Of a DNA stretch of 64,000 nt, positions 1 to 64,000 are shown one piece after another. A model generated the notes under the pieces. That model did not search any database and was not told where the DNA came from. It was given only the letters and a program-made list of their open reading frames with translations. Both the position numbers and the translations under genes were made by a program. Source of the stretch: Candidatus Latescibacterota bacterium (GTDB lineage: Bacteria > Latescibacterota > UBA2968 > GCA-2709665); NCBI GenBank assembly GCA_965222075.1, contig OZ244937.1, forward strand, positions 3,936,001 through 4,000,000. The letters run 5' to 3'. Within the stretch, counting starts at the first letter, position 1; every line of letters begins with the position of its first letter.

Positions 1-61
1 CCATCTCGGCAATTAAGGTATCGAGATCGTCGAGGTATGGGATGAAATTCTTCACGGACAC
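1..61 (-). CDS. 5' end of an unidentified CDS running off the window edge
   Basis: GGAGAG RBS, then GTG at 61 and an open frame (MSVKNFIPYLDDLDTLIAEM) to the edge; AT-rich promoter-like DNA upstream. Confidence 0.4.
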   Translation of the reverse strand, partial: MSVKNFIPYLDDLDTLIAEM

Positions 62-398
62 TACATCTCTCCAACTTGCTCTTAGACCGTCTATTTGAAA
101 CAACCAATACAATATAACTTATTGTAAAATATAGGACAAATAGCAAGTATCGTCAAGCGGTGATCAATCGAGGCCGGACAAGAACCGACAGAACGATTCT
201 CCCAATTATAATATACACCAAGGAGATCAGCACCATTAAAATGAATATGGTGCGAGGAAGCCTCCGCAACCCATACATGGGTTTTCCAGGGGGGGCAAGT
301 AGACAGCGGTCCAGCTCAGCAAGAGCAGAAGTGGCCGTCACGTAAACACTTCCAGCCGAACAACGATCGAACAAACGTCCCGATAAAATGACAGGAAA

Positions 399-1058
399 CT
401 AACCATCCAGCTCAACCGCCCGCCAGAGGTACCAGCTTGCTACGGAGCAATAGGGCCGCCACCGCTGGCCGTAGTCCTGAACTTCAAGCGGGCTGGGCAT
501 GTCCTCCATATCGTACGTCAGCATAAATCCCTTCCGGACCCCCAGATCGTTCACCGGCAGCACATCGGGGCGGCCGAGTTGAAAGATAAGCATCATCTGC
601 ACCGTCCATTCACCCACGCCCCGTACCTGGATCAGTTGCGAGATAATCTCATCGTCGTCCATCGGGTTCAGCTTCCGCCGGGGTGGCACAACACCCTCAA
701 GCGTCTTCAAAGCCAGATCCTTAACCGCAGCCACCTTCGCCCGCGACATCCCCGCCGCGCGCATCGCATCGTCCGGCGTCTTCAGAACCTGCTCGGGCCG
801 GGGAAATCGCCCCCCGGGAAACAGCGCCAGCACCCGGCTGTAAATCGTCCCTGCCGCCTTCCCGGAAAGCTGCTGGTAGATGATAGCCCGCACCAGCGCC
901 TGAAACGGGCTCACCCCTGCCCTCATCTTAAGTGTGAATGGTCCCACACGCTCAATAAGCCGCCCCAGGCGTCTATCCGCCCTGGAAAGCGCATCAACCG
1001 CCACGTCAGGGTCGTAGTCAAGCCCCAAAGATCTCCCCCATTTCCGGCACTCGACCAT
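399..1058 (-). CDS. alkA: DNA-3-methyladenine glycosylase II (AlkA family, HhH-GPD)
   Basis: IIYQQLSGKAA, HhH motif LIQVRGVGEWT, PDVLPVNDLGVRKG, WRPYCSVASWYLW; true start may be TTG at 1028. Confidence 0.9.
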   Translation of the reverse strand: MVECRKWGRSLGLDYDPDVAVDALSRADRRLGRLIERVGPFTLKMRAGVSPFQALVRAIIYQQLSGKAAGTIYSRVLALFPGGRFPRPEQVLKTPDDAMRAAGMSRAKVAAVKDLALKTLEGVVPPRRKLNPMDDDEIISQLIQVRGVGEWTVQMMLIFQLGRPDVLPVNDLGVRKGFMLTYDMEDMPSPLEVQDYGQRWRPYCSVASWYLWRAVELDG

Positions 1059-1834
1059 CAGGCCAGCCCGCTCGGCGCCAGCACCAGCCGCTCCGCATTT
1101 TTATAGGCTACCTGCTCCCGCTCCTCCTCCGTAATCTCCGCCGCCGCCAGCAACGCAGGGAACGCCATCGGCTCGTACAGAGGCGAATCCGTACCAAACA
1201 ACACCCGGTCCGCACCCACCTCGCGCACCACCAAACTGATCATACCCGTCCGAATCGCCCGTGCCGTGCCCATATCCGTATAGAGGTTGCCTGTCTTGCA
1301 ATCCTGCAGCGCATCAATCGCCTCATATGTCTGCCCCGGCTGCCCCGCACCGAAATGCGCTGTAATAATCGTAAGCGTCGGAAACCCTTCGGCCAGCCGC
1401 CGCAGACGGCCGGGCGCTGCGTAAGACTCGTTCTCCCCGTGAGACAGAACCGGCAGCCCGAGAGGCTCCAACTTCTCAAACAACCGGAATGAAGATTTGA
1501 TATCCGCCGGATACTTGTGCTGCACCGGATGGATTTTGAACCCCGCAACTTTCGGATGGTCCTTGAACCGCTCCAACAGCTCCAGCGACTCACGCATCTT
1601 CAACGGATTCAACACCAGCCACACGAGCAGATGATCCAGCTTCTCCGCCTGCTGGATGGTCCACCCATTTCCGTACGTCAACTCCGTAAACAGGGCGGAC
1701 CCGGACGTCACCACCGTCCGCTCGATGCCCGCCCGTTCCTGCAACGCCACAAACCCTTCAGCCGTAAACGTCGTAATCTCATCAAACCACGGCCCCAGGT
1801 GGGCATGAGTATCAATATAACGCATGGAATTCAT
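1058..1834 (-). CDS. amidohydrolase family protein (TIM-barrel metal-dependent hydrolase)
   Basis: IDTHAH, GFKIHP, AHFG and RVLFGTDSP motifs. Confidence 0.85.
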   Translation of the reverse strand: MNSMRYIDTHAHLGPWFDEITTFTAEGFVALQERAGIERTVVTSGSALFTELTYGNGWTIQQAEKLDHLLVWLVLNPLKMRESLELLERFKDHPKVAGFKIHPVQHKYPADIKSSFRLFEKLEPLGLPVLSHGENESYAAPGRLRRLAEGFPTLTIITAHFGAGQPGQTYEAIDALQDCKTGNLYTDMGTARAIRTGMISLVVREVGADRVLFGTDSPLYEPMAFPALLAAAEITEEEREQVAYKNAERLVLAPSGLA

Positions 1835-1852
1835 CCTCCTGTCGATTAGAAT

Positions 1853-3220
1853 TCAGGGAAGGGTGTGGCCGGGCCAATCTTCAATTCCCACTTGCTCCAC
1901 AGCCTTCCCCACCGCATCGACCAACCCGTCCACGTGGCTGTTCTCCATCGGCAGCGACAGCGCGCTCATAAACAGGTCGTTGCTCGGGAAATACCCCTGC
2001 TCCAGCAGCGCCAAGAACACCCGGTGCGTCATCTCCTTGTCTGCGTGGGCAAGGCTGCGGTAGTTCACCAGCGCTTCGCCAGTAAAGTGAACGCTGAACA
2101 GCGACCCCGTGCCCACCGCCTGCGCGGCGATTCCTTTTCCGGCAAACAGATCGTTCAACCCCTCGCGCAGCCGGTCGCCCAGTCTGTTCAAATGCGCGAA
2201 CGCCTCAGGCGTCAACTGCTTCAACGTCGCAAACCCCGCGGCCATCGCAACGGGATGCCCGCTGAACGTGCCGCTCTGGAAGAACCCTGTGCTTTCCTGC
2301 GACGTGTCCAGCAAATCCATAATATCCGCCCGTCCCCCGAACGCCCCCACCGGGAACCCCCCGCCGATCACCTTGCCGTACGTCGTCAGATCAGGCACGA
2401 TCCCGTAATACTCCTGCAGCCCGCCCATCCCCACCCGGAAGCCCACGATCTCATCGAAAATGAGCAGCACATCGTTCCTCCGGGTCATCTCTCTGACGGC
2501 CCGGACAAACATCTCCTGCGGCGGCAGAATGCCTGCCTTGGGGTCGAAAATCACACAGGCCAGCTCATCCCGGTGCCGGGTCACAAGCCGCCCCACAGAA
2601 TCCTCATCGTTATAGGGCAGAACGATCACTTCCCCGGCCGCGTGTGGCGACATCCCCCCCGCCGTAGGCACGGAATGCGGCTCGGTCTCTGGCCCCGCCA
2701 CCTCTACAGGCGGCTCCACGCTCACCTCAACCACATCGTGGCTGCCGTGATACCCGCCCTCGAACTTGGCAATCTTGGGCCGGCCGCTGACCCCTCGCGC
2801 CAGCCGAATGGCGTGCAGCGTTGCCTCCGTACCCGAGTTACAAAACCGGATCCGATCCAGCGACGCCACCCGGCGGCACATCTCCTCGGCCAGTTCCACC
2901 TCGTTGCCTGCCGGCGCGCTCAGCGCAACCCCCCGCGCCATCTGCGCTTCAACCGCCGCCATCACCGCCGGATGCCGGTGGCCCAGAACCAGCGCCGTGT
3001 GGTGGGTGTTGAAGTCCACAAACCGCCGCCCGTCCACATCGTACAGATAACACCCCTCCCCCCGTTCCATCGTCAGCGGATACGGCCTGTAAAAATAGGC
3101 CCCCTTCACCCCACCTGGCATCACCCTCCCCACCCGCTCGAAAGCCGCTTCAGAACGCGGGCTTCCTGCCCGATACAGGTCCTCCAGCGAGACCTCAGGT
3201 TCTGCCGCCGTCTTTTCCAT
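1853..3220 (-). CDS. class III PLP aminotransferase, glutamate-1-semialdehyde aminomutase-like
   Basis: FCNSGTEAT, FEGGYHG, LIFDEIVGFR, TYGKVIGGGFPVGAFGG, SGTFSGHP. Confidence 0.85.
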   Translation of the reverse strand: MEKTAAEPEVSLEDLYRAGSPRSEAAFERVGRVMPGGVKGAYFYRPYPLTMERGEGCYLYDVDGRRFVDFNTHHTALVLGHRHPAVMAAVEAQMARGVALSAPAGNEVELAEEMCRRVASLDRIRFCNSGTEATLHAIRLARGVSGRPKIAKFEGGYHGSHDVVEVSVEPPVEVAGPETEPHSVPTAGGMSPHAAGEVIVLPYNDEDSVGRLVTRHRDELACVIFDPKAGILPPQEMFVRAVREMTRRNDVLLIFDEIVGFRVGMGGLQEYYGIVPDLTTYGKVIGGGFPVGAFGGRADIMDLLDTSQESTGFFQSGTFSGHPVAMAAGFATLKQLTPEAFAHLNRLGDRLREGLNDLFAGKGIAAQAVGTGSLFSVHFTGEALVNYRSLAHADKEMTHRVFLALLEQGYFPSNDLFMSALSLPMENSHVDGLVDAVGKAVEQVGIEDWPGHTLP

Positions 3221-3310
3221 AGGAATTTCCTCAATTCATTGAGAACCGCTCAAAAACAAGGTGCTCGTACAGAGATGCCGATCCCGCTTCATAGTGGTTC
3301 CGTAGCGTTC

Positions 3311-4123
3311 TTAATGCTGGTCCCGCCGGTCCATAACCTCCGTCGCCCGCAATTCGCGGATCAACTCAATCAGCCCCTCGATGGCCGCCTCTAAGAACTT
3401 CTCCCCTTTCTCTCTGCTGGCCTTCGTCGCATCCCCCATCACCCCGCTTGCCGTCTTCGTGCTCCAGTACGGGGTAAAACTCGCGCTTGACCCTTCCGGA
3501 TGCCCCCCCGCAAGCAGGTCGGACTGGAAGCTGTTCGAAAGGGGCGACCGTTCGTCCACCGCCTTGCTCATATCCACCAGATCCGGCTTCAAAGCCAGAT
3601 AGAGAGACGTCTCATACTCTCCCCCGTGCGATGTCCCCCCGTAATCCGACTCTCTCAGTTCCCTGCCCACCTCCTTCACCTTTCGAAGCCCCCAGTGGTT
3701 GACCGACCCACAAAGGATTTTTCCCTCATATTCGATAATCGATAACCGCGCCGCCAGGTCCAGCGGCGACGTATTGCTCCCGTGGCCGTTCACGACCAGA
3801 ATCCGCTTGAACCCGTGGTAGGCGAGGCTGCAGCAGACATCTTTGACGTATCTAATAAAGGTATCCCACGTAATCGTCAGCGTCCCGTGAAAATCCATGT
3901 GGTGCGGACTGTATCCGTGCGGCACCGGCGGGGCCAGAACCGCCTCGGATGGAATCCGCGCCACGGCCCGATCGCAGATCTCCGTACAGAGCACAACATC
4001 CGTATCCACCGGCAGGTGGGGCCCGTGGTCCTCGTAGGTCGCAACCGGAAGCACGGCGACCCGATCCTGCTCGGCCGCCTCCTTGATCTCGTACCAGATC
4101 ATCTCGGCGAAGCGGTGTTTCAT
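3311..4123 (-). CDS. creatininase / creatinine amidohydrolase family protein
   Basis: EDHGPHLPVDTD, NGHGSN, HGGEYETS; start at ATG 4123 after AAGGAG. Confidence 0.9.
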   Translation of the reverse strand: MKHRFAEMIWYEIKEAAEQDRVAVLPVATYEDHGPHLPVDTDVVLCTEICDRAVARIPSEAVLAPPVPHGYSPHHMDFHGTLTITWDTFIRYVKDVCCSLAYHGFKRILVVNGHGSNTSPLDLAARLSIIEYEGKILCGSVNHWGLRKVKEVGRELRESDYGGTSHGGEYETSLYLALKPDLVDMSKAVDERSPLSNSFQSDLLAGGHPEGSSASFTPYWSTKTASGVMGDATKASREKGEKFLEAAIEGLIELIRELRATEVMDRRDQH

Positions 4124-4177
4124 TTCAATCTCCTTTTCTAATTGTTCGCGGTGGTGGTTTGATCCGGACAAACCCCG

Positions 4178-4233
4178 CCTGCCTGTCCGACCTGCCGGCC
4201 GGCAAGGCAGGCCACCCGCTCTGCGGGTGGTCG
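4178..4233. repeat. nested palindromes: a 21-bp CCTGCC...GGCAGG element inside a CGACCACCCGC/GCGGGTGGTCG hairpin
   Basis: removing 4191-4211 leaves the perfect hairpin CGACCACCCGC-TCT-GCGGGTGGTCG; preceded by CCTGCCTG. Confidence 0.7.
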
Positions 4234-4298
4234 TTGATTGGGCTTTTCGGCTCCTTTCCATCACCCTGCATTCTCGGTTCGCTGTCGACGCCTCCCTC

Positions 4299-5051
4299 CT
4301 ATTGTGTCGCCCCAGATGAAAAGATCGGCTTCAAGATATCCACCGTCGCCCCAATCACATCCTGCCCCTTCATCATCTGGCATTTTGCCTCACCAATTCG
4401 TCCGCCAATCACCTGCCCACGTGCGCGCAGCGCCTCATCCATCCTATCAAAAGCCACCGTACTCCCCATCATCGACGTAAGCAGCACCTCGATTTCCCCA
4501 TGCTCGGGATGGTTCAAAATCACCCGCTTGGGATTCTCCGGACTCCAGTGTTTATGCCGGTCCGGATCGCCTGCATAATCCTCTCCGATATGGATGGTGG
4601 AATTCGCCTGATGGTCCACGCCCAGCAACAAAACCCAGCCCCCCCGCTTAGCCAGCCGGTCTACTGCGCAGTCCTTGCCCAGAGCCCCCCGTTCCAGATC
4701 GTCACATACCAGCGCCTCGGCATCCGGCCCGATCACCGTCACCGCATGGGTAGGATGCAGGCTGCGCACCGCCCCGGGAAACCGCCTCGCGGCCTCCGTG
4801 ATCGCCCCGTTCTTGGAGGGCGACTCCAGCGGATCGAAATACTCCGTCCTGCTGTGCGTAAACGTAGGCACCATAAGCGTCCCCTCCAGCCCCAGCACCT
4901 CCAGAAAGGCCTCGACCACTGCCGAAGCCCCGCCCTCCACATATCCCATACTGGAGAGAGAACTGTGAACCATCACCCCGTCCCCCTCTTCCAGCCCCAT
5001 TGCCCTCAGCCCGGCAGCGATATCCTGCCGGGTAACCGTCTTGGATACCAT
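4299..5051 (-). CDS. AAC(3)/YokD family N-acetyltransferase
   Basis: VMVHSSLSSMGYVEGG, GTLMVPTF, RSLHPTH, LLGVDHQANSTIH; start at ATG 5051 after GGAG. Confidence 0.85.
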   Translation of the reverse strand: MVSKTVTRQDIAAGLRAMGLEEGDGVMVHSSLSSMGYVEGGASAVVEAFLEVLGLEGTLMVPTFTHSRTEYFDPLESPSKNGAITEAARRFPGAVRSLHPTHAVTVIGPDAEALVCDDLERGALGKDCAVDRLAKRGGWVLLLGVDHQANSTIHIGEDYAGDPDRHKHWSPENPKRVILNHPEHGEIEVLLTSMMGSTVAFDRMDEALRARGQVIGGRIGEAKCQMMKGQDVIGATVDILKPIFSSGATQ

Positions 5052-5097
5052 ACCCGATCTCCAATCAACTCCAATCGCCCCAGCCGTGACTATTCTT

Positions 5098-6567
5098 TCA
5101 GATCTCTTCAAACGGATACAACGGCCGCCGCCGGTGCCGATACGTAAGACTTCGCATATCGGCCGTGGTAGACCCCGGCGAATTCACCCGGATCAACGCA
5201 TTGCACACAGGCCCATACGCCGCAACCGGCGCGTGTACCCCCTTGGCCACCAGAACCTGGAACGCCGCCGGGTCCAGATCACAACTGATCATCAGCCCCA
5301 GGCTCACCGGCACCACCCGGCGTGACGTCAGACTGAAACTCAGCCCGGAATCCGTCTCAACAACGGCGGTCGGCCCCATATCGAACGCCGTCATTCCTCC
5401 GTGCCGCACCTCCGGCTCCCGGAACCGCCCGTCGTGCAGGCTGCGCACCTTCACCATAGCCTCCAGGGGCGGACCGTGCAAATCGTCCGTCTTCCCACCC
5501 ATCCTGAGCGCAACCCGGGCGCCTACACCCGCGACCCTTGCCTGCTGAACCGACTCGGCATCGAGCAAACAGACAAACCCCCGAATCCCACTGCGCCGGT
5601 GCATTTCGTGGGCGATCAGGGTACCGTCCGCTGCCGATCCTCCGCCCACGTTGTCTCCCATATCCAGCAGACAAACCGGCCCCTCCACCCGAAGCGCCTG
5701 GTCGACCGCCTCGGCAATCCCTGTGAACTGCCCTACGAATTCCTCGCGGTGGTCGCACAAATACCCGGCCATCTCATCAACCATCTGCCTGGCCAGTTCC
5801 GGATCGTCGTCCGTCACCCCAATCAGCGCCGACCCCATCTCCCCAACATCGGCATAGGGAAACCCCAGCACAACGCTGTTGGACAGAACGCCTGGTCGCG
5901 ACAGCCATTCGTCTGCCAACTCGTACATCGGCAGACAGGGCGGAGCCGAGGTCAACTGCCGCTCGATATTAATCGCAATAGGGGGAAAGGCGGCCGCCTG
6001 CACGGGTTTGATCTCGCCCCGAAGCGTCCGGACCATAATCCGGGCGGCCTCGATCCCGCGCTGTTTCTGGTCTAAGTGCGGATTGGACCGGTACGCGATC
6101 GTCGCATCGCACGCCTCGATCATGCGGGGTGACAGGTTGGCATGCGGGTCAATCGTGCAGATAATCGGCACGTCGAATCCAACCGTCCGACGCAAACGTG
6201 TCAGCCAGTACCCGTCCAGATCTCGATAGTCACCCTCCCCCACGTTCGCCCCATGCGGAGCCACCAGCACACCGTCCAGCCTCCCGGCCTCTTCGAGATT
6301 TGAAAACATGATGCGCATCAACGCATCGCAGGCCGCGTCCGTAATCGTCCCTGACGGCGCGGTGGAGGCATAGAAGATCGGCACGGCCTCGACCCCGGCC
6401 TCGTCCAGCTCCTGGAAAAAGCCGCTCACCTCGTGGTGCCCCTCCGCAAAAGCCTCATAAACCTCCTGCCCGCTTAGCAGATAACTTGCCCGGAACATAT
6501 CCAGAACCGTCGGCGTGCTGATAAAGGTATTGGATTCATGGATCAGCGAGATAATCCCAACACGCAT
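5098..6567 (-). CDS. M81 family metallopeptidase (MlrC-like)
   Basis: HESNTF, APHGA, DPHAN, YRSNPHLD, DMGDNVGGGS. Confidence 0.9.
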   Translation of the reverse strand: MRVGIISLIHESNTFISTPTVLDMFRASYLLSGQEVYEAFAEGHHEVSGFFQELDEAGVEAVPIFYASTAPSGTITDAACDALMRIMFSNLEEAGRLDGVLVAPHGANVGEGDYRDLDGYWLTRLRRTVGFDVPIICTIDPHANLSPRMIEACDATIAYRSNPHLDQKQRGIEAARIMVRTLRGEIKPVQAAAFPPIAINIERQLTSAPPCLPMYELADEWLSRPGVLSNSVVLGFPYADVGEMGSALIGVTDDDPELARQMVDEMAGYLCDHREEFVGQFTGIAEAVDQALRVEGPVCLLDMGDNVGGGSAADGTLIAHEMHRRSGIRGFVCLLDAESVQQARVAGVGARVALRMGGKTDDLHGPPLEAMVKVRSLHDGRFREPEVRHGGMTAFDMGPTAVVETDSGLSFSLTSRRVVPVSLGLMISCDLDPAAFQVLVAKGVHAPVAAYGPVCNALIRVNSPGSTTADMRSLTYRHRRRPLYPFEEI

Positions 6568-6611
6568 GGCTCAACTCCATTGCAGATATGACTTCCTGAC
6601 ATCACAGGATC

Positions 6612-6917
6612 TCATCCTTCAAGACGCTTGGTTAACACGGAACAAAACTCACCCATTTCTTCATACCCCATATCAAAATAAATCGAACTGGCCGGGACAT
6701 TTCGGAGCCCGACTGAAATCAGGCTCTCAACCGCCCCCATCTCTTTGACATCCTTATGCCCACAGATTTACCAGAACCTTTCCGATCCCTCTCTTCCGGT
6801 AGGCCGGATCAACGCCCGGGCTAAAACCGGTCCTTCCATTTTTTGTCACCGTAACATATCCAACAAATCCAACGACCCGCTCCTGATCTACATCTACCGC
6901 AAGGATGACCGGCCAGC
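6612..6917 (-). pseudogene. GNAT acetyltransferase relic (5'-truncated, frameshifted)
   Basis: GVDPAYRKRGIGKVLVNLWA (motif A), then a 1-nt frameshift at ~6756 to KDVKEMGAVESLISVGLRNVPASSIYFDMGY (motif B). Confidence 0.75.
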
Positions 6918-6923
6918 ATGAAA

Positions 6924-8192
6924 TCACTCAATATACCCCAGGCTCCTCAGCCGGTCCTCCAGAACTTCTTTCTCCCTGGCGGTAACCTCCTGAGCCTGAA
7001 GGTCCAGGTAGCCGGAATGGTTCACAATATCGTGGTAAATGGCCCTGAAGGGCCGGGGATCTTCACACCGCACATCCTCGCCGCTCATCACATCGCGCAG
7101 CACGAAATCCCCGGTCTTCTCATCCTCCCGGTATAACCTCTGCCCGTCTGTAATCGTCCACATCCGGACCCCTTCAGAATACCTCTTGATCTCCTCATGA
7201 TCCACCGATACCCTGGACGTGACGCGGTTGTGCTTGAGCTGGAGGTTCTCCTGCTTGAGAAAGCCGGTCCCGTACAGACTGTCCAACTCGGACAATACCC
7301 AGCGGCCTTCAAACGCCTCCGCACCCCCCAGCAGATCCCGCCCATACCCTCTGTAATCCACCTCAAGCCCGGCCAGGTTCACAATCGTTGGAAACAGGTC
7401 GATTATCGAAAAAGGGCCGTCGGGGAACACCAGGCCCTCACGCTCGGGAATGTGGGCCAGGAGCGGGACATGCAGCACATTCTGGTGCAGAAAATCCCCA
7501 TGCGCCATCACCTCATCACAAAACCCCTCACCATGGTCTCCAAAGACAAACACCGCCCACTCATCTAACCCAACCCGCTTCAAAATTTCTACCAGAAGAA
7601 ACTCCTGCACGTGAACCACGGCAGCGTAGTAAAACCGCAGCACCTCCTCAACGCGCCCCTCATCCACCATCCCCTTTAAACTGGGCGCAGACGGAATCCC
7701 GCGCATCCCGTAGCCGCCGTGCGGATACCAGAAGTGCAGAAAGCAGAACTGAGGCGTGTCTTCGGGTGGAAACACCGTCCCGATCAGCTTCTCGAGCGAC
7801 CCGAGGTGTTGGTCCCGAACATCCGGATCGATCGGTCCGATGAAAGGCTCAAAATCCAAAAACCGAAACACATCCGGCCGCTCCGACCTCCCGGTAACGC
7901 AATAGCCCGCCTCCAGGAAAAGTTGAAACAGGTTGGGAATACCCTCAAACATCTTGAGGTACGTCTGCCCGTAAAGACCGTGTTCAAACGGGTACAGTCC
8001 GGTGAAAAGCGACGTGTGGGTCGGCCGTGTCGCGGGCGCCGGCACAAAAAAACGTTCGGCAAACGAGAAATCTTTCGTCAGCAGATCGAACTTCGGCGTA
8101 TTGAACCTCGGATTCGTCCTGCTCAGCGCATCGTACCGCCAGGTATCGATAGAAAGCAGCAGAAATTTGGTAATCTGACGCCCCACGTTCAC
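6924..8192 (-). CDS. sulfatase-like / alkaline phosphatase superfamily protein
   Basis: LLSIDTWRYD, TRPTHTSLFTGLYP, GDHGE, HVPL, C-terminal RLRSLGYIE. Confidence 0.85.
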   Translation of the reverse strand: MNVGRQITKFLLLSIDTWRYDALSRTNPRFNTPKFDLLTKDFSFAERFFVPAPATRPTHTSLFTGLYPFEHGLYGQTYLKMFEGIPNLFQLFLEAGYCVTGRSERPDVFRFLDFEPFIGPIDPDVRDQHLGSLEKLIGTVFPPEDTPQFCFLHFWYPHGGYGMRGIPSAPSLKGMVDEGRVEEVLRFYYAAVVHVQEFLLVEILKRVGLDEWAVFVFGDHGEGFCDEVMAHGDFLHQNVLHVPLLAHIPEREGLVFPDGPFSIIDLFPTIVNLAGLEVDYRGYGRDLLGGAEAFEGRWVLSELDSLYGTGFLKQENLQLKHNRVTSRVSVDHEEIKRYSEGVRMWTITDGQRLYREDEKTGDFVLRDVMSGEDVRCEDPRPFRAIYHDIVNHSGYLDLQAQEVTAREKEVLEDRLRSLGYIE

Positions 8193-8224
8193 CCCCCACC
8201 GTTTGACACAGTCGCACCCACCTC

Positions 8225-10039
8225 TCAGAAAATCTTCGCCTCCAGCAGCCGGTGCCCGGAGGAAAAATAGATCTTCTCCCCCACAATCGGACCCGCCGCA
8301 GTGTGCCCCTTGAGTCGCTCACCAAATCGAACGACCTCCTCCACCGCCAGTGACTCCGGATGCAGCCGGTAGATGCAGAGAGGCGTAAGCCCGTAAATCT
8401 TCCCATCCGGTCCGTTCTGCAGCCCGCTGTCCACCGGCCCTCCTTCGGGAGCGGCTGTTCGATCCCCGAACTCGCGGGACCTGGGATCGAACACAAAAAT
8501 CTCGGGCGGATCATCTCCGCCCCGAACCGTTCCGTACAGCCGCCCGTCCGGACCGGTCAAAAGCGCGTTGAACACCAACACCGGACGGTCCAGCGTCCCT
8601 TCCCAGACCTTTTCTTCCCTCTCGTAATCAAACAAGAACAGCACCGCCTGCTCCACCTTCGGCTGCGTCCCGCTACCCCCGGCGATATTCGTCCCCACCG
8701 CGATCAATCCTTCCGCTTCCAGGTGCGCCAGCGTATAGCAGCTCCCGTCCCCGAAGATCCGGTAGTACGCCTTCTTCTCCTCCGTGCCGGGATCGTAATA
8801 AGAAAGCGGTCCTCCCCACATCCCGTAGTCCGGAATCGACGCCAGCCAGACCTTCCCTCCCGGGCCGGTCAGTGTGGACCGGGGCCGGTAGGAAATATCG
8901 TCTACCCGCCCGATATCGCGTGGATTTGAACCGGGCTCCTCGCCAAAATGGTAGGCCTGGGAAGGGTCGTAAATGGAAATCTTGGCACCGGGATACGAAC
9001 AGATATAGAGCTTCCCGTCTAAGTTGCCCATCGAATAGGCTTCGCCCGTAGAAGTGGAACAGATCCCCAGATCGATCAGTTCACCATCGTTCGGATTGTA
9101 GCGAAACAGGCGTTCGGGCAGCACGCTCGAACCGTACACACAACCATCCGGCCCCCTGTGCATACAAAAAATGTCCGTTCCGGCCGCTTCGTAGTCCAGC
9201 TCGAACGTCTGAACCGTTCCGTCCGGTTTGGTCACCTCAAGGATGCGGCAGATGTGCTCTTTGGCATCTGCAAAAGCGAACGTGCTCCCATCGGCAAGCG
9301 TCGGCGTCGTATCGTGCGCAGACACCGTCTCATCCACCGGCACCGCCTCGGTCCCTTCAATAAGAAAATTCCCCTGGCTTGAATCGATATACAGCTTACC
9401 GTCCCCTCCCCGGTGCAAACTCAGCGTCCCTTCGCCCCTGGTCACCACCGGCCCTACCGTCTGTTTTTCACCCGTATTGGGGTCCAGCACCACCACGTGC
9501 GGCCGGGTCTGCACAATCATACAGGCGACCGTATCGTCCGTGTTCACATAACAGTAAGCATACATATCTACGTCGTCCATCCGCCCGTAGCGTGTAAACT
9601 CTCCCGTCTCCGGATCGAAGCTCGTCAGATCCGCCGTCCCGTAACTGCTGATCCAGATTAGCCCCTTCGAGTCCTCGTCAATCCGGCAGGGAAAAACCGC
9701 GCCCCCGGAGTTGATTGTTCCGAAATTCACCAGATCGTCTGCGTCCGGATCAAAACAGTAGAGCTGTCCCGAATCGGCCGCCCCGATGTAGAGCCGCCCG
9801 TTTCGGGCCTGATACACGGCCGTCGTGTAGTTGGACTCCGGCACATCGGCCATAAACTGGCGGCATTCCCCGGTTTGCGGATCGATCTGCAAAACGAAAA
9901 AATTGTCCGCCTGCTGCGACATCGTCGCATACAAACACGGCTCGCCCGCACCGTTGCGCCCCGCATAAAGACTCGCCCGGTTCACCGCCCGCACCGGAAT
10001 CCCCACCTCCCGAATTCGAGCATCCTGTGTCTCTGCCAT
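8225..10039 (-). CDS. beta-propeller repeat protein (NHL/Vgb-like)
   Basis: repeated GPDGxxYG and xxYDPxxGE blade motifs over 604 aa. Confidence 0.7.
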   Translation of the reverse strand: MAETQDARIREVGIPVRAVNRASLYAGRNGAGEPCLYATMSQQADNFFVLQIDPQTGECRQFMADVPESNYTTAVYQARNGRLYIGAADSGQLYCFDPDADDLVNFGTINSGGAVFPCRIDEDSKGLIWISSYGTADLTSFDPETGEFTRYGRMDDVDMYAYCYVNTDDTVACMIVQTRPHVVVLDPNTGEKQTVGPVVTRGEGTLSLHRGGDGKLYIDSSQGNFLIEGTEAVPVDETVSAHDTTPTLADGSTFAFADAKEHICRILEVTKPDGTVQTFELDYEAAGTDIFCMHRGPDGCVYGSSVLPERLFRYNPNDGELIDLGICSTSTGEAYSMGNLDGKLYICSYPGAKISIYDPSQAYHFGEEPGSNPRDIGRVDDISYRPRSTLTGPGGKVWLASIPDYGMWGGPLSYYDPGTEEKKAYYRIFGDGSCYTLAHLEAEGLIAVGTNIAGGSGTQPKVEQAVLFLFDYEREEKVWEGTLDRPVLVFNALLTGPDGRLYGTVRGGDDPPEIFVFDPRSREFGDRTAAPEGGPVDSGLQNGPDGKIYGLTPLCIYRLHPESLAVEEVVRFGERLKGHTAAGPIVGEKIYFSSGHRLLEAKIF

Positions 10040-10107
10040 TGGTTCTCCCTCCTGTTCGGCTTTCTCTCATGCCCCGCTCCGTCCAATGCCAATGAAGGTC
10101 TCCACTT

Positions 10108-10782
10108 TCAGAGAATCCCGTACTTATTATACACCTCCCGCAGGGATTTCCCCTCCAGCAGTTCTTTGCGGGTCTTCGACTCCCCTTCCACCTTCTCACG
10201 CGCCGCCTCCAGCACCTCCTGTTCAACCTGCTTCGGAACAACCACCACGCCATCGTAGTCGGCCACAACCAAGTCGCCCGGCTCCACCCGCACGCCGCCG
10301 CACACCACCGGCCTGTCGCAGGCCTCCACCCGGGCGCGCCCCTTGGAATCTACCGGCCGAATCCCGGTATAGAAAACGGGGAACTCCTGCTCGGTAATCT
10401 TCAGCGTATCCCGGACATTGCTGTCGCACACACAGCCCACTGCCCCGCGCAGCCGCGCCACATGGGTCATCAATTCGCCCCAGGGCGCGCTACTGCCCGC
10501 GTGATCGGTCGAATGCACCACCACATCGCCGGGGCCCAGCGAATCCATAAACTCAATCTCCAGCCCGTACGGATCTTCCTCCACCACATAATGCGTCTCC
10601 ATCCAACACACCGTACGCGCCCTCCCCACAAAACCGCAGTTCTCACGATTCGGCAGCAGCGGCCGCAGCCGGCTGTGCATCGCCTGCTCTGGATAACCCG
10701 CCGCATCCAGCGCATCACAAACCACAGCCGTATACAGGTGTCGCTTAACGTAATCGAACATTTCCTGATCCGTCTCGAACAT
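10108..10782 (-). CDS. RraA / HMG-CHA aldolase family protein
   Basis: TAVVCDALD, APWGELM, NVRD, VEPGDLVVADYDGVVVVP. Confidence 0.85.
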   Translation of the reverse strand: MFETDQEMFDYVKRHLYTAVVCDALDAAGYPEQAMHSRLRPLLPNRENCGFVGRARTVCWMETHYVVEEDPYGLEIEFMDSLGPGDVVVHSTDHAGSSAPWGELMTHVARLRGAVGCVCDSNVRDTLKITEQEFPVFYTGIRPVDSKGRARVEACDRPVVCGGVRVEPGDLVVADYDGVVVVPKQVEQEVLEAAREKVEGESKTRKELLEGKSLREVYNKYGIL

Positions 10783-10827
10783 ACGCCCCAGCCCTTCCTA
10801 TTTGTGCTTATACCTGTTCATCTGTGG

Positions 10828-12465
10828 TTAAATCGGACATGCAATATCCCCCAGCCGCTCCGTCAAAAGCGCGTTCTCCCGGTAATCGATCGGAATCACC
10901 ACCAGGCTCGGCCCCACTTCCTCAAATGCGCCCTTCAGCACGCCGGCCAGATCCCGGCTGTTTTCAACCCGGTGTCCGTTCCATCCGAATGCCTGCGCCA
11001 GCTGTACCCAATCCGGATCCGTGTGGCGCCCGAACTCGTTCGTCTGTTTCCACGCAATCAACCCGTACGAATGGTCCTCCCACACCATCACCACGATATC
11101 CGTATTCAACCGGCGGGCGGTCTCCATCTCCTGCACATTCATCATAAAGCCCGCGTCTCCGCAAATCGCCAGAATCCGCCTGTCGGGGTGGACCAGGTGA
11201 GCGGCGATCGCACCGGGCAGCGCGAACCCCATCGAACAGAACCCGTTCGGAATCAGGCAGGTATTCGGTTCGTGACACTGGTAGTGTCGTGCGATCCACA
11301 TCTTGTGCGCGCCCACATCGGACAGCAGGATATCATCGGGTTCCATCACCTCCCGCACGTCCCACAACGCCTTCTGCGGCCGGATGCTGCCTTCGGTATC
11401 GTCCTCCCTGTGCTCGGCCAGTTCCTCCGCCATCTCGCGCCTCACGGCCGCCTGCTGCGACGTATCGAACCTCAACCCGCTTGCAGCGTCCACTCGTTCG
11501 TTCAGCATCCACAGCGTATGCGCCAGATCGCCCACAACCTCCTTTTCGGGATGGTAGTGCGCGTCGATCTCGGTCGGAAGAAAATCGGCATGGATAATGG
11601 TCTTCCCCCCATCCGCGTTCCACAGGCGGGGATGATACTCCACCATATCGTAGCCCAGCGTAATCACCAGATCGGATGCGTCAATCGCACAGGCCACCAC
11701 ATCCTTGGCCTGGAGGCCGATCGTGTAGAGGCAGTAATCGGCGTCCCTGTCCACGCACCCTTTGGCCATAAACGTACTGATCACCCCGATGCCCGTCTTT
11801 TCGCAAAAGATGCGTAGCTGCTTGCTCGCCCGCTTCCGGATGCACCCGTTCCCCGCAAGAATAACCGGCCGCCTGGCCTGTTTGATCAGTTCAAAGGCCT
11901 GGTCCACGATCTTGTCGTCCGGCACCGGCCGCCGAAAGCGGCGCGGCTCCAGAGGCGCCATCCCGGTATCCAGCTTGGCAATGTCTTCGGGCAGCTCCAC
12001 GTGGCAGGCGCCTGGCTTTTCGGTGCGGGCGAGGCGCACGGCCTTCCGGACAATCTCCGGAATATTGTCCGGATGCAGAACCGTCATCGCCCACTTGGTC
12101 ACAGGGGCGAACATCGCCACCACATCCATCACCTGGTGGGATTCTTTGTGCAGGCGGGTGGACGCGCCCTGGCCGGTGATCACCAGCATCGGCGCCCGGT
12201 CCATATTCGCGTCGGCCACGCCCGTAATCAGGTTCGCCGCACCCGGACCGAGCGTGCCCAAGCATCCGGCCGGGTTCCCGGTCAGCCGCCCGTAAACCTC
12301 TGCCATAAACGCTGCGCCCTGCTCGTGGCGCGTCAGGATGAATTTGATCTGCTCTGACCGCTCCAGCGACATCATAAAGTCGGCATTCTCCTCACCCGGC
12401 ACCCCAAAGATGTACTCGGTGCCCTCGACTTCAAGACATTTGACGAACAGGTCGGAAGCCTTCAT
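10828..12465 (-). CDS. acetolactate synthase large subunit-like TPP enzyme
   Basis: FGVPGEEN, RHEQGAAFMA, TLGPGAAN, DVGAHKMW, GDAGFMMN; start at ATG 12465 after AAGGAGGTG. Confidence 0.9.
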   Translation of the reverse strand: MKASDLFVKCLEVEGTEYIFGVPGEENADFMMSLERSEQIKFILTRHEQGAAFMAEVYGRLTGNPAGCLGTLGPGAANLITGVADANMDRAPMLVITGQGASTRLHKESHQVMDVVAMFAPVTKWAMTVLHPDNIPEIVRKAVRLARTEKPGACHVELPEDIAKLDTGMAPLEPRRFRRPVPDDKIVDQAFELIKQARRPVILAGNGCIRKRASKQLRIFCEKTGIGVISTFMAKGCVDRDADYCLYTIGLQAKDVVACAIDASDLVITLGYDMVEYHPRLWNADGGKTIIHADFLPTEIDAHYHPEKEVVGDLAHTLWMLNERVDAASGLRFDTSQQAAVRREMAEELAEHREDDTEGSIRPQKALWDVREVMEPDDILLSDVGAHKMWIARHYQCHEPNTCLIPNGFCSMGFALPGAIAAHLVHPDRRILAICGDAGFMMNVQEMETARRLNTDIVVMVWEDHSYGLIAWKQTNEFGRHTDPDWVQLAQAFGWNGHRVENSRDLAGVLKGAFEEVGPSLVVIPIDYRENALLTERLGDIACPI

Positions 12466-12478
12466 ACGGCACACCTCC

Positions 12479-12883
12479 TTACGCGTCCTTCTCATCGTCT
12501 AATTTCAGCGCAGCCGAATTCATACAGTACCGAAGCCCCGTCGGCTGCGGTCCGTCGTCAAACACATGTCCAAGGTGCGCATCGCACCGGGCGCACCTGA
12601 CTTCGGTCCTGACCATACCGTAACTCGCATCGGTGGCCGTCTCAACACTTTCCTCCGAAATCGGCTCCCAGAAACTCGGCCACCCGGTGCCCGAATCGTA
12701 CTTTGTATCTGAACCGAACAATTCATTTCCGCAGCACACGCACAGATAAATTCCTTCCTCCTTGGAGTTGTAGTACCGACCCGTGAACGCCCGTTCGGTT
12801 CCGCCCCTCCGCGTCACCTCATACTGCTCCGGCGTCAACTGTTCACGCCACGCTTCATCGGTCTTTTTGATCTTTTCAGCCAT
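12479..12883 (-). CDS. msrB: peptide-methionine (R)-S-oxide reductase
   Basis: GTERAFTG, two CxxC motifs, [21 protein letters not shown]. Confidence 0.95.
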
Positions 12884-12924
12884 GGCTGTCCCTTTTGGTT
12901 TAGAACCTGACCGTCTGGCTCTTC

Positions 12925-13587
12925 CTATTGACCCTCCTGCAATTTCTTGACGTCCACAGACTCAACCAGCAGATAGTGCCCGGGCAGCGCCTTGGCCTTT
13001 ACCACCACATCCTTAAAATGGTAGCCCTTGCCCAGAAAGACATCTCTGGCGTTTCCGAACTGGAGATAATGGTAGATCTTGCCGTCGGATGCCTCAAGGT
13101 GATGCAGGTGCCCCAGCTTGCAGCTGTGCGGCAGGGAGGCCACGTTTAAACCGCATTGGCACTTATTCTTGCCGGTCAGGCTGACGGGCTGCCCCTGCTC
13201 CTTCTGATACCCTTCCAGATCGACATCGGGCGCTTCTTTCAACCGCTCTAACTTATCGATATGCAGCAGCGACCCGGAAACCAGCAGTCTGCCCGTCAAT
13301 TTGACCCCACTGCCTGGAACAATCCCTTTCAGGTGGGCCGCATTCTCCGGCGTCTCTAAGAAAGCGTACACCCCTGATAAAGTAACCAGTGCGCGCCCGG
13401 ATGTCTCGTCTTTTGGGTCGCGAAAATCCTCGGAAGCGGTCTTCTGCGCAGCCTCAAAAAAGGCGTGAATATCAACCACAATACCTTCTTCCTCAAAGGA
13501 CGTCACGCCCTCTTCCGACTTCGACATCGACAGGCCGGTCAGACAGACCAGAACCAGAACACTCATGCCATATGTGCGAATACCCAT
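12925..13587 (-). CDS. hypothetical exported protein with Cys/His cluster
   Basis: AGGAGG RBS, hydrophobic N-terminus, KCQCG...[10 protein letters not shown]. Confidence 0.6.
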
Positions 13588-13663
13588 CTTATATCCTCCT
13601 TGAATTCGTGTGGACTGCCATCTACCCTCCGTGTAACTCCATTGGGACACACAGAACCTCTTT

Positions 13664-14977
13664 TCATATAATCCCCTTGGCTTTGAACGCCTCCAGCGTC
13701 CGTTTTACGATCTCCTCCATCCCCGGGGCCAGTCGGGAAGGGGAGCCGTACTCCGGATAGGCCGTCACCTCGTATCCCCCTTCCGGAAGCTGGCGGGTAA
13801 CGGGCAGGTACATTGCCTCGCCGTTGGCATACCCCAGCGGGAACGTTACCCCCCCGTCGTAGAAATCCAGAATATTCAGCCCGTGTTCGGCAACCGGTTC
13901 GCCTTCGATCGCCACCATGCGCTGCCCCTCGCCCAGTTGAATCCCCTGCATAATCACCGGCGCGGCCGTGCGCAGTGTCTGGCCCCGCTTGAGCAACTCC
14001 AGTTGCCGGGCGCCCCACAACTCGTAGACCCCCTGCTCGGAAGGCGGCGCACCCGGCGTCAGACGTTCGGCCAGCGCCTCGAATTCGCGCCGGTCGGCCG
14101 GCTCCAGCGGCCAGTGCGTCTCTACCAGCGCCGTACAAAGCCGCGGCTCGAACGTCCGGAGTCCATTCTCAAGCAACCGGATCACCTCATCCCCCAGCAT
14201 CGCGCCCACCTTTGCCACCACGTCCCAGTCGTTGCTCAACCAGGCATCGCGGCCCTCGCCGGCCACGCTGGTCTTTCCGTCTCCACCGCACCCCTGCAGA
14301 AACATGCTGCACTCCGCCTTTAGGTACGCATCCACCCGGTCGGTCGCCACGCCCGGATACTCGGCCGAAATCGCAGTACCGCTCACGATTGAAGGATGGG
14401 CCGAAATCGAAAACAGACACGCAACCGGCTGGTCGTCTTCACCTTTCAGCAGACAGACGGGCAGCGCGTCGCATACGATCCCGTCCGGGTTAGGCCGGTT
14501 CTCAATCTTTCCGTTCTCCACCCGCCGCCGCCGGTTCATCGGCACCTTCGAGCGCCCCATACCGGCCCACAGGCTCACCTTGCGGGCGTCCTCCACCGCC
14601 GACGTCACCGCCTGCACCACCGCTGCCTCCAGCTCTCTCAGATAGAGATGTTGCGGCGGCAGATAATCTCCGTACGCCCAGTACCCCGACGCAGGCCCCA
14701 CATGGCTGTGAGACGCGGCGAGCATCACCTGCCGGGGTGTCAGGTCCAGCAGCCGGCCGATAACCCCCTTGTACCGGTCGGAATCCTCCCGGCCGATAAA
14801 GCACATATCGAAAGTCATAATCACGGCCTGCTCGCCACCGTGCGACAGATACAGCGCCCGCACGAAAATATCGTCCCGCACCGACTCACACCCCACCCCG
14901 CGGTCCCGGCTCCCGAACCCCATCATCCGCGTCCCCGGAGGCGGCGTCATGCAAACCTTTGAAAACCCGGCATCCAT
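13664..14977 (-). CDS. neutral/alkaline ceramidase-like family hydrolase
   Basis: DAGFSKVCMTPP, ASHSHVGP, AHPS, SAEYPG, FLQGCGGD, GYANG, EGGYE. Confidence 0.75.
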   Translation of the reverse strand: MDAGFSKVCMTPPPGTRMMGFGSRDRGVGCESVRDDIFVRALYLSHGGEQAVIMTFDMCFIGREDSDRYKGVIGRLLDLTPRQVMLAASHSHVGPASGYWAYGDYLPPQHLYLRELEAAVVQAVTSAVEDARKVSLWAGMGRSKVPMNRRRRVENGKIENRPNPDGIVCDALPVCLLKGEDDQPVACLFSISAHPSIVSGTAISAEYPGVATDRVDAYLKAECSMFLQGCGGDGKTSVAGEGRDAWLSNDWDVVAKVGAMLGDEVIRLLENGLRTFEPRLCTALVETHWPLEPADRREFEALAERLTPGAPPSEQGVYELWGARQLELLKRGQTLRTAAPVIMQGIQLGEGQRMVAIEGEPVAEHGLNILDFYDGGVTFPLGYANGEAMYLPVTRQLPEGGYEVTAYPEYGSPSRLAPGMEEIVKRTLEAFKAKGII

Positions 14978-15000
14978 AGTGGCGCGTCCTTTGTGATAGA

Positions 15001-15064
15001 AGCCTCAGCGCACCTCCAGCAATTCCACCTCAAAAATCAGCCTCAGCGCACCTCCAGCAATTCC
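15001..15064 (-). pseudogene. FKBP-type PPIase C-terminal relic within a 26-bp direct repeat
   Basis: AGCCTCAGCGCACCTCCAGCAATTCC at 15001 and 15039; the minus strand of 15040-15005 reads LIFEVELLEVR*. Confidence 0.55.
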
Positions 15065-15089
15065 CCTTTTGTGTGACTACGTGTCCTCT

Positions 15090-16457
15090 TCACCTGATAC
15101 GGTTAAGCCCATTCAAAGCGGCAACCCGATAAGCCTCCGCCATCGTTGGATAATTGAACGTCGTATTGATAAAATACATCAATGAGTTGGCCTTGCCTTT
15201 TTGCGCCATAATCGCCTGGCCGATGTGAATAATCTCCGATGCTTCAGAACCGAAGCAGTGGATGCCGAGGAGTTCCAGCGTTCTACGGTGGAAAAGGAGC
15301 TTCAGCATCCCGGTCGTGCGCCCGGTAATCTGCGCCCGCGCCAGGTGCCGGAAGAACGCATGGCCGACTTCATAGGGCACCTTCTTCGTCGTAAGCTCCT
15401 GTTCCGTAAGCCCGACCGAGCTGATCTCGGGTATGGTATAAATACCGGTCGGGATATTTTCAACAAGGCGGTACTCGCATTTCCCAAAAACCAAGTGCGT
15501 GGCTGCAAACCGCCCCTGATCGTATGCGGCGCTGGCCAGGTTGGGGTACCCCACAACATCGCCCACCGCATAGATATGGCTCCGGGCCGTCTGATAGTCA
15601 CCGTTGATAACAATAGACCCCCGCTCGTCGGTCTTGATGCCGATGGTCTCCAGCCCCATGCGATCCGAATTCCCCGTCCTGCCCTGCGCCCACAGGAGGG
15701 TATCGGTGTGAATCTGTTTGTTGGACTTCAGGTAAAGCCGGACCCCGCGATCGTCCGCCTCGACCCTCTTGTACTCTTCGTCGTGTCGGATTATCACTCC
15801 ATGCTCGCGCAAGTGGTAACTTAAGGCATCGATGATCTCATCGTCTAAAAAGGTCAACAGCCGATCCCGGCTGTTGATCAGGTTGACCTTGATACGCAGC
15901 CCCCGGAAAATAGAAGCGTACTCGCAGCCCACCACCCCGGCCCCGTAGATCGTAATCGACCGCGGGTTTTCTGTGAGGCTCAAACCCGAATCGCTGTCCA
16001 CAATGCGCGGATGCGAAAAATCCACATCCGGGGGGTGGTACGGCCTGGAACCGGTTGCAATAATAAACCCGGAGGCGCTATATTGCTCTTTCGTACCCCC
16101 GGCCAGCTCGACTTCAACCGTATGCTCATCCAAAAAAACTGCGCGGCCGTGGATAACATCCACCAGATTGCGTTCGTAAAACCCCTGGCGCAAATCCACC
16201 TGTTTCCGGATAACGGACTCGGCCGATTGCAGCAGATCCTGATATTTGGCATCTCGATACCTGCCGGTATCCGCAAGCTGCTGGATGGCGTGTCTCAGGG
16301 CCTTGCTGGGAATCGTCCCCCGGTGCGTACAGTTACCGCCAACAGTGGGAAGATCGTCGATCACCGCAACCTGTCTCCCTTCCTTGGCCGCCTTCATCGC
16401 CGCTCCTTCCCCGCCAGGCCCACTCCCGATCACCATCACATCGTAATCGTGCTCCAT
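15090..16457 (-). CDS. sthA: soluble pyridine nucleotide transhydrogenase
   Basis: [44 protein letters not shown]. Confidence 0.95.
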
Positions 16458-16519
16458 AAGATTGATGATACCCTCGTCAACGTCCGTGTCTTTCCGCCTG
16501 CGCCTTCTGTTTGAGGATC

Positions 16520-16548
16520 AAAATATCTCTTGAAGACGCACCTGTCAA
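16520..16548 (-). promoter_or_regulatory. sigma70-type promoter for sthA
   Basis: TTGACA-17 bp-TATTTT. Confidence 0.6.
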
Positions 16549-16588
16549 ATTCTTTGTGGTAGCCTACTACGTAAAACCGAGTCAGCAC

Positions 16589-16627
16589 AAAAAAAACAGG
16601 TGCCGACCCTACCTTCAGATCGGCACC
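16589..16627 (-). terminator. intrinsic terminator after the cold-shock gene
   Basis: GGTGCCGATCT/AGGGTCGGCACC hairpin followed by a T8 tract. Confidence 0.75.
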
Positions 16628-16663
16628 CATAACAAGCCGAGAAAGTCTTCACAAAGAGAAAGA

Positions 16664-16876
16664 CTATACCTGTGCCTGCTGCTTGACGACATTGGCCGCC
16701 TGCAGCCCCTTGGGACCCTGCACGATGTCAAACTCGACATCTTCCCCTTCGGACAACGACTTAAATCCATCGCCCTGGATCGCGGAAAAGTGCACAAACA
16801 CATCTTCGCCGCCATCCTGCTCGATAAAGCCGTAGCCTTTCGCGTCGTTAAACCACTTCACTCTACCTACCGCCAA
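16664..16876 (-). CDS. cspA: cold-shock protein (CspA family)
   Basis: [34 protein letters not shown]. Confidence 0.95.
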
Positions 16877-17014
16877 CTGAATTCACCACCTTTCTGCCTT
16901 AAAATGGAGCGTTTAATAAAAATGGCAAGAACCGGAACCTCTGATCCTTGCCACATCGCCATTTTCGAGTTCGACTGCAAAGGAAACAGAAACCATATCC
17001 CTCTATTCACAGAA

Positions 17015-17043
17015 AAGATACTTTATTCTTTTTCAAAAGTCAA
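17015..17043 (-). promoter_or_regulatory. sigma70-type promoter for the cold-shock gene (~130 nt leader)
   Basis: TTGACT-17 bp-TATCTT. Confidence 0.6.
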
Positions 17044-17329
17044 TCATTTTTATGGTTCATGGAAGATTTCGGCGGGAAATCAATTGCGGTACTGCCATAA
17101 AGGGTGGCGCTGTCTCCGTTCGCAGACGTTCCAATATAGATTGAAAAGTCCACAAGATCAAAATCTTTCTCAATCTGGGCAGGACGCGCATGAGATCCTT
17201 AACTGTGACGCCTGTCCAAATTTTAGTAATTTTAATATAATTATCATTTATAGTTTGACACCATAACTATCAAATAAACATCAATATATGACTCCCGCTC
17301 CTCAACCGGAGTTTCCGGACAGAATCGAC

Positions 17330-17358
17330 TTGCCAGTTTGAGCTAAATGCCTTATATT
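17330..17358 (+). promoter_or_regulatory. sigma70-type promoter for the CBS-korAB operon
   Basis: TTGCCA-17 bp-TATATT. Confidence 0.55.
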
Positions 17359-17419
17359 TATTACCAATAGGGGAATATTCTAAGAATCGATAACCTACCT
17401 TGGTTGCAGAAAATTCACA

Positions 17420-17887
17420 ATGAGCCTCGAACAGGATCTCCAGGCCGAAATCGTCGGTCACCTGGATCTGTCCCTCTACCTCACCGTGGAGGACGGAACG
17501 CAGGTCAAAGATGTCTTGCAGCGCATGCGGGAACAGAGGCGCAACTGCGTGCTGGTCACAAATGGCGGACGCCTGGCCGGCATCTTCACCGAGCGCGACG
17601 TGCTGAGGAAGGTTGTCAATCACCCGGAGACCTGGGACGGTCCCGTGGTTATGGTGATGACCGCCATGCCCCATACCGTCCGGTCCGATGACCTGGTCGC
17701 CCAGGCAATCGACCTGATGAACTCGGGCCACTTCCGGAATATGCCGGTGGTGGACAGCGAAGGAAAGGTCACTGGTAACCTGACTCAGTACGCCATCATC
17801 CAATTTCTCTGCGACCACTTTCCGCAGGAAGTCTACAACCTGCCGCCCGATCCGGACCAGACGGCCAACGCCCGCGATGGGGCTTGA
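17420..17887 (+). CDS. CBS-domain (Bateman) protein
   Basis: LAGIFTERDVL and FRNMPVVD CBS pair. Confidence 0.85.
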   Translation: MSLEQDLQAEIVGHLDLSLYLTVEDGTQVKDVLQRMREQRRNCVLVTNGGRLAGIFTERDVLRKVVNHPETWDGPVVMVMTAMPHTVRSDDLVAQAIDLMNSGHFRNMPVVDSEGKVTGNLTQYAIIQFLCDHFPQEVYNLPPDPDQTANARDGA

Positions 17888-17961
17888 AGCGCAGGCAACC
17901 AGAAGCTGCGTCGGGCAAACATTTGAACAATTATGACCTCAAGACAGGAGGTTACGTAACA

Positions 17962-19845
17962 ATGGCCGAAGAAATGGTCGAAACAACGGTCGAAACAACG
18001 GTCGAAACAACGGTCCAGGAACTGGCGGAGCTGGAATCCGTAGCCGTCCGCTTTGCCGGAGATTCCGGCGATGGCAGTCAGCTGATCGGTGGTGAGTTCG
18101 CCAACACCTCTGCCATTGTCGGCAACGACATCAGCACCATGCCCGACTTTCCGGCGGAGATCCGCGCCCCTGCCGGCACCCTGCCCGGCGTCAGCGGGTT
18201 CCAGGTCCACATAGCCGGTGAAGACATCTACACCCCCGGCGACAACCCCCAGGTGCTGGTTGCCATGAATCCGGCCGCCCTGAAGGTCAACATAGACGAC
18301 ATGCCCCCCGGCGCCGTTATCGTTGTCAACAAAGACAACTTTACCAAGAACAACCTCCGCAAGGCCGGCTACACTACCAACCCCCTCGAAGACGGATCGC
18401 TGAAGGACTACCGGGTCTGTGAAGTCCCGCTGACAACCCTCCATAAAAACGCCATGGAGGGAGTTGAAGGTCTCACCAACCGCCAGATCGACATGATGAA
18501 AAACATGTTCGCCCTCGGGCTCAGCTACTGGATATTCGACCGGCCCCTGGAGCCTACGATCAGGATGCTGGAAAAGAAATTTATCAGCCGACCCGCCATC
18601 GTCGAGGGAAACGTTCGCACCCTGAAGGCCGGGTACCACTACGGGGAAACCACCGAAGAGTTTCAGCTTCGCTACCGGGTGCTCAAGGCCCCGGTCCTGC
18701 CCGGCACCTACCGGGCCGTAAACGGCGCCCAGGCAACGGCGATGGGCTTTGCCACTGCGGCCCATAAGGCAGGCAAGACCCTCTTCTACGGAAGCTACCC
18801 GATCACCCCGGCCAGCGCCATCTTAGAAGAACTGGCCGCCCTCAAAAACTTCGACGTGCGGACCTTTCAGGCGGAAGACGAGATCGCCGCGGTCGGCTCG
18901 GCAATCGGCGCAGCCTTCGGAGGCGCCTTTGCGGCAACCGGCACCAGCGGCCCGGGCGTGGCGCTTAAAAGCGAGGCAATCAACCTGGCCGTTGTGCTGG
19001 AACTGCCCCTGGTGATCGCCAACTACCAGCGGGGAGGCCCCAGCACCGGCCTGCCCACAAAGGTCGAGCAGTCCGACCTGCTCCAGTGCCTCTTCGGCCG
19101 CAACGGCGAAAGCCCCATCCCGATGGTCGCCGCTGCAACCCCGGCCGAATGCTTTGCCATGGCCATCGAGGCCTTCCGCATCGCCGTGGAGAGCATGACG
19201 CCGGTCTTCTTTATGGCCGACGGCTACTTGGTCACCAGTTCGGAGCCCTGGAAGATCCCGGACCCGGACGACATCCCACCGATTCAGGTTGAGTACCGCA
19301 CCGACCCGGAGGGCTTCCAGCCCTATCTCAGACATCCCGAAACCCTGTCACGGCCCTGGGCCCTGCCCGGCACCCCCGGCCTGGAGCACCGCATCGGCGG
19401 GCTGGGCAAACAGGACATCACCGGGAACGTCTCCTACGACCCTCAGGACCACGAGCACATCGTCAAATTGCGGGCGGACAAGATCGCCAGAATCGCCGAC
19501 CGCATCCCCCAACAGGAGGTGCTTGGGCCGCCCGACGGAGACCTGCTCGTCGTCGGCTGGGGCAGCACCTACGGCGCCATCCGCACGGCCGTGCGGATGG
19601 CCCAAGCCCGGGGCAGATCGGTCGCCAGCGCCCACCTGAGGTACCTCAACCCCTTCCCGAAGAACCTGGCTGATATCCTCTCGCGCTACAAGAAGATCCT
19701 GGTGCCCGAAATGAACATGGGCCAGCTTGCCCTGCTGCTTCAGGGCCGCTACCTGGTCCAGGTCACCTCCTATCCCAAAGTGCAGGGGCAGCCCTTTAAG
19801 ATCTCCGAGATCGCCCGTAAAATCGACGAGATGTTGGAAGCATAG
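17962..19845 (+). CDS. korA: 2-oxoacid:ferredoxin oxidoreductase alpha subunit (fused gamma-alpha)
   Basis: FAGDSGDG, YPITPAS, QAEDEIAA, TSGPG, QRGGPSTGLPTK; ATG 17962 after AGGAGG. Confidence 0.92.
   Translation: MAEEMVETTVETTVETTVQELAELESVAVRFAGDSGDGSQLIGGEFANTSAIVGNDISTMPDFPAEIRAPAGTLPGVSGFQVHIAGEDIYTPGDNPQVLVAMNPAALKVNIDDMPPGAVIVVNKDNFTKNNLRKAGYTTNPLEDGSLKDYRVCEVPLTTLHKNAMEGVEGLTNRQIDMMKNMFALGLSYWIFDRPLEPTIRMLEKKFISRPAIVEGNVRTLKAGYHYGETTEEFQLRYRVLKAPVLPGTYRAVNGAQATAMGFATAAHKAGKTLFYGSYPITPASAILEELAALKNFDVRTFQAEDEIAAVGSAIGAAFGGAFAATGTSGPGVALKSEAINLAVVLELPLVIANYQRGGPSTGLPTKVEQSDLLQCLFGRNGESPIPMVAAATPAECFAMAIEAFRIAVESMTPVFFMADGYLVTSSEPWKIPDPDDIPPIQVEYRTDPEGFQPYLRHPETLSRPWALPGTPGLEHRIGGLGKQDITGNVSYDPQDHEHIVKLRADKIARIADRIPQQEVLGPPDGDLLVVGWGSTYGAIRTAVRMAQARGRSVASAHLRYLNPFPKNLADILSRYKKILVPEMNMGQLALLLQGRYLVQVTSYPKVQGQPFKISEIARKIDEMLEA
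17976..18015 (+). repeat. 12-bp tandem repeat (3.3 copies) encoding VETT in the KorA N-terminus
   Basis: GGTCGAAACAAC x3 followed by GGTC. Confidence 0.9.
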
Positions 19846-19882
19846 CCACCTATCCACCCGGATATGACCTGGAGAAAAACGA

Positions 19883-20917
19883 ATGGCCGAAGCCGCAGTG
19901 AAAACAGAAAATCTGACGCGAAAGAACTTTGTATCCGACCAGGCGGTTCGCTGGTGCCCCGGCTGTGGAGACTATGCAATTCTGGCCCAGATGCAGCGGA
20001 TGCTGCCGGAGTTGGGGATTCCAAAGGAAAAGCTCGTATTCGTCTCCGGCATCGGCTGTTCCAGCCGGTTCCCTTACTACATGAACACCTACGGCATCCA
20101 CTCCGTCCACGGGCGCGCGCCAACCCTGGCCACAGGGTTGAAAGTGGCCAATCCCGACCTGCACATCTGGGTCATCACCGGCGACGGCGACGGCCTGTCG
20201 ATCGGCGGCAACCACCTGCTCCATGCCATGCGCAGGAACGTGGACCTGAACATCATCCTCTTCAACAACCGCATCTACGGTCTCACAAAGGGGCAGTATT
20301 CACCTACCTCCCTGCCGGGGCACGTCACCTATTCCTCCCCGATGGGGTCCATCGAACAGTCGTTCAATCCGACCTCGGTCGCCATTGGCGCTGAAGCGAC
20401 CTTTGTGGCGCGCGCGGTGGACAGAAACACGAAACACCTGGCCGAAATACTCCGCCGTGCGGCCGAGCACAGAGGCACCTCCTTTGTGGAGATCTATCAG
20501 AACTGCAACATCTACAACGACGGCGCCTGGTTCTACATGACCGAAGGCGACAACAAAGAGGAGAATGTCCTCTACTTAGAGCACGGGAGTCCTATGGTTT
20601 TTGGGAAAGGTCGGAACAGGGGCATCTGTCTGGACGGCCTCCAGCCTGAAATCGTCACCCTGGACAACGGCATCGGCGAAGACGACCTGTTGGTCCACGA
20701 TGAACATGCGGAGCAGCCGGCCCTGGCCTATCTGTTAAGTCGGATGGACCACCCTCAATTTCCGGTCCCTCTGGGTGTCTTCAGGTCCGTTGAACGCCCG
20801 ACCTATGAAAACCAGCTCGTCGAGCAGGGGAAAACGGCCGTCGAGCAGAAGGGGCAGGGACACCTGGCGGACCTTTACAAGTCGGCCTACACCTGGACCG
20901 TCCCGGGCGACTCCTGA
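19883..20917 (+). CDS. korB: 2-oxoacid:ferredoxin oxidoreductase beta subunit
   Basis: WCPGCGD, GIGCSSR, HGRA, TGDGD, YGLTKGQYSPTS. Confidence 0.93.
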   Translation: MAEAAVKTENLTRKNFVSDQAVRWCPGCGDYAILAQMQRMLPELGIPKEKLVFVSGIGCSSRFPYYMNTYGIHSVHGRAPTLATGLKVANPDLHIWVITGDGDGLSIGGNHLLHAMRRNVDLNIILFNNRIYGLTKGQYSPTSLPGHVTYSSPMGSIEQSFNPTSVAIGAEATFVARAVDRNTKHLAEILRRAAEHRGTSFVEIYQNCNIYNDGAWFYMTEGDNKEENVLYLEHGSPMVFGKGRNRGICLDGLQPEIVTLDNGIGEDDLLVHDEHAEQPALAYLLSRMDHPQFPVPLGVFRSVERPTYENQLVEQGKTAVEQKGQGHLADLYKSAYTWTVPGDS

Positions 20918-20929
20918 AAGAGGGACGTT

Positions 20930-21454
20930 ATGGAGTGTCCAGCCTGCGACTATGAAAACATCCCGGGCGCGGATGTCTGTAAGGCGTGCGGTGTGAGTCT
21001 CACTCACGAGGACCTGCTGGCTCCAGCGGAGGATGAACACCACAGCATCCTGACGGACCCGATCTCTGTGCTCAACCCGCCGGCCCCGGAGTGTGTCTCG
21101 TCGGATACGTCGGTCGCCGAGGCGGTCTCCCGGATGCAGGAGAAACGCGTGGGGTGTGTTCTCGTAACGGATAACGACGGAAGGCTGATCGGCGTCTTCA
21201 CCGAACGCGACGTGCTCTACAGGGTCGCCTGCCAGATCCGCGACCTCTCCTGTATTTCCGTCGGAAGCCTGATGGTGCCCCAGCCAACGGCCCTGAAGCT
21301 CTCCGCGCCCATTGCCTATGCCCTCCACCTGATGTCCATCCACGGATTCCGCCACATCCCCCTGGTCGACGACGGTGGAAAACCGATAGGGATCACCTCG
21401 TTTCGGGGTGTCGTCGATTTCATCGGAAAGCTTCGTTCAGCCCATTCCTCCTGA
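20930..21454 (+). CDS. zinc-ribbon + CBS-domain protein
   Basis: CPAC...CKAC N-terminus, IGVFTERDVL, FRHIPLVD. Confidence 0.85.
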   Translation: MECPACDYENIPGADVCKACGVSLTHEDLLAPAEDEHHSILTDPISVLNPPAPECVSSDTSVAEAVSRMQEKRVGCVLVTDNDGRLIGVFTERDVLYRVACQIRDLSCISVGSLMVPQPTALKLSAPIAYALHLMSIHGFRHIPLVDDGGKPIGITSFRGVVDFIGKLRSAHSS

Positions 21455-21550
21455 CGGGTTCCGGTCATCCCTCACATCCAGAAAACACAGGACCCACGAA
21501 ACGTAAGATCCGTGGGCTGTATTTCTGTACTCGGGAAATGGGCATTCGTA

Positions 21551-21617
21551 TTGGCAGATTGTCCTCCAGCGCGTATACTACTCCAGCAGACCACGAACAG
21601 GAGAGGAGACCGCCATG
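21551..21617 (+). promoter_or_regulatory. orphan promoter + RBS + ATG facing the 3' end of the M14 gene
   Basis: TTGGCA-17 bp-TATACT, then GAGGAG and ATG at 21615. Confidence 0.45.
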
Positions 21618-21629
21618 GACAAAAGTCGC

Positions 21630-22379
21630 TCACGTTCCGCTGAGAGAGACGCAGTGCGCCTCGATAATCGTCTCCAGAGCAATCAGATGCGCCTGCACGC
21701 GGCGCGCCATCGGCTCTCCGGTCGGCGTCTCGGACGTGATTAGATGGTCGGTATACTTCTGCTGAAACAGTGCAATCGGAATCCCCTCCCCCTTCCGCCG
21801 CCTCTCTACCGCCAGGTTCGGAAAAATCACCCCGTTTTGCGCCGCCTCATTTTCAATCGTCGTATTCATATTCAACGGACAAACCTCGGAAACCCGGCGG
21901 GTGACCTCCCGGCCGATCGACAGCCTGCCTCGAAATTGTTCGTACAAATAGTACCCCGGACTCTCCCAGTCCTCGTGCAGATCGACCACGGCCTCGAACT
22001 CCCGGTCTTTGACAAAATCTCGAATAATATCAATCTCGGGGACATCGTTCCGCAAAAATGCCCAGTTAATATCGGTTTCCTGACCGTTAAGCCGGGTTTC
22101 GTGGACATAGCCGTAGGAATTTAAGCAGGGAATCACCTCGAATTGAAGCTGCCCCAGCCACCGGCTCTGGTCCGCCTCCAAAAAGGCCAGCGCTCCTTCC
22201 ACACCGGCCGGCTCGTCTCCGTGGGTGCCGCCGTTAATAAAAAAAACCGGACGCGAAGCATCCTCAGAAAGCCTCACCCCGTAGATCGGATATCCCCCCG
22301 CCTCGCCCAGAACGCGGGAATCGGCATCTAATAGCGCCTCCACCCGGCGGACGATATTCCCGTAATCTCGCATTCTCAC
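21630..22379 (-). CDS. M14 family metallocarboxypeptidase / succinylglutamate desuccinylase-like
   Basis: GTHGDEPAG, TRLN...DINW, DLHEDWE, SETP. Confidence 0.85.
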   Translation of the reverse strand: MRMRDYGNIVRRVEALLDADSRVLGEAGGYPIYGVRLSEDASRPVFFINGGTHGDEPAGVEGALAFLEADQSRWLGQLQFEVIPCLNSYGYVHETRLNGQETDINWAFLRNDVPEIDIIRDFVKDREFEAVVDLHEDWESPGYYLYEQFRGRLSIGREVTRRVSEVCPLNMNTTIENEAAQNGVIFPNLAVERRRKGEGIPIALFQQKYTDHLITSETPTGEPMARRVQAHLIALETIIEAHCVSLSGT

Positions 22380-22405
22380 CCCTTGTTATAAATGCGCTTG
22401 CGGTC

Positions 22406-22440
22406 GGGGACTCACCAGGAATTTTAAGACAGTTTCTTAG
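22406..22440 (-). mobile_element. solo end of a MITE-like element also present at 56251-56360
   Basis: reverse complement CTAAGAAACTGTCTTAAAATTCCTGGTGAGTCCCC is close to CTGAGAAGCTGTTTTAAAATTCCCGGTGAGTTCCCC at 56249. Confidence 0.6.
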
Positions 22441-22476
22441 AAAAGGCCCCTGGATAAACAGCATCTCCAGAGGCCT
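22441..22476 (-). terminator. intrinsic terminator after the S1/P1-like gene
   Basis: AGGCCTCTGGA/TCCAGGGGCCT hairpin followed by a short T tract. Confidence 0.55.
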
Positions 22477-22498
22477 GTCGCGTGTCACCCAACCGCCT

Positions 22499-23407
22499 CT
22501 ATCGGTCCGTCAGCCCGTCGACCTCTGCGCGATCCACCCAGCTCTCGAACCCGACCTGGCCGGACAGCCTCCAGGCCGTCAGATAGAGCGCAGCCGTAAA
22601 CCGCGTGGCCTCACGGGCCCGACCGGTTCCAAAATCGACCACCTCGGGCACGGGTTCCCATTCCCCTTGGCCGGCAGGCGGCAGGCGGTCTTCCATTTCA
22701 TAGACCCGGTCGATCAGAGAGCTGCTCGCTTCAATCTGAGCAAAAATACCGGCCATCAGATCGTCAATTGGTTCGATCTTCTGATCCCGGGCAAGGTCGT
22801 CCGGTTTGAGCCCCAACCTTCGGACCAGATCGTCGACCTTAAAATGGATCCCCGTGCGCTGGAACGTCCCATCCGGTTTTGGCCTGCCGTCATAGTGCAT
22901 CGTCACGTGCAGAGGCTGGCACAGATCCTGCGCGTAGTGGGCGATAAAACCGGCATAAACCAGGCACTTCTGTTGAATGTAGGGATTCTCGGGCCACTTC
23001 CGGTGCTCCGCAAAGGCCACGGCCAGGCGCTGTGTCCATTCGGCAACCGCATAGGGCAGAAACCCCACGTCTTCCGGCCTGACGCTCTGTTCGGCGCAAA
23101 ACTGGACGAACGAATACCGATCTTTGGGCAGATCGCGATCTCCTTCCTTCAAACGTTCTGGATTCAAATAGTGCTCCGGGTTTTCGGCCCTGCGCACCAG
23201 GGGCGTACCCCGGTTTTTCGCCAGATCCGGATCCCATACACAGTGGGCAATCGCGCCTCCTCCGGAACGGAAAAATTCCGGCACCTCTTCGGGTAGGGCC
23301 TTCGCCGCTGCCCGGCTCAGAATGCTGTGCCCCCGCGGCCACCAGCCCCAGGCCGGAGGCCCGCTCACCAGCAAAGCCAGGAGCAGAACTGTCAAAAAGC
23401 GTCCCAT
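22499..23407 (-). CDS. secreted S1/P1 nuclease / Zn-dependent phospholipase C-like protein
   Basis: signal peptide then W-x3-GH, PD, PEHY, HYAQDLCQPLH, IHFKVD Zn ligands. Confidence 0.8.
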   Translation of the reverse strand: MGRFLTVLLLALLVSGPPAWGWWPRGHSILSRAAAKALPEEVPEFFRSGGGAIAHCVWDPDLAKNRGTPLVRRAENPEHYLNPERLKEGDRDLPKDRYSFVQFCAEQSVRPEDVGFLPYAVAEWTQRLAVAFAEHRKWPENPYIQQKCLVYAGFIAHYAQDLCQPLHVTMHYDGRPKPDGTFQRTGIHFKVDDLVRRLGLKPDDLARDQKIEPIDDLMAGIFAQIEASSSLIDRVYEMEDRLPPAGQGEWEPVPEVVDFGTGRAREATRFTAALYLTAWRLSGQVGFESWVDRAEVDGLTDR

Positions 23408-23414
23408 TTTTCTG

Positions 23415-23443
23415 TTGACTCCTTCCGGGAAATGGCGTATTCT
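23415..23443 (+). promoter_or_regulatory. sigma70-type promoter of the candidate sRNA
   Basis: TTGACT-17 bp-TATTCT. Confidence 0.6.
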
Positions 23444-23449
23444 TAAGTT

Positions 23450-23614
23450 GTCGAGCGGTTGTGAGAAAATAGACGTTCATCGGCCAACAGAACGGATGCG
23501 CGGGAGGCTTTTCTGAGGGGAGTGTAAGTCCTCGACGTGGATGTCCCTGTCGGCCGATGGCCTCTTTCCAGCACCTGCCCCCATTCTCTTGCAGGATGGG
23601 TCGGTGCTTTTTTT
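23450..23614 (+). ncRNA. candidate structured small RNA (~165 nt), family not recognised
   Basis: own promoter, long stem CATCGGCCAACAG/CTGTCGGCCGATG, terminator hairpin plus T7, no credible ORF. Confidence 0.5.
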
Positions 23615-23704
23615 ATGCCCCTGAGAATGGATCTCAGCCATCGAAAGGCTTCCGGAGTAAGGTATGCGATCTACATCACCGGGCTCTTTTTGGCAACGCC
23701 AACG

Positions 23705-23738
23705 AAAAAGGCGGGGGGCCAGTTGATGGCCCTCCGCC
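23705..23738 (-). terminator. intrinsic terminator after tRNA-Sec
   Basis: GGCGGAGGGCCA/TGGCCCCCCGCC hairpin followed by T5. Confidence 0.75.
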
Positions 23739-23744
23739 GATTCC

Positions 23745-23842
23745 TGGCGGGAATGTGTGGGAATCGAACCCACCCAGCGTGGGATTAGCACGCCGCAACG
23801 GGTTTGAAGCCCGCGAGGGCCACCAGTGCCCCATCCATTCCC
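23745..23842 (-). tRNA. selC: tRNA-Sec (anticodon UCA)
   Basis: 98 nt GGGAATGG...ACATTCCCGCCA; anticodon arm CGGG-CTTCAAA-CCCG; long variable arm; T arm GTGGG-TTCGATT-CCCAC; directly after selD. Confidence 0.95.
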
Positions 23843-23859
23843 GCGCAAATCGGTAAACA

Positions 23860-24909
23860 TCAGGGCAAAACCTCGATCTCCCCCGGATGTTCCGCCCCCG
23901 TCTCACCCACCAGTGCGGCCTCTAATCCCGCGGCCTTCAACTTTGAAAGCAGGGCCTCGGCTGGCTCCGCCGGCAGGGCGATCAACAGTCCGCCCGACGT
24001 CTGCGGATCAAAAAGCAGGCGCCGGAAAGCCTCCGGAATCTCCTCCGCCATCCGTACAAAGGGATCAAACGTGAGCCGGTTGCGCCGCAGCCCGCCCCCC
24101 TGCCGCTTTTTGGCAATCCGGTATGCTAAGTCAAAATACGGGATCTCCGAGGACCAAAACCGCAGCCCCACCCCGCTTCCTCGGGCCATCTCCCGGCCGT
24201 GGCCCAGCAGGCCGAACCCCGTAATATCCGTACAGGCGTGCGCCCCGTGCGCGGCCATTTGCGCGGAAGCCGCATCGTTCAGCCGGACCATAGACGCCGC
24301 AGCTGGCTGCATCTCCTCCTCGGAGATCTCGCCGCTCTTGTAGGCGTCGGAGACCAGCCCCGTTCCCAGCGGCTTGGTCAGAACCAGCCGGTCACCCGGC
24401 TGCGCTCCCGCATTCGTCACCACCCGGTCCGGGTGCACCATCCCTGTTACTGCAAGCCCGTACTTCGGCTCCACATCCTCCACCGTGTGCCCCCCCACCA
24501 GCACGGCCCCCGCCTCGGTCACCTTGTCCTGTCCCCCCCGCAGGATCTCCGCCACCACCTCGGAGTCGACCTCGTCGCTTGGGAATCCGCAGATGTTCAA
24601 GGCCGTAATCGGCCGCCCCCCCATCGCGTACACGTCGCTTAAGGAATTGGCGGCCGCCACCTGTCCGTACAGGTAGGGATCGTCCACGATCGGCGTGAAA
24701 AAATCGACCGTCTGGATCAGTGCCACATCCGCCGACACCCGGAACACTCCCGCGTCGTCGGCCGTGCTCAGCCCCACGAGCAGGTCGGGGTGGTTGATCC
24801 TGGGCAGATCTTTTAAAATCGCATCCAGCACCGCCGGATCCAGTTTGGACGCTCAACCGCCGCAGCTTACCATCTGTGTGAGCCGCTTCGCCTTCTTCCG
24901 CCACTTCAT
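23860..24909 (-). CDS. selD: selenide, water dikinase (selenophosphate synthetase), selenoprotein with Sec19
   Basis: ATG 24909 after GGAG reads MKWRKKAKRLTQMVSCGG-TGA(24855-24853)-ASKLDPAVL, in frame with DDAGV, QTVDFFTP, ANSLSDVYAMGG, DITGFGLLGH, DPQTSGGLL. Confidence 0.93.
24823..24852 (-). promoter_or_regulatory. putative bacterial SECIS element of selD
   Basis: hairpin ATCCGGC-GGT-GCTGGAT with a G-led apical loop 20 nt 3' of the UGA. Confidence 0.6.
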
Positions 24910-24991
24910 CGGCTATCTCCCTTTCGCCAGTTCTGCATTTTCTTTCTCCAGTTACACCTTCTGCCAGCCGTAATCCACATCCCCCTCATAT

Positions 24992-25020
24992 AAAATACAT
25001 CACCTTTCCCTCACTGTCAA
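24992..25020 (-). promoter_or_regulatory. sigma70-type promoter for selD-selC
   Basis: TTGACA-17 bp-TATTTT. Confidence 0.6.
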
Positions 25021-25044
25021 CGCAGCAGAGAAGGCCTTCGAGGG

Positions 25045-26949
25045 TCAAATCGCCCCTTTAAGCACCCGCACATCCCCCTCCCGGACCGTCACGCCCCGAT
25101 TGTCAAAATAATTCAACAGCGGAACCGCGTATTTGCGCGTCGTCCCCACCAAGTCCCGGAACGCGGACACCTCAATCCTCCCGTGCGTCTTCAAATACCC
25201 CACAAGCTCCCGTTCGACCCCCGCCAGCACGTCCGGATCAAACAGGAGACTCTCCTCCAGCCGGACCAGGTCCCCCATCGTCTGCATCGCAGCCACAACG
25301 GCCCGGACCGCCTCCGGATCGCCCGCCGCCTTTGAGGAAAGCTCCTGAAGGTCGGGCGGCGCTGCCTTTCCCTCCTGGATCAGCCCCCGAATCGACGCCC
25401 GAAGACCGTCTTGCTCCGGCGTCAACCGGATGCGGTGATCGGCTGTGCTCAGTAGGGGGCCGTCCGCTTTTAACGCACCCGTCTGAAGCAGGTGCTCGAT
25501 CCCCTGCTCGTAAACCTCCGGAGGAGGCCCCCCATCCACCTGAAGGCGAAGCTCATCGCGCCGGATGCCCGCACGCAGTGGGTGGCCGCTGTGAAAGGCC
25601 GCCAAGGCATCCTGGATACGCTTAAGCAGGTCCTCCCAGGCGCTGGCATCCATGTAAAAATCCTGTCCCGTCTGGCGGTAGGTAACAGCATGCCCTCCAT
25701 CTAACAGTGCCTGCAGCCGTTTTTTTAGCTCTGCCGACGCCATCCCCATCTCCGAGGCCAGGGCCTGCATCGACCGGGGCCTGAAACCGGCCGTTTTCAG
25801 GCGCAGCGCCAGCACCCGCGTGGGGTCGTCCTGCTCCAGCCCCCGGAGGGTTTGCAGCACCTCTTCGCGAAACCTTCCATGCTTCGTCGGCTGGGGGTCC
25901 AGCACAATACCTCCCCCCAGCGTCTGCACCGGCGAATACCGGCGAATCACGAACCGGTCGCCCCGGGCGGCCACCCCGGGCGACTCTAAGCGGAACTGCA
26001 CGAGCTGAGCTTCGCCGGGCAGGAGCTCCTCCGCCTCCAGCAGGACCACCCGGGCCAGCACCTCCCTTGGTCCCAAATGGAGGTGCACCCGGGCACGATT
26101 CTTCAGGGAGACCGGCGCGTCTGAAAGCAGATGCAGCCGGGCATCGATCATATAGGTCGAACTGAAATACCCCGGCTGCGACAGGATATCTCCCCGCGCC
26201 ACCTCCTCCACCTCCACATCGGCTAAGTTAAGCGCCGCCCGGTCCCCCACCTCTGCCCCTTCCTCATCTCTGCCGTGAATCTGTACCCCGCGCACCCGCA
26301 GTGGCCTGTCCGCCGGTAGCAGCACCACCTTGTCCTTGAGCCCCACCTGCCCCGACAGCACCGTCCCCGTCACAACCGTACCGAACCCCCGAACCGAAAA
26401 CACCCGGTCCACGGACAGCCGGAAAATCCCCCGGTCGGGCCGCTCCTCTACCCGCGCGATCTCCGCCTCCAGCAACGACCGGAGCTCGTCAATTCCCTCC
26501 CCGGTTGTGGACGACACGGCAACCATCGGCGCCCCTTCCAGGAAGGTCCCCTCAAACAGATCCTCTAAGTCCTCCATCACCAGACAGACCCACTCCTCCT
26601 CCACCAGGTCGACCTTGGTCAGCGCCACAATCCCCCGGCGCACCCCCAGCAAGTTCAGGATCCCCAAATGTTCCCGGGTCTGCGGCATCGCCCCGTCGTC
26701 CGCCGCCACCACAAACAGGGCCAGGTCCACCGTGCAGACCCCCGTCACCATATTCTTCACAAAACGCTCGTGGCCCGGCACATCGATAATTGTCACGTTA
26801 TCTTTCCAGTACGCAAACCCAATATCGATCGTCACCCCCCGCGCCTGCTCTTCCGGCAGCGTATCGGTATCAATACCCGTAAGCGCCTTGATCAGGGCGG
26901 TCTTGCCGTGGTCGATATGTCCGGCCGTGCCAATGATCACATGCGACAT
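25045..26949 (-). CDS. selB: selenocysteine-specific translation elongation factor
   Basis: GTAGHIDHGKT, DVPGHERFVKNM, C-terminal winged helix TTRKYAVPLLNYFD. Confidence 0.96.
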   Translation of the reverse strand: MSHVIIGTAGHIDHGKTALIKALTGIDTDTLPEEQARGVTIDIGFAYWKDNVTIIDVPGHERFVKNMVTGVCTVDLALFVVAADDGAMPQTREHLGILNLLGVRRGIVALTKVDLVEEEWVCLVMEDLEDLFEGTFLEGAPMVAVSSTTGEGIDELRSLLEAEIARVEERPDRGIFRLSVDRVFSVRGFGTVVTGTVLSGQVGLKDKVVLLPADRPLRVRGVQIHGRDEEGAEVGDRAALNLADVEVEEVARGDILSQPGYFSSTYMIDARLHLLSDAPVSLKNRARVHLHLGPREVLARVVLLEAEELLPGEAQLVQFRLESPGVAARGDRFVIRRYSPVQTLGGGIVLDPQPTKHGRFREEVLQTLRGLEQDDPTRVLALRLKTAGFRPRSMQALASEMGMASAELKKRLQALLDGGHAVTYRQTGQDFYMDASAWEDLLKRIQDALAAFHSGHPLRAGIRRDELRLQVDGGPPPEVYEQGIEHLLQTGALKADGPLLSTADHRIRLTPEQDGLRASIRGLIQEGKAAPPDLQELSSKAAGDPEAVRAVVAAMQTMGDLVRLEESLLFDPDVLAGVERELVGYLKTHGRIEVSAFRDLVGTTRKYAVPLLNYFDNRGVTVREGDVRVLKGAI

Positions 26950-27033
26950 AATCGCCCGCTCATCTCTCCCCAAATCTGAAGAACCTAAAAAACACCCTTG
27001 ACTTTCTTAGAAGCTGTTCATCTGTGGTTGCCT

Positions 27034-28332
27034 TTACGTAAACCGGATCCTCGGATTCAGGTACGTATAGGCCAGATCCCCGATCAACCGCGTCACAACA
27101 GCGATCGTCACCAGCAGCATCGCCGCTGCTTCCACCGCGTTAAAATCTCCAAATAGCGCAGAGTCATAAATGTAGAGACCCAGCCCTGGATATCCAAACA
27201 CCGCCTCTACCACCACCAGCCCCCCGATCAGCCAGTTCACGTGCAGCATAATCACCGTAATCGGCACGATCAACGCATTACGCAGCGCATGCCGCAGCAC
27301 CACGCGCCCCAGCGGCAATCCCTTGAGAATCGCCGTCCGGATGTACGGACTGTTCATCACCTCGATCATACTCGCCCGGGTCATCCGGATCACATAGCCC
27401 AGCTCGACCGCCGTCAGGGTGAGCACTGGAAGCACCAGCAGACTGGGATCTCCAAAAACCGCGTCCTTATTCAGGAAAACCGAAACCGCCGGCAGCGCCT
27501 TGAGCCAGATTCCGAAGATCAGAATCAGAAAAATACCGGTCACAAACTCCGGGGTGGCCGTCGCAATCAAACTCCCGATCGACAGCACGCGGTCGACCGG
27601 CCTGCCCGCACACACTCCGGCCACAATCCCCAGAAAAAGCGCCAAGGGCATAATCGACACAAATGCCAGGGCAGCTAAGACCGCCGTATTTCGCAGCCGG
27701 GGAAAAATCGTAGACGCAACCGGACGCCCCGTGCGCAGCGACTGCCCCGGATCGCCCCCCAGCAGCCCCTTCTGAAGCGGAATATACTGCTGCGGGCCAT
27801 CCCCCTTCTTCTGGAACCCCGCCGGCGTCAAAACCCAGACTTCGGTCCCGGCGCCCCGTACCCATTTGACCGCACGGTTCCCAGGATCCACTCCCCAGAA
27901 GAATTCAGACCCATCCCCGGCCGTCCGCCACAAATGGTCGGTCGGCTCGGCACGCGTGGACCCATCGGCCTGCCGGCGCAGGGCGATCAACCGGTCTCCA
28001 TCCATCTTCCAGCGGGTCAACTGTCCACCCTCTTCTGTCCACCACTCCCACTCACCCGTCTGGGAATTGGCCACCCTGCGCAGCGGAAAGCCGATGCGGT
28101 CATCCACCCACCAGTCATTCCCGGCCAGCCAGGTCACATACCGCAGCCACAAAGACTGATCGAGCCCGAGCTGCGCCCGGTACGACGCCCTCTGCTCAGG
28201 CGTTGCAAACGTCCCCAAAATCTTTACCGTCACATCCCCGCTGCCGGCCTCCAAAAGCACAAACAGCACGGCCGAAACCAGCAGCATCGTCACGATCATA
28301 GACAACAGACTTCGCAGTAGAAAACGCGCCAT
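27034..28332 (-). CDS. peptide/nickel ABC transporter permease (DppB/OppB family) with large extracytoplasmic insertion
   Basis: LGLDQSLWLRYVTWL, RMTRASMIEV...YIRTAILKG (EAA loop), VEAVFGYPGLG, LNPRIR. Confidence 0.88.
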   Translation of the reverse strand: MARFLLRSLLSMIVTMLLVSAVLFVLLEAGSGDVTVKILGTFATPEQRASYRAQLGLDQSLWLRYVTWLAGNDWWVDDRIGFPLRRVANSQTGEWEWWTEEGGQLTRWKMDGDRLIALRRQADGSTRAEPTDHLWRTAGDGSEFFWGVDPGNRAVKWVRGAGTEVWVLTPAGFQKKGDGPQQYIPLQKGLLGGDPGQSLRTGRPVASTIFPRLRNTAVLAALAFVSIMPLALFLGIVAGVCAGRPVDRVLSIGSLIATATPEFVTGIFLILIFGIWLKALPAVSVFLNKDAVFGDPSLLVLPVLTLTAVELGYVIRMTRASMIEVMNSPYIRTAILKGLPLGRVVLRHALRNALIVPITVIMLHVNWLIGGLVVVEAVFGYPGLGLYIYDSALFGDFNAVEAAAMLLVTIAVVTRLIGDLAYTYLNPRIRFT

Positions 28333-28405
28333 ACCTGCTCCTTACGTCAGTCACGGGTCATAAGTCTTTTTTTCTGACTTTAGACCCACGAGCTCACGAC
28401 GCTCT

Positions 28406-30055
28406 TCAAGCATCCTTCCACACATCGTAAAACAGATCGTAACTCGTCGGGTGCGCCCTCACATTCTTGAACTCGGAACGCGTGATATTCCAGACCTTGC
28501 GCCAGAACGAAATGCCGATGGGACCCCGGTCCTGCATAATCTCTTCGATCCGACACATAACCCCTCGCCGGGCCTCCACATCAAGCATACTCTCCGCCTC
28601 GCGCAGCAGGATGTTGAGTTCAGCGTCAATCCAGCGGGTTTCATTCCAGGGTACAGGGTTGCCGTCTTTGTCGGCCGTATAAGCCAATGCCAGAACCATG
28701 GTACCGAGCGGGCGATGGGTCCAGGTGGTAATGCCCAGATTCACCTCCGTCCAGCGCTCCCAGTAGTTGGACGGCTCTACAATATCCAGTTCGATCTCAA
28801 TCCCACCGGGTGCAGCCATCTCCTTCAAGGCCTGGGCAATCTCCGGTTCTGCCATATCGTTTTTTGTCGTAAGCGTAACCTTGAGACCGTCGACATAGCC
28901 GGCTTCCGCCAGTAACGCCCTGGCCTTTTCGGGGTTATATTCGGGAATCGGTTTTTCGCAATACGCGGGGTGAACCGGCGCCACGTGGGCATCCATGCCC
29001 AGATCGCCCTGTCCGAAATAAGCAAGTCGCAAGATCTCCCTGCGGTCCTGGCAGAGCTTGAGCGCCTGGCGCACGCGCGCATCGTTCCACGGCTCTAAGT
29101 CTACCCGCATGCGCAACACGAACGTCTGGGCGGTACTCACAGGACGGATCGTAAGCCCCGGCACATCTTTCAAGGCCAGCCAGTCGGGTGGGCGCGACTG
29201 AAACGTCGTATCAATCTGTCCGGATTGCATCGCCGCAACGCGCGTGTCTTGCCCCAGGTCCAGATAGACCAATTCGTCTAAGTACGGAAGCGGATTTCCG
29301 GCCTTGTCCGTGCGCCAATATCCCTCCCGCCGCCTCAGAATTACCCGCTCTGTCTCCGTGTATTCCACCAGCTTGAACGGGCCGGTGCCGACCGGCTGCT
29401 TGATAAAATCGCCCTCAAAACCACGGTGCATAATCAACGCCGGGTAATGGAACAGGTGCTCCGGCACCGCAATCTGCGACGCGTCTAAGTGCAGGCGAAC
29501 CGTATACGCATCCACTTTTTCAACATTGTTCCTGTTGAGGTAGGACATCAGCCCCAGCACCGAAGAGCCCACATCCGGATTGAGCCACTGGTTGAAATTA
29601 AAAATCACATCGTCGGCAGTCAATTCATCCCCATTGTTAAACCTGATCCCCTTACGCAGATAAAGCGTCCAGGTCTTGACCTCCTCATCCGCCTCCCACC
29701 GCTCCAACAGCCAGGGACGCGTGAGGTTATCCGGTCCCGTCTCGGTCAAATACTCCGCCACCTGCCGCAGCTGGTTGGCCCCCTCCACCCACGAAAGTCG
29801 GGCCGGGTGGTCGATCCGCTGGACCGCAGACCCAACCTTCAGCGTCCCCCCCCTCCGGATAGCACCCGGTGCCGCCTGCTTTTCAACCACCGGCGTCTCC
29901 TCCCCTCCGCATCCGATCAGAACCTGCGCCGCTGGAACCGATACCCCCAAAAGCGTCGCAAACCGCAGGAACTCCCTCCGGTTCATCTTCCCTTTATAAA
30001 AATCCCTCCGCGTGTCCATCACTGCTGGATGGATTTTCCCGGGTAATTTCACCAT
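28406..30055 (-). CDS. ABC transporter substrate-binding protein (family 5), Tat/lipoprotein signal
   Basis: NRREFLR twin-arginine, LIGC lipobox, GGTLK, PVGTGPFK; ATG 30055 after AAGGAG. Confidence 0.9.
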   Translation of the reverse strand: MVKLPGKIHPAVMDTRRDFYKGKMNRREFLRFATLLGVSVPAAQVLIGCGGEETPVVEKQAAPGAIRRGGTLKVGSAVQRIDHPARLSWVEGANQLRQVAEYLTETGPDNLTRPWLLERWEADEEVKTWTLYLRKGIRFNNGDELTADDVIFNFNQWLNPDVGSSVLGLMSYLNRNNVEKVDAYTVRLHLDASQIAVPEHLFHYPALIMHRGFEGDFIKQPVGTGPFKLVEYTETERVILRRREGYWRTDKAGNPLPYLDELVYLDLGQDTRVAAMQSGQIDTTFQSRPPDWLALKDVPGLTIRPVSTAQTFVLRMRVDLEPWNDARVRQALKLCQDRREILRLAYFGQGDLGMDAHVAPVHPAYCEKPIPEYNPEKARALLAEAGYVDGLKVTLTTKNDMAEPEIAQALKEMAAPGGIEIELDIVEPSNYWERWTEVNLGITTWTHRPLGTMVLALAYTADKDGNPVPWNETRWIDAELNILLREAESMLDVEARRGVMCRIEEIMQDRGPIGISFWRKVWNITRSEFKNVRAHPTSYDLFYDVWKDA

Positions 30056-30073
30056 ATCTCCTTGCTTGTAGAG

Positions 30074-30137
30074 GCCCTCACCCCCGTCCTCCTCCCCCGT
30101 GTGCGGGAAAGAGGGGTGCCTCGCACAGCGTGAGGGC
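30074..30137. repeat. CCCTCACCCC-type palindromic intergenic repeat
   Basis: outer GCCCTCAC/GTGAGGGC inverted repeat with an inner CCTC..CCC/GGG..GAGG stem. Confidence 0.5.
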
Positions 30138-30140
30138 GGA

Positions 30141-31142
30141 TCACACCCAAACCTCTCCAAAAATCCGAAGCCAGTTTCCTCCCAGAATCTTCGCCACATC
30201 CGCCTCGCTGTACCCACGCCCGAGCAGTTCTCCTGCAATATTGACGAACTTATCGGGGGTTTCCATGCCTTTTGGATGGATCAGGGGATCCGGATATCCA
30301 AGCGACCGTTCCTGATACCTGGTTCCCTGCTGGGCAAAGAGCCAGTCGAAAAAGGATGCGGGTTGATCCTGCGTGTAGTCGGTTCCGATGCCCACATGGT
30401 CAATGCCCACCCGTTCCACCAGGTCCTCAATGGCGTCTACGTATTCTTGCAGGGTTGTGTCAAAGGTATTGGGGAAGAACGAGGGAAAGGCATTCGCGCC
30501 GATCATCCCCCCTTTTTCGGTGATAAGCTTCAGCGCCTCGTCGGTTTTGTTGCGCACGTGGTCGAAAAAGGCACGGGCGTTTGCATGGGTGCAGGCCACC
30601 GGCTTTTCCGACACTTCCGCAGCGTCCAGCGTGGTTCGGTCTCCCACGTGGGAAAGGTCGATGAGGATGCCCAGGCGGTTCATTTCCCGGATCGCATCCA
30701 CCCCGAAGTTGCTGAGGCCCTCATCCCTCCGGTCGTAGCAGCCGTTGCCGATCAGGTTGCGCTCGTTGTACGTAATCTGGATGATGCGCACGCCCAGCTC
30801 ATAGAACAGCGCCAGCCGGTCCAGATCATTCTCGATGGGAGAGGCATTCTGCCATCCGATGAGGATGCCCACCCTGCGGTCGGCTTTTGCCCGGTAAATG
30901 TCCTGCACCGTCTTGACCTGGGTCAGAATGTCGCCGTAGTCTTTGAACCGGCGCAGCCAGGCGGCGATGTTGTCCATTCCCTCCCTGTAGTTTTCCCAGA
31001 TTGCGCTTGTGGCATTGATGGCGGTAACCCCGCCCGCGTGCAGGCTTTTGAAGACAGCGGGGCTTTCCCAGTTGCTCACGTTCAGCGCGTCTACGACGAT
31101 GGCCTCATCATAAAGTCGTTTTACCGTGTTTTCTATGGACAT
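30141..31142 (-). CDS. membrane dipeptidase (M19) family protein
   Basis: QITYNERN, MNRLGILIDLSHVG, THAN, HVGIGTD, LGGNWLR. Confidence 0.9.
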   Translation of the reverse strand: MSIENTVKRLYDEAIVVDALNVSNWESPAVFKSLHAGGVTAINATSAIWENYREGMDNIAAWLRRFKDYGDILTQVKTVQDIYRAKADRRVGILIGWQNASPIENDLDRLALFYELGVRIIQITYNERNLIGNGCYDRRDEGLSNFGVDAIREMNRLGILIDLSHVGDRTTLDAAEVSEKPVACTHANARAFFDHVRNKTDEALKLITEKGGMIGANAFPSFFPNTFDTTLQEYVDAIEDLVERVGIDHVGIGTDYTQDQPASFFDWLFAQQGTRYQERSLGYPDPLIHPKGMETPDKFVNIAGELLGRGYSEADVAKILGGNWLRIFGEVWV

Positions 31143-31158
31143 TTTTCGCTCCTTACAC

Positions 31159-32385
31159 CTAAGCGCATCTGGAGAACCAGACGGTGACCCCAATAAGGGC
31201 CAGTGAAAATACCAGGCCCACGATGCTTACAGCCATGATGTCACCCCAGGCAAAGACAAAGCCTGTGCCCAGGCTTCCGGTTCCGGCCGCCAGGGCGATC
31301 ATCATTTCGTTGGCGCCCTGCGCCCGTCCCCGTTCGTCGGATGACAGGGCGCTGGAGAGCAATGACGAGCCGGCGATAAAACAGAAGTTCCAGCCCAATC
31401 CCAGCAGGAAAAGCGCAAAGGCAAGCGAAGCCATACCCGCAGAAACCGGCGTCAACAGGCTGGATACGGTCAGCATGATCGAGCCGATGATGATGATGGG
31501 GATCCGGCCCGCACGGTCGATGAGCCAACCGGTGAGGGTGGACAGGCCGTACATGCCCAGGGTATGCGACATAATCACCCAGGAGATGGCTTTCAGGCTG
31601 TGGCTGTGGTGGTCCATGTGCAGGGGTGTGATCACCATGATCAGGGTCATGACAAGCTGGCCGATGACCATTGTGGTAACGGCCAGCCGTACGGTCCCTC
31701 CGGCGAAGATGAGGCGCAGGGACCGGGCCGGGGAGTCGGCCTCACGGGCCTGCCGGTGGACCACCAGTCTGCGTCCGACCGCCATCGGGTCCGGGCGAAG
31801 CAGTATAAAGGTTAAGGCCGCGGACAGGGCAGCGAATACCGTGGCTGCGAGATAGGGGCCGGTATGGGCATGCAGACCATACTCCGCCGCAAGCCGGCCC
31901 GAAGGGTCAACCAGGAGAGGACCGCCAATTGCGCCAACCGCGCCGGCAAAAACAATCAGGCCGATGACTTTGGCCTGCCGGTGGGGCAGATAGACTTCGG
32001 CTGCGACAAAGCGCGCCTGTTCGCTGGCGCCGCGCCCCATCCCGAACAGCACAGAACCGACACAAAAACCCATAAATGAGCCCGATATAATGGACGCCAC
32101 GCTCAGCATAGCGCCCAGCATGGCCAGCATGTAACCAAGCGATAAGCCCGGCCGCCGTCCCACGCGGTCCATGAGCCAGCCAACCGGGTAGGCGGCCGCC
32201 GACCGCCCCAGCATTGTGAGCATGGGGGGCACACCTGCTGCACTGTCGCTTCCGCTCAGGTGCGCGGCAACAATCGCTATTAAGGTGAACGAGGCGATCA
32301 TGGCCGCCCCGAATAAGCTCTGAGAAAGAAACAGCGTCGCTGTAATGCGCTTCTGGACAGACTGCGAAACAGTCACGATTGACAT
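31159..32385 (-). CDS. MFS transporter
   Basis: about 12 hydrophobic segments; motif A in GWLMDRVGRR and GWLIDRAGR. Confidence 0.9.
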   Translation of the reverse strand: MSIVTVSQSVQKRITATLFLSQSLFGAAMIASFTLIAIVAAHLSGSDSAAGVPPMLTMLGRSAAAYPVGWLMDRVGRRPGLSLGYMLAMLGAMLSVASIISGSFMGFCVGSVLFGMGRGASEQARFVAAEVYLPHRQAKVIGLIVFAGAVGAIGGPLLVDPSGRLAAEYGLHAHTGPYLAATVFAALSAALTFILLRPDPMAVGRRLVVHRQAREADSPARSLRLIFAGGTVRLAVTTMVIGQLVMTLIMVITPLHMDHHSHSLKAISWVIMSHTLGMYGLSTLTGWLIDRAGRIPIIIIGSIMLTVSSLLTPVSAGMASLAFALFLLGLGWNFCFIAGSSLLSSALSSDERGRAQGANEMMIALAAGTGSLGTGFVFAWGDIMAVSIVGLVFSLALIGVTVWFSRCA

Positions 32386-32409
32386 AGATTCAATCTGTTG
32401 AGCGCCGGC

Positions 32410-34023
32410 TCAATCGGTACCTCCCAAACGTGTAGAGACCGTCGTAGAGGGTGCCCCCTCATTCGGAGGTCGCCGGTAGTCCACGGCGGTGATCCGGTAA
32501 AAATAAGATTCGGATGCCGCACCCCGATCCATATACCGCGTTGTGTCCAGCGGGGCCTCATTCAGGCGGTCGAACGGCCCTTCCGGCCCGGGTGCGCGGT
32601 ACACGATGTACCCTTTCAGCCCTGTAAGCGCCGTGCCGTCGGCATCCGTTTCCGGAGGCCGCCACGAAATCCGCAGATCCTGTCCGCTGCAAACGACTTC
32701 AGGGTACAGCGGAGCGCCAGGCGCCCACCTGTCGTGCGCCTGCGTCGCAATTCCCAGCATCGCGGCCGTAACGGCAATATAGGCCGACTGGTCCTGAATC
32801 GAAACCTCCTTTTCGAAGTACGCGGCCATCGCTTCCCAGATCCGGTAGTTGTACCCGGCCAGGTAGAGAAAGCCCCACCCCCAGCAGCCCCGATCCGCAT
32901 CGTGCTTATTGGGGGCGCCGTCTACGTAATACCCGAACTTCGGCTCCTCAAGGCTCCCGTTCCAGACGTTGTGGACGAACGTATTGGCCATCCTCTCAAG
33001 ATCCCTCTCGGTGAAACTCAGGCCGCTTTGCACCCCCTGCAGCGCCGCCTGAATATCGATAAAACCATGCCCCACATCCTCCATCAGGTCGGACCAGTGG
33101 CTGTTGGGACCGTATTTCCAGGTATAAGCGTCCACTTCCGCATCGTACTGCAGCTGATCGTGGAAGAACCGCATCATCTGCTCGCTCTGGGCCGCGTAAA
33201 ACGGCACAAACGCCTCTTTATACGGCCTGTAGTACGGCGATCTGGAAAGGCGACGGAGCGTCACCAGCGCATCCGCGAACGACAGGTACATATTCAGCGG
33301 CTGGTTCTTCCACCCAGACCATTCGTAGACGTGGTACCCCCGGTCCTCGCGATAGCGGCTGTTGTCCTCTTCGGTCCACCCCGGGTCCGGCGCCCAGTTG
33401 GCATACCACTTGGCAATCACGTCCTCTTCCACAATGCGGAGGCAGTCATCCGCTTTGGCCCTGTAGGCCGCGTGCAAAGACGGATCGTACCAGACCAGCT
33501 CCACAAATGCCAGGATCGGGCTGATGATCAACCCATCGTCGCAGAACCATTCGGTATATTCGGGCTTGTACTGGCTGTATCGGTCCTGCCCCCAGCCTCT
33601 GTAGCCGTCCACGTATCGGGGATCGTAGACTTCATAGGGTGGCACGTCCGAGCGGGCTTTTAGAATGCGGTCTATCTGTTTGACCATTTTGTCCAGCCAG
33701 ACCGTTTCTTTGAAGGTCCGGTAGAGGTTCAGGTACATCCTCTGGACATAGCCCGAAGGGCCCCAGGCGAACGTTCCTCCGTCGCGGCCATCCAGATAAT
33801 TGTCTCCGTATGCTTGATCCCACGTTACAAAAGCTGCGTACCAGTCGGTACTTGTGGGTCCCTCAAAGGGGATGGCCGGAGGGTGCTGTGCTGACATGGC
33901 GCTTTCCGGATCGGACAGGGGGTTCACCCGCTCCCTCGCTTCAGGCTGTCCTATCAACAAGAGCAGGCTCACCATACCCATCCGGAACCTGCACGCGCAT
34001 CGCATGGTCTTCACGCTTTGCAT
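32410..34023 (-). CDS. hypothetical secreted protein (alpha/alpha-barrel-like + C-terminal fibronectin III domain)
   Basis: signal-like N-terminus, aromatic-rich helical core, Fn3 pattern ISWRPP...GYIVYR...YFYRITAVD. Confidence 0.6.
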   Translation of the reverse strand: MQSVKTMRCACRFRMGMVSLLLLIGQPEARERVNPLSDPESAMSAQHPPAIPFEGPTSTDWYAAFVTWDQAYGDNYLDGRDGGTFAWGPSGYVQRMYLNLYRTFKETVWLDKMVKQIDRILKARSDVPPYEVYDPRYVDGYRGWGQDRYSQYKPEYTEWFCDDGLIISPILAFVELVWYDPSLHAAYRAKADDCLRIVEEDVIAKWYANWAPDPGWTEEDNSRYREDRGYHVYEWSGWKNQPLNMYLSFADALVTLRRLSRSPYYRPYKEAFVPFYAAQSEQMMRFFHDQLQYDAEVDAYTWKYGPNSHWSDLMEDVGHGFIDIQAALQGVQSGLSFTERDLERMANTFVHNVWNGSLEEPKFGYYVDGAPNKHDADRGCWGWGFLYLAGYNYRIWEAMAAYFEKEVSIQDQSAYIAVTAAMLGIATQAHDRWAPGAPLYPEVVCSGQDLRISWRPPETDADGTALTGLKGYIVYRAPGPEGPFDRLNEAPLDTTRYMDRGAASESYFYRITAVDYRRPPNEGAPSTTVSTRLGGTD

Positions 34024-34035
34024 GCGGAATGTTCT

Positions 34036-34866
34036 TCACCCGGCGCAGATCATTCCGGTGTGGCGAAGAAAAGCTTCCACATCTTGCCAGAAGACGTCCC
34101 AGTTGGGGGGCATGGTATTGTGCCCGGCTTCGTAGGTGATCAGCCTGCCCTGTGGGGCGGCCCGGCTCAGAGCCCCTCCGTGCGTGTGGGGAATGAGGCT
34201 GTCACGTTTTCCGTGGACCACGAGAACCGGACCGGCGTAGGAACTGACGACCGAGAGATTGTCGAAGGGGTCCAAAACCAGGAAGCCGGGCACCAGACGC
34301 CGCGCGGCGAGCGCCCGGATGCTGGTAAATGTCGACATCAAAATCAGCGCCGCAGAAGGCCGCCGGGCAGCAAGGGCGCAGACGGCACCCCCACCCAGAG
34401 AACGCCCGCACAGAACGATTCGGGACGGGTCAACGTCCTTTCGAGCAACGAGGGTGTCGTATGCGGCGATGAAGGTGTCGGTAATGGTCTGTTGAGATGG
34501 CGACCCCTCCGAGCGCCCGTATCCGGGATATTCGACGAGCAGCAGGCCCATGCCCAGACGCGTGAACCCCTGAAGCTCACCGGGCCAGATGTCGATTAAC
34601 TCCGTATTGCCGTGGGCAAAAATAACCGCCGGCGCAGGTTCTTCCTTCAACTGGGGAGGGAGGAACCAGGCTTCGACCTTCCCGAAGGGCATGTCCAGCC
34701 AGATCACTTTCAGGCCCGGGACCAGGGGCGCTCCCACCCCTTCCCCGGCCTGTGCGCGGGGAAACACCATTTGCCGCTGCAGCAGGAAAAGCAGACAGCA
34801 GTAGGCGAGGTATAATAAAAATCCTCCCAGGACGATTTGAATCGGAAGAGGCAAGTTCCTGCCCAT
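34036..34866 (-). CDS. alpha/beta hydrolase (ABHD13/YfhR-like)
   Basis: FAHGN, EYPGYGRSEGSPS, GRSLGG, VHGKRD, AGHN. Confidence 0.88.
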   Translation of the reverse strand: MGRNLPLPIQIVLGGFLLYLAYCCLLFLLQRQMVFPRAQAGEGVGAPLVPGLKVIWLDMPFGKVEAWFLPPQLKEEPAPAVIFAHGNTELIDIWPGELQGFTRLGMGLLLVEYPGYGRSEGSPSQQTITDTFIAAYDTLVARKDVDPSRIVLCGRSLGGGAVCALAARRPSAALILMSTFTSIRALAARRLVPGFLVLDPFDNLSVVSSYAGPVLVVHGKRDSLIPHTHGGALSRAAPQGRLITYEAGHNTMPPNWDVFWQDVEAFLRHTGMICAG

Positions 34867-34928
34867 TGTACAGTAACCTGAAACCCTGTTGGAAATAAGC
34901 ATCCTGACTGTGACGACTTCACCTTCCG

Positions 34929-35110
34929 CTATCCAGTATATAAAAAAAACGCGCCTCTGACAACCATCTCCGCCAGTGATGCAAGCCGGAGGGCCATTTC
35001 TTCTTTTAGAAAAATGACGGCCATGATCAACCCAAAAGCGGGTGAGACCGACCCCAGGGTGGCCATTTTGGCCGGACCGAATGAAAAACAGAAAAACACG
35101 TCCCAGCACC
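34929..35110 (-). pseudogene. EamA/DMT transporter C-terminal relic
   Basis: GPAKMATLGSVSPAFGLIMAVIFLKEE matches the last EamA helices; upstream part missing. Confidence 0.55.
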
Positions 35111-35248
35111 CGCAGCTCACAACCGGCAATATTCTGCTTGACACAGTACGCATCCTGCCCCATCATATCCAACCCGGAGAACGCCCAACGGGCCGCGGAC
35201 GCCCGGTTTCCGGTTGCAATTTTAGCCTGTGTTCGAGAGGATTTGAAA

Positions 35249-38200
35249 ATGACTGGTTCAAAGCGAACCGAAAGTCAAAAGGTCGGACGCGTCGCCGCAC
35301 CCCGCTGGAACAGCGCGGGGGAGCGCGAATGCAGGGAGCGATTGGAAGCGCTCAAAGTGAAATACTATCGAAGCGCGAAACGGGTTGAACACCCCTGCCT
35401 GAGCATCCAGGAGGAGAACCTTGACGTTGCACGGGCCAACATCCAGAAACACGACTGGGCCAGACAACACTACGAGGGCATGCTGGCCCTGGCCGGCCAC
35501 TATACCGACCGTTCTGCGGCCTGGAGCGATACGATGGTGCCCGACCTGACGCCCCTCCATGTGTACGGCACTTTCTGTCCCGTCTGCGAGGCCGACAATA
35601 CGTACAGAATGAAGTGGGATTATCGGGATCCCGAGAAGCTCGTCTGTTTCCACTGCGGCGCTGCCATGACCGATCAGCGCTTTGTAGAAAGCGGCCGGCT
35701 GAGACTCCCCCGCTCCGGGCAGGTGCTTCCCTATTATGTCCGGCCCGGGGAAGTGGACGATCGCCGGTTTTCAACGGGCCGAAACGCTTTTATGTGGGCA
35801 GGACGCAAGGTGCATTCGTCCTACCAGGGCGCCATCCGCCAGAACAAGGCGCACCACATGACAGGGGTCGCCCGCACGCTGGCCGTGGTTTACCGCATGA
35901 CCGGGGAAGATCGCTACGCCCGCACCGCCGCTGCGGTTCTGAAGCGGTTTGCAGAGGTCTATCCCACTTATCTTTTTCACGACTACTGGAATACCTACAT
36001 GGACTGCGATCCCCTCTATGCCTGCGAACTTATGGCCCGGGACGAAAATATCGGCAAATATGAGGTCAACGCCTGTCCGGACCAGGACGCCCGGTCCGCT
36101 ATGGCAAGCGGCAAGCTTATCCAGACCTTCTGGGGCTGCGGGCGGCTGTCTTCCGGCGGCGTGCAGGCCGAAGCCCGTCATCTCGTCAACCTCGCCGAGG
36201 CGCTGGATCTGATCTGGGACGCAACGGATCGAGAGGGCCATCTTTTTCTGACCGAAGGGGAGCGGAAGACCGTAGTTCGGAACCTGATCGTCGAGGGGCT
36301 GTTTGCCTTTACCCACTGGGAGGGGATCAACAACAAGGTCGCGGGCTGCCGGGTGGGCGAAGTGGCCCTGGGCCGGTTTCTGGGGGCGCCGGCGTACGTT
36401 CACCGGGGCGTGGAAGGGTTCAAGCCTTATGTGAGGGGGTTCTTCAAGTTCGACGGCTCTACGGCCGAAGGCTCGGGCTATTACGCGTACGGCACGTCCA
36501 ACGTCCACGATTTGCCGGAAGTGGCTCGCGGCTATAGCGATCCTCTGTCGTACCGCCGGAAAGACCGCTTCGACGATCTGGATCTCTACGATCCCGACGG
36601 ACCCTATCGCACAGTGCTTCGGGCCCGGGCCTATATGACGCTGCCCGACGGCCGGGTGCCCCACACCGCCGATGCCCAGGAAGGCGGGCCGGGATGGCCC
36701 GGACCGACCTGGCTGCACAACATCGGTCTTGTGCGCCTGGGCAAGGAGTTCGCCCCCTTTGTCCGGCTGGACAGCGGAGACGACTTCGCCCTGTTCAACC
36801 GTCCCGCCGACCTCGAACCGATTGATCCTCCCCCGGTGCGGGATCTCTTCTTTCCCGGCTGGCTGCTGGCCATTTTCAATACCGGGTACGAGCATATGTT
36901 CCAGGAGGATCTGGCCGGCACGGCCACTTTCCTGATGAATTTCTACGAGCCCGAAGGACACGACCATCCCGACGCGCTCAATATCGCCATGTTCGCCGAG
37001 GGGGTTGAGGTGCTTTCCGACCTGGGCTATATCGGCGACCATCCCCTGAATGCCAGCATCAAAAGCACCTTGAAGCACAATCTGGTCGTTGTTGACGAGA
37101 AGGAGCAGCTGCCGCGCGGCCGGCGCCCTCCCGGCAGCGTGCGTCTGATTGCCGCTTCGCCCCGGGTTAAATTTATCGAAGCCGATTGCAAAGCTTACGA
37201 TGAAGCTGATGTGTACCGCCGCTCCTGCTTTATGGTTCACCGGGGAAAAGGACCGGCCTATCTCGTGGATGGCTTCCGGGTGAAAGGCGGCAGGGTCCAC
37301 GATTATGCGATCCACGGCGAAGGTAAGATCACCTCCCGGCCCGTGGCTGCAAACAGCAGGCCCATCTCTCTTAAAAGCCGGAAAGGGGTTATCGGCCGCG
37401 ACATTGAAAATCTCCGCGCCGGCGCTCCCAGAGGTCCCTGGTCCACAGCATGGACGGACGAGGGTATGACCATGCGCGTCCGGTTCCTCTCGCCTACCGA
37501 GGAGGTTATCCTCGGAGACGGCCCCGGGCAGCGGGACCACGCGGAGATCGGACTTCGGAAGGATTATCTTTTTGCACGAAACCGCGAACAGGGAAGCGGG
37601 AATGGTTTTGTGACCCTGATCGACCACTACCGCAAAACCCCCGATATCACCGGCGTTCGATCCATCCTCCCGCCCGGCGGCGCAGACGGCCCCACAGCGC
37701 TTCAGATTACCCGCCGGGGCGGTACCGATATTGTGCTTCAGACACCGGATGGGTCGGACCTGACAGCCGAGAGGTTTGCGCTCACCGGCCGGGCGGCGGT
37801 CTACACTCAAGAAAGAGGAGGGCGCTCCGCCCTCTTTCTGGCAGAGGCGGCCCGTTTCGCGTCGCCCGATTTCTCGGTTGTATTGAAGCGTCCGGTTATC
37901 GAAGGTGAGATCGCTTCTTACGACAGTACGGGTTTCCAGGCCGCCGTTGCGATTCCCGATGGCGCTGCTCTTGGGAGCAGCTTTGTTGAGGTTGAAGATC
38001 CGGACCAGGGCTGCTGGACGGCCTATGCGGTCAAATCGGTAAGAGGCCGTTGCATCGCCGTTAATTACTTCCCCTTCAACGGCGGTTCCCGCTTTCGCAT
38101 TCCTTCCGTCTTCTGGATGGAAGAGGACACAAAGCACTGCTTCCGCATCCGAACCACCACCTCTGCGGAGATCAAAATTCGAACATCGCTTAAAAAGGCC

Positions 38201-38323
38201 GTTCTGGAACGGGAGGGAAAGCAGGTTGGTATTCTGGAAGTAGAAAGCGAAGACGGCTGGCTCCGTTTCCGTATCAACCCCCGCGTTCTGCGTTCAAAAG
38301 AGGCAATTCTAAAGCTTAAATAG
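35249..38323 (+). CDS. heparinase II/III-like protein (polysaccharide lyase fold) with zinc-ribbon insert
   Basis: DGSTAEGSGYY, GHDHPDALN, DLGY, TLKHNLVVVD, YRRS, YLVDGFRVKGG; CPVC...CFHC. Confidence 0.8.
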   Translation: MTGSKRTESQKVGRVAAPRWNSAGERECRERLEALKVKYYRSAKRVEHPCLSIQEENLDVARANIQKHDWARQHYEGMLALAGHYTDRSAAWSDTMVPDLTPLHVYGTFCPVCEADNTYRMKWDYRDPEKLVCFHCGAAMTDQRFVESGRLRLPRSGQVLPYYVRPGEVDDRRFSTGRNAFMWAGRKVHSSYQGAIRQNKAHHMTGVARTLAVVYRMTGEDRYARTAAAVLKRFAEVYPTYLFHDYWNTYMDCDPLYACELMARDENIGKYEVNACPDQDARSAMASGKLIQTFWGCGRLSSGGVQAEARHLVNLAEALDLIWDATDREGHLFLTEGERKTVVRNLIVEGLFAFTHWEGINNKVAGCRVGEVALGRFLGAPAYVHRGVEGFKPYVRGFFKFDGSTAEGSGYYAYGTSNVHDLPEVARGYSDPLSYRRKDRFDDLDLYDPDGPYRTVLRARAYMTLPDGRVPHTADAQEGGPGWPGPTWLHNIGLVRLGKEFAPFVRLDSGDDFALFNRPADLEPIDPPPVRDLFFPGWLLAIFNTGYEHMFQEDLAGTATFLMNFYEPEGHDHPDALNIAMFAEGVEVLSDLGYIGDHPLNASIKSTLKHNLVVVDEKEQLPRGRRPPGSVRLIAASPRVKFIEADCKAYDEADVYRRSCFMVHRGKGPAYLVDGFRVKGGRVHDYAIHGEGKITSRPVAANSRPISLKSRKGVIGRDIENLRAGAPRGPWSTAWTDEGMTMRVRFLSPTEEVILGDGPGQRDHAEIGLRKDYLFARNREQGSGNGFVTLIDHYRKTPDITGVRSILPPGGADGPTALQITRRGGTDIVLQTPDGSDLTAERFALTGRAAVYTQERGGRSALFLAEAARFASPDFSVVLKRPVIEGEIASYDSTGFQAAVAIPDGAALGSSFVEVEDPDQGCWTAYAVKSVRGRCIAVNYFPFNGGSRFRIPSVFWMEEDTKHCFRIRTTTSAEIKIRTSLKKAVLEREGKQVGILEVESEDGWLRFRINPRVLRSKEAILKLK

Positions 38324-38347
38324 GAAGGAGATTCACACTGGAGGTTC

Positions 38348-38833
38348 TTATGCTTTTCCCATATCCCGGTCAATCAAGAACAGCCCGTACGGGTCTTCTC
38401 CCACGAGTTTGAGCTTTTCCACAATCGCTCGAAGCCGTGCTTCTTCCTCCACCTGTTCGTTGACAAACCACTGCAGAAACACATTCGTGGCATGGGCGTG
38501 TTCCACCAGCGCCAGGTCAACCAGATCGTTGATCATCCCACTGGCGTCCTGTTCGTGCCGATACGCCTCTTCCGCCGCAGCCAGGGCGGAATCCCACTCA
38601 GCGGACGGTTGGGCGACGTCCTCTAACACCACGCAGCCGCCGCGCTCGGGAAGGAACTCATAGATCTTCATCGCGTGCATCATCTCGCGCTGTGACTGGG
38701 CCTTCATCCAGCGAGCAAAGCCGTTCAGGCTAAGCGCTCTGAAAAAGGAAGACATCGCCAGATAGTTGTACCACGAGAAGAACTCGTTGTTGAGCTGTTC
38801 GTTTAGGGCTTTCTCTATATTCCTGCTAAACAT
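38348..38833 (-). CDS. ftnA: non-heme ferritin
   Basis: ALNEQLNNE, EMMHAMK, HEQ, FLQWFVNEQVEEE ferroxidase residues. Confidence 0.92.
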   Translation of the reverse strand: MFSRNIEKALNEQLNNEFFSWYNYLAMSSFFRALSLNGFARWMKAQSQREMMHAMKIYEFLPERGGCVVLEDVAQPSAEWDSALAAAEEAYRHEQDASGMINDLVDLALVEHAHATNVFLQWFVNEQVEEEARLRAIVEKLKLVGEDPYGLFLIDRDMGKA

Positions 38834-38912
38834 AACCCTCTCCTCTCAACGTAGTCCCTGCCAATAACCTTCCGCCACCTCCTGAACCCCAACCTCACAG
38901 AAAACTTCCGAA

Positions 38913-38978
38913 GAAACCCACACTTTTAGCGGAAGTGGGTTAGGGACAAGCCCACGGATTTATCCCCGGGTGAATGAC
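38913..38978 (+). mobile_element. IS200/IS605-family end relic (subterminal hairpins, no transposase)
   Basis: ACCCAC..GTGGGT and AAGCCCACGGATTTATCCCCGGGTGAATGAC resemble IS200/IS605 right-end hairpins. Confidence 0.55.
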
Positions 38979-39234
38979 AAACTGAAAGATATTGAAATGA
39001 TCCAACTTACACAACCATTAAAACGGTGCGGCACGCTTCTGCGATCTGGGCCGCCACCGTCCAGGGCTTTTTCTGGACCGTGATTTTTTCTTAGGGTTCC
39101 ATCCCAAATACGTTGTATATTTCACCGATGCTCACCCGACTACAGAGAAGGCGATGTCACTTTCGCCGCCTTCAACCCTCAACACCGCCGCAGCACAACC
39201 GTCGAAGTCTAACACAAACATGGGGAACAGGTCC

Positions 39235-39693
39235 ATGAAACTGTCTAACGCTCTGGCTCCCGACCGGATCGAACTCAATCTGTCAAGCACAGTAAGGAAC
39301 CGGGTCATCAAAGAGATGATCGCCCTGATGAACCGGTCAATGACTCTCTCCGACCCCGACGCCCTCTTCCGGCGCATCCTCGACCAGGAAGCGATCAAGA
39401 CCAGCGGGGTGGACAGGGGGGTGGCCATTCCACACGCCCGATCGGACGACATCGACGGCGTGGTGGTTGCACTGGGCATTTCTCGTCCCGGCCTCGACTT
39501 CCAGAGCCTCGACGGACAGCCGGTGCATCTGATCTTTCTCATCCTCTCATCGGAAGCCGCCATGCCCGCCTATATGAGCGTGCTCAGCCGCACGGCGCGA
39601 ATCTTCCACAGAGCGGAGATGGCGCAAAAGGTCCTGGACGCCGCCTCCCCCGATGAAATCATCGCCCTCATCCGGGATCAGGAACCCATATAA
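39235..39693 (+). CDS. PTS EIIA-domain protein (Ntr/Fru type)
   Basis: TSGVDRGVAIPHAR with the phospho-His, DFQSLDGQPVHLIFLI. Confidence 0.88.
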   Translation: MKLSNALAPDRIELNLSSTVRNRVIKEMIALMNRSMTLSDPDALFRRILDQEAIKTSGVDRGVAIPHARSDDIDGVVVALGISRPGLDFQSLDGQPVHLIFLILSSEAAMPAYMSVLSRTARIFHRAEMAQKVLDAASPDEIIALIRDQEPI

Positions 39694-39695
39694 AC

Positions 39696-40037
39696 ATGCA
39701 CCTTCTTCTGATCGTCCTCTACCGCGCAGACCTCCTGGATGAGGTTCTCTCCGCCCTGGTGGAAATGGAAATCACCGGGGCGGCCGTGCTGGACGGAACG
39801 AGCATGGAGCGGGTGCTCTCGGAAGACGTGCCCATCTTCGCGGGGCTCTGGCAGACAACCGGCGGGGAGGGCCACACCAAAACGATTGTTGCGATCCTTC
39901 CGGACCGGGGTCTCCTCGACCCCCTGGTTTTGCACTTTAAAGAAATAGACATCGACTTTACCAAACCGGAAATCGGCAAACTCTTTCTCATACCGGTCGA
40001 TTTTTACCTGGGGTCGGACGCCGGGGAACGTCTATGA
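39696..40037 (+). CDS. PII-like (GlnB-fold) small protein
   Basis: 113 aa; LDEVLSAL..ITGAAVLD..M and C-terminal GKLFLIPV pattern. Confidence 0.6.
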   Translation: MHLLLIVLYRADLLDEVLSALVEMEITGAAVLDGTSMERVLSEDVPIFAGLWQTTGGEGHTKTIVAILPDRGLLDPLVLHFKEIDIDFTKPEIGKLFLIPVDFYLGSDAGERL

Positions 40038-41221
40038 AACTGGTTATCGTAGCCGTTCTGGTGACCGCCATCGCCTTTCTCGGATCCCGCCTCAGCTTCG
40101 TTCGCCTCCGGCTCCCGCTGGGGATCGAAAACCTCTTTCTCACCGGCACCGAATACGTCCTGGTCGGCCTTCTGCTCGGCAGCACCGCCCTGAACCTCCT
40201 CGACAGGCCCACCCTCCAGGGGCTCTATCCCTTTATGGGCCTGGGGCTTTCCTGGATCGGAATGCTCTTCGGAATCCAGTGGGAGTTCCGGCGGCTGACC
40301 CACATCCCGAAACAGGTCTTCGGAATTTCCCTCCTCCAGGCAATCGTCACAATGGCTGTCGTCGTCGTTCCCTTCTACCTCCTCTTCCAGAAACTCTTCG
40401 CCTACGAAACAGGAATTGTCCTCATCGGGGCCATCACCCTCGCCGCCGCGGCCTCGGACACCGCTCAGAGCGGCCTGGCCCTGGCCGCCCGGAACGCGCC
40501 TTCGGCCAGCCGTCCCCTCCTGCGGCTGCTCCAAAACGTCTCAAACCTCGACGGCTTAGTCGGCGTCATTACCTTCGGCGTCGTCTCCTGTGTGGCCGTC
40601 CAGAACGGCGAAACACCGGCCTACCTCCGGGTCGGCACATCCCTGGGGCTTGGCCTGACCGTCGGACTCCTCACCGTCGCGCTCACCGCCTACCGCTTAG
40701 AGGGTGAGGAGATGCTCCTGGTGGTCATCGGCGCCGTCGTCTTCGGGGGAGGCCTGGCGCTCTACCTGAACCTCTCGCCCCTGCTGGTCAACCTCATCGC
40801 CGGAATGGTCGTGGCCAACCTGGCAAGTGGCCGCGCCAAGGCAGGCGTCCGGAATGTCCTCCTGCGGGGAGAGCGGTCGATCTACATCCTCTTCCTCATC
40901 CTGGTGGGGGCTGGCTGGGAGGTCGGGTCAATCCGGATCGCGGCCCTCCTTCCCGCCTACCTCATCGCCCGTACCCTCGGCAAGACCCTGGGCGGCTACC
41001 TCTCGGCCCAACTCTTCCTGCCCCAACCCGGCCCCTTGAGGCAGATCGGACTGGGACTCCTCTCGCACGGGGGCATGGCCGTGGCCATCGTGGTCAACCT
41101 CCACCAGATCCACCGATCCGAACTCACCGATGCGGTCATCTCCATTGTGTTGCTTGGAATGCTGGTCAGCGAACTGATCAGCCCCACGCTAGTGAGGCGC
41201 CTCCTGGAGAAAACGCCGTGA
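40034..41221 (+). CDS. cation:proton antiporter family membrane protein
   Basis: very hydrophobic; YVLVGLLLG, LSPLLVNLIAGMVVAN, RTLGKTLG, GLGLLSHGGMA. Confidence 0.7.
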   Translation: MKLVIVAVLVTAIAFLGSRLSFVRLRLPLGIENLFLTGTEYVLVGLLLGSTALNLLDRPTLQGLYPFMGLGLSWIGMLFGIQWEFRRLTHIPKQVFGISLLQAIVTMAVVVVPFYLLFQKLFAYETGIVLIGAITLAAAASDTAQSGLALAARNAPSASRPLLRLLQNVSNLDGLVGVITFGVVSCVAVQNGETPAYLRVGTSLGLGLTVGLLTVALTAYRLEGEEMLLVVIGAVVFGGGLALYLNLSPLLVNLIAGMVVANLASGRAKAGVRNVLLRGERSIYILFLILVGAGWEVGSIRIAALLPAYLIARTLGKTLGGYLSAQLFLPQPGPLRQIGLGLLSHGGMAVAIVVNLHQIHRSELTDAVISIVLLGMLVSELISPTLVRRLLEKTP

Positions 41222-42534
41222 GGGAGATCGGTGTATTCCTGGTCCTGGTCCTGCTGATCGCGTGGGCCAGCGGCATCCCCCCGGGAGACGCACCCGGGGC
41301 GCACACCACCCTGGTGGTGGGCCTGCTCCTGCTCTCGGGCCACATCGCCGGCCACCTTCTCTCCTCCCTCAGCCTGCCCAGGATCACCGGCTACCTCTGC
41401 GTGGGCCTCCTGATGGGACCCTACCTCCTCGGCTTCCTCACGGTCGACACCGTCGAAAACCTCGGCTTCCTGAACGAACTGGCCGTCGCCTTCATCGCCC
41501 TGGCCGCAGGGGGAGAATTGAGAGTCGCCGAACTGCGGGACCGGATGCGGGTCATCCTCCTGGTGATCGCATCGCTCACGGTCGTCGTCTTCGCAATCGT
41601 CACCCTCTTCATAACGCTCAGCCGATCGCTGCTCCCGTTCACCGCCCCATTTTCCGGACTTCAGGTGCTCGCCTTAGGAATGCTCTTCGGCGTGCTCGCC
41701 GTGGCCCGGTCCCCCTCCAGCGCCATCGCCATCATCAGCGAAACCAGGGCGCACGGCCCCTTCACCGAGACCGCACTGGGGGTCACGGTGGCCATGGACG
41801 TGTTCGTCATCGTCCTCTTCGCCGCGGCGGTCTCCTTCTGTGAGGTCGTTATGTCGCCAGCAGCCTCCCTCGACCTCGCGTTTGTCGCAACCCTGGGAGC
41901 GGAGATCCTGGTGGGAATCGGCGTGGGACTGATCCTGGGCTGGGGACTCGCCTTCTACATTGACCGCGTCCGGGTCAACCTCCCCCTTCTCCTGCTGGGT
42001 ACCGCGCTGCTGGTCACCAGCATCTCCCCCGGGCTTGCAGAGTACATGAAGGCGGCCCACGACCTGAGCCTCCGGCTGGAACCGCTGCTGATCTGTGTAA
42101 CCGCAGGGTTCACCGTGCAGAACTACTCCCGCCAGGGCACACAGTTCATCGGCGCGGTCAACGCCGTCAGCCTGCCGGTCTACGTGCTCTTCTTCACCTT
42201 AGCCGGCGCCGGACTGAACCTGAACGCCCTGCAGCAGACCTGGACCGTCGCCCTCCTGCTGGCCGCCGTGAGGGCCGCCGCCGTCTTTTTGGGGGCCTAT
42301 ACCGGCGGGCGGCTCGGCGGCGACCCCCCGCGCCTCAACCGCATCGCGGGTATGGCCTACCTGACCCAGGCGGGCGTCAGCCTCGGCCTGGCCTTAGAGG
42401 TCGTCCGGCGCTTTCCCACCTGGGGGGATGCGTTTGTAACCGTGGTGGTGGCCGTCATCGCGATCAACCAGATGGTCGGCCCCATCGCCATGAAACGCGT
42501 CCTCATCCAGGCAGGTGAAGCCCACAAAACCTGA
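41218..42534 (+). CDS. cation:proton antiporter (CPA2/Kef-type) membrane protein
   Basis: LPRITGYLCVGLLMGP, ARSPSSAIAII, TVAMD, FFTLAGA, LTQAGVSLGLA. Confidence 0.82.
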   Translation: MREIGVFLVLVLLIAWASGIPPGDAPGAHTTLVVGLLLLSGHIAGHLLSSLSLPRITGYLCVGLLMGPYLLGFLTVDTVENLGFLNELAVAFIALAAGGELRVAELRDRMRVILLVIASLTVVVFAIVTLFITLSRSLLPFTAPFSGLQVLALGMLFGVLAVARSPSSAIAIISETRAHGPFTETALGVTVAMDVFVIVLFAAAVSFCEVVMSPAASLDLAFVATLGAEILVGIGVGLILGWGLAFYIDRVRVNLPLLLLGTALLVTSISPGLAEYMKAAHDLSLRLEPLLICVTAGFTVQNYSRQGTQFIGAVNAVSLPVYVLFFTLAGAGLNLNALQQTWTVALLLAAVRAAAVFLGAYTGGRLGGDPPRLNRIAGMAYLTQAGVSLGLALEVVRRFPTWGDAFVTVVVAVIAINQMVGPIAMKRVLIQAGEAHKT

Positions 42535-42559
42535 TGGCCGACTGCTGCGCGTCTAAAAC

Positions 42560-42599
42560 CAGAGCGCCGCCAAATCCCAACGCTGACGGCGCTCTGTTT
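42560..42599 (+). terminator. hairpin/terminator after the antiporter operon
   Basis: CAGAGCGCCG/CGGCGCTCTG stem followed by TTT. Confidence 0.5.
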
Positions 42600-42688
42600 A
42601 TATCCGGCGTCCAGCCCGACCTCACCCTTTTGAAGAAGGCCCCCTGGAGGTCGCCTTGGTGTACAGCCCTCCCTGGCTCCTGGGCAAT

Positions 42689-42874
42689 TCAAGCAGGCCG
42701 GACAGCGTGGGCCGACCGGTCCCGGCTAAGCGCTTCGACCCTTTCGCCAGATCTACGCTTTCAACCACAACTCGGTCCGAAAACCGGCTTTGGGGTCAAA
42801 GCGCCCCGAACAATCAGGTAGCCTGAAATGTCGAAACAGTAATTCTCCTCGTGGCTCATCGCCTCCCGGTCCAT
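42689..42874 (-). pseudogene. phytanoyl-CoA dioxygenase (PhyH) family relic
   Basis: AAGGAGG RBS then MDREAMSHEENYCFDISGYLIVRGALTP (PhyH-type N-terminus), stop after 37 codons. Confidence 0.55.
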
Positions 42875-42909
42875 CGCTGACCTCCTTATTATCGGTTATA
42901 TCCCTCACC

Positions 42910-42932
42910 GTAGGGGCGGGGTTTCCCCGCCC
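42910..42932 (+). repeat. GTAG-type REP
   Basis: GTAG followed by the GGGCGGGG-TTT-CCCCGCCC hairpin. Confidence 0.7.
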
Positions 42933-43289
42933 GTCTGTAATGTGGGTCGATCATGTGTAGATAAAGTAGTGTACAATAATGAACGCCTGTCAACAGAAAA
43001 CAGGACAGTACCCCCTCAAACATGCCCTTGACCTCAGATGAATTTTGGTGCATCATACCCCGCTGTCTCTTCCGGTAAAGCGAACAAAAAGATGATCCGG
43101 GAGATGCTGGAACAGGACGGCCACGAACAGGATCTAATCTTGAGGTCAGGTATGACACCCTGGCCCTCGCCAGATAGCAGGGTGCCTTCCGCACATTCAA
43201 AAAGCCGTAAAAGAGTTTCTGGAAGACGGCTCATAAAGAAAGCCGTCCACTTCCACCCAAACCGCGTCCCTTCAAAAAAAGGAGTCCCC

Positions 43290-44033
43290 ATGTCAGACGC
43301 ACGCGTGTTCATCGGCGACTTGACCCGCAAGGAATTCCGAGAACGCATGCAGGCCGGCGCCATCAAAGCCGCGGTCGTGCCGACTGGCGCCACGGAGCAG
43401 CACAACGAACACCTCGAAATGGTCCACGACACCCTGCACGTCACCCACATGGCCGAACAGGCCGCCAGACGTCTCCATCCCCAGGTCGTCGTGGCCACCC
43501 CCATCGGCATCGGCTACTCGGAACACTGGATGGAACACATTGGCACCCTCACCGTGCGCTCGGAAATCTTCTGTGAATACGTCTTTGACGTCTGCCACTC
43601 CCTCCAGCGGGCCGGCCTCGAAAACATCCTCATCCTCAACGGCCACGGCGGCAACGTCAGCCCCCTCATGCGCCGCATCGATGAGTACCGGGACAGGCTG
43701 GGCGTCAACCTGCGCTTCCAGTCCTACTGGGACGTCTACGATCCTGACCTGGTCGCAGCAGCCCTGGAAAACAAACGCCTGCCCGGCCACGCGGACGAGT
43801 ACGAAACCTCCACCATGCTCGTCCTCGCCCCCGAACGGGTGCACCAAATGGACATCGACAACCCCGCAGCCGCCCAGGGCACCCGGCAGAAGGGCGAAAA
43901 ACTCATCGAGCCCGCCATTGCCGGCGTGGCCGAAATCCTCCGCAAAATGATCGCCGGAGAAGAGGTGGATGCCCCCCCGGCCACCTTCCGGGAAGGCCGG
44001 CGCATCCACATGCTCACCGGCGAACCCCTGTAG
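43290..44033 (+). CDS. creatininase family protein
   Basis: PTGATEQHNEHL, NGHGGN, HADEYETS; ATG 43290 after AAGGAG. Confidence 0.88.
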   Translation: MSDARVFIGDLTRKEFRERMQAGAIKAAVVPTGATEQHNEHLEMVHDTLHVTHMAEQAARRLHPQVVVATPIGIGYSEHWMEHIGTLTVRSEIFCEYVFDVCHSLQRAGLENILILNGHGGNVSPLMRRIDEYRDRLGVNLRFQSYWDVYDPDLVAAALENKRLPGHADEYETSTMLVLAPERVHQMDIDNPAAAQGTRQKGEKLIEPAIAGVAEILRKMIAGEEVDAPPATFREGRRIHMLTGEPL

Positions 44034-44053
44034 CCCACAACAGGAGAAACCCG

Positions 44054-44890
44054 GTGCCATCCTCTGAAAATTGGACCCCGGCAGGACCGGACCTGAAAAC
44101 CGTCCTTGCCGCGTACAAGGACCCACTCCTTGCTCTCTCCGAGGCCCGCATCCCGGCCATCCTCCTGCGCCGGGTTTACCCCCCGACCCTCTGTGCCGGC
44201 CTCATCCGGAGGTTCATCCACCGGGGCTTCATGCACGATCCGGCAGACACCACCTCTGAAAATACCCGCACGCGCATCGACATCGGCACCAGTCTGGGCA
44301 ACCGGGGCAGCGACAAAGAGACCTTCCTGAAGCACGCCGAGGATACCCACGCCCTCTTTCGTCACCTCTTTGACGGGTTCGACAACCCGGTAGACACCAT
44401 TTACGACGCCCTCTCCGAACTCGCCGTCGGCAAAGCCGTCAAAATCGCCCGCGAGTCTGACGGCCGCCTCTACGGTCCCGCCATCTTCCGCATCCATTAC
44501 ACCAGCCACACCTACAGACCCCACATCGACCACGTCACCCTGCGCGAGAAGCGCTTCAACTACGCCGTCACCCGTTTCGAGCACCAGTTTGCCGGCGTTC
44601 TCTGCTTCCAGAACGCCTCCCACGAGGGCGAAAGCACCCAGGCCATCCTGCATCGGTGCCTCTGGACTCAGGACGTCCAGCCCCACATCGCCGAGGGCAC
44701 CTTCCACGACTACGCGGCCGAAAACAGGATCGCCCGCTGCCGCGTGGACCTGCAACCGGGCGACCTCTACTTCTTCAACACCCGCTGCATCCACGAGGTC
44801 CCACCCCTGCAGGGCCCCGACCCCAGGATCGTCCTGGCCGTATTCATCGGCTACTCCGCAGACGACGGTGAAATCTTCGTCTGGTCCTGA
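44054..44890 (+). CDS. 2OG-Fe(II) oxygenase-like protein
   Basis: HxD (PHIDH) and a distal His in QPGDLYFFNTRCIHEV, followed by R. Confidence 0.7.
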   Translation: MPSSENWTPAGPDLKTVLAAYKDPLLALSEARIPAILLRRVYPPTLCAGLIRRFIHRGFMHDPADTTSENTRTRIDIGTSLGNRGSDKETFLKHAEDTHALFRHLFDGFDNPVDTIYDALSELAVGKAVKIARESDGRLYGPAIFRIHYTSHTYRPHIDHVTLREKRFNYAVTRFEHQFAGVLCFQNASHEGESTQAILHRCLWTQDVQPHIAEGTFHDYAAENRIARCRVDLQPGDLYFFNTRCIHEVPPLQGPDPRIVLAVFIGYSADDGEIFVWS

Positions 44891-44909
44891 CATCTGAGTC
44901 GCGTGACCC

Positions 44910-46340
44910 ATGTTGGAAAGGAGGAAGCAACCTGTGGGCGATAGGTCCCAAATGCCACCGTATCGCGGTGCTCTGCTGCCCAAAGACCCCACCCTTGAAA
45001 CCCTTCGTGCCATCCTCCCCGACTACGAGGCCATGCTCATCTCCATCATGGCCGCCCTCGCAGACCGTTACGACCGCACCCCCGACTACCCCTTCATCGA
45101 CACCAAACTCGACCTCATCACCGGCAGTGACTTTCCCGCAGACGACCCCGTCCGGGGCCCCAACGCCATTTACGGCTGGATCCAGGGGCGCGGCCTCGAA
45201 GCCTTAGCCGGCCACTGCCGCTGGATGCGCCGTCGCCGGCTCGGCTTGGACCTCCTGCCCCGCCTGGAGCGGATGATGCGCGACATCCTCCCCAAACTCC
45301 GCGAGATACGGTCCCGCAACGCCGGCCACCTCTTCTTCTTCATGACCCCCAACGGCGATCCCTTCCTCTTAGACGCCAGTGGGAACCCGCGAAAAACAAC
45401 CCTCGCGGCCGATGCCTTCTACGGTTTTTCCGACATCTTTTCCGCAAAAGGGATGTACGCCGCAGCCCGCTACCTCGAGGATGACGAAGCCGCCGCCGAG
45501 GCCCTCGACTACATCCGGCAGGTGGACGACGCCATCTGGCAGGGCGCCTTTGTGAACGACCAGCAGACCCTCGATCCCAAAAATCCCGTGCAGGTCAAAC
45601 CGGGCTGCCACTTTCACGGCCCTTACATGATCCAGATCGGGACCGCCGCCCTCCTGGCCGGATACGAAAACCCCGACAGCGTCGAACTCGGCCTGCGCCT
45701 CATCCGTCACGAACTGGAACACCACGTCAACCTCAACGGACGAATCCTCGACTTGATGGAATACGACTTCTGGGAAGCCAACGACGACCGGGGCCTGCCA
45801 TACCGCGAGGACGGAAAGGTCATCTCCGATCCCGGCCACAGCCTCGAATGCGTCGGTCTGATTCTGAAATTCACCTCCATAGTAAAACAGCGCAACCTTG
45901 CCGACCACAAACAGCGGGGTGAAATCGCACGCGTCGAATCCCACATGCCCCGGCTCCTCGAACGCAACTTTGCCAACGGCTACCTTCCCGGCACCGGCGG
46001 CATCTGCAAGGCCTTCGACCTCCTCTCCCGAAAGCCGGTCAACGCCGACATGCCCTGGTGGAACCTCCCCGAAACCATGCGAACGGCCCTTTACTGCTGG
46101 CGCCTCGCGGAAAGCGACGAGGGCCGCCGGATGCCCCTCCACATCCTGCGCGACTGCCACAACGCCTTCATCGGTCACTTCGTCCGCCCCGACCTCCACC
46201 TGATGGCCTACCAGACCCGCTCCGCAAGCGGTGCCCCCATCCCCGTCATCCCCGCCACCGCAGACGCCGACCCCGGCTACCACACAGGCCTCAGCATCAT
46301 CGATGCGCTGGATGTTATCCAGGAGGCGGCATCCGGTTGA
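44910..46340 (+). CDS. N-acylglucosamine 2-epimerase (AGE) family protein
   Basis: WIQGRG, FHGPYMI, DPGHSLE, PWWNLPE, DPGYH. Confidence 0.78.
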   Translation: MLERRKQPVGDRSQMPPYRGALLPKDPTLETLRAILPDYEAMLISIMAALADRYDRTPDYPFIDTKLDLITGSDFPADDPVRGPNAIYGWIQGRGLEALAGHCRWMRRRRLGLDLLPRLERMMRDILPKLREIRSRNAGHLFFFMTPNGDPFLLDASGNPRKTTLAADAFYGFSDIFSAKGMYAAARYLEDDEAAAEALDYIRQVDDAIWQGAFVNDQQTLDPKNPVQVKPGCHFHGPYMIQIGTAALLAGYENPDSVELGLRLIRHELEHHVNLNGRILDLMEYDFWEANDDRGLPYREDGKVISDPGHSLECVGLILKFTSIVKQRNLADHKQRGEIARVESHMPRLLERNFANGYLPGTGGICKAFDLLSRKPVNADMPWWNLPETMRTALYCWRLAESDEGRRMPLHILRDCHNAFIGHFVRPDLHLMAYQTRSASGAPIPVIPATADADPGYHTGLSIIDALDVIQEAASG

Positions 46341-46601
46341 TCACGGAAGGACACGATAACTTTCCTGTTGACATCCGCCCCCACTTTTACGTCATTTCAG
46401 ATTTATGCGATGCCATATACCAAATCCTGTCGTTTCCACAGAGACGCCTCACCGAAACCGTATTCCGCGATCCTCTTTCTCCTCTGAGAACGCCTTCGGG
46501 AAGCGCAGGAACACAGGTTGCACTTCGAGCCAACTTCTGATACCCAGCCCCCAGACCACGGACCAAAGGACAGATAGACTAACTTTTGCACGTTAGGATC
46601 C

Positions 46602-47267
46602 ATGCAACTCCAGCTTAAAGACCTCTCTCTCCACTACAAAGACAAGTCCCCGCTGTTCCAGAACGTGAACCTCACCGTCAACAGCGGGGACTTTATTCTG
46701 ATTCAGGGTCCCTCCGGAAGCGGCAAGTCCAGCCTCCTCCGGCTCCTCAACCGCCTGCAGGACCCCACCTCCGGTGACATTCTCATCGGCGGCAGACCGG
46801 TGACCGGCTACGAGGTCACCCAACTCCGGCGAAAAATCGGCTACGTCCAACAGACCCCCATCGTGGTCGAAACCACCGTGCAGGACAACCTCGTCCTCCC
46901 CTTCCACTTCAAAGTCGCGGACGGACAGGCCCCCCCGTCCGGGAAAGACCTGCGAAAGCGGCTGGACGACTTTCTCCTCCAGGACGTGGACTTAGACGAT
47001 GAGGCGGAGACCCTCTCCGTCGGCCAGAAACAGCGCATTGCCCTCATTCGCACCCTCCTGGCCGACCCCGAAATCCTTCTCTGCGACGAACCCACCTCGG
47101 CCCTCGACGCCAGATCGAAGGAAATCGTGGAAGGCTGGCTGGAATGCCTCAACCTCGAAAGGGAAATCGCCGTCGTCCTGGTCTCCCACACCGACTTCGC
47201 GCCCACACGGGTGACCCCCAGGAGGTGTCTCTTCCAGGAGGGCAGGCTGAAAGAGGTACCGCTGTGA
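46602..47267 (+). CDS. fetA: ABC transporter ATP-binding protein (FetA/YbbL-like)
   Basis: GPSGSGKS, LSVGQKQR, LLCDEPTSALD; coupled to fetB. Confidence 0.8.
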   Translation: MQLQLKDLSLHYKDKSPLFQNVNLTVNSGDFILIQGPSGSGKSSLLRLLNRLQDPTSGDILIGGRPVTGYEVTQLRRKIGYVQQTPIVVETTVQDNLVLPFHFKVADGQAPPSGKDLRKRLDDFLLQDVDLDDEAETLSVGQKQRIALIRTLLADPEILLCDEPTSALDARSKEIVEGWLECLNLEREIAVVLVSHTDFAPTRVTPRRCLFQEGRLKEVPL

Positions 47268-48037
47268 ACATCATCGAAATCTCCCCCTTCCAACTCCTGC
47301 TTTGCCTCATCTTCGTCCTGATCGCGGGCACCGGCTCCGTCGTCTTCAGGTTGAACCTGGAAAAAGACCTCGCCTGGGGCACCGTGCGCACCTTCGCCCA
47401 GCTCTTCATGGTCGGCTATGTCCTCAAATACATCTTCCAGATCAACAACGCCGCCCTCATCCTGGTCCTCTTCATCTGGATGGTCTTCTGGGCCGCGCAC
47501 GCCATCCGGTCGCGGGTGCAGGAGCGGGCCGTCCCCTTCTTCATTCCCACTTTCATTTCGATGGTCGTCAGCTACACCCTCGTTTCCATCCTCGTCACCG
47601 CCGCCATCGTCCAGGTCAAACCCTGGTACACGCCCCAGTACTTCATCCCCCTGGGCGGCATGATCGTCGGCAACTCCATGAACGCCATCACCATCGCCCT
47701 GGAACGCCTCTTCTCCGACCTCCGCAAACAGCGCGGCCAGATCGAACTCGCCTTCTGCCTGGGCGCAACCTACCAGGAAGCCACCGCCGCCATCCTCCGC
47801 GACGTCATCAAAGCCGGCATGATCCCCTCCATCAACGCCCTCATGACCGTCGGCCTCGTCTCCCTCCCCGGCATGATGACCGGCCAGATCCTGGCCGGTT
47901 CGAACCCCCTCACCGCCATCAAATACCAGATCGTCGTTATGCTCATGATCGTCGCCGCGGCCGCCATCGGTTCAATCATCGTCGTCCACGTCGTCCGCAG
48001 GCGCTGCTTCACCCACGCGCACCAGATGGCGATTTAA
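47264..48037 (+). CDS. fetB: iron export ABC transporter permease (FetB/YbbM)
   Basis: RTFAQL, PWYTPQYFIPLGGMIVGNSMN, GLVSLPGMMTGQILAG, AIKYQI; GTG overlaps the fetA stop. Confidence 0.9.
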   Translation: MNIIEISPFQLLLCLIFVLIAGTGSVVFRLNLEKDLAWGTVRTFAQLFMVGYVLKYIFQINNAALILVLFIWMVFWAAHAIRSRVQERAVPFFIPTFISMVVSYTLVSILVTAAIVQVKPWYTPQYFIPLGGMIVGNSMNAITIALERLFSDLRKQRGQIELAFCLGATYQEATAAILRDVIKAGMIPSINALMTVGLVSLPGMMTGQILAGSNPLTAIKYQIVVMLMIVAAAAIGSIIVVHVVRRRCFTHAHQMAI

Positions 48038-48077
48038 ATACACCCCTCCCCAATCCGCAATTGAAGGGGGGTCAGGT

Positions 48078-48956
48078 CTATACCGGCATCGCCCGCTCCG
48101 TGTAGTCCCTCCCAACCTTCGCCGCCGCCTCTCCGGTGCGGCTGGAACAGATCATCACCCCCTCCTCGATCATGCTCACCACATTCTCTGTATACACCCC
48201 GTTCAAAAAGGCCAGCCCGGCGGCTTTGGACGCGGCCATCACCCGGGCGCGGGCGGCCTGCATCTCTTGGGGATAGGGCGCGTCGTGGGCAGTGGGATAG
48301 CCGTGGGACATGCCCATATCCCCGGGGCCCCACTCCGCAAAAGCAATACCGGGAACTTTCGTACTCGCCTCGGCATTTGCCAGCGCCCGCTTATTCTCGA
48401 TCTTCAGACCCAGCATCAACTCGCCCTTCGGGTTCAGAGGCCACACATCCGCCACCTCTAAGTACTTCTGCACGGGCACCCCCCAGACCGCAGCGGCCGA
48501 GCCCTGCCCTCCTGCGCCTCGCCGTCCCTCACTCAGTCCCTCTCCCACACCGGTGGTGTGAAAGGGATACCGGCAGGCCTCCACAAACGCCCGAACCGCT
48601 TCGGGGGTCTCCGCGTGACACAGCAGCACCCCGTGCACCCCTCTGGCCAGGGCCTGCTTGAACATCCACGCGTTCGCCCGCACCACCGCCTCGCTCGATC
48701 CGTCCACCGGCAGGTCCACGATCACCGCCGGCGTGCGGTGTCCGCTCGCGGCCGGCCCTCCGTCCACCAGCCCCCGCATGAACTCCCCCAAAGCGTGCAG
48801 ATCAAACGTCCCGTGCTCCATACTCACGTTGATATAATCGGCCCACGTCCCGGCCATCGCCCTGCCGCCCTCATAGGAGAGATCCGGCGCGCCGGTATAA
48901 TAAATCGGCTGTCCCTGGTCCAGCAACGCAACCGCCTTATTGATCCGCTCTGGCAT
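48078..48956 (-). CDS. HpcH/HpaI aldolase / citrate lyase family protein
   Basis: SMEHG, LARGVHG, LKIEN, EWGPGDMGMS. Confidence 0.85.
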   Translation of the reverse strand: MPERINKAVALLDQGQPIYYTGAPDLSYEGGRAMAGTWADYINVSMEHGTFDLHALGEFMRGLVDGGPAASGHRTPAVIVDLPVDGSSEAVVRANAWMFKQALARGVHGVLLCHAETPEAVRAFVEACRYPFHTTGVGEGLSEGRRGAGGQGSAAAVWGVPVQKYLEVADVWPLNPKGELMLGLKIENKRALANAEASTKVPGIAFAEWGPGDMGMSHGYPTAHDAPYPQEMQAARARVMAASKAAGLAFLNGVYTENVVSMIEEGVMICSSRTGEAAAKVGRDYTERAMPV

Positions 48957-49027
48957 AGATGACCTCATATTCAAAAAACAAACCCGGGGGTTGGGTGGCC
49001 AGGCCAATTTTCAATTCCCCTACCCCG

Positions 49028-49813
49028 CTACACCGTCGCTCCCTCTCCCCCGTCGATATTAATCGCCGCGCCGGTGATAAACCCCGCACGTTCGGACACC
49101 AGGAACGCCACCAGATCGCCCACCTCGCTCGCCTCCCCCATCCGGCCGAGCGGGATACGCTTCCCCTGTTCAACGCACCAGTCCTCATAGCTCAACGCAC
49201 TGCCCGACGCCTCCCACGCGCGCACCCCCTGCGCCGTTTTGATATTCGTCAGGCACACCGTATTCACGCGGATCCCGTGCTGCGCCATATCTTTCGACAG
49301 CGCCTTGGTCATCGCGATACCCGCCGCCCGGCTCACCGACGTCGGCACCGAATTCGCCCCCGGCGCTTTCCCGCCCGGATGCGTAATATTGATAATGCTG
49401 CCCCGCTCCCTCGCCTTCATATGCGGAATCGCCAGACGCGAGCCACGAACCGCCGCCCAGAACTTCAGGTCAAAATCCTCCTGCCACATCTCCTCGGTTG
49501 CATCCTCAAAATAGCTCCCTGCCGACCGTCCCGCATTGTTGACCAGGATATCGATCCCCCCAAACGCCTCAACGGCCGCACCGAAGAAACCCTCCAGTTC
49601 TTCCACCACCGTCACGTCCGCAGGCACCGCCAGCACCTCGGCCCCTGTCTCCTGCCGGATCTCCCCGCCTGCCGCCTCCAGCACATCGGGGCGCCGCGCA
49701 CAGATCGCCACCCGGCACCCCTCTTCCGCAAGTTTGTGAGCAACCCCCCTGCCGACCCCTTCGCTCCCGCCGGTAACAAGCGCGACCTGCCCTGTAAGAT
49801 TGAGCTCAAGCAT
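49028..49813 (-). CDS. SDR family oxidoreductase
   Basis: TGGSEGVG, LVNNAG, IPLGRMG, INIDGG. Confidence 0.9.
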   Translation of the reverse strand: MLELNLTGQVALVTGGSEGVGRGVAHKLAEEGCRVAICARRPDVLEAAGGEIRQETGAEVLAVPADVTVVEELEGFFGAAVEAFGGIDILVNNAGRSAGSYFEDATEEMWQEDFDLKFWAAVRGSRLAIPHMKARERGSIINITHPGGKAPGANSVPTSVSRAAGIAMTKALSKDMAQHGIRVNTVCLTNIKTAQGVRAWEASGSALSYEDWCVEQGKRIPLGRMGEASEVGDLVAFLVSERAGFITGAAINIDGGEGATV

Positions 49814-49883
49814 ATTCGTATCCTTTCTCTTTCCAGATCCGGGGCGCAGGATGCTGCGCCCCTGCGCATGCATGACCTTACTA

Positions 49884-51425
49884 TTACTCCCAATCCTCCA
49901 AAATCACCCCCGCCGCATTGTGTCCCGGCGCCCCCGTCACCTCACCTCCCGGATGCGTTCCCGCGCCGCAGAGGTAGAGATTCTGGATCGGCGTTCGGTA
50001 ATGCGCCCACCCAGCCAGCGGCCGCTGCGCGAGGAACTGGCTGGGCACGATATCCAGGTGCCGGATATTCCCGTCCGTCAGCCCCACCCGCCGCTCCAGG
50101 TCCAGCGGCGTAAACAGCGACCAGTCCACGATTACATCCCGGATATTGGGCGCATAAACCGCCAGCGCATCGATCAGATGCTCCCCCACCTCCTCTCGCC
50201 GCTCGTCCCACGTCCCCTTGCGCAGATGCACCGGCGCGTAAAGCACCCAGATCGACATCACGTGATGCCCCTCCGGTGCCATACGCTCATCGTACACCGA
50301 CGGAATCTGCACCTCCATCACCGGAGTCCGCGACGGCCGCCCCTGCTTCGCATCCTCCCAGCTGCTCTCAAAGTACTCAATAGAAGGACAGAGCTTCATC
50401 TCCGCCACGTAACGAGGATCAAAGTCCCCGTCAAAACAGGCCGAAAAATCCGGCAGCCCGTTCAGCGCCGCGTGAAACTTGAGGTATCCCGCCTCCGTCT
50501 TCAGCCGGCCAACGCGGTGGCCGAAATCGGCGTCGAGATCGTCCTCCCCCACAAGCTTGAGAAACGTGCGCTTCGGATCTGCATTCGAAACAACAATCCG
50601 GCTGCGGATCTCCGTCCCATCCGCAAGCAAGACTCCGCACACCTTCCCGTCCTCAATTAAAATACGCGCCACCTCCACACCGGTTCGCAGCGTCGCGCCC
50701 CGCGAGCGTGCGGCCGCCGCCAGCGCCTGTGTGATTCCCCCCATGCCCCCCTTCACAATGCCCACGTTCTCCGGCTTGCTGAACGTATTGCACCTGATGT
50801 ACGCATAGCACCAGGCACTGCCCGGCGCCGCGGGATCTCCCACGTCCTGCGCCTGGATAAACGCCCCACGCACCGCCTCCGACTCGAAAAACTCGGTCAC
50901 AATATCCACCATACTGGCGGTCAACAACCGGTCCAGCAGCGCCTCGTCGCCTGTGCCGCGCACCCGTTCGGCAATTTCACTCACCGTAGGCGGTGGCGTC
51001 AAAAAATAGGGATAAATAATTCCTGCTGCCCGTTCCCAAAACGCCAGCCAGTCCGGATAGTTCTCCGCATCCCGCCGGGAAAACCGGGCAATCTCCTCCT
51101 GCGTCTTCGCCACATCGTCCCAGACCAGCAGCCGCGTCCCGTCCGGATACGGCTGAAACCGCGACGGATCCAAGTGGTAGACCTCAAACCCGTGCTCCCG
51201 AAGCCCCAGCTCTTTGATCACCTTCGTCTGCAGCAGATGGCAGATGTACGAACAGGCCGAAAACCGGTACCCCGGAAACAACTCCTCCGTTGTGCACGCC
51301 CCCCCCAGCACCTCTCGCCGCTCCAGCACCACCACGTCCAGTCCCGCCCCTGCCAGATACCCCGCCGCCACCAGCCCGTTGTGTCCCCCCCCCAGAATAA
51401 CAGCATCATGGTCCGCCCGAGCCAT
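49884..51425 (-). CDS. phytoene dehydrogenase-like FAD-dependent oxidoreductase
   Basis: GGGHNGLVAA, LGGAC, GGMGGIT, LYLCGAGTHPGGEVTGAPGHNAA. Confidence 0.9.
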   Translation of the reverse strand: MARADHDAVILGGGHNGLVAAGYLAGAGLDVVVLERREVLGGACTTEELFPGYRFSACSYICHLLQTKVIKELGLREHGFEVYHLDPSRFQPYPDGTRLLVWDDVAKTQEEIARFSRRDAENYPDWLAFWERAAGIIYPYFLTPPPTVSEIAERVRGTGDEALLDRLLTASMVDIVTEFFESEAVRGAFIQAQDVGDPAAPGSAWCYAYIRCNTFSKPENVGIVKGGMGGITQALAAAARSRGATLRTGVEVARILIEDGKVCGVLLADGTEIRSRIVVSNADPKRTFLKLVGEDDLDADFGHRVGRLKTEAGYLKFHAALNGLPDFSACFDGDFDPRYVAEMKLCPSIEYFESSWEDAKQGRPSRTPVMEVQIPSVYDERMAPEGHHVMSIWVLYAPVHLRKGTWDERREEVGEHLIDALAVYAPNIRDVIVDWSLFTPLDLERRVGLTDGNIRHLDIVPSQFLAQRPLAGWAHYRTPIQNLYLCGAGTHPGGEVTGAPGHNAAGVILEDWE

Positions 51426-51518
51426 CGCAGTCTCTCCTTCTCACATTTTTAGCTCCATCGGTGGTTGCTTTTTCAAGCCCGTAGACAGCCTATCGCAGCG
51501 ACGCGCAGGTGTGACATA

Positions 51519-52163
51519 TCAACCGCCTCCGGCCCATCGCACCCCCTGCTCGACCAACCGCTGCATCGCAGGCCTCCCAAACGTTCCCGGCCCATGCCCC
51601 AGCGTCGTATAAAACACGCGGCCACCGCCATAGGACTTCACCCAGGCCATCGGGTGCGTCCGGCCGTGCCACTCCGCCGAGGCCAGAATGTGGAGATAAG
51701 GATCGTATGCCGAAATATAGATCTCATCCTCCACTTCAAAATCCTCGATCCCCTGCGTCACCGGATGCTCGGCCTCCTCAATATGCACCGTAAAAGACAG
51801 CCCCGGCGGATGCCAGTTCGCGTGACCCCCAAGAAGGTTCACCGCTCGCCCGCCAATCCACCACCCCGTCCCGTGAATGCCCACCAACCCCTTCCCGCCC
51901 CTGACGAATTGAAACAACCCCTCCTCCTGCTCCGGCATTAGATCCGGCTCCCGCTTCACCGACCCATCCCCCTGGGGGACCGCCCGGGTGAATCCCGTCC
52001 CGAACACGCACACGTCAAATCCGTCCAACTCGGACGACGCCAAAATCGTCTTGTCTTCCGTCAGCGTCCCTGAAAGGTCGCTCTGTGCCGTGAGAAAACC
52101 GCAAATCACCTCCGCGCTCTCCTCAAACCCGTGGTTTCTGCCGGACAGTATCAAAACGTTCAT
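51519..52163 (-). CDS. ThuA-domain protein
   Basis: GKGLVGIH, HPVTQG...DEIY, PMAWVKSYGGGRVFYTTLGH. Confidence 0.88.
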   Translation of the reverse strand: MNVLILSGRNHGFEESAEVICGFLTAQSDLSGTLTEDKTILASSELDGFDVCVFGTGFTRAVPQGDGSVKREPDLMPEQEEGLFQFVRGGKGLVGIHGTGWWIGGRAVNLLGGHANWHPPGLSFTVHIEEAEHPVTQGIEDFEVEDEIYISAYDPYLHILASAEWHGRTHPMAWVKSYGGGRVFYTTLGHGPGTFGRPAMQRLVEQGVRWAGGG

Positions 52164-52234
52164 CGTAACGCCCCCTTTTCCGTTTTCTTGACCCCTTCCT
52201 GGGTTTTCTCCCCATCCCGGACGATTGGCTCACG

Positions 52235-52268
52235 CCTGCCTGCCGAGCATCCATCCGGCGCAGGCAGG
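52235..52268. repeat. CCTGCCTG-N18-CAGGCAGG palindromic element
   Basis: perfect 8-bp terminal inverted repeat, 34 bp, intergenic. Confidence 0.8.
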
Positions 52269-52309
52269 TCTCCGGGTGGTCTGTCGTGTGTGGTCTAACA
52301 GCCTCTCAC

Positions 52310-53074
52310 TCAAATCAACCCCCACAACCGCCTCCGCTCCTCGCTCCACCCCTCCCACTCCCCGGCAAAAACGTGCTTCACCGCCTCAAGGTCCCGCTTG
52401 CGCCCCCCCGGTGGAAAATAATTCCAGCCCATTGCCCGCCGGGGCCCCGCAGCCGTCTTCACCCCCGTCGCATGCCAGCAGCTTGGCGTCCACACCAGCG
52501 ACCAGCGGGGGTCCAGCACCACCTCCACCTCGTGCGGATGCCGTGCGAACATCATCCTGGGCGGACGATCGTGCTGTCCGGTCGCCAACTCCAGCTGCCG
52601 CAACTCTTCTTCCACCTCTGCTTCGGGCCTCAGATGGCTCCCCGGTAGAACCCGCAGCGGCGCATTCGTCGGATCGTGCCGGTCCAGCGCCGTCCGTATC
52701 GATACCTGCTTTACCTCAGGGCTCCCGTCTGCGTGCCAGTGCACCTGGCGCTGGGGCCGTCCGTCCTCTGCAATCGTCCCGGAGGCGTCCCCCAGCCCGC
52801 AGGCCCCGATATGCACTTCGTCACAGTCCAGAATACGCCTGGCCGCATCCACCAGATCCGGCTGTTCGATAAGCTGCAAAACCGGTTCACCAACCATAAA
52901 CAGCTGGCAGGCCAGCCGGTTCAACCCTTCAGGCCAGTCCGTCTGCTCCCACTGCGCTTCGATCTCGCGCTGAATCGAGTCGACCTGATGCATCTTTTCC
53001 TCGCCCAGCGGATTGGGAACCAGAAAAAACCCCTGCCGGTGAAAGTGTTCAATCTGTTCGTTCGTTATGTCCAT
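52310..53074 (-). CDS. phytanoyl-CoA dioxygenase (PhyH) family protein
   Basis: FHRQGFFLV, WHAD, LRVLPGSH, WHA. Confidence 0.85.
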   Translation of the reverse strand: MDITNEQIEHFHRQGFFLVPNPLGEEKMHQVDSIQREIEAQWEQTDWPEGLNRLACQLFMVGEPVLQLIEQPDLVDAARRILDCDEVHIGACGLGDASGTIAEDGRPQRQVHWHADGSPEVKQVSIRTALDRHDPTNAPLRVLPGSHLRPEAEVEEELRQLELATGQHDRPPRMMFARHPHEVEVVLDPRWSLVWTPSCWHATGVKTAAGPRRAMGWNYFPPGGRKRDLEAVKHVFAGEWEGWSEERRRLWGLI

Positions 53075-53189
53075 TCGTCCCCCAGGGAAAGCATGGCTGA
53101 ATTTTTTTGGAGTTAAACCTAAAGAGACAGTTTCACGTGAGCAGATCTCTCTAACAGCAACTTCTCAGTATTTAATACAGCACGGGCTG

Positions 53190-54329
53190 TCAATCTGTCT
53201 GCACCAGCCGCCCTGCCCTCACGGTAGCCAGCGGCTCCCAGCATCCCCCCGGCCGTTCGACGTCCCGCACATCGCGCAAGCGTCCCTCCTCGTTCCAGTG
53301 CAACACGGCCAGATCGGCACAGGCGCCGGCGGCCAGCGTGCCGGCCTCCCCCTTCAGCCCAAGCAGCTCCGCCGGCCGTGCGGTAGCACGCGCCAGGACT
53401 TCGGTTTCCGGCATGCCGGCGGCGATGAACTTCGATATCGTCCTCGGCAGATCGTGCGGCGGGTCGCTGCCGATATGGCGGTTGTACTGATCGGTGGAAA
53501 CGGTGTGGGGGTAAAACCCCTCGGCGATGGCGGGCTCGGCGTGGGCAAAGCTGAAGGACTGCATGCCGTTACAGCCGTCGAACAGAACCCCCCGCTCTTT
53601 CGCCTCCCAGACTGCTCGCCGGACCTTTCCGTCGGCGATGATGTTGTCTTCGAGGAAAGCGAAGGTGTAGGTGACGAGGTCGCCCGCCCGCAAATGGAGC
53701 AGCTGCTCCTCCAGGGGGAAGTCCCTGTTGAACCGCGGACCGTACAGGATGGGACGCCCGCTACGCTCGGCCGCTTCGATCCCCCGACGCATGATCTCTC
53801 TCGGGTCGTGGGTGACGGCCGGATTGTGCATGGTGTTGAACGCGATGCCCCAGATCTCCTCTCCAGCTGCAGCGATCGTGGCGACGCAGAGACCGACGTC
53901 GGCGTTTTCGAGGTGCTCGAAACAGTGGCCCGCCTGCGATTCGCCGTATTTCGACAGGTGCAGGGCCAGTCGCACCCGGGTGCGGCAGGCGTGGATGACC
54001 TCGTCGTGATAGGCCGGCCAGTTGAGGGCGCCGGCGTCCCCCTGCGACATGCAGGTGGTAACCCCGCGCGGCAGGAAGTGCTCGTCCGGATTGACGCCGT
54101 ACCGCGAACCGCCTCTGGCCGGGTGAGCGTGCATGTCGACCAGACCGGGGAGAAGCAGGGCGTCGGGGTAGTCCAGGCTCTGCGATGCGGTCCCTGAGAC
54201 GTCGGGGCCGGCGGCGGCGATGCGGTCACCGCACACGGCGACGGCGCCCGGGCCATCCAGGCCGGTCTCGGCGCAGAAGATGCGACCGGCCGAAATCAGC
54301 AGATCATACGAGTCGGTTGTCCCGGACAT
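53190..54329 (-). CDS. amidohydrolase/deacetylase family metallohydrolase (dihydroorotase-like)
   Basis: PGLVDMHAH, GVTT, GDAG, VSTD, TARPAELLG, GACADL. Confidence 0.85.
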   Translation of the reverse strand: MSGTTDSYDLLISAGRIFCAETGLDGPGAVAVCGDRIAAAGPDVSGTASQSLDYPDALLLPGLVDMHAHPARGGSRYGVNPDEHFLPRGVTTCMSQGDAGALNWPAYHDEVIHACRTRVRLALHLSKYGESQAGHCFEHLENADVGLCVATIAAAGEEIWGIAFNTMHNPAVTHDPREIMRRGIEAAERSGRPILYGPRFNRDFPLEEQLLHLRAGDLVTYTFAFLEDNIIADGKVRRAVWEAKERGVLFDGCNGMQSFSFAHAEPAIAEGFYPHTVSTDQYNRHIGSDPPHDLPRTISKFIAAGMPETEVLARATARPAELLGLKGEAGTLAAGACADLAVLHWNEEGRLRDVRDVERPGGCWEPLATVRAGRLVQTD

Positions 54330-54341
54330 GGATCGTTCCTC

Positions 54342-54357
54342 ATTCGTGGCCCCGCCA
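54342..54357 (+). repeat. left copy of a 16-bp direct repeat (att-like)
   Basis: ATTCGTGGCCCCGCCA, identical to 56082-56097. Confidence 0.7.
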
Positions 54358-54394
54358 AGCTCGACGGCACCGACACGGCCGCGACCTCACAATC

Positions 54395-55421
54395 TCAAGA
54401 AGAAAGCTCTACGTTAGATGGCCTACTCTTGCCCTCGCAAAAATACATCGCCTTGAACCGTTCCATTTGTTTGATTTTGTCGATCAGCACGCGTTCCTGC
54501 TGTGAACTCGCCACATTTCGAACCAGGGACCTGGCATCCACCTCGGTCAATCGCAAAACGAGATAGTTGGCGATGGCCGAAAACACCGAGACGTGGAAGT
54601 CCCGCGCCTCTTGCGAGGCGAGCACCAGCGAGATGCCGTATTTCCGGCACTCCTTGGCCATGGTAGGAATGAGTTTGAGGCCAGCACCTCTCCCGCCTCC
54701 CGGCTGCCCTCATCGTCCCGTCCCGCGAACAAAACAGACAGGCTCGCGCACAACGAGTACACATCGGAGCGACGATCCGCTGCCCCGAGTCCTTGGGCAC
54801 GCACTTCGGGAGCAATCGCATTGTCTCCTTCGTCTTCTGCACTGCTGGAGACCGCCACCGTAATATCGTCGGGAATCCGGGCGTGTTGGAAACCAGTCAG
54901 GATCGGTTCGTTGTCGTGCTTGACGAGAACCGTGCCCGGCGTGAGGTTCCGGTGCAGCATGGGTTCGCCATCCTCGCCCGCTTCTGCCACGCTTTCAATG
55001 TGTGGAACCGAACGCCGCGGACAGCCCGGCCCTCAAGCAGCTTGACTTTCGCGGCATCCTGCGTGACCAGGAATACCCCATCCACCCGACCGAGTTCCGA
55101 GATAATCCGGCGCAATGTGGTACCAACCTTGCGTGCCTTGTCCGTTAGGCACTCGGCCTCGCGCTCCACAAGTTCGGCGTTGCGCTTCACCCAAGCCGCG
55201 GTCCAGTGCTTGACCTCAATGACCCGCACCCCGGGCGGGCCGATGGCGACAATGTCGATTTCGTCGGATTGTCGTCGGTGGGTGGCGGAAAACACGAGAT
55301 TTGTCAACAGCAGCCACTCGCCATCGCCCAATTCGGAAATCAAGCCCGACTTAAGCCGCCCAATGGCCTTCTGTTCGCTGTCGTTGGCCACAGGCCCGCA
55401 GTTAATGAGGGTTACCTTCAT
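54395..55421 (-). pseudogene. collapsed NERD nuclease - Ser/Thr kinase - HerA/FtsK-like ATPase gene
   Basis: NERD segment (EIDIVAIGPPGVRVIEVKHW) shifts frame at ~54980 to a kinase segment (HRNLTP..APE..SDVYSL), then at ~54680 to an ATPase tail (AKECRKYGISLVLASQ). Confidence 0.75.
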
Positions 55422-55455
55422 GCAGAGTTACCTTTCTCCCCTAAGGTTTTGGGAC

Positions 55456-55580
55456 TCATGCGCTCCAAGGCGGGGTGACGATCTCATACTTGGGACCGCT
55501 GACACGGCTGAGTCTTCTGTCCAACGTCAGCAGTGAACAGTTGCACTCCTCAGCCCCAATGCTACGTACCAAGCATCGTA
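55456..55580 (-). pseudogene. VapC/PIN toxin C-terminal relic
   Basis: YDAWYVAL, frameshift, AEECNCSLLTLDRRLSRVSGP; 5' part replaced by the IS relic. Confidence 0.7.
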
Positions 55581-55731
55581 ACCCGAGGCGATCGACGCAC
55601 AATGGAAAGTAGCGCCTTTTTTGCCTGTGACGCGTCTGGATACTCAGGGGGAAAAAGCGGGTTTACGTCCCCGCCCAGATCGAATCTGTAACCCTGAGAT
55701 CCCTTCGGCCTGGTAACGATTTACCCACTCA

Positions 55732-55769
55732 CCTGCCTGTGCGTGCGGGGGCACGCACGCAGATTCAGG
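55732..55769. repeat. 38-bp CCTG...CAGG palindromic element inserted in the transposase
   Basis: CCTGCCTGTGCGTGCGGGGGCACGCACGCAGATTCAGG; its removal restores codon TAT. Confidence 0.8.
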
Positions 55770-55815
55770 TATATCGTGTCTTTACGTCGCTTTTTTAATA
55801 ATCCCCTTTGGGCTA

Positions 55816-55848
55816 CCTGCCTGCGCCAAGCGGAGCGCGGCAGGCAGG
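55816..55848. repeat. 33-bp CCTGCCTG-N17-CAGGCAGG element inserted in frame in the transposase
   Basis: adds ACLPRSAWRRQ between SGRQ and VAQRG. Confidence 0.85.
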
Positions 55849-56081
55849 CCTGACGGCCTGACATCCCAGAAGCAATCTTTAAAATCGCACAGGCACGTTC
55901 ACGCATATACGGCTTGTCCGAATGGTCGCGGGCCTGTTCCACTTCGCTGCTTTGCTCTGCTGTCAACGAAATCCTCAGTATTTTAGGCATCAGATCACCT
56001 CCTTATACTGAGGATACAACATCTGAACGCTTATAGCACGATTATTTTTTTAATCTTCATAAGGCCGGGGCTTTTCTCCCG

Positions 56082-56097
56082 ATTCGTGGCCCCGCCA
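56082..56097 (+). repeat. right copy of the 16-bp direct repeat (att-like)
   Basis: ATTCGTGGCCCCGCCA, identical to 54342-54357. Confidence 0.7.
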
Positions 56098-56250
56098 CCG
56101 CGATTTCCAAAGCCCTGCACCACCCGCATTCATTCCCGTCCACAGGACGGGGCATTATGCGAGATATTCGTAAAAATATACGACTGCTTGACTGAGAAAC
56201 CAACCGTTTTCAATACCACAGGAGAAACACCTACCAGGCCTCGCCCGTCT

Positions 56251-56360
56251 GAGAAGCTGTTTTAAAATTCCCGGTGAGTTCCCCAGCGTGAGGGGCGCGC
56301 AGCGCAGGCAAGCGTTTTTGCAGCCGCGCGAAGACCGCTGGGGGTTTTAAGACAGTTGTC
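56251..56360. mobile_element. ~110-bp MITE-like element with imperfect terminal inverted repeats
   Basis: AGCTGTTTTAAAATTCCC / GGGGTTTTAAGACAGTT; left end repeated at 22406-22440. Confidence 0.6.
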
Positions 56361-56519
56361 CTGCGCCCTTTGGGGCACCCATTATGATGAAAATAGTTGC
56401 GTTGACAGACTTGTACTGTAACCGTCCATGCCCGCTCACACGTTTCGCCTCTGCGATCCCCCTCCCCACCGGCCAGGTATCGACCACTGCGGGTTGGCGC
56501 CCCTAACTTGCCGACTCCC

Positions 56520-56750
56520 CCGGTCTGGTGCGGGGGGAAGGGGCTTTTCCGCGCAGATCCCCCCAGCACCATCGCCCAACAACGCCCAAAAGGTCCGCTG
56601 GGCACAAACGCCTGCTTCCACCACAGGGGCAGTTCGCGGAAAAGCAGCCCCCGCGGCGTCTGAGCGGCCTGCCTGCAGCGCGGTGCGCCGCGCAGGCAGG
56701 CGCCCTTCTTTTTCGGCCTTTTTCTTGGGCGAACAAGAAAAAGGCCAGGA
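56520..56750. other. highly structured non-coding element
   Basis: GCTTTTCCGCG/CGCGGAAAAGC long-range stem; perfect 13-bp hairpin GGCCTTTTTCTTG-GGCGAA-CAAGAAAAAGGCC. Confidence 0.55.
56668..56700. repeat. 33-bp CCTGCCTG-N17-CAGGCAGG palindromic element
   Basis: perfect 8-bp terminal inverted repeat; interrupts the hairpin GGCGTC-TGAGC-GGCGCC. Confidence 0.8.
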
Positions 56751-56795
56751 GTAAAAGAACAGTTGGACCTGGGTATCTGTTATTTTCCAAGCAGT

Positions 56796-56945
56796 TTCTA
56801 AAAGACGTTCTACAGGACTACCCCGGAATAGATGGCCGATGTTCGGGAGGTGGCGCTGCAGATCAGAGAGGACCACGGGATCAAGCTGGCCGGGTGGTAG
56901 TATACGGATATTGGTCTGCTCAACGCTGTGTTTGAAGAAGGGGCG
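56796..56945 (+). pseudogene. possible lysyl-tRNA synthetase internal fragment
   Basis: LKDVLQDYPGID, frameshift, ADVREVALQIREDHGIKLAGW*YTDIGLLNAVFEE loosely resembles the class II LysRS insertion region. Confidence 0.3.
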
Positions 56946-56971
56946 TTTGACCTTGCGCGGGGAAAAACTTC

Positions 56972-57000
56972 TTGACTGTTTCCACAAGATGTAGTATTAT
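56972..57000 (+). promoter_or_regulatory. sigma70-type promoter for smc
   Basis: TTGACT-17 bp-TATTAT. Confidence 0.65.
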
Positions 57001-57198
57001 ACAAAAGATCCTGTGAAATGTTTGCGCAACCTGTTGCGTTTTAAAGATTTTCCTCTGGGATCCCCTTCCCCTTCTTTTCCCCTCGATTCAGACCGGAGGT
57101 ATCTGTGGGTAAGCGCCTGGCAACCATCCAGGCGTTCCACAGGGCCAAATTTCCACACATTTGTACGTCTCTCCATCATGATTTCAGGAGGATTTCTC

Positions 57199-60100
57199 TT
57201 GCACCTTTCTCGCCTTACGGCCTTCGGTTTCAAGTCGTTTGCCCAGAAGATGGATCTGACGTTTGGGAAGGGGATTTCCTGCGTGGTGGGTCCCAACGGC
57301 TGCGGGAAGTCGAATGTGGTGGATGCGCTTCGCTGGGCGCTGGGCGAACAGCGGGTGCGGTCGCTGCGCAGCCATTACATGGAAGATGTGATCTTTTCCG
57401 GGTCGAGGACGCGCAAGGCCTTAGGGATGGCCGAGGTGTCGGTGACGATCGACAATTCCGAGAACCTGCTCCCGGTGGATTTTTCCGAGGTGACGGTGAC
57501 CCGCCGGCTGTTCCGGTCTGGGGAGAGCGATTATCTGCTGAACAAGATCCCCTGCCGGTTGAAGGACATCCAGGACCTTTTCATGGATACGGGGCTGGGC
57601 GCTTCGCACGCCTATATCATCGAGCAGGGGATGGTGGACGAGATCATCAGCGACAAGACGGAGGAGCGGCGGCGGGTTTTTGAAGAGGCCGCGGGGGTGA
57701 CCCGGTACAAGGTGCGACGCAGGTCGGCCTGGAACAAGCTGCAGTCGCTTCAACAGGATTTGCAGCGGATTTCGGATGTGATCGCGGAGGTGGAGCGGCA
57801 GGTGGCGTTGCTGGCGAGGCAGGAGCGGAAGGCCCGGCTTTTCAAGCAGCTGACAGACCAGCTCCGGGAGATGGAGGTCCAGCTTGCGCGCTACCGGTAT
57901 TTTGAGATGTCGGACCGCGCCCGGCCGATGTTAGAGGAGATGACCTTTCTCAAGGAGGATGTTGAGGTCGGGTCAACAGATATCGTCCGGTTGGAGGCGA
58001 GGCTGGAAGAGGTCCGTGCCGAACTCACGGCGCAGGACCAGGCCGTGGCCACGGCCAACGCGGAGGTGGGCCGGCAGGTGGAGGCGGCTCACCGGAAGGA
58101 CCGGGAGATCGTAGTGGCCCGGGAGGAGGCGCGGGGTATTGAAGGGTTATTGACCCGTGCCGCAAGGCAACAGGAGGTGTTGAAGGAGCGGCAGGAGGTG
58201 GCCCGGCAGGGGCAGGAGGCGGCCCGGCAGGGAGAACAGGAGGGGAGCGAGGCTCTTAAGCGGGCAGAGGCGGCGCTTTTAGAAGAGACCGGGACGCAGG
58301 AGGCCCTGCTGGCGGACTTGGAGGCCCGCCGTGGGGGGGCGGATGAGCAGAAGGCGCGCCTTATTGGGATGCACCAGGAGATCAGCGAGGTGCGCGGGCG
58401 GCTGGAGCGGGCGCGGGCGGAGGTGGAGGGGTTGTCTCACCGGCAGGCGAGGCTGGGGGAGGATGTGGCCCGCGTTCGGGCGCGGCGGCAGGAGGCGGAG
58501 GGGGCGGCCGATGCGGCGGCAGGGCAGATCGCAGACCTGGAGCAGGCGCTGGAGGAGCGGACTTCCCTGAGGCGGGTGCACACCGAGGCGCGGGACCGGC
58601 TGCAGGCGGAGCGGGACGGGCTGGTGGAGGAGCGCAATAGCCTGCGCACCCGGATGGAGGCGGACGGCGCCCGGTTGGCGCTTTTAGAGAAGCTCCGCGA
58701 GGGATTTGAGGGCTATTCCCGGGGGGTACGAACGCTGGCCGTAGACTCTCCCTTTTCGGATCGGATCAAGGGGGTTGTGGCGGATCTGATCGATGTGGAT
58801 CCGATGTACACTTCGGCGATCGAGGCGACGATGGGACGGGCGCTGGAGTGCCTGCTGGTGGACACGACCGCGGATGCGGCGGAGGCGATGGCCTATCTGC
58901 GGTCCAGCGCGCACGGCGCGGCGGCGTTTCTGCCTACAGAGCGGGTGGCGCAGGGCAACGGCATGCCCTGGACGCCTCCGGTGGGGGAGGGGATTGTGGG
59001 CCGGGCGTCGGATCTGCTCCGGGGGCCTGCAAACGGCGCGGCGCGGTCCCTCTTGTGCCGGACGCTGGTGGTGGCGGATGTGGAGGCCGCGCTGCCTTTA
59101 ATGGCGCAGATGCAGACGATCGGGGTGGATATTGCGACGCTGGACGGGGAGGTGCTCGCCGCCGATGGCACGGTCTACGGCGGGGTTGCTGTGGGCGAGG
59201 AGACCGGGTTGATCGGCCGGGCGGGGCAGGTCGAGATGCTCTGGGCCGATCTGGAGGCGGGCCGGGCGGGGCTGGAGGCCTTTGGGGCGGATATCTGTCG
59301 GGTTGGGGAAGCCACAGCCAAAGCAGCGGCGCAGGTTGAAGCCGATGACGGGGCCCTGGCTGACTTGCGCAACCGCCTGGTCGGGCTGCAGCGAGACCAG
59401 CAGAACGCGAGCGCCGAGGCCAAACGGCAGGGGGCCGCCGATGAGGAGTTGCACGGGGAGGCGGCCTGGCTGAAGGAGCGGGAAGCCGAGCTTCGCTGCA
59501 CGGTTGCAGAGGGAGAAGCAGGGCTGGAGGCCCTGGAGGCCCGGCGCAGCCGGCTGGAAGAAGAGGTCCGGCAGGCGGACGAGGCGCTCCGGGAACAGGA
59601 ACGCAAGCGCCGGGCGCAGCAGGATGCGGTTTCTGCGCAGCAGGTGGAGATCGCTACGTTGGGGGAACGCGTTGAGAACCTGCACCAGGAGGCGGCCCGG
59701 CTGGCGCAGGCGCAGACCGACCTGGGCCGGGAGATGGAGCGGCTGGCTTTGGAGTGCGCCGAGAATGAGGCGCGAAAGGCCGACCTGGGAGAGGTGGTGC
59801 AGTCCGCTTCGACGGAGTTGGAGGCCCTCCACAAGGTGCAGACCGAGTTGGAGCGAAAGCGGGATACGCAGGTGGAGCGCCAGCAGGAGCTGATGGTGGG
59901 GGCCCGCGAGCTGGAGGAGAAGGACCGGGAGGTGGGGAGGCGGGTGATTCGGAACCGGGAGCGGCTGCGCGAACTGGAGGTGGAGATGGTGCAGCTGAAG
60001 ACCCGTGCGGAGGAGCTGCAGGAGCGGATCAAGCGCGACCATGAGGTGGATATCAAGGAACTGGGACGGTTTGAGGACCCGGAGTTCAACGCCGATATTA

Positions 60101-60804
60101 CCCAGAAGCGGACCATCGAGATCCAGGACCGGATGCGCCGGATGGGGGCGGTGAACCTTGCGGCGCTGGAGGATTACGATGTCCATCGGGAACGGTTCGA
60201 GTTCTTAGCCAGGCAGCGGGACGACCTGCTGGAGGCAGAGGAGACGCTGAAGCGGACGATTCAGAGGATTGACCGGGAGGCCCGCGGCCGGTTTTTGGAG
60301 ACCTTTTCCAGCATCCGGGAGAATTTCAAGCGGACCTTCGTGGCGTTCTTTGAAGGGGGCGAGGTGGATCTGTTCATGCCGGCAGATGAGGACCCGCTGG
60401 AGGCCCCGATGCACATTATTGCGCGGCCCAAGGGCAAGCGCCTGCAGAACATCAACCTGCTGTCGGGCGGGGAACGGGCGCTGACGGCGATTGCGTTGCT
60501 GTTCGCCATCTACTTGGTCAAGACGAGTCCCTTCTGCATCCTGGACGAGGTGGACGCGCCCTTAGACGATGCGAATGTGGATCGCTTCGTGCGCGTGCTC
60601 CAGGAGTTTGCAGAGCACACGCAGTTCGTGCTGGTGACCCACAACAAGGGGACAATGGAAGTCGCCGATTCCCTGTACGGAATTACGATGGAGGAGCCGG
60701 GGGTGTCCAAGCTGGTGTCGGTGCGGCTCACGGGAGGGGAGGCGGAAGGCAACGGGCGGGCCGAGACCGAGGCGATGGTTGAGGCATCGGCGGACGACGA
60801 CTAA
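57199..60804 (+). CDS. smc: chromosome segregation protein SMC
   Basis: TTG start after AGGAGG; GFKSFA, GPNGCGKSN, coiled coils and hinge, LSGGE, LDEVDAPLD. Confidence 0.96.
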   Translation: MHLSRLTAFGFKSFAQKMDLTFGKGISCVVGPNGCGKSNVVDALRWALGEQRVRSLRSHYMEDVIFSGSRTRKALGMAEVSVTIDNSENLLPVDFSEVTVTRRLFRSGESDYLLNKIPCRLKDIQDLFMDTGLGASHAYIIEQGMVDEIISDKTEERRRVFEEAAGVTRYKVRRRSAWNKLQSLQQDLQRISDVIAEVERQVALLARQERKARLFKQLTDQLREMEVQLARYRYFEMSDRARPMLEEMTFLKEDVEVGSTDIVRLEARLEEVRAELTAQDQAVATANAEVGRQVEAAHRKDREIVVAREEARGIEGLLTRAARQQEVLKERQEVARQGQEAARQGEQEGSEALKRAEAALLEETGTQEALLADLEARRGGADEQKARLIGMHQEISEVRGRLERARAEVEGLSHRQARLGEDVARVRARRQEAEGAADAAAGQIADLEQALEERTSLRRVHTEARDRLQAERDGLVEERNSLRTRMEADGARLALLEKLREGFEGYSRGVRTLAVDSPFSDRIKGVVADLIDVDPMYTSAIEATMGRALECLLVDTTADAAEAMAYLRSSAHGAAAFLPTERVAQGNGMPWTPPVGEGIVGRASDLLRGPANGAARSLLCRTLVVADVEAALPLMAQMQTIGVDIATLDGEVLAADGTVYGGVAVGEETGLIGRAGQVEMLWADLEAGRAGLEAFGADICRVGEATAKAAAQVEADDGALADLRNRLVGLQRDQQNASAEAKRQGAADEELHGEAAWLKEREAELRCTVAEGEAGLEALEARRSRLEEEVRQADEALREQERKRRAQQDAVSAQQVEIATLGERVENLHQEAARLAQAQTDLGREMERLALECAENEARKADLGEVVQSASTELEALHKVQTELERKRDTQVERQQELMVGARELEEKDREVGRRVIRNRERLRELEVEMVQLKTRAEELQERIKRDHEVDIKELGRFEDPEFNADITQKRTIEIQDRMRRMGAVNLAALEDYDVHRERFEFLARQRDDLLEAEETLKRTIQRIDREARGRFLETFSSIRENFKRTFVAFFEGGEVDLFMPADEDPLEAPMHIIARPKGKRLQNINLLSGGERALTAIALLFAIYLVKTSPFCILDEVDAPLDDANVDRFVRVLQEFAEHTQFVLVTHNKGTMEVADSLYGITMEEPGVSKLVSVRLTGGEAEGNGRAETEAMVEASADDD

Positions 60805-60841
60805 AGGCAGGGAAAAGCAACCACCGATGTGTACAGATGTC

Positions 60842-60870
60842 GTAGGGGCGACCGGCCCGGTCGCCCTTAC
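60842..60870 (+). repeat. GTAG-type REP
   Basis: GTAGGGGCGACCGG-C-CCGGTCGCCCTTAC palindrome. Confidence 0.75.
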
Positions 60871-60876
60871 TATTTT

Positions 60877-60910
60877 CTGCCTGCTTGCCGACAAGGCAGG
60901 CGCAGGCAGG
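60877..60910. repeat. composite CCTG...CAGG element (21-bp unit plus extra CAGGCAGG end)
   Basis: CCTGCTTGCCGACAAGGCAGG at 60880-60900 resembles 4191-4211; followed by CGCAGGCAGG. Confidence 0.7.
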
Positions 60911-60922
60911 TCGAGGGACGTG

Positions 60923-62395
60923 ATGAATATTTACGAGCGAATCGGCGTGCGGTCGTTTATCAACTGCTGCGGTACGCGGACGATTCACGGGGGGACGTTG
61001 ATGGTTCCCGGGGTGAAGCGGGCGATGGAGGCGGCTTCGGAGGCGTTTGTGAATATCGATGAGTTGATGGAAGGAGTCGGGGGGAGGCTGGCGGAGTTGA
61101 CAGGCGCGGAGTGGGGGATGGTGACGTCGGGGGCGGCGGCGGCGCTGTGCCACGCAACAGCAGCCTGCGTGGCGGGGGCCGATCCTGAAAAGATGATGCG
61201 GTTGCCGAGGACGGAGGGGCTGAAGGACCGGGTGATGATGTTGAAGGAGGGACGGTTTACGTACGATCACGCGATCCGGATGCCGGGGGTGGAGATCGTG
61301 GAGGTGGAGACGCAGGAGGAGATTGTGGAGGCGCTGGACGACCGGATGGCGATGGTTGCGCTTTTGGGCACCCAGGAGGCGCAGGCGGAAGGCCGGTTGG
61401 AAACGATTGCGGAGGCGGCCCGGCCGCAGGGGATTCCGATTCTGGTGGATGCGGCGTCGGAGCACCTGATGCGCCCGAATCCCTACCTTTCCCGTGGTGC
61501 GACGATGGTGGCCTACAGCGGGGGGAAATACCTGCGGGGGCCGCAGCCGACCGGGCTGCTTTTGGGCGAGAAGGCGTGGGTGCAGGCGGCGTGGACCAAT
61601 TCGGCGCCCCACCACGCGTTCGGACGGACGATGAAGCTGGGGAAAGAGGAGATTGTGGGGGTGCTGGCTGCAGTGGAGTACTGGGCCAGCGAGCGGGACC
61701 ACGAGGCCGAAGCGCGGCAGTGGGAGGAAGACCTGGAAGTGATCTTGGAGGAGGTGACACAGGTTGCGACGGTGACCACAGAGGTTCAACGATCGGAGAG
61801 GCCGACTGCGCCCGTTCCCCGGATGGAGATCCGATGGGACGGAGAGCGGATCGGGATGACGGGGTTGGAGCTGCGAGAAGCGTTGATGGGCGGAGACCCC
61901 CGGATTATGCTGGACGACCGGGGGGCGACCGATTGCTCGGTGTTCATCCTGCCGTTTTCGCTGCAGCCGGGAGAGGCGGAGGTTGTCGGGGCCAAGATCC
62001 GCGAGGCGCTGGAGGCCGCTCCCCGGAGAGAACACCAGGTTGAGAGACCGCCGGTTCGGGTTGCAGGAGCATGGGATCTGGAGATTCAGTATGTGAGAGG
62101 GACCTCGGAGCACGGGCTGGTGATTGAACAGGAGGGACCCGAGTTGACCGGGTTGCACCGCACGCGCTTCCACGAGAATCCCCTCTCCGGACGGGTTGAG
62201 GGAAAGGAGGTTACGTTTTCCAGCTTGCACCGATTCGAGGGAACCCACCTTTCCTACCGGTTCACCGGAACCGTGGATGGAGATGTGATGGAGGGAACGG
62301 TGGAACTGGGAAGCTACGGGCAGTCAGCGCCCGGGCTGGTGAATCAGAGAGAGTATGGGGAAGGAGGGTGGGAGGCGAGAAGGCGAGGGAAATGA
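60923..62395 (+). CDS. SelA-like/DgaE-family PLP-dependent enzyme with C-terminal beta-domain extension
   Basis: FINCCGTRTIHGG, VTSGAAAAL, VDAA, YSGGKYLRGPQ, GRTMKLGKEEI; lacks the N-terminal tRNA-binding domain of true SelA. Confidence 0.8.
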   Translation: MNIYERIGVRSFINCCGTRTIHGGTLMVPGVKRAMEAASEAFVNIDELMEGVGGRLAELTGAEWGMVTSGAAAALCHATAACVAGADPEKMMRLPRTEGLKDRVMMLKEGRFTYDHAIRMPGVEIVEVETQEEIVEALDDRMAMVALLGTQEAQAEGRLETIAEAARPQGIPILVDAASEHLMRPNPYLSRGATMVAYSGGKYLRGPQPTGLLLGEKAWVQAAWTNSAPHHAFGRTMKLGKEEIVGVLAAVEYWASERDHEAEARQWEEDLEVILEEVTQVATVTTEVQRSERPTAPVPRMEIRWDGERIGMTGLELREALMGGDPRIMLDDRGATDCSVFILPFSLQPGEAEVVGAKIREALEAAPRREHQVERPPVRVAGAWDLEIQYVRGTSEHGLVIEQEGPELTGLHRTRFHENPLSGRVEGKEVTFSSLHRFEGTHLSYRFTGTVDGDVMEGTVELGSYGQSAPGLVNQREYGEGGWEARRRGK

Positions 62396-62415
62396 AAATA
62401 CAACCGACCCCTGGA

Positions 62416-63252
62416 CTATCCATACTCGGCCGGTTTGATCTCGAGCGCTTCGGTCAGATAGCCGGCTCTGACGTTCGGAGAATGCTCGAAGACGAGCAGC
62501 CAGTTTTCCTCCCGCGCCTGTTTCAATATCCGCTCCTTGTTTTCCATCGTGGCCCTGGGAAAGAGGTCGTATCCCATCACATAATGCGTTTTCAGGTGCG
62601 ACGGTGTGGGTACGAGGTCCGCCAGAAAGCACGCGGTCAGATCGCCCGAGCGCAGAATCACGGACTGATGGTGCGCCGTGTGTCCAGGCGTGGATATCAT
62701 TGCTACGCCCGGCGCGATTGTCTCGTTTTCCGACGTGAGAACCACCTGCCCCCGCGCTTCAAGCGGCTCCCAGGTGTGCGGGAGATAACTGGGCCTGCTG
62801 CGGGGGTCCGGCTGTTTGGCACAGGCCAGTTCGCCCTGGTTGATGTAGTAGGCTGCATTTGGAAAGGTGGGGGTTAATTCCCCCTGACTGTTTTTGAAGC
62901 AGTTCCCTCCGCAGTGGTCGAAGTGCAGGTGCGTTAAGATGACTTTGGTGATGTCCTCCGCCTGCGCTCGCACGGCTGATAGGCTTTTCACGAGATCCGT
63001 TTTGGACTTATCCACACCATACAGGAAGGCGAATTTTTCATCGTAGACCGTACCCAGCCCGGTGTCTACCAGGATCGTCTCTGTGGGCGTTCGGATCAGC
63101 AGGCAGTTCAGCCCCAGCAGGATGCGGTTGCGGTCATCTGCCGGGTTGGTCTTCTGCCACAGCACTTTCGGGATCGTACCGAACATGGCCCCGCCGTCTA
63201 AGCGGAAGGTGCCGTCGCTGACCACAAACAGTTCGAATTCGCCAAATTCCAT
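62416..63252 (-). CDS. MBL-fold metallo-hydrolase (YtnP-like)
   Basis: LDGGAMFG, THLHFDHCGG, TPGHT, ADL, FEH. Confidence 0.9.
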   Translation of the reverse strand: MEFGEFELFVVSDGTFRLDGGAMFGTIPKVLWQKTNPADDRNRILLGLNCLLIRTPTETILVDTGLGTVYDEKFAFLYGVDKSKTDLVKSLSAVRAQAEDITKVILTHLHFDHCGGNCFKNSQGELTPTFPNAAYYINQGELACAKQPDPRSRPSYLPHTWEPLEARGQVVLTSENETIAPGVAMISTPGHTAHHQSVILRSGDLTACFLADLVPTPSHLKTHYVMGYDLFPRATMENKERILKQAREENWLLVFEHSPNVRAGYLTEALEIKPAEYG

Positions 63253-63453
63253 GCCAGGGCCTCATTCGGGATCAGTGCGTCCGCTGCATCGGGCTGTCGT
63301 CTTTTAGCACGCCGCGCCATTTCACGTGGAGCCGCAGGCGCGCCAACGCGCTCCCCCCCTCCCACTGCTTTCGTCTCCCCTTCGGAGCGGTAGCAGGTGG
63401 GATCGTCGGAGGAGGAATGCGCGCCCATTACAAATTTAAGCAAATTCCTTTCC

Positions 63454-63482
63454 GTTTTAAACCGATTCATACGGGGTGTCAA
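63454..63482 (-). promoter_or_regulatory. sigma70-type promoter upstream of the MBL hydrolase
   Basis: TTGACA-17 bp-TAAAAC. Confidence 0.45.
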
Positions 63483-63566
63483 ATCTTTTCTGGACAATTC
63501 TGGCATATTTTGAGATTTTAGGAAGGGCTGTAGTGGGGTGTGCACCCTTTAGCCTCAGGAGATGTG

Positions 63567-64000
63567 ATGTCGGTTTCAAAATTGGAGGACCGTTTTACCC
63601 TGGTCGCCACCGATGTGGACTCTGCATTGAACGCGTTTGCCGAAGACGTGGCTGTGGGGCTGACGGCATGTCCCAAGCGGCTTTCCTCCTGCTATTTCTA
63701 TGACCGTGAGGGGGGGCGCCTGTTTGAGGAGATCTGCAAGCTGCCCGAATATTACCTGACGCGGGCGGAGCGGGAAATCTTAGAGGCGCGTGCAGGGGAG
63801 ATTGCGTCGGGGTTTTCGGACGAGATCACGCTGGTTGAGCTGGGCAGCGGAAGCGCGGTGAAGACGCGGCTGCTGATCGAAGCGTTCTTAGAACGACAGG
63901 GCCGCCTGCGGTTTGTGCCAGTAGATATTTCCCAAAGCACGCTGGAAGAGAGTTCGATCGAGTTGCTGGGAACCTATCCAGAGCTGGAGGTCCTCGGGAT
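63567..64000 (+). CDS. egtD: L-histidine N(alpha)-methyltransferase (5' part, runs off the window)
   Basis: not in the ORF track; translated by hand: PKRLSSCYFYD..G.RLFEEICKLPEYYLTRAE, LVELGSGSAVKTRLL, VPVDIS. Confidence 0.9.
   Translation, partial: MSVSKLEDRFTLVATDVDSALNAFAEDVAVGLTACPKRLSSCYFYDREGGRLFEEICKLPEYYLTRAEREILEARAGEIASGFSDEITLVELGSGSAVKTRLLIEAFLERQGRLRFVPVDISQSTLEESSIELLGTYPELEVLG

Follow-up and report, generated by a model that had tools for sequence, protein, structure and literature searches.

This locus raises the question whether two short palindromes in a broken transposase gene are insertions of mobile DNA and, if so, whether elements of this kind seek out other mobile elements or are simply tolerated there. 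We address this question with a window of 64,000 nucleotides, the whole stretch of DNA under analysis, from the genome of a Candidatus Latescibacterota bacterium (G000: one contig, 5.36 Mb, 59% G+C). An initial annotation of this window had suggested that the palindromes are insertions, and that they may preferentially target and inactivate mobile DNA, as hyperparasites or as a host mechanism for the silencing of insertion sequences (IS).

Results

Two hairpins interrupt a truncated IS630-family transposase gene

The interrupted first open reading frame (ORF) of the transposase, which corresponds to its winged helix-turn-helix (wHTH) part (55644..55990, minus strand, in the ORF list), runs from the ATG at 55990 to the TGA at 55646-55644 and spans 347 bp. 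It contains a 33-bp hairpin of the subfamily designated here type A (55816..55848, ends CCTGCCTGC...GCAGGCAGG) and a 38-bp hairpin of type B (55732..55769), the latter equal to a canonical 36-bp element with two extra T's (55764-55765). The 33-bp hairpin amounts to 11 in-frame codons, following codon 47 of the ORF. The coordinates and the arithmetic of the initial annotation are correct: 347 - 71 = 276 bp, i.e., 91 codons and a stop.

The alignment with intact copies that the annotation had proposed as a check was possible with a genome of the same genus (G001), in which this IS is present twice (82% and 79% identity); the matched spans are 71 bp shorter. The three-way alignment of the window with these copies is near-identical except for gaps of exactly 33 and 38 columns, both of them clean in both G001 copies, and the coherent HTH N-terminus predicted from the window is found in both copies as an uninterrupted 91-aa wHTH ORF. 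The two 91-aa ORFs match Pfam family HTH_29 (E 4e-8 for the G001:C45 copy); the interrupted ORF of the window matches no Pfam family at E <= 0.01, because both hairpins sit within the HTH region. At the site of the 33-bp hairpin, the empty allele has the terminal CAGG, which results in a 4-nt junction ambiguity; the junction of the 38-bp hairpin with respect to the G001 empty alleles is unambiguous, and target duplication is absent.

Many of the 139 distant protein homologs pair query residues 1-74 with subject residues 1-63, and thus come without the 11 inserted residues. In tblastn comparisons, a gap marks the place of the first hairpin in all four homologs; three (P0017, P0004 and P0097) pick up in a different frame past the second hairpin, and the match of the fourth, P0012, stops short of it. 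The 33-mer identical to 55816-55848 is also present in three other genomes (G009, G012 and G027), and 36-bp relatives of the element at 55732-55769 are found at other sites of G000. It is confirmed that two hairpins of about 35 bp were inserted cleanly into a broken IS630-family transposase gene, and the claim that the hairpins are insertions is fully borne out by exact empty sites in the three-way alignment, in gene orthologs and in paralogs (see below).

The host sequence is a truncated 5' fragment of an IS630-family element with the DDE domain missing (55581..56073, minus strand, delimited by similarity to G001:C45). This similarity spans query positions 28-520 of window:55400-56100:- and stops just after the second frame begins; the G001:C45 copy carries on for 295 aa, including a DDE_3 domain (E 2e-17). 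The second frame, at +1, in which the transposase goes on (55562..55648, minus strand, stop at 55564-55562), was read from the sequence and follows CCC_TGA at 55649-55644. This frame junction is common to all three aligned copies, and the distant homologs P0004 and P0017 are uninterrupted across it. The assignment to IS630 comes from the presence of HTH_29 and DDE_3 in G001:C45; the HTH part, in interrupted form, is all that remains in the window copy. This element has no second copy in G000. The window IS is a truncated single-copy relic, and the hairpins are not the sole cause of its death: truncation is chiefly responsible, though both hairpins also break the wHTH domain.

Reading frame of the second insertion

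One of the two inserts had been described as in frame and the other as the cause of a frameshift. The first part of this description stands, and the second probably does not. The two T's at 55764-55765 are missing in contigs of the public runs X1, X4 and X14 (X14 is an RNA library), which have the canonical 36-bp form. Therefore, the frameshift is probably a later 2-bp change, in the genome or in the assembly, and not an effect of the insertion. The 38-mer was probably a canonical, in-frame 36-bp element that was altered afterwards, and both elements most probably preserved the frame on arrival (11 and 12 codons). The idea of inactivation by frameshift is not supported, because both elements are or were 3n nucleotides long and the IS died mainly by truncation.

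The run data were examined as assembled contigs. A contig of 508 nt from the RNA library covers both hairpins, and no contig skips either of them, which speaks only weakly against removal from RNA, since these are contigs and may stem from carried-over DNA. Similarly, no empty alleles of the two IS sites were seen among the contigs of four runs, where contigs show presence, not absence. Short-read contigs terminate at these hairpins.

A family of hairpins with a length bias

We defined the family by the pattern C[CT]TG[CT]CTG, 3-26 bases, CAG[AG]CA[AG]G, with the ends CCTGCCTG...CAGRCAGG. The pattern has 259 matches in G000 versus 7 with the two ends swapped, and 218 non-overlapping matches fold as stable hairpins of 19-42 bp. 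With the looser pattern CCTG...CAGG, the 64-kb window has 81 matches versus 37.9 expected, a number reached in none of 100 shuffles. The family arm is the commonest hairpin arm of G000. Tandem CCTG ends stand opposite tandem CAGG ends and enclose a variable inner stem with a 2-3-nt bulge. Type A, with symmetric ends, comprises 101 copies, mostly of 33 bp; type B, with the terminus CAGACAGG, comprises 82 copies of 27-36 bp; and there are smaller subfamilies, including a bare 19-bp form. The inner stem varies by changes on both arms; such compensatory changes need not reflect selection, as template switching inside the hairpin could also produce them.

Four more stretches of the window belong here: (i) a 34-bp member just downstream of a gene (52235..52268), found by the pattern, with the orthologous site filled in G001 (L206); (ii) a 33-bp type A member within a multi-copy MITE-like repeat (56668..56700), for which paralogous filled and empty copies exist; (iii) a 31-bp stretch with family ends just downstream of smc (60880..60910), which is a pattern match only; and (iv) a 34-bp member with a degenerate right end (4178..4211, genome 3940178-3940211), identified by the pattern. 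A search of Rfam with window 52000-57200 (E <= 5) gave no match overlapping the two IS hairpins. All four matches listed are far under gathering scores; a weak one, BjrC68 (14.8 bits, E 3.6), covers the copy at 56668-56700.

Lengths of 3n are found in 181 of the 218 copies in G000 (83%), with 27, 30, 33 and 36 bp accounting for 176, and in 83 of 105 distinct sequences (p = 1e-21). Hairpins of the GTAG family of the same genome, used as a control, have no such bias (53/181). It should be noted that the bias is weaker per subfamily, the modal length being 3n in 11 of 18 (p = 0.02), and that length variants inside subfamilies differ by 3n in just 23 of 81 pairs. The rule breaks down in other phyla: in the whole genomes of one Lewinellaceae and one Bacteroidales MAG, the elements are often 20, 26, 28 or 32 bp long, and of 27 non-seed elements in other genomes no more than 17 are 3n.

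Mode of insertion

Empty and filled alleles were compared at the IS, at gene sites of G000 versus G001, and in paralogous repeats within G000. Among six gene sites of G000, four are exactly empty in G001, one is a divergent stretch from which the element is also absent, and one is without an ortholog pair. In every clean empty/filled pair, the insertion is an exact addition, without target duplication and without loss of target bases, and the element separates a purine from a pyrimidine, both of which the empty allele already has. Over all copies, the base at -1 is a purine in 202/218 and the base at +1 a pyrimidine in 187/218. Beyond this R^Y preference, the flanks are weakly GC-rich, and there is no fixed tetra- or pentanucleotide 5' of the insertion. 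The orientation relative to the replichores is not biased for type A (43 of 86 on the leading strand) and is marginal for type B (30 of 79, p = 0.04).

Elements also lie inside the loops of other elements (at G000 positions 998202, 611297, 3208656, 863848, 3156170 and 1823859), including a 33-mer within a 27-mer within a UvrA-like gene, 60 bp in total, which the G001 ortholog does not have. The occurrence of two hits within 120 bp, inside the transposase gene, had been called striking. Such crowding is typical of the family, since 24 of 217 gaps between neighbors are below 200 bp versus 1.8 expected.

Some copies multiplied together with the DNA that carries them. The same 33-mer is found at the same site in at least nine MITE-like copies, including the one at window position 56668, and at least 25 paralogous MITE-like copies, among the copies listed, are empty at this site; contigs that skip exactly the 33 bp of 56668-56700 have high depth in runs X1, X2 and X4. 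Paralogous transposase copies have insertions in common as well, which is another case of hitch-hiking.

Positions in ordinary genes

According to gene calls from a crude home-made gene model, 95 of the 218 copies lie wholly and 5 partly in predicted coding sequences (CDS), and 118 lie outside; 84 of the 95 copies are 3n. Unique CDS, including repair and regulator genes, hold 78 of the 218 elements, and in well-scoring unique CDS 51 of 56 copies are 3n. Among the hosts identified with Pfam are a UvrA-like ABC ATPase, a UvrD-like helicase, two NtrC-type (sigma-54) activators, an outer-membrane beta-barrel protein, and transposases. The G001 orthologs of the UvrA-like and UvrD-like genes are without the 60-, 36- and 36-bp inserts. 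Copies in frame add 9-13 residues. The distribution of the 56 copies along the protein, by deciles, is 14, 5, 2, 4, 4, 5, 8, 4, 1 and 9, with both ends favored.

Spread across genomes

In 41 relatives, the number of elements ranges from 0 to about 230 per genome, the reversed-pattern control yielding 0-1; in the same scan, G001 has 17 elements versus 186 in G000. Within the phylum, type A is nearly restricted to one family (f1), where 15 of 21 genomes carry it; outside f1, it is present in 6 of 146 genomes. The window element at 52235-52268 is shared exactly, in the orthologous place, with G001, and the hairpin family is thus older than the split of G000 and G001; five in-gene elements of G000 could be compared with an alignable ortholog in G001, and all five are absent there.

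Named genomes have at least 113 stretches carrying the pattern, in many phyla, and most of these are the canonical bulged hairpin; Candidatus Latescibacterota records among them are possibly kin of the window and were not counted as independent. In other groups, five whole genomes, two of them from cultured isolates, have about 48, 11, 25, 28 and 52 copies (control, 0). The pattern is also found in 16 viral contigs, canonical in about ten; the phage elements lie in frame within long ORFs, with inheritance at the same site inside two phage groups. Seven foreign loci have type I restriction-modification genes, and in five of these the element is in frame in hsdR or hsdM, at several positions. 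Transfer-prone DNA is a plausible carrier between phyla.

Crowding in IS elements

The transposase map is partial, covering five Pfam families, and comprises 22 loci apart from the one that started this analysis, each with a zone of 800 bp. For the count of enrichment, this starting locus was excluded and duplicates were collapsed. We found 22 events in 44.4 kb around the 22 transposase loci, or 495 per Mb, versus 122.8 per Mb in unique intergenic DNA (Poisson P = 8e-8, with the caveat that clustered events are not independent and that seven are at one locus). Eleven of 20 merged IS loci hold elements, whereas 2000 random intergenic-centred sets gave 2.05 on average and never more than 8; the other nine IS loci hold none. 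The density in spacers is 126 (convergent), 86 (tandem) and 152 (divergent) per Mb. With respect to the distance from a transposase domain, the density is 539 per Mb inside, 810 at 1-400 bp, 375 at 401-800 bp, 208 at 0.8-2 kb, and 33-52 per Mb at more than 2 kb. The enrichment in IS bodies, about 4-fold over any spacer class and local (about 2 kb), is real.

No spacer class comes near the IS density, so this genome-wide check, proposed in the initial annotation, did not show the equal density in all non-essential DNA that would have refuted the suggestion. A host function in the silencing of IS has no support here. The preference for mobile DNA suggested in the annotation is supported as a description of the distribution (495 versus 122.8 per Mb), but not as specificity for IS: 190 of 216 elements (about 88%) are more than 800 bp away from any transposase domain, and unique CDS hold the 78 copies given above. 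The GTAG family served as a control for enrichment in IS and gave sparse counts, 3 in IS loci versus 25 intergenic. As another proxy for mobile DNA, all repeated DNA was tried and rejected: its density was 111.5 per Mb versus 133.8 per Mb intergenic (p = 0.37), and the excess is missing because this proxy is diluted by paralogous gene families.

Search for a mobilizing enzyme

No transposase physically linked to the family was found. A parent IS was sought in G000 as a pair of orphan ends 300-6000 bp apart enclosing a gene, and there was none. Clustering of 3758 ORFs from 129 foreign loci yielded no candidate enzyme as a recurrent neighbor gene; the recurrent hosts were related phages and type I restriction-modification genes only. 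The Pfam model Y1_Tnp pointed to two IS200-type loci in G000, which were rejected as candidates, neither being flanked by the family.

A divergent RAYT-like gene of G000, missed by Y1_Tnp, was recovered with a protein query, and it has a GTAG-tagged REP, not CCTG hairpins, on both sides. A CCTG element adjoins the RAYT-like gene in one of nine loci in relatives and in none of 13 in other phyla. RAYT-like matches occur in 17 of the 21 f1 genomes, including all 12 with at least 12 elements, but also in 6 of 10 element-poor ones, and these genomes are kin rather than independent samples. One genome (G015) has about 72 elements and no RAYT-like match. Close orthologs of one RAYT are confined to six element-rich genomes, and all five carriers from other phyla have RAYT-like genes. 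In relatives, the RAYT-like domain is also embedded in large frames, which presumably are defense genes, given their resemblance to such genes; the loci of these frames have 0 and 2 elements.

Discussion

Origin of the insertions and of their crowding

The explanation that we prefer, and that we hold to be probable by a modest degree, is that of mobile hairpin insertions moved by an enzyme acting in trans, with crowding in IS caused mainly by neutrality and hitch-hiking and with lengths of 3n that have been selected. A 33-bp type A element and a 36-bp type B element, the latter probably extended by 2 bp later, landed in the wHTH part of an IS630-family element, of which the window has only a truncated relic. 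The mobile form may be a folded single strand, or else a minimal terminal-repeat pair, handled by an enzyme that would be supplied in trans. The crowding in IS may mainly reflect the full neutrality of dead IS together with hitch-hiking amplification, perhaps plus some true target preference, and the 3n lengths would be the outcome of selection on copies in coding DNA. In this lineage, lengths of 3n make in-frame persistence inside genes possible.

If tolerance were the only factor, at least 75% of spacer insertions would have to be purged, even from convergent spacers (126 versus 495 per Mb), and this strong demand leaves room for real targeting. In that case the insertion machinery would favor IS DNA, e.g., the single strands or hairpins exposed during transposition, or palindrome-rich IS sequence, and the hairpins would be hyperparasites, with the inactivation of their carriers as a by-product. 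This reading, which we consider possible but rather unlikely, draws on the excess at IS loci over all spacer classes (495 versus 86-152 per Mb), on the concentration within 400 bp of the domain (539-810 per Mb) with background density past 2 kb, and on the fact that transposase ORFs of three unrelated families have been struck (DDE_3, DDE_Tnp_1 and UPF0236); one DDE_Tnp_1 IS family has several copies with different insertions at different sites, and nesting indicates a liking for hairpin loops. However, 9 of the 20 merged IS loci are empty, the R^Y target is available everywhere, the in-frame 3n habit suggests a life in ordinary genes, both insertions of the window were probably frame-preserving, and the GTAG control (3 versus 25) is too sparse to discriminate. 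Targeting and IS silencing alike have to contend with the 190 of 216 elements that are more than 800 bp off transposase domains, many of which occupy genes of housekeeping type. Moreover, no DNA of a compact genome is more neutral than dead IS copies, and the counts are inflated by hitch-hiking on IS and on the MITE.

The absence of CCTG neighbors at nearly all RAYT-like loci (present at 1/9 and 0/13), with GTAG REPs bordering the RAYT-like gene of G000 instead, speaks against the idea that the hairpins are ordinary REP elements, mobilized as single-stranded hairpins by a RAYT-type (HUH, Y1) tyrosine transposase, and we judge this idea improbable. Size, copy number, the bulged hairpin and the missing target duplication are all compatible with it, and the distribution of RAYT-like genes (17/21 family relatives, 12/12 rich f1 genomes, the five carriers from other phyla, and the one RAYT with close orthologs only in six element-rich genomes) may point the same way; intragenic REPs in uvrA, uvrD and other genes are documented in passages of one survey (PMC3733652). 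However, G015 is rich in elements and has no RAYT-like match, the gene is also found in 6 of 10 relatives poor in elements, RAYT-like genes are common anyway, neither the GTAG nor the CGTC tag is on the family, and a replichore bias is absent (type A 43/86, type B 30/79). It is very improbable that causation runs in reverse, with IS elements drawn to pre-existing hairpins: although REPs are reported as IS targets (PMC1525189), and although the density peak at 1-400 bp from the domain includes IS edges, the hairpins lie inside the IS or the transposase ORF, here and in the paralog cases, and the uninterrupted IS exists elsewhere.

The explanation by trans-mobilized hairpins can be extended to a pan-bacterial form of minimal mobile DNA: CCTG/CAGG hairpins of 19-42 bp, inserted bluntly and without duplication at R^Y by a horizontally travelling enzyme, which would settle by preference in other mobile elements and live as hyperparasites of the mobilome riding on IS, MITEs, phages and restriction-modification genes, and which would be codon-sized in some lineages. 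We offer this extension tentatively and regard it as speculative, with the greater part of the probability against it.

Relation to known repeats

As described in passages of two papers, REPs are palindromes tagged by GTAG or CGTC, and REPINs are associated with RAYT transposases (PMC3733652; Bertels & Rainey 2011, PMC3116915). The former source also covers intragenic in-frame REPs in uvrA, the UvrD/REP helicase and other repair genes, with O. terrae (PVC) the richest genome (Di Nocera et al. 2013, PMC3733652), and CGTC REPs without a dedicated transposase (PMC3733652). On these descriptions, the CCTG family resembles REPs and REPINs in being made of imperfect palindromes of 20-40 bp, in tens to hundreds of copies, patchy in relatives and mostly outside genes, and it resembles CGTC REPs in the lack of a dedicated transposase. 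Unlike the REPs so described, it has the same tandem tetranucleotide at both ends, without a GTAG or CGTC tag; its lengths follow a step of three in this lineage, its termini are the same in many phyla, and a separate GTAG family, not the CCTG family, flanks the RAYT-like gene of G000. CCTG elements also nest and lie close to one another, whereas the replicating unit of REPINs is an inverted doublet.

Another point of comparison is the Rickettsia palindromic element (RPE), palindromic selfish DNA that lies in frame in unrelated genes and adds a tolerated peptide (Ogata et al. 2000, 2002, via passages of PMC10969869). The CCTG elements are likewise found in frame within genes whose orthologs lack the insert. 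RPEs, as described there, are about 100-150 bp long and belong to one genus, whereas the CCTG elements are 19-42 bp long, add 9-13 residues and are found in many phyla.

The CCTG family is also like MITEs in being non-autonomous, and its arms can be read as bare terminal inverted repeats; unlike MITEs, it has no target-site duplication and no parent IS with the same termini in G000. MITEs are usually 70-300 bp long, and CCTG elements are far shorter. Unlike IS200/IS605, the family has no fixed tetra- or pentanucleotide target, and a bias with respect to replication direction is absent for type A and marginal for type B. The small dispersed repeats (SDRs) of cyanobacteria are reportedly mobile, shorter than 30 bp, hairpin-forming in some cases, nested, and without a known enzyme. 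By this reported description they are like the CCTG family in size, hairpins and nesting, but their sequence family and host range differ. The GC clusters of yeast mitochondria are short GC-rich hairpins without an enzyme of their own, found also in genes of these AT-rich genomes, and produce a short target duplication. The CCTG family is similarly short and hairpin-forming, occurs also within genes, and has no enzyme of its own that we could find, whereas the GC clusters are organellar and come with the short target duplication just mentioned. Mobile GC clusters are the subject of a published study (PMC4478555).

From these known kinds, the CCTG family differs in its identical tandem ends, the lack of a GTAG or CGTC tag and of RAYT linkage, nesting, codon-sized lengths in this lineage, cross-phylum termini and the excess in IS. 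In a full-text literature search for both terminal 9-mers, which covered open-access text without supplements, no account of such repeats was among the matches listed; the intragenic-REP lists of PMC3733652 might include the family in another register. The papers containing both 9-mers, among the matches listed, are primer or human-sequence papers.

Significance

If moved by their own enzyme, the CCTG hairpins would be among the smallest mobile units of bacteria, with an unusual mode of insertion that is blunt and free of duplication. The excess in IS bodies offers a concrete example, open to testing, of selfish DNA that lives on other selfish elements. In-frame copies lengthen repair, regulator and restriction-modification proteins by 9-13 residues across many phyla, which is relevant both to annotation and to the evolution of proteins. 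Finally, the hairpins break short-read assemblies, and they may also make intact genes look frameshifted or pseudogenes look intact.

Frame junction and surroundings of the IS630-family relic

Comparing three copies of the IS630-family element, namely the relic in the window and the two copies in the same-genus genome G001 (L004, on contig C45, and L010, on contig C73), we found that the first open reading frame (ORF) is closed by the same CCC_TGA in all three (window 55644-55652, minus strand). In the full-length copy on G001:C45, the DDE_3 part runs on for 295 aa past the CCC_TGA, in the +1 frame. Distant homologs of the transposase are unbroken across this point. The CCC_TGA has the look either of a site for programmed +1 frameshifting or of the junction in a two-ORF arrangement.

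Directly after the relic lies a short, low-scoring ORF with a NERD nuclease-related domain (window 54897-55421, minus strand; E 1.5e-9), which may also be a fragment. On the other side, the stretch of ~50 bp immediately upstream of the IS fragment (window 56061-56110) has three further genomic copies, at 2769667, 4657378 and 636579. A MITE-like repeat containing a GGCCTTTTTCTTG hairpin occupies window positions about 56218-56778; it has some 40-48 copies across the genome holding the window (G000), and its read depth reaches up to about 300x that of its flanks. Some copies of this repeat carry hairpins of the CCTG...CAGG family at two fixed sites.

Family hairpins at other loci

In-frame family hairpins were found in type I restriction-modification genes of metagenome-assembled genomes from different phyla, namely hsdR (L084, L103 and L079) and hsdM (L083 and L053). 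In two of the hsdR genes, the hairpin occupies the identical position, and the inner stems differ. Within G000, a 27-bp element recurs unchanged three times at intervals of about 155 bp (C1:1139014-1139359); therefore, the element lies inside a tandemly repeated unit. At two places orthologous between G000 (554272-554383 and 5024005-5024056) and G001 (L201 and L209), both genomes carry family elements, but the elements are different, and these places may represent local hot spots or replacements.

RAYT-like genes and domains

A RAYT-like gene with a HUH motif and YxxNP (G000:C1:3241528-3242975), undetected by Pfam Y1_Tnp at E <= 0.001, is flanked by two direct copies of a ~110-bp segment containing two GTAG-tagged hairpins. 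This is a REPtron-like unit of a REP family other than the CCTG hairpins. A second RAYT-like gene (G000:C1:1858519-1859420), located directly upstream of an hsdR-like gene, appears duplicated or fragmented; its HUH and Tyr motifs are separated by a region with in-frame hairpins of the GTAG-GGGCAACC type.

RAYT-like domains, with 43-46% identity to the RAYT-like protein, are also embedded in ORFs of 1200-1440 aa in other genomes (L211 in G028, 2353-6015; L212 in G029, 15978-19685; also G002, G003 and G170:C12). These large ORFs may resemble a defence-island DNA methylase, and a free-standing RAYT-like gene is found about 10-15 kb from them.
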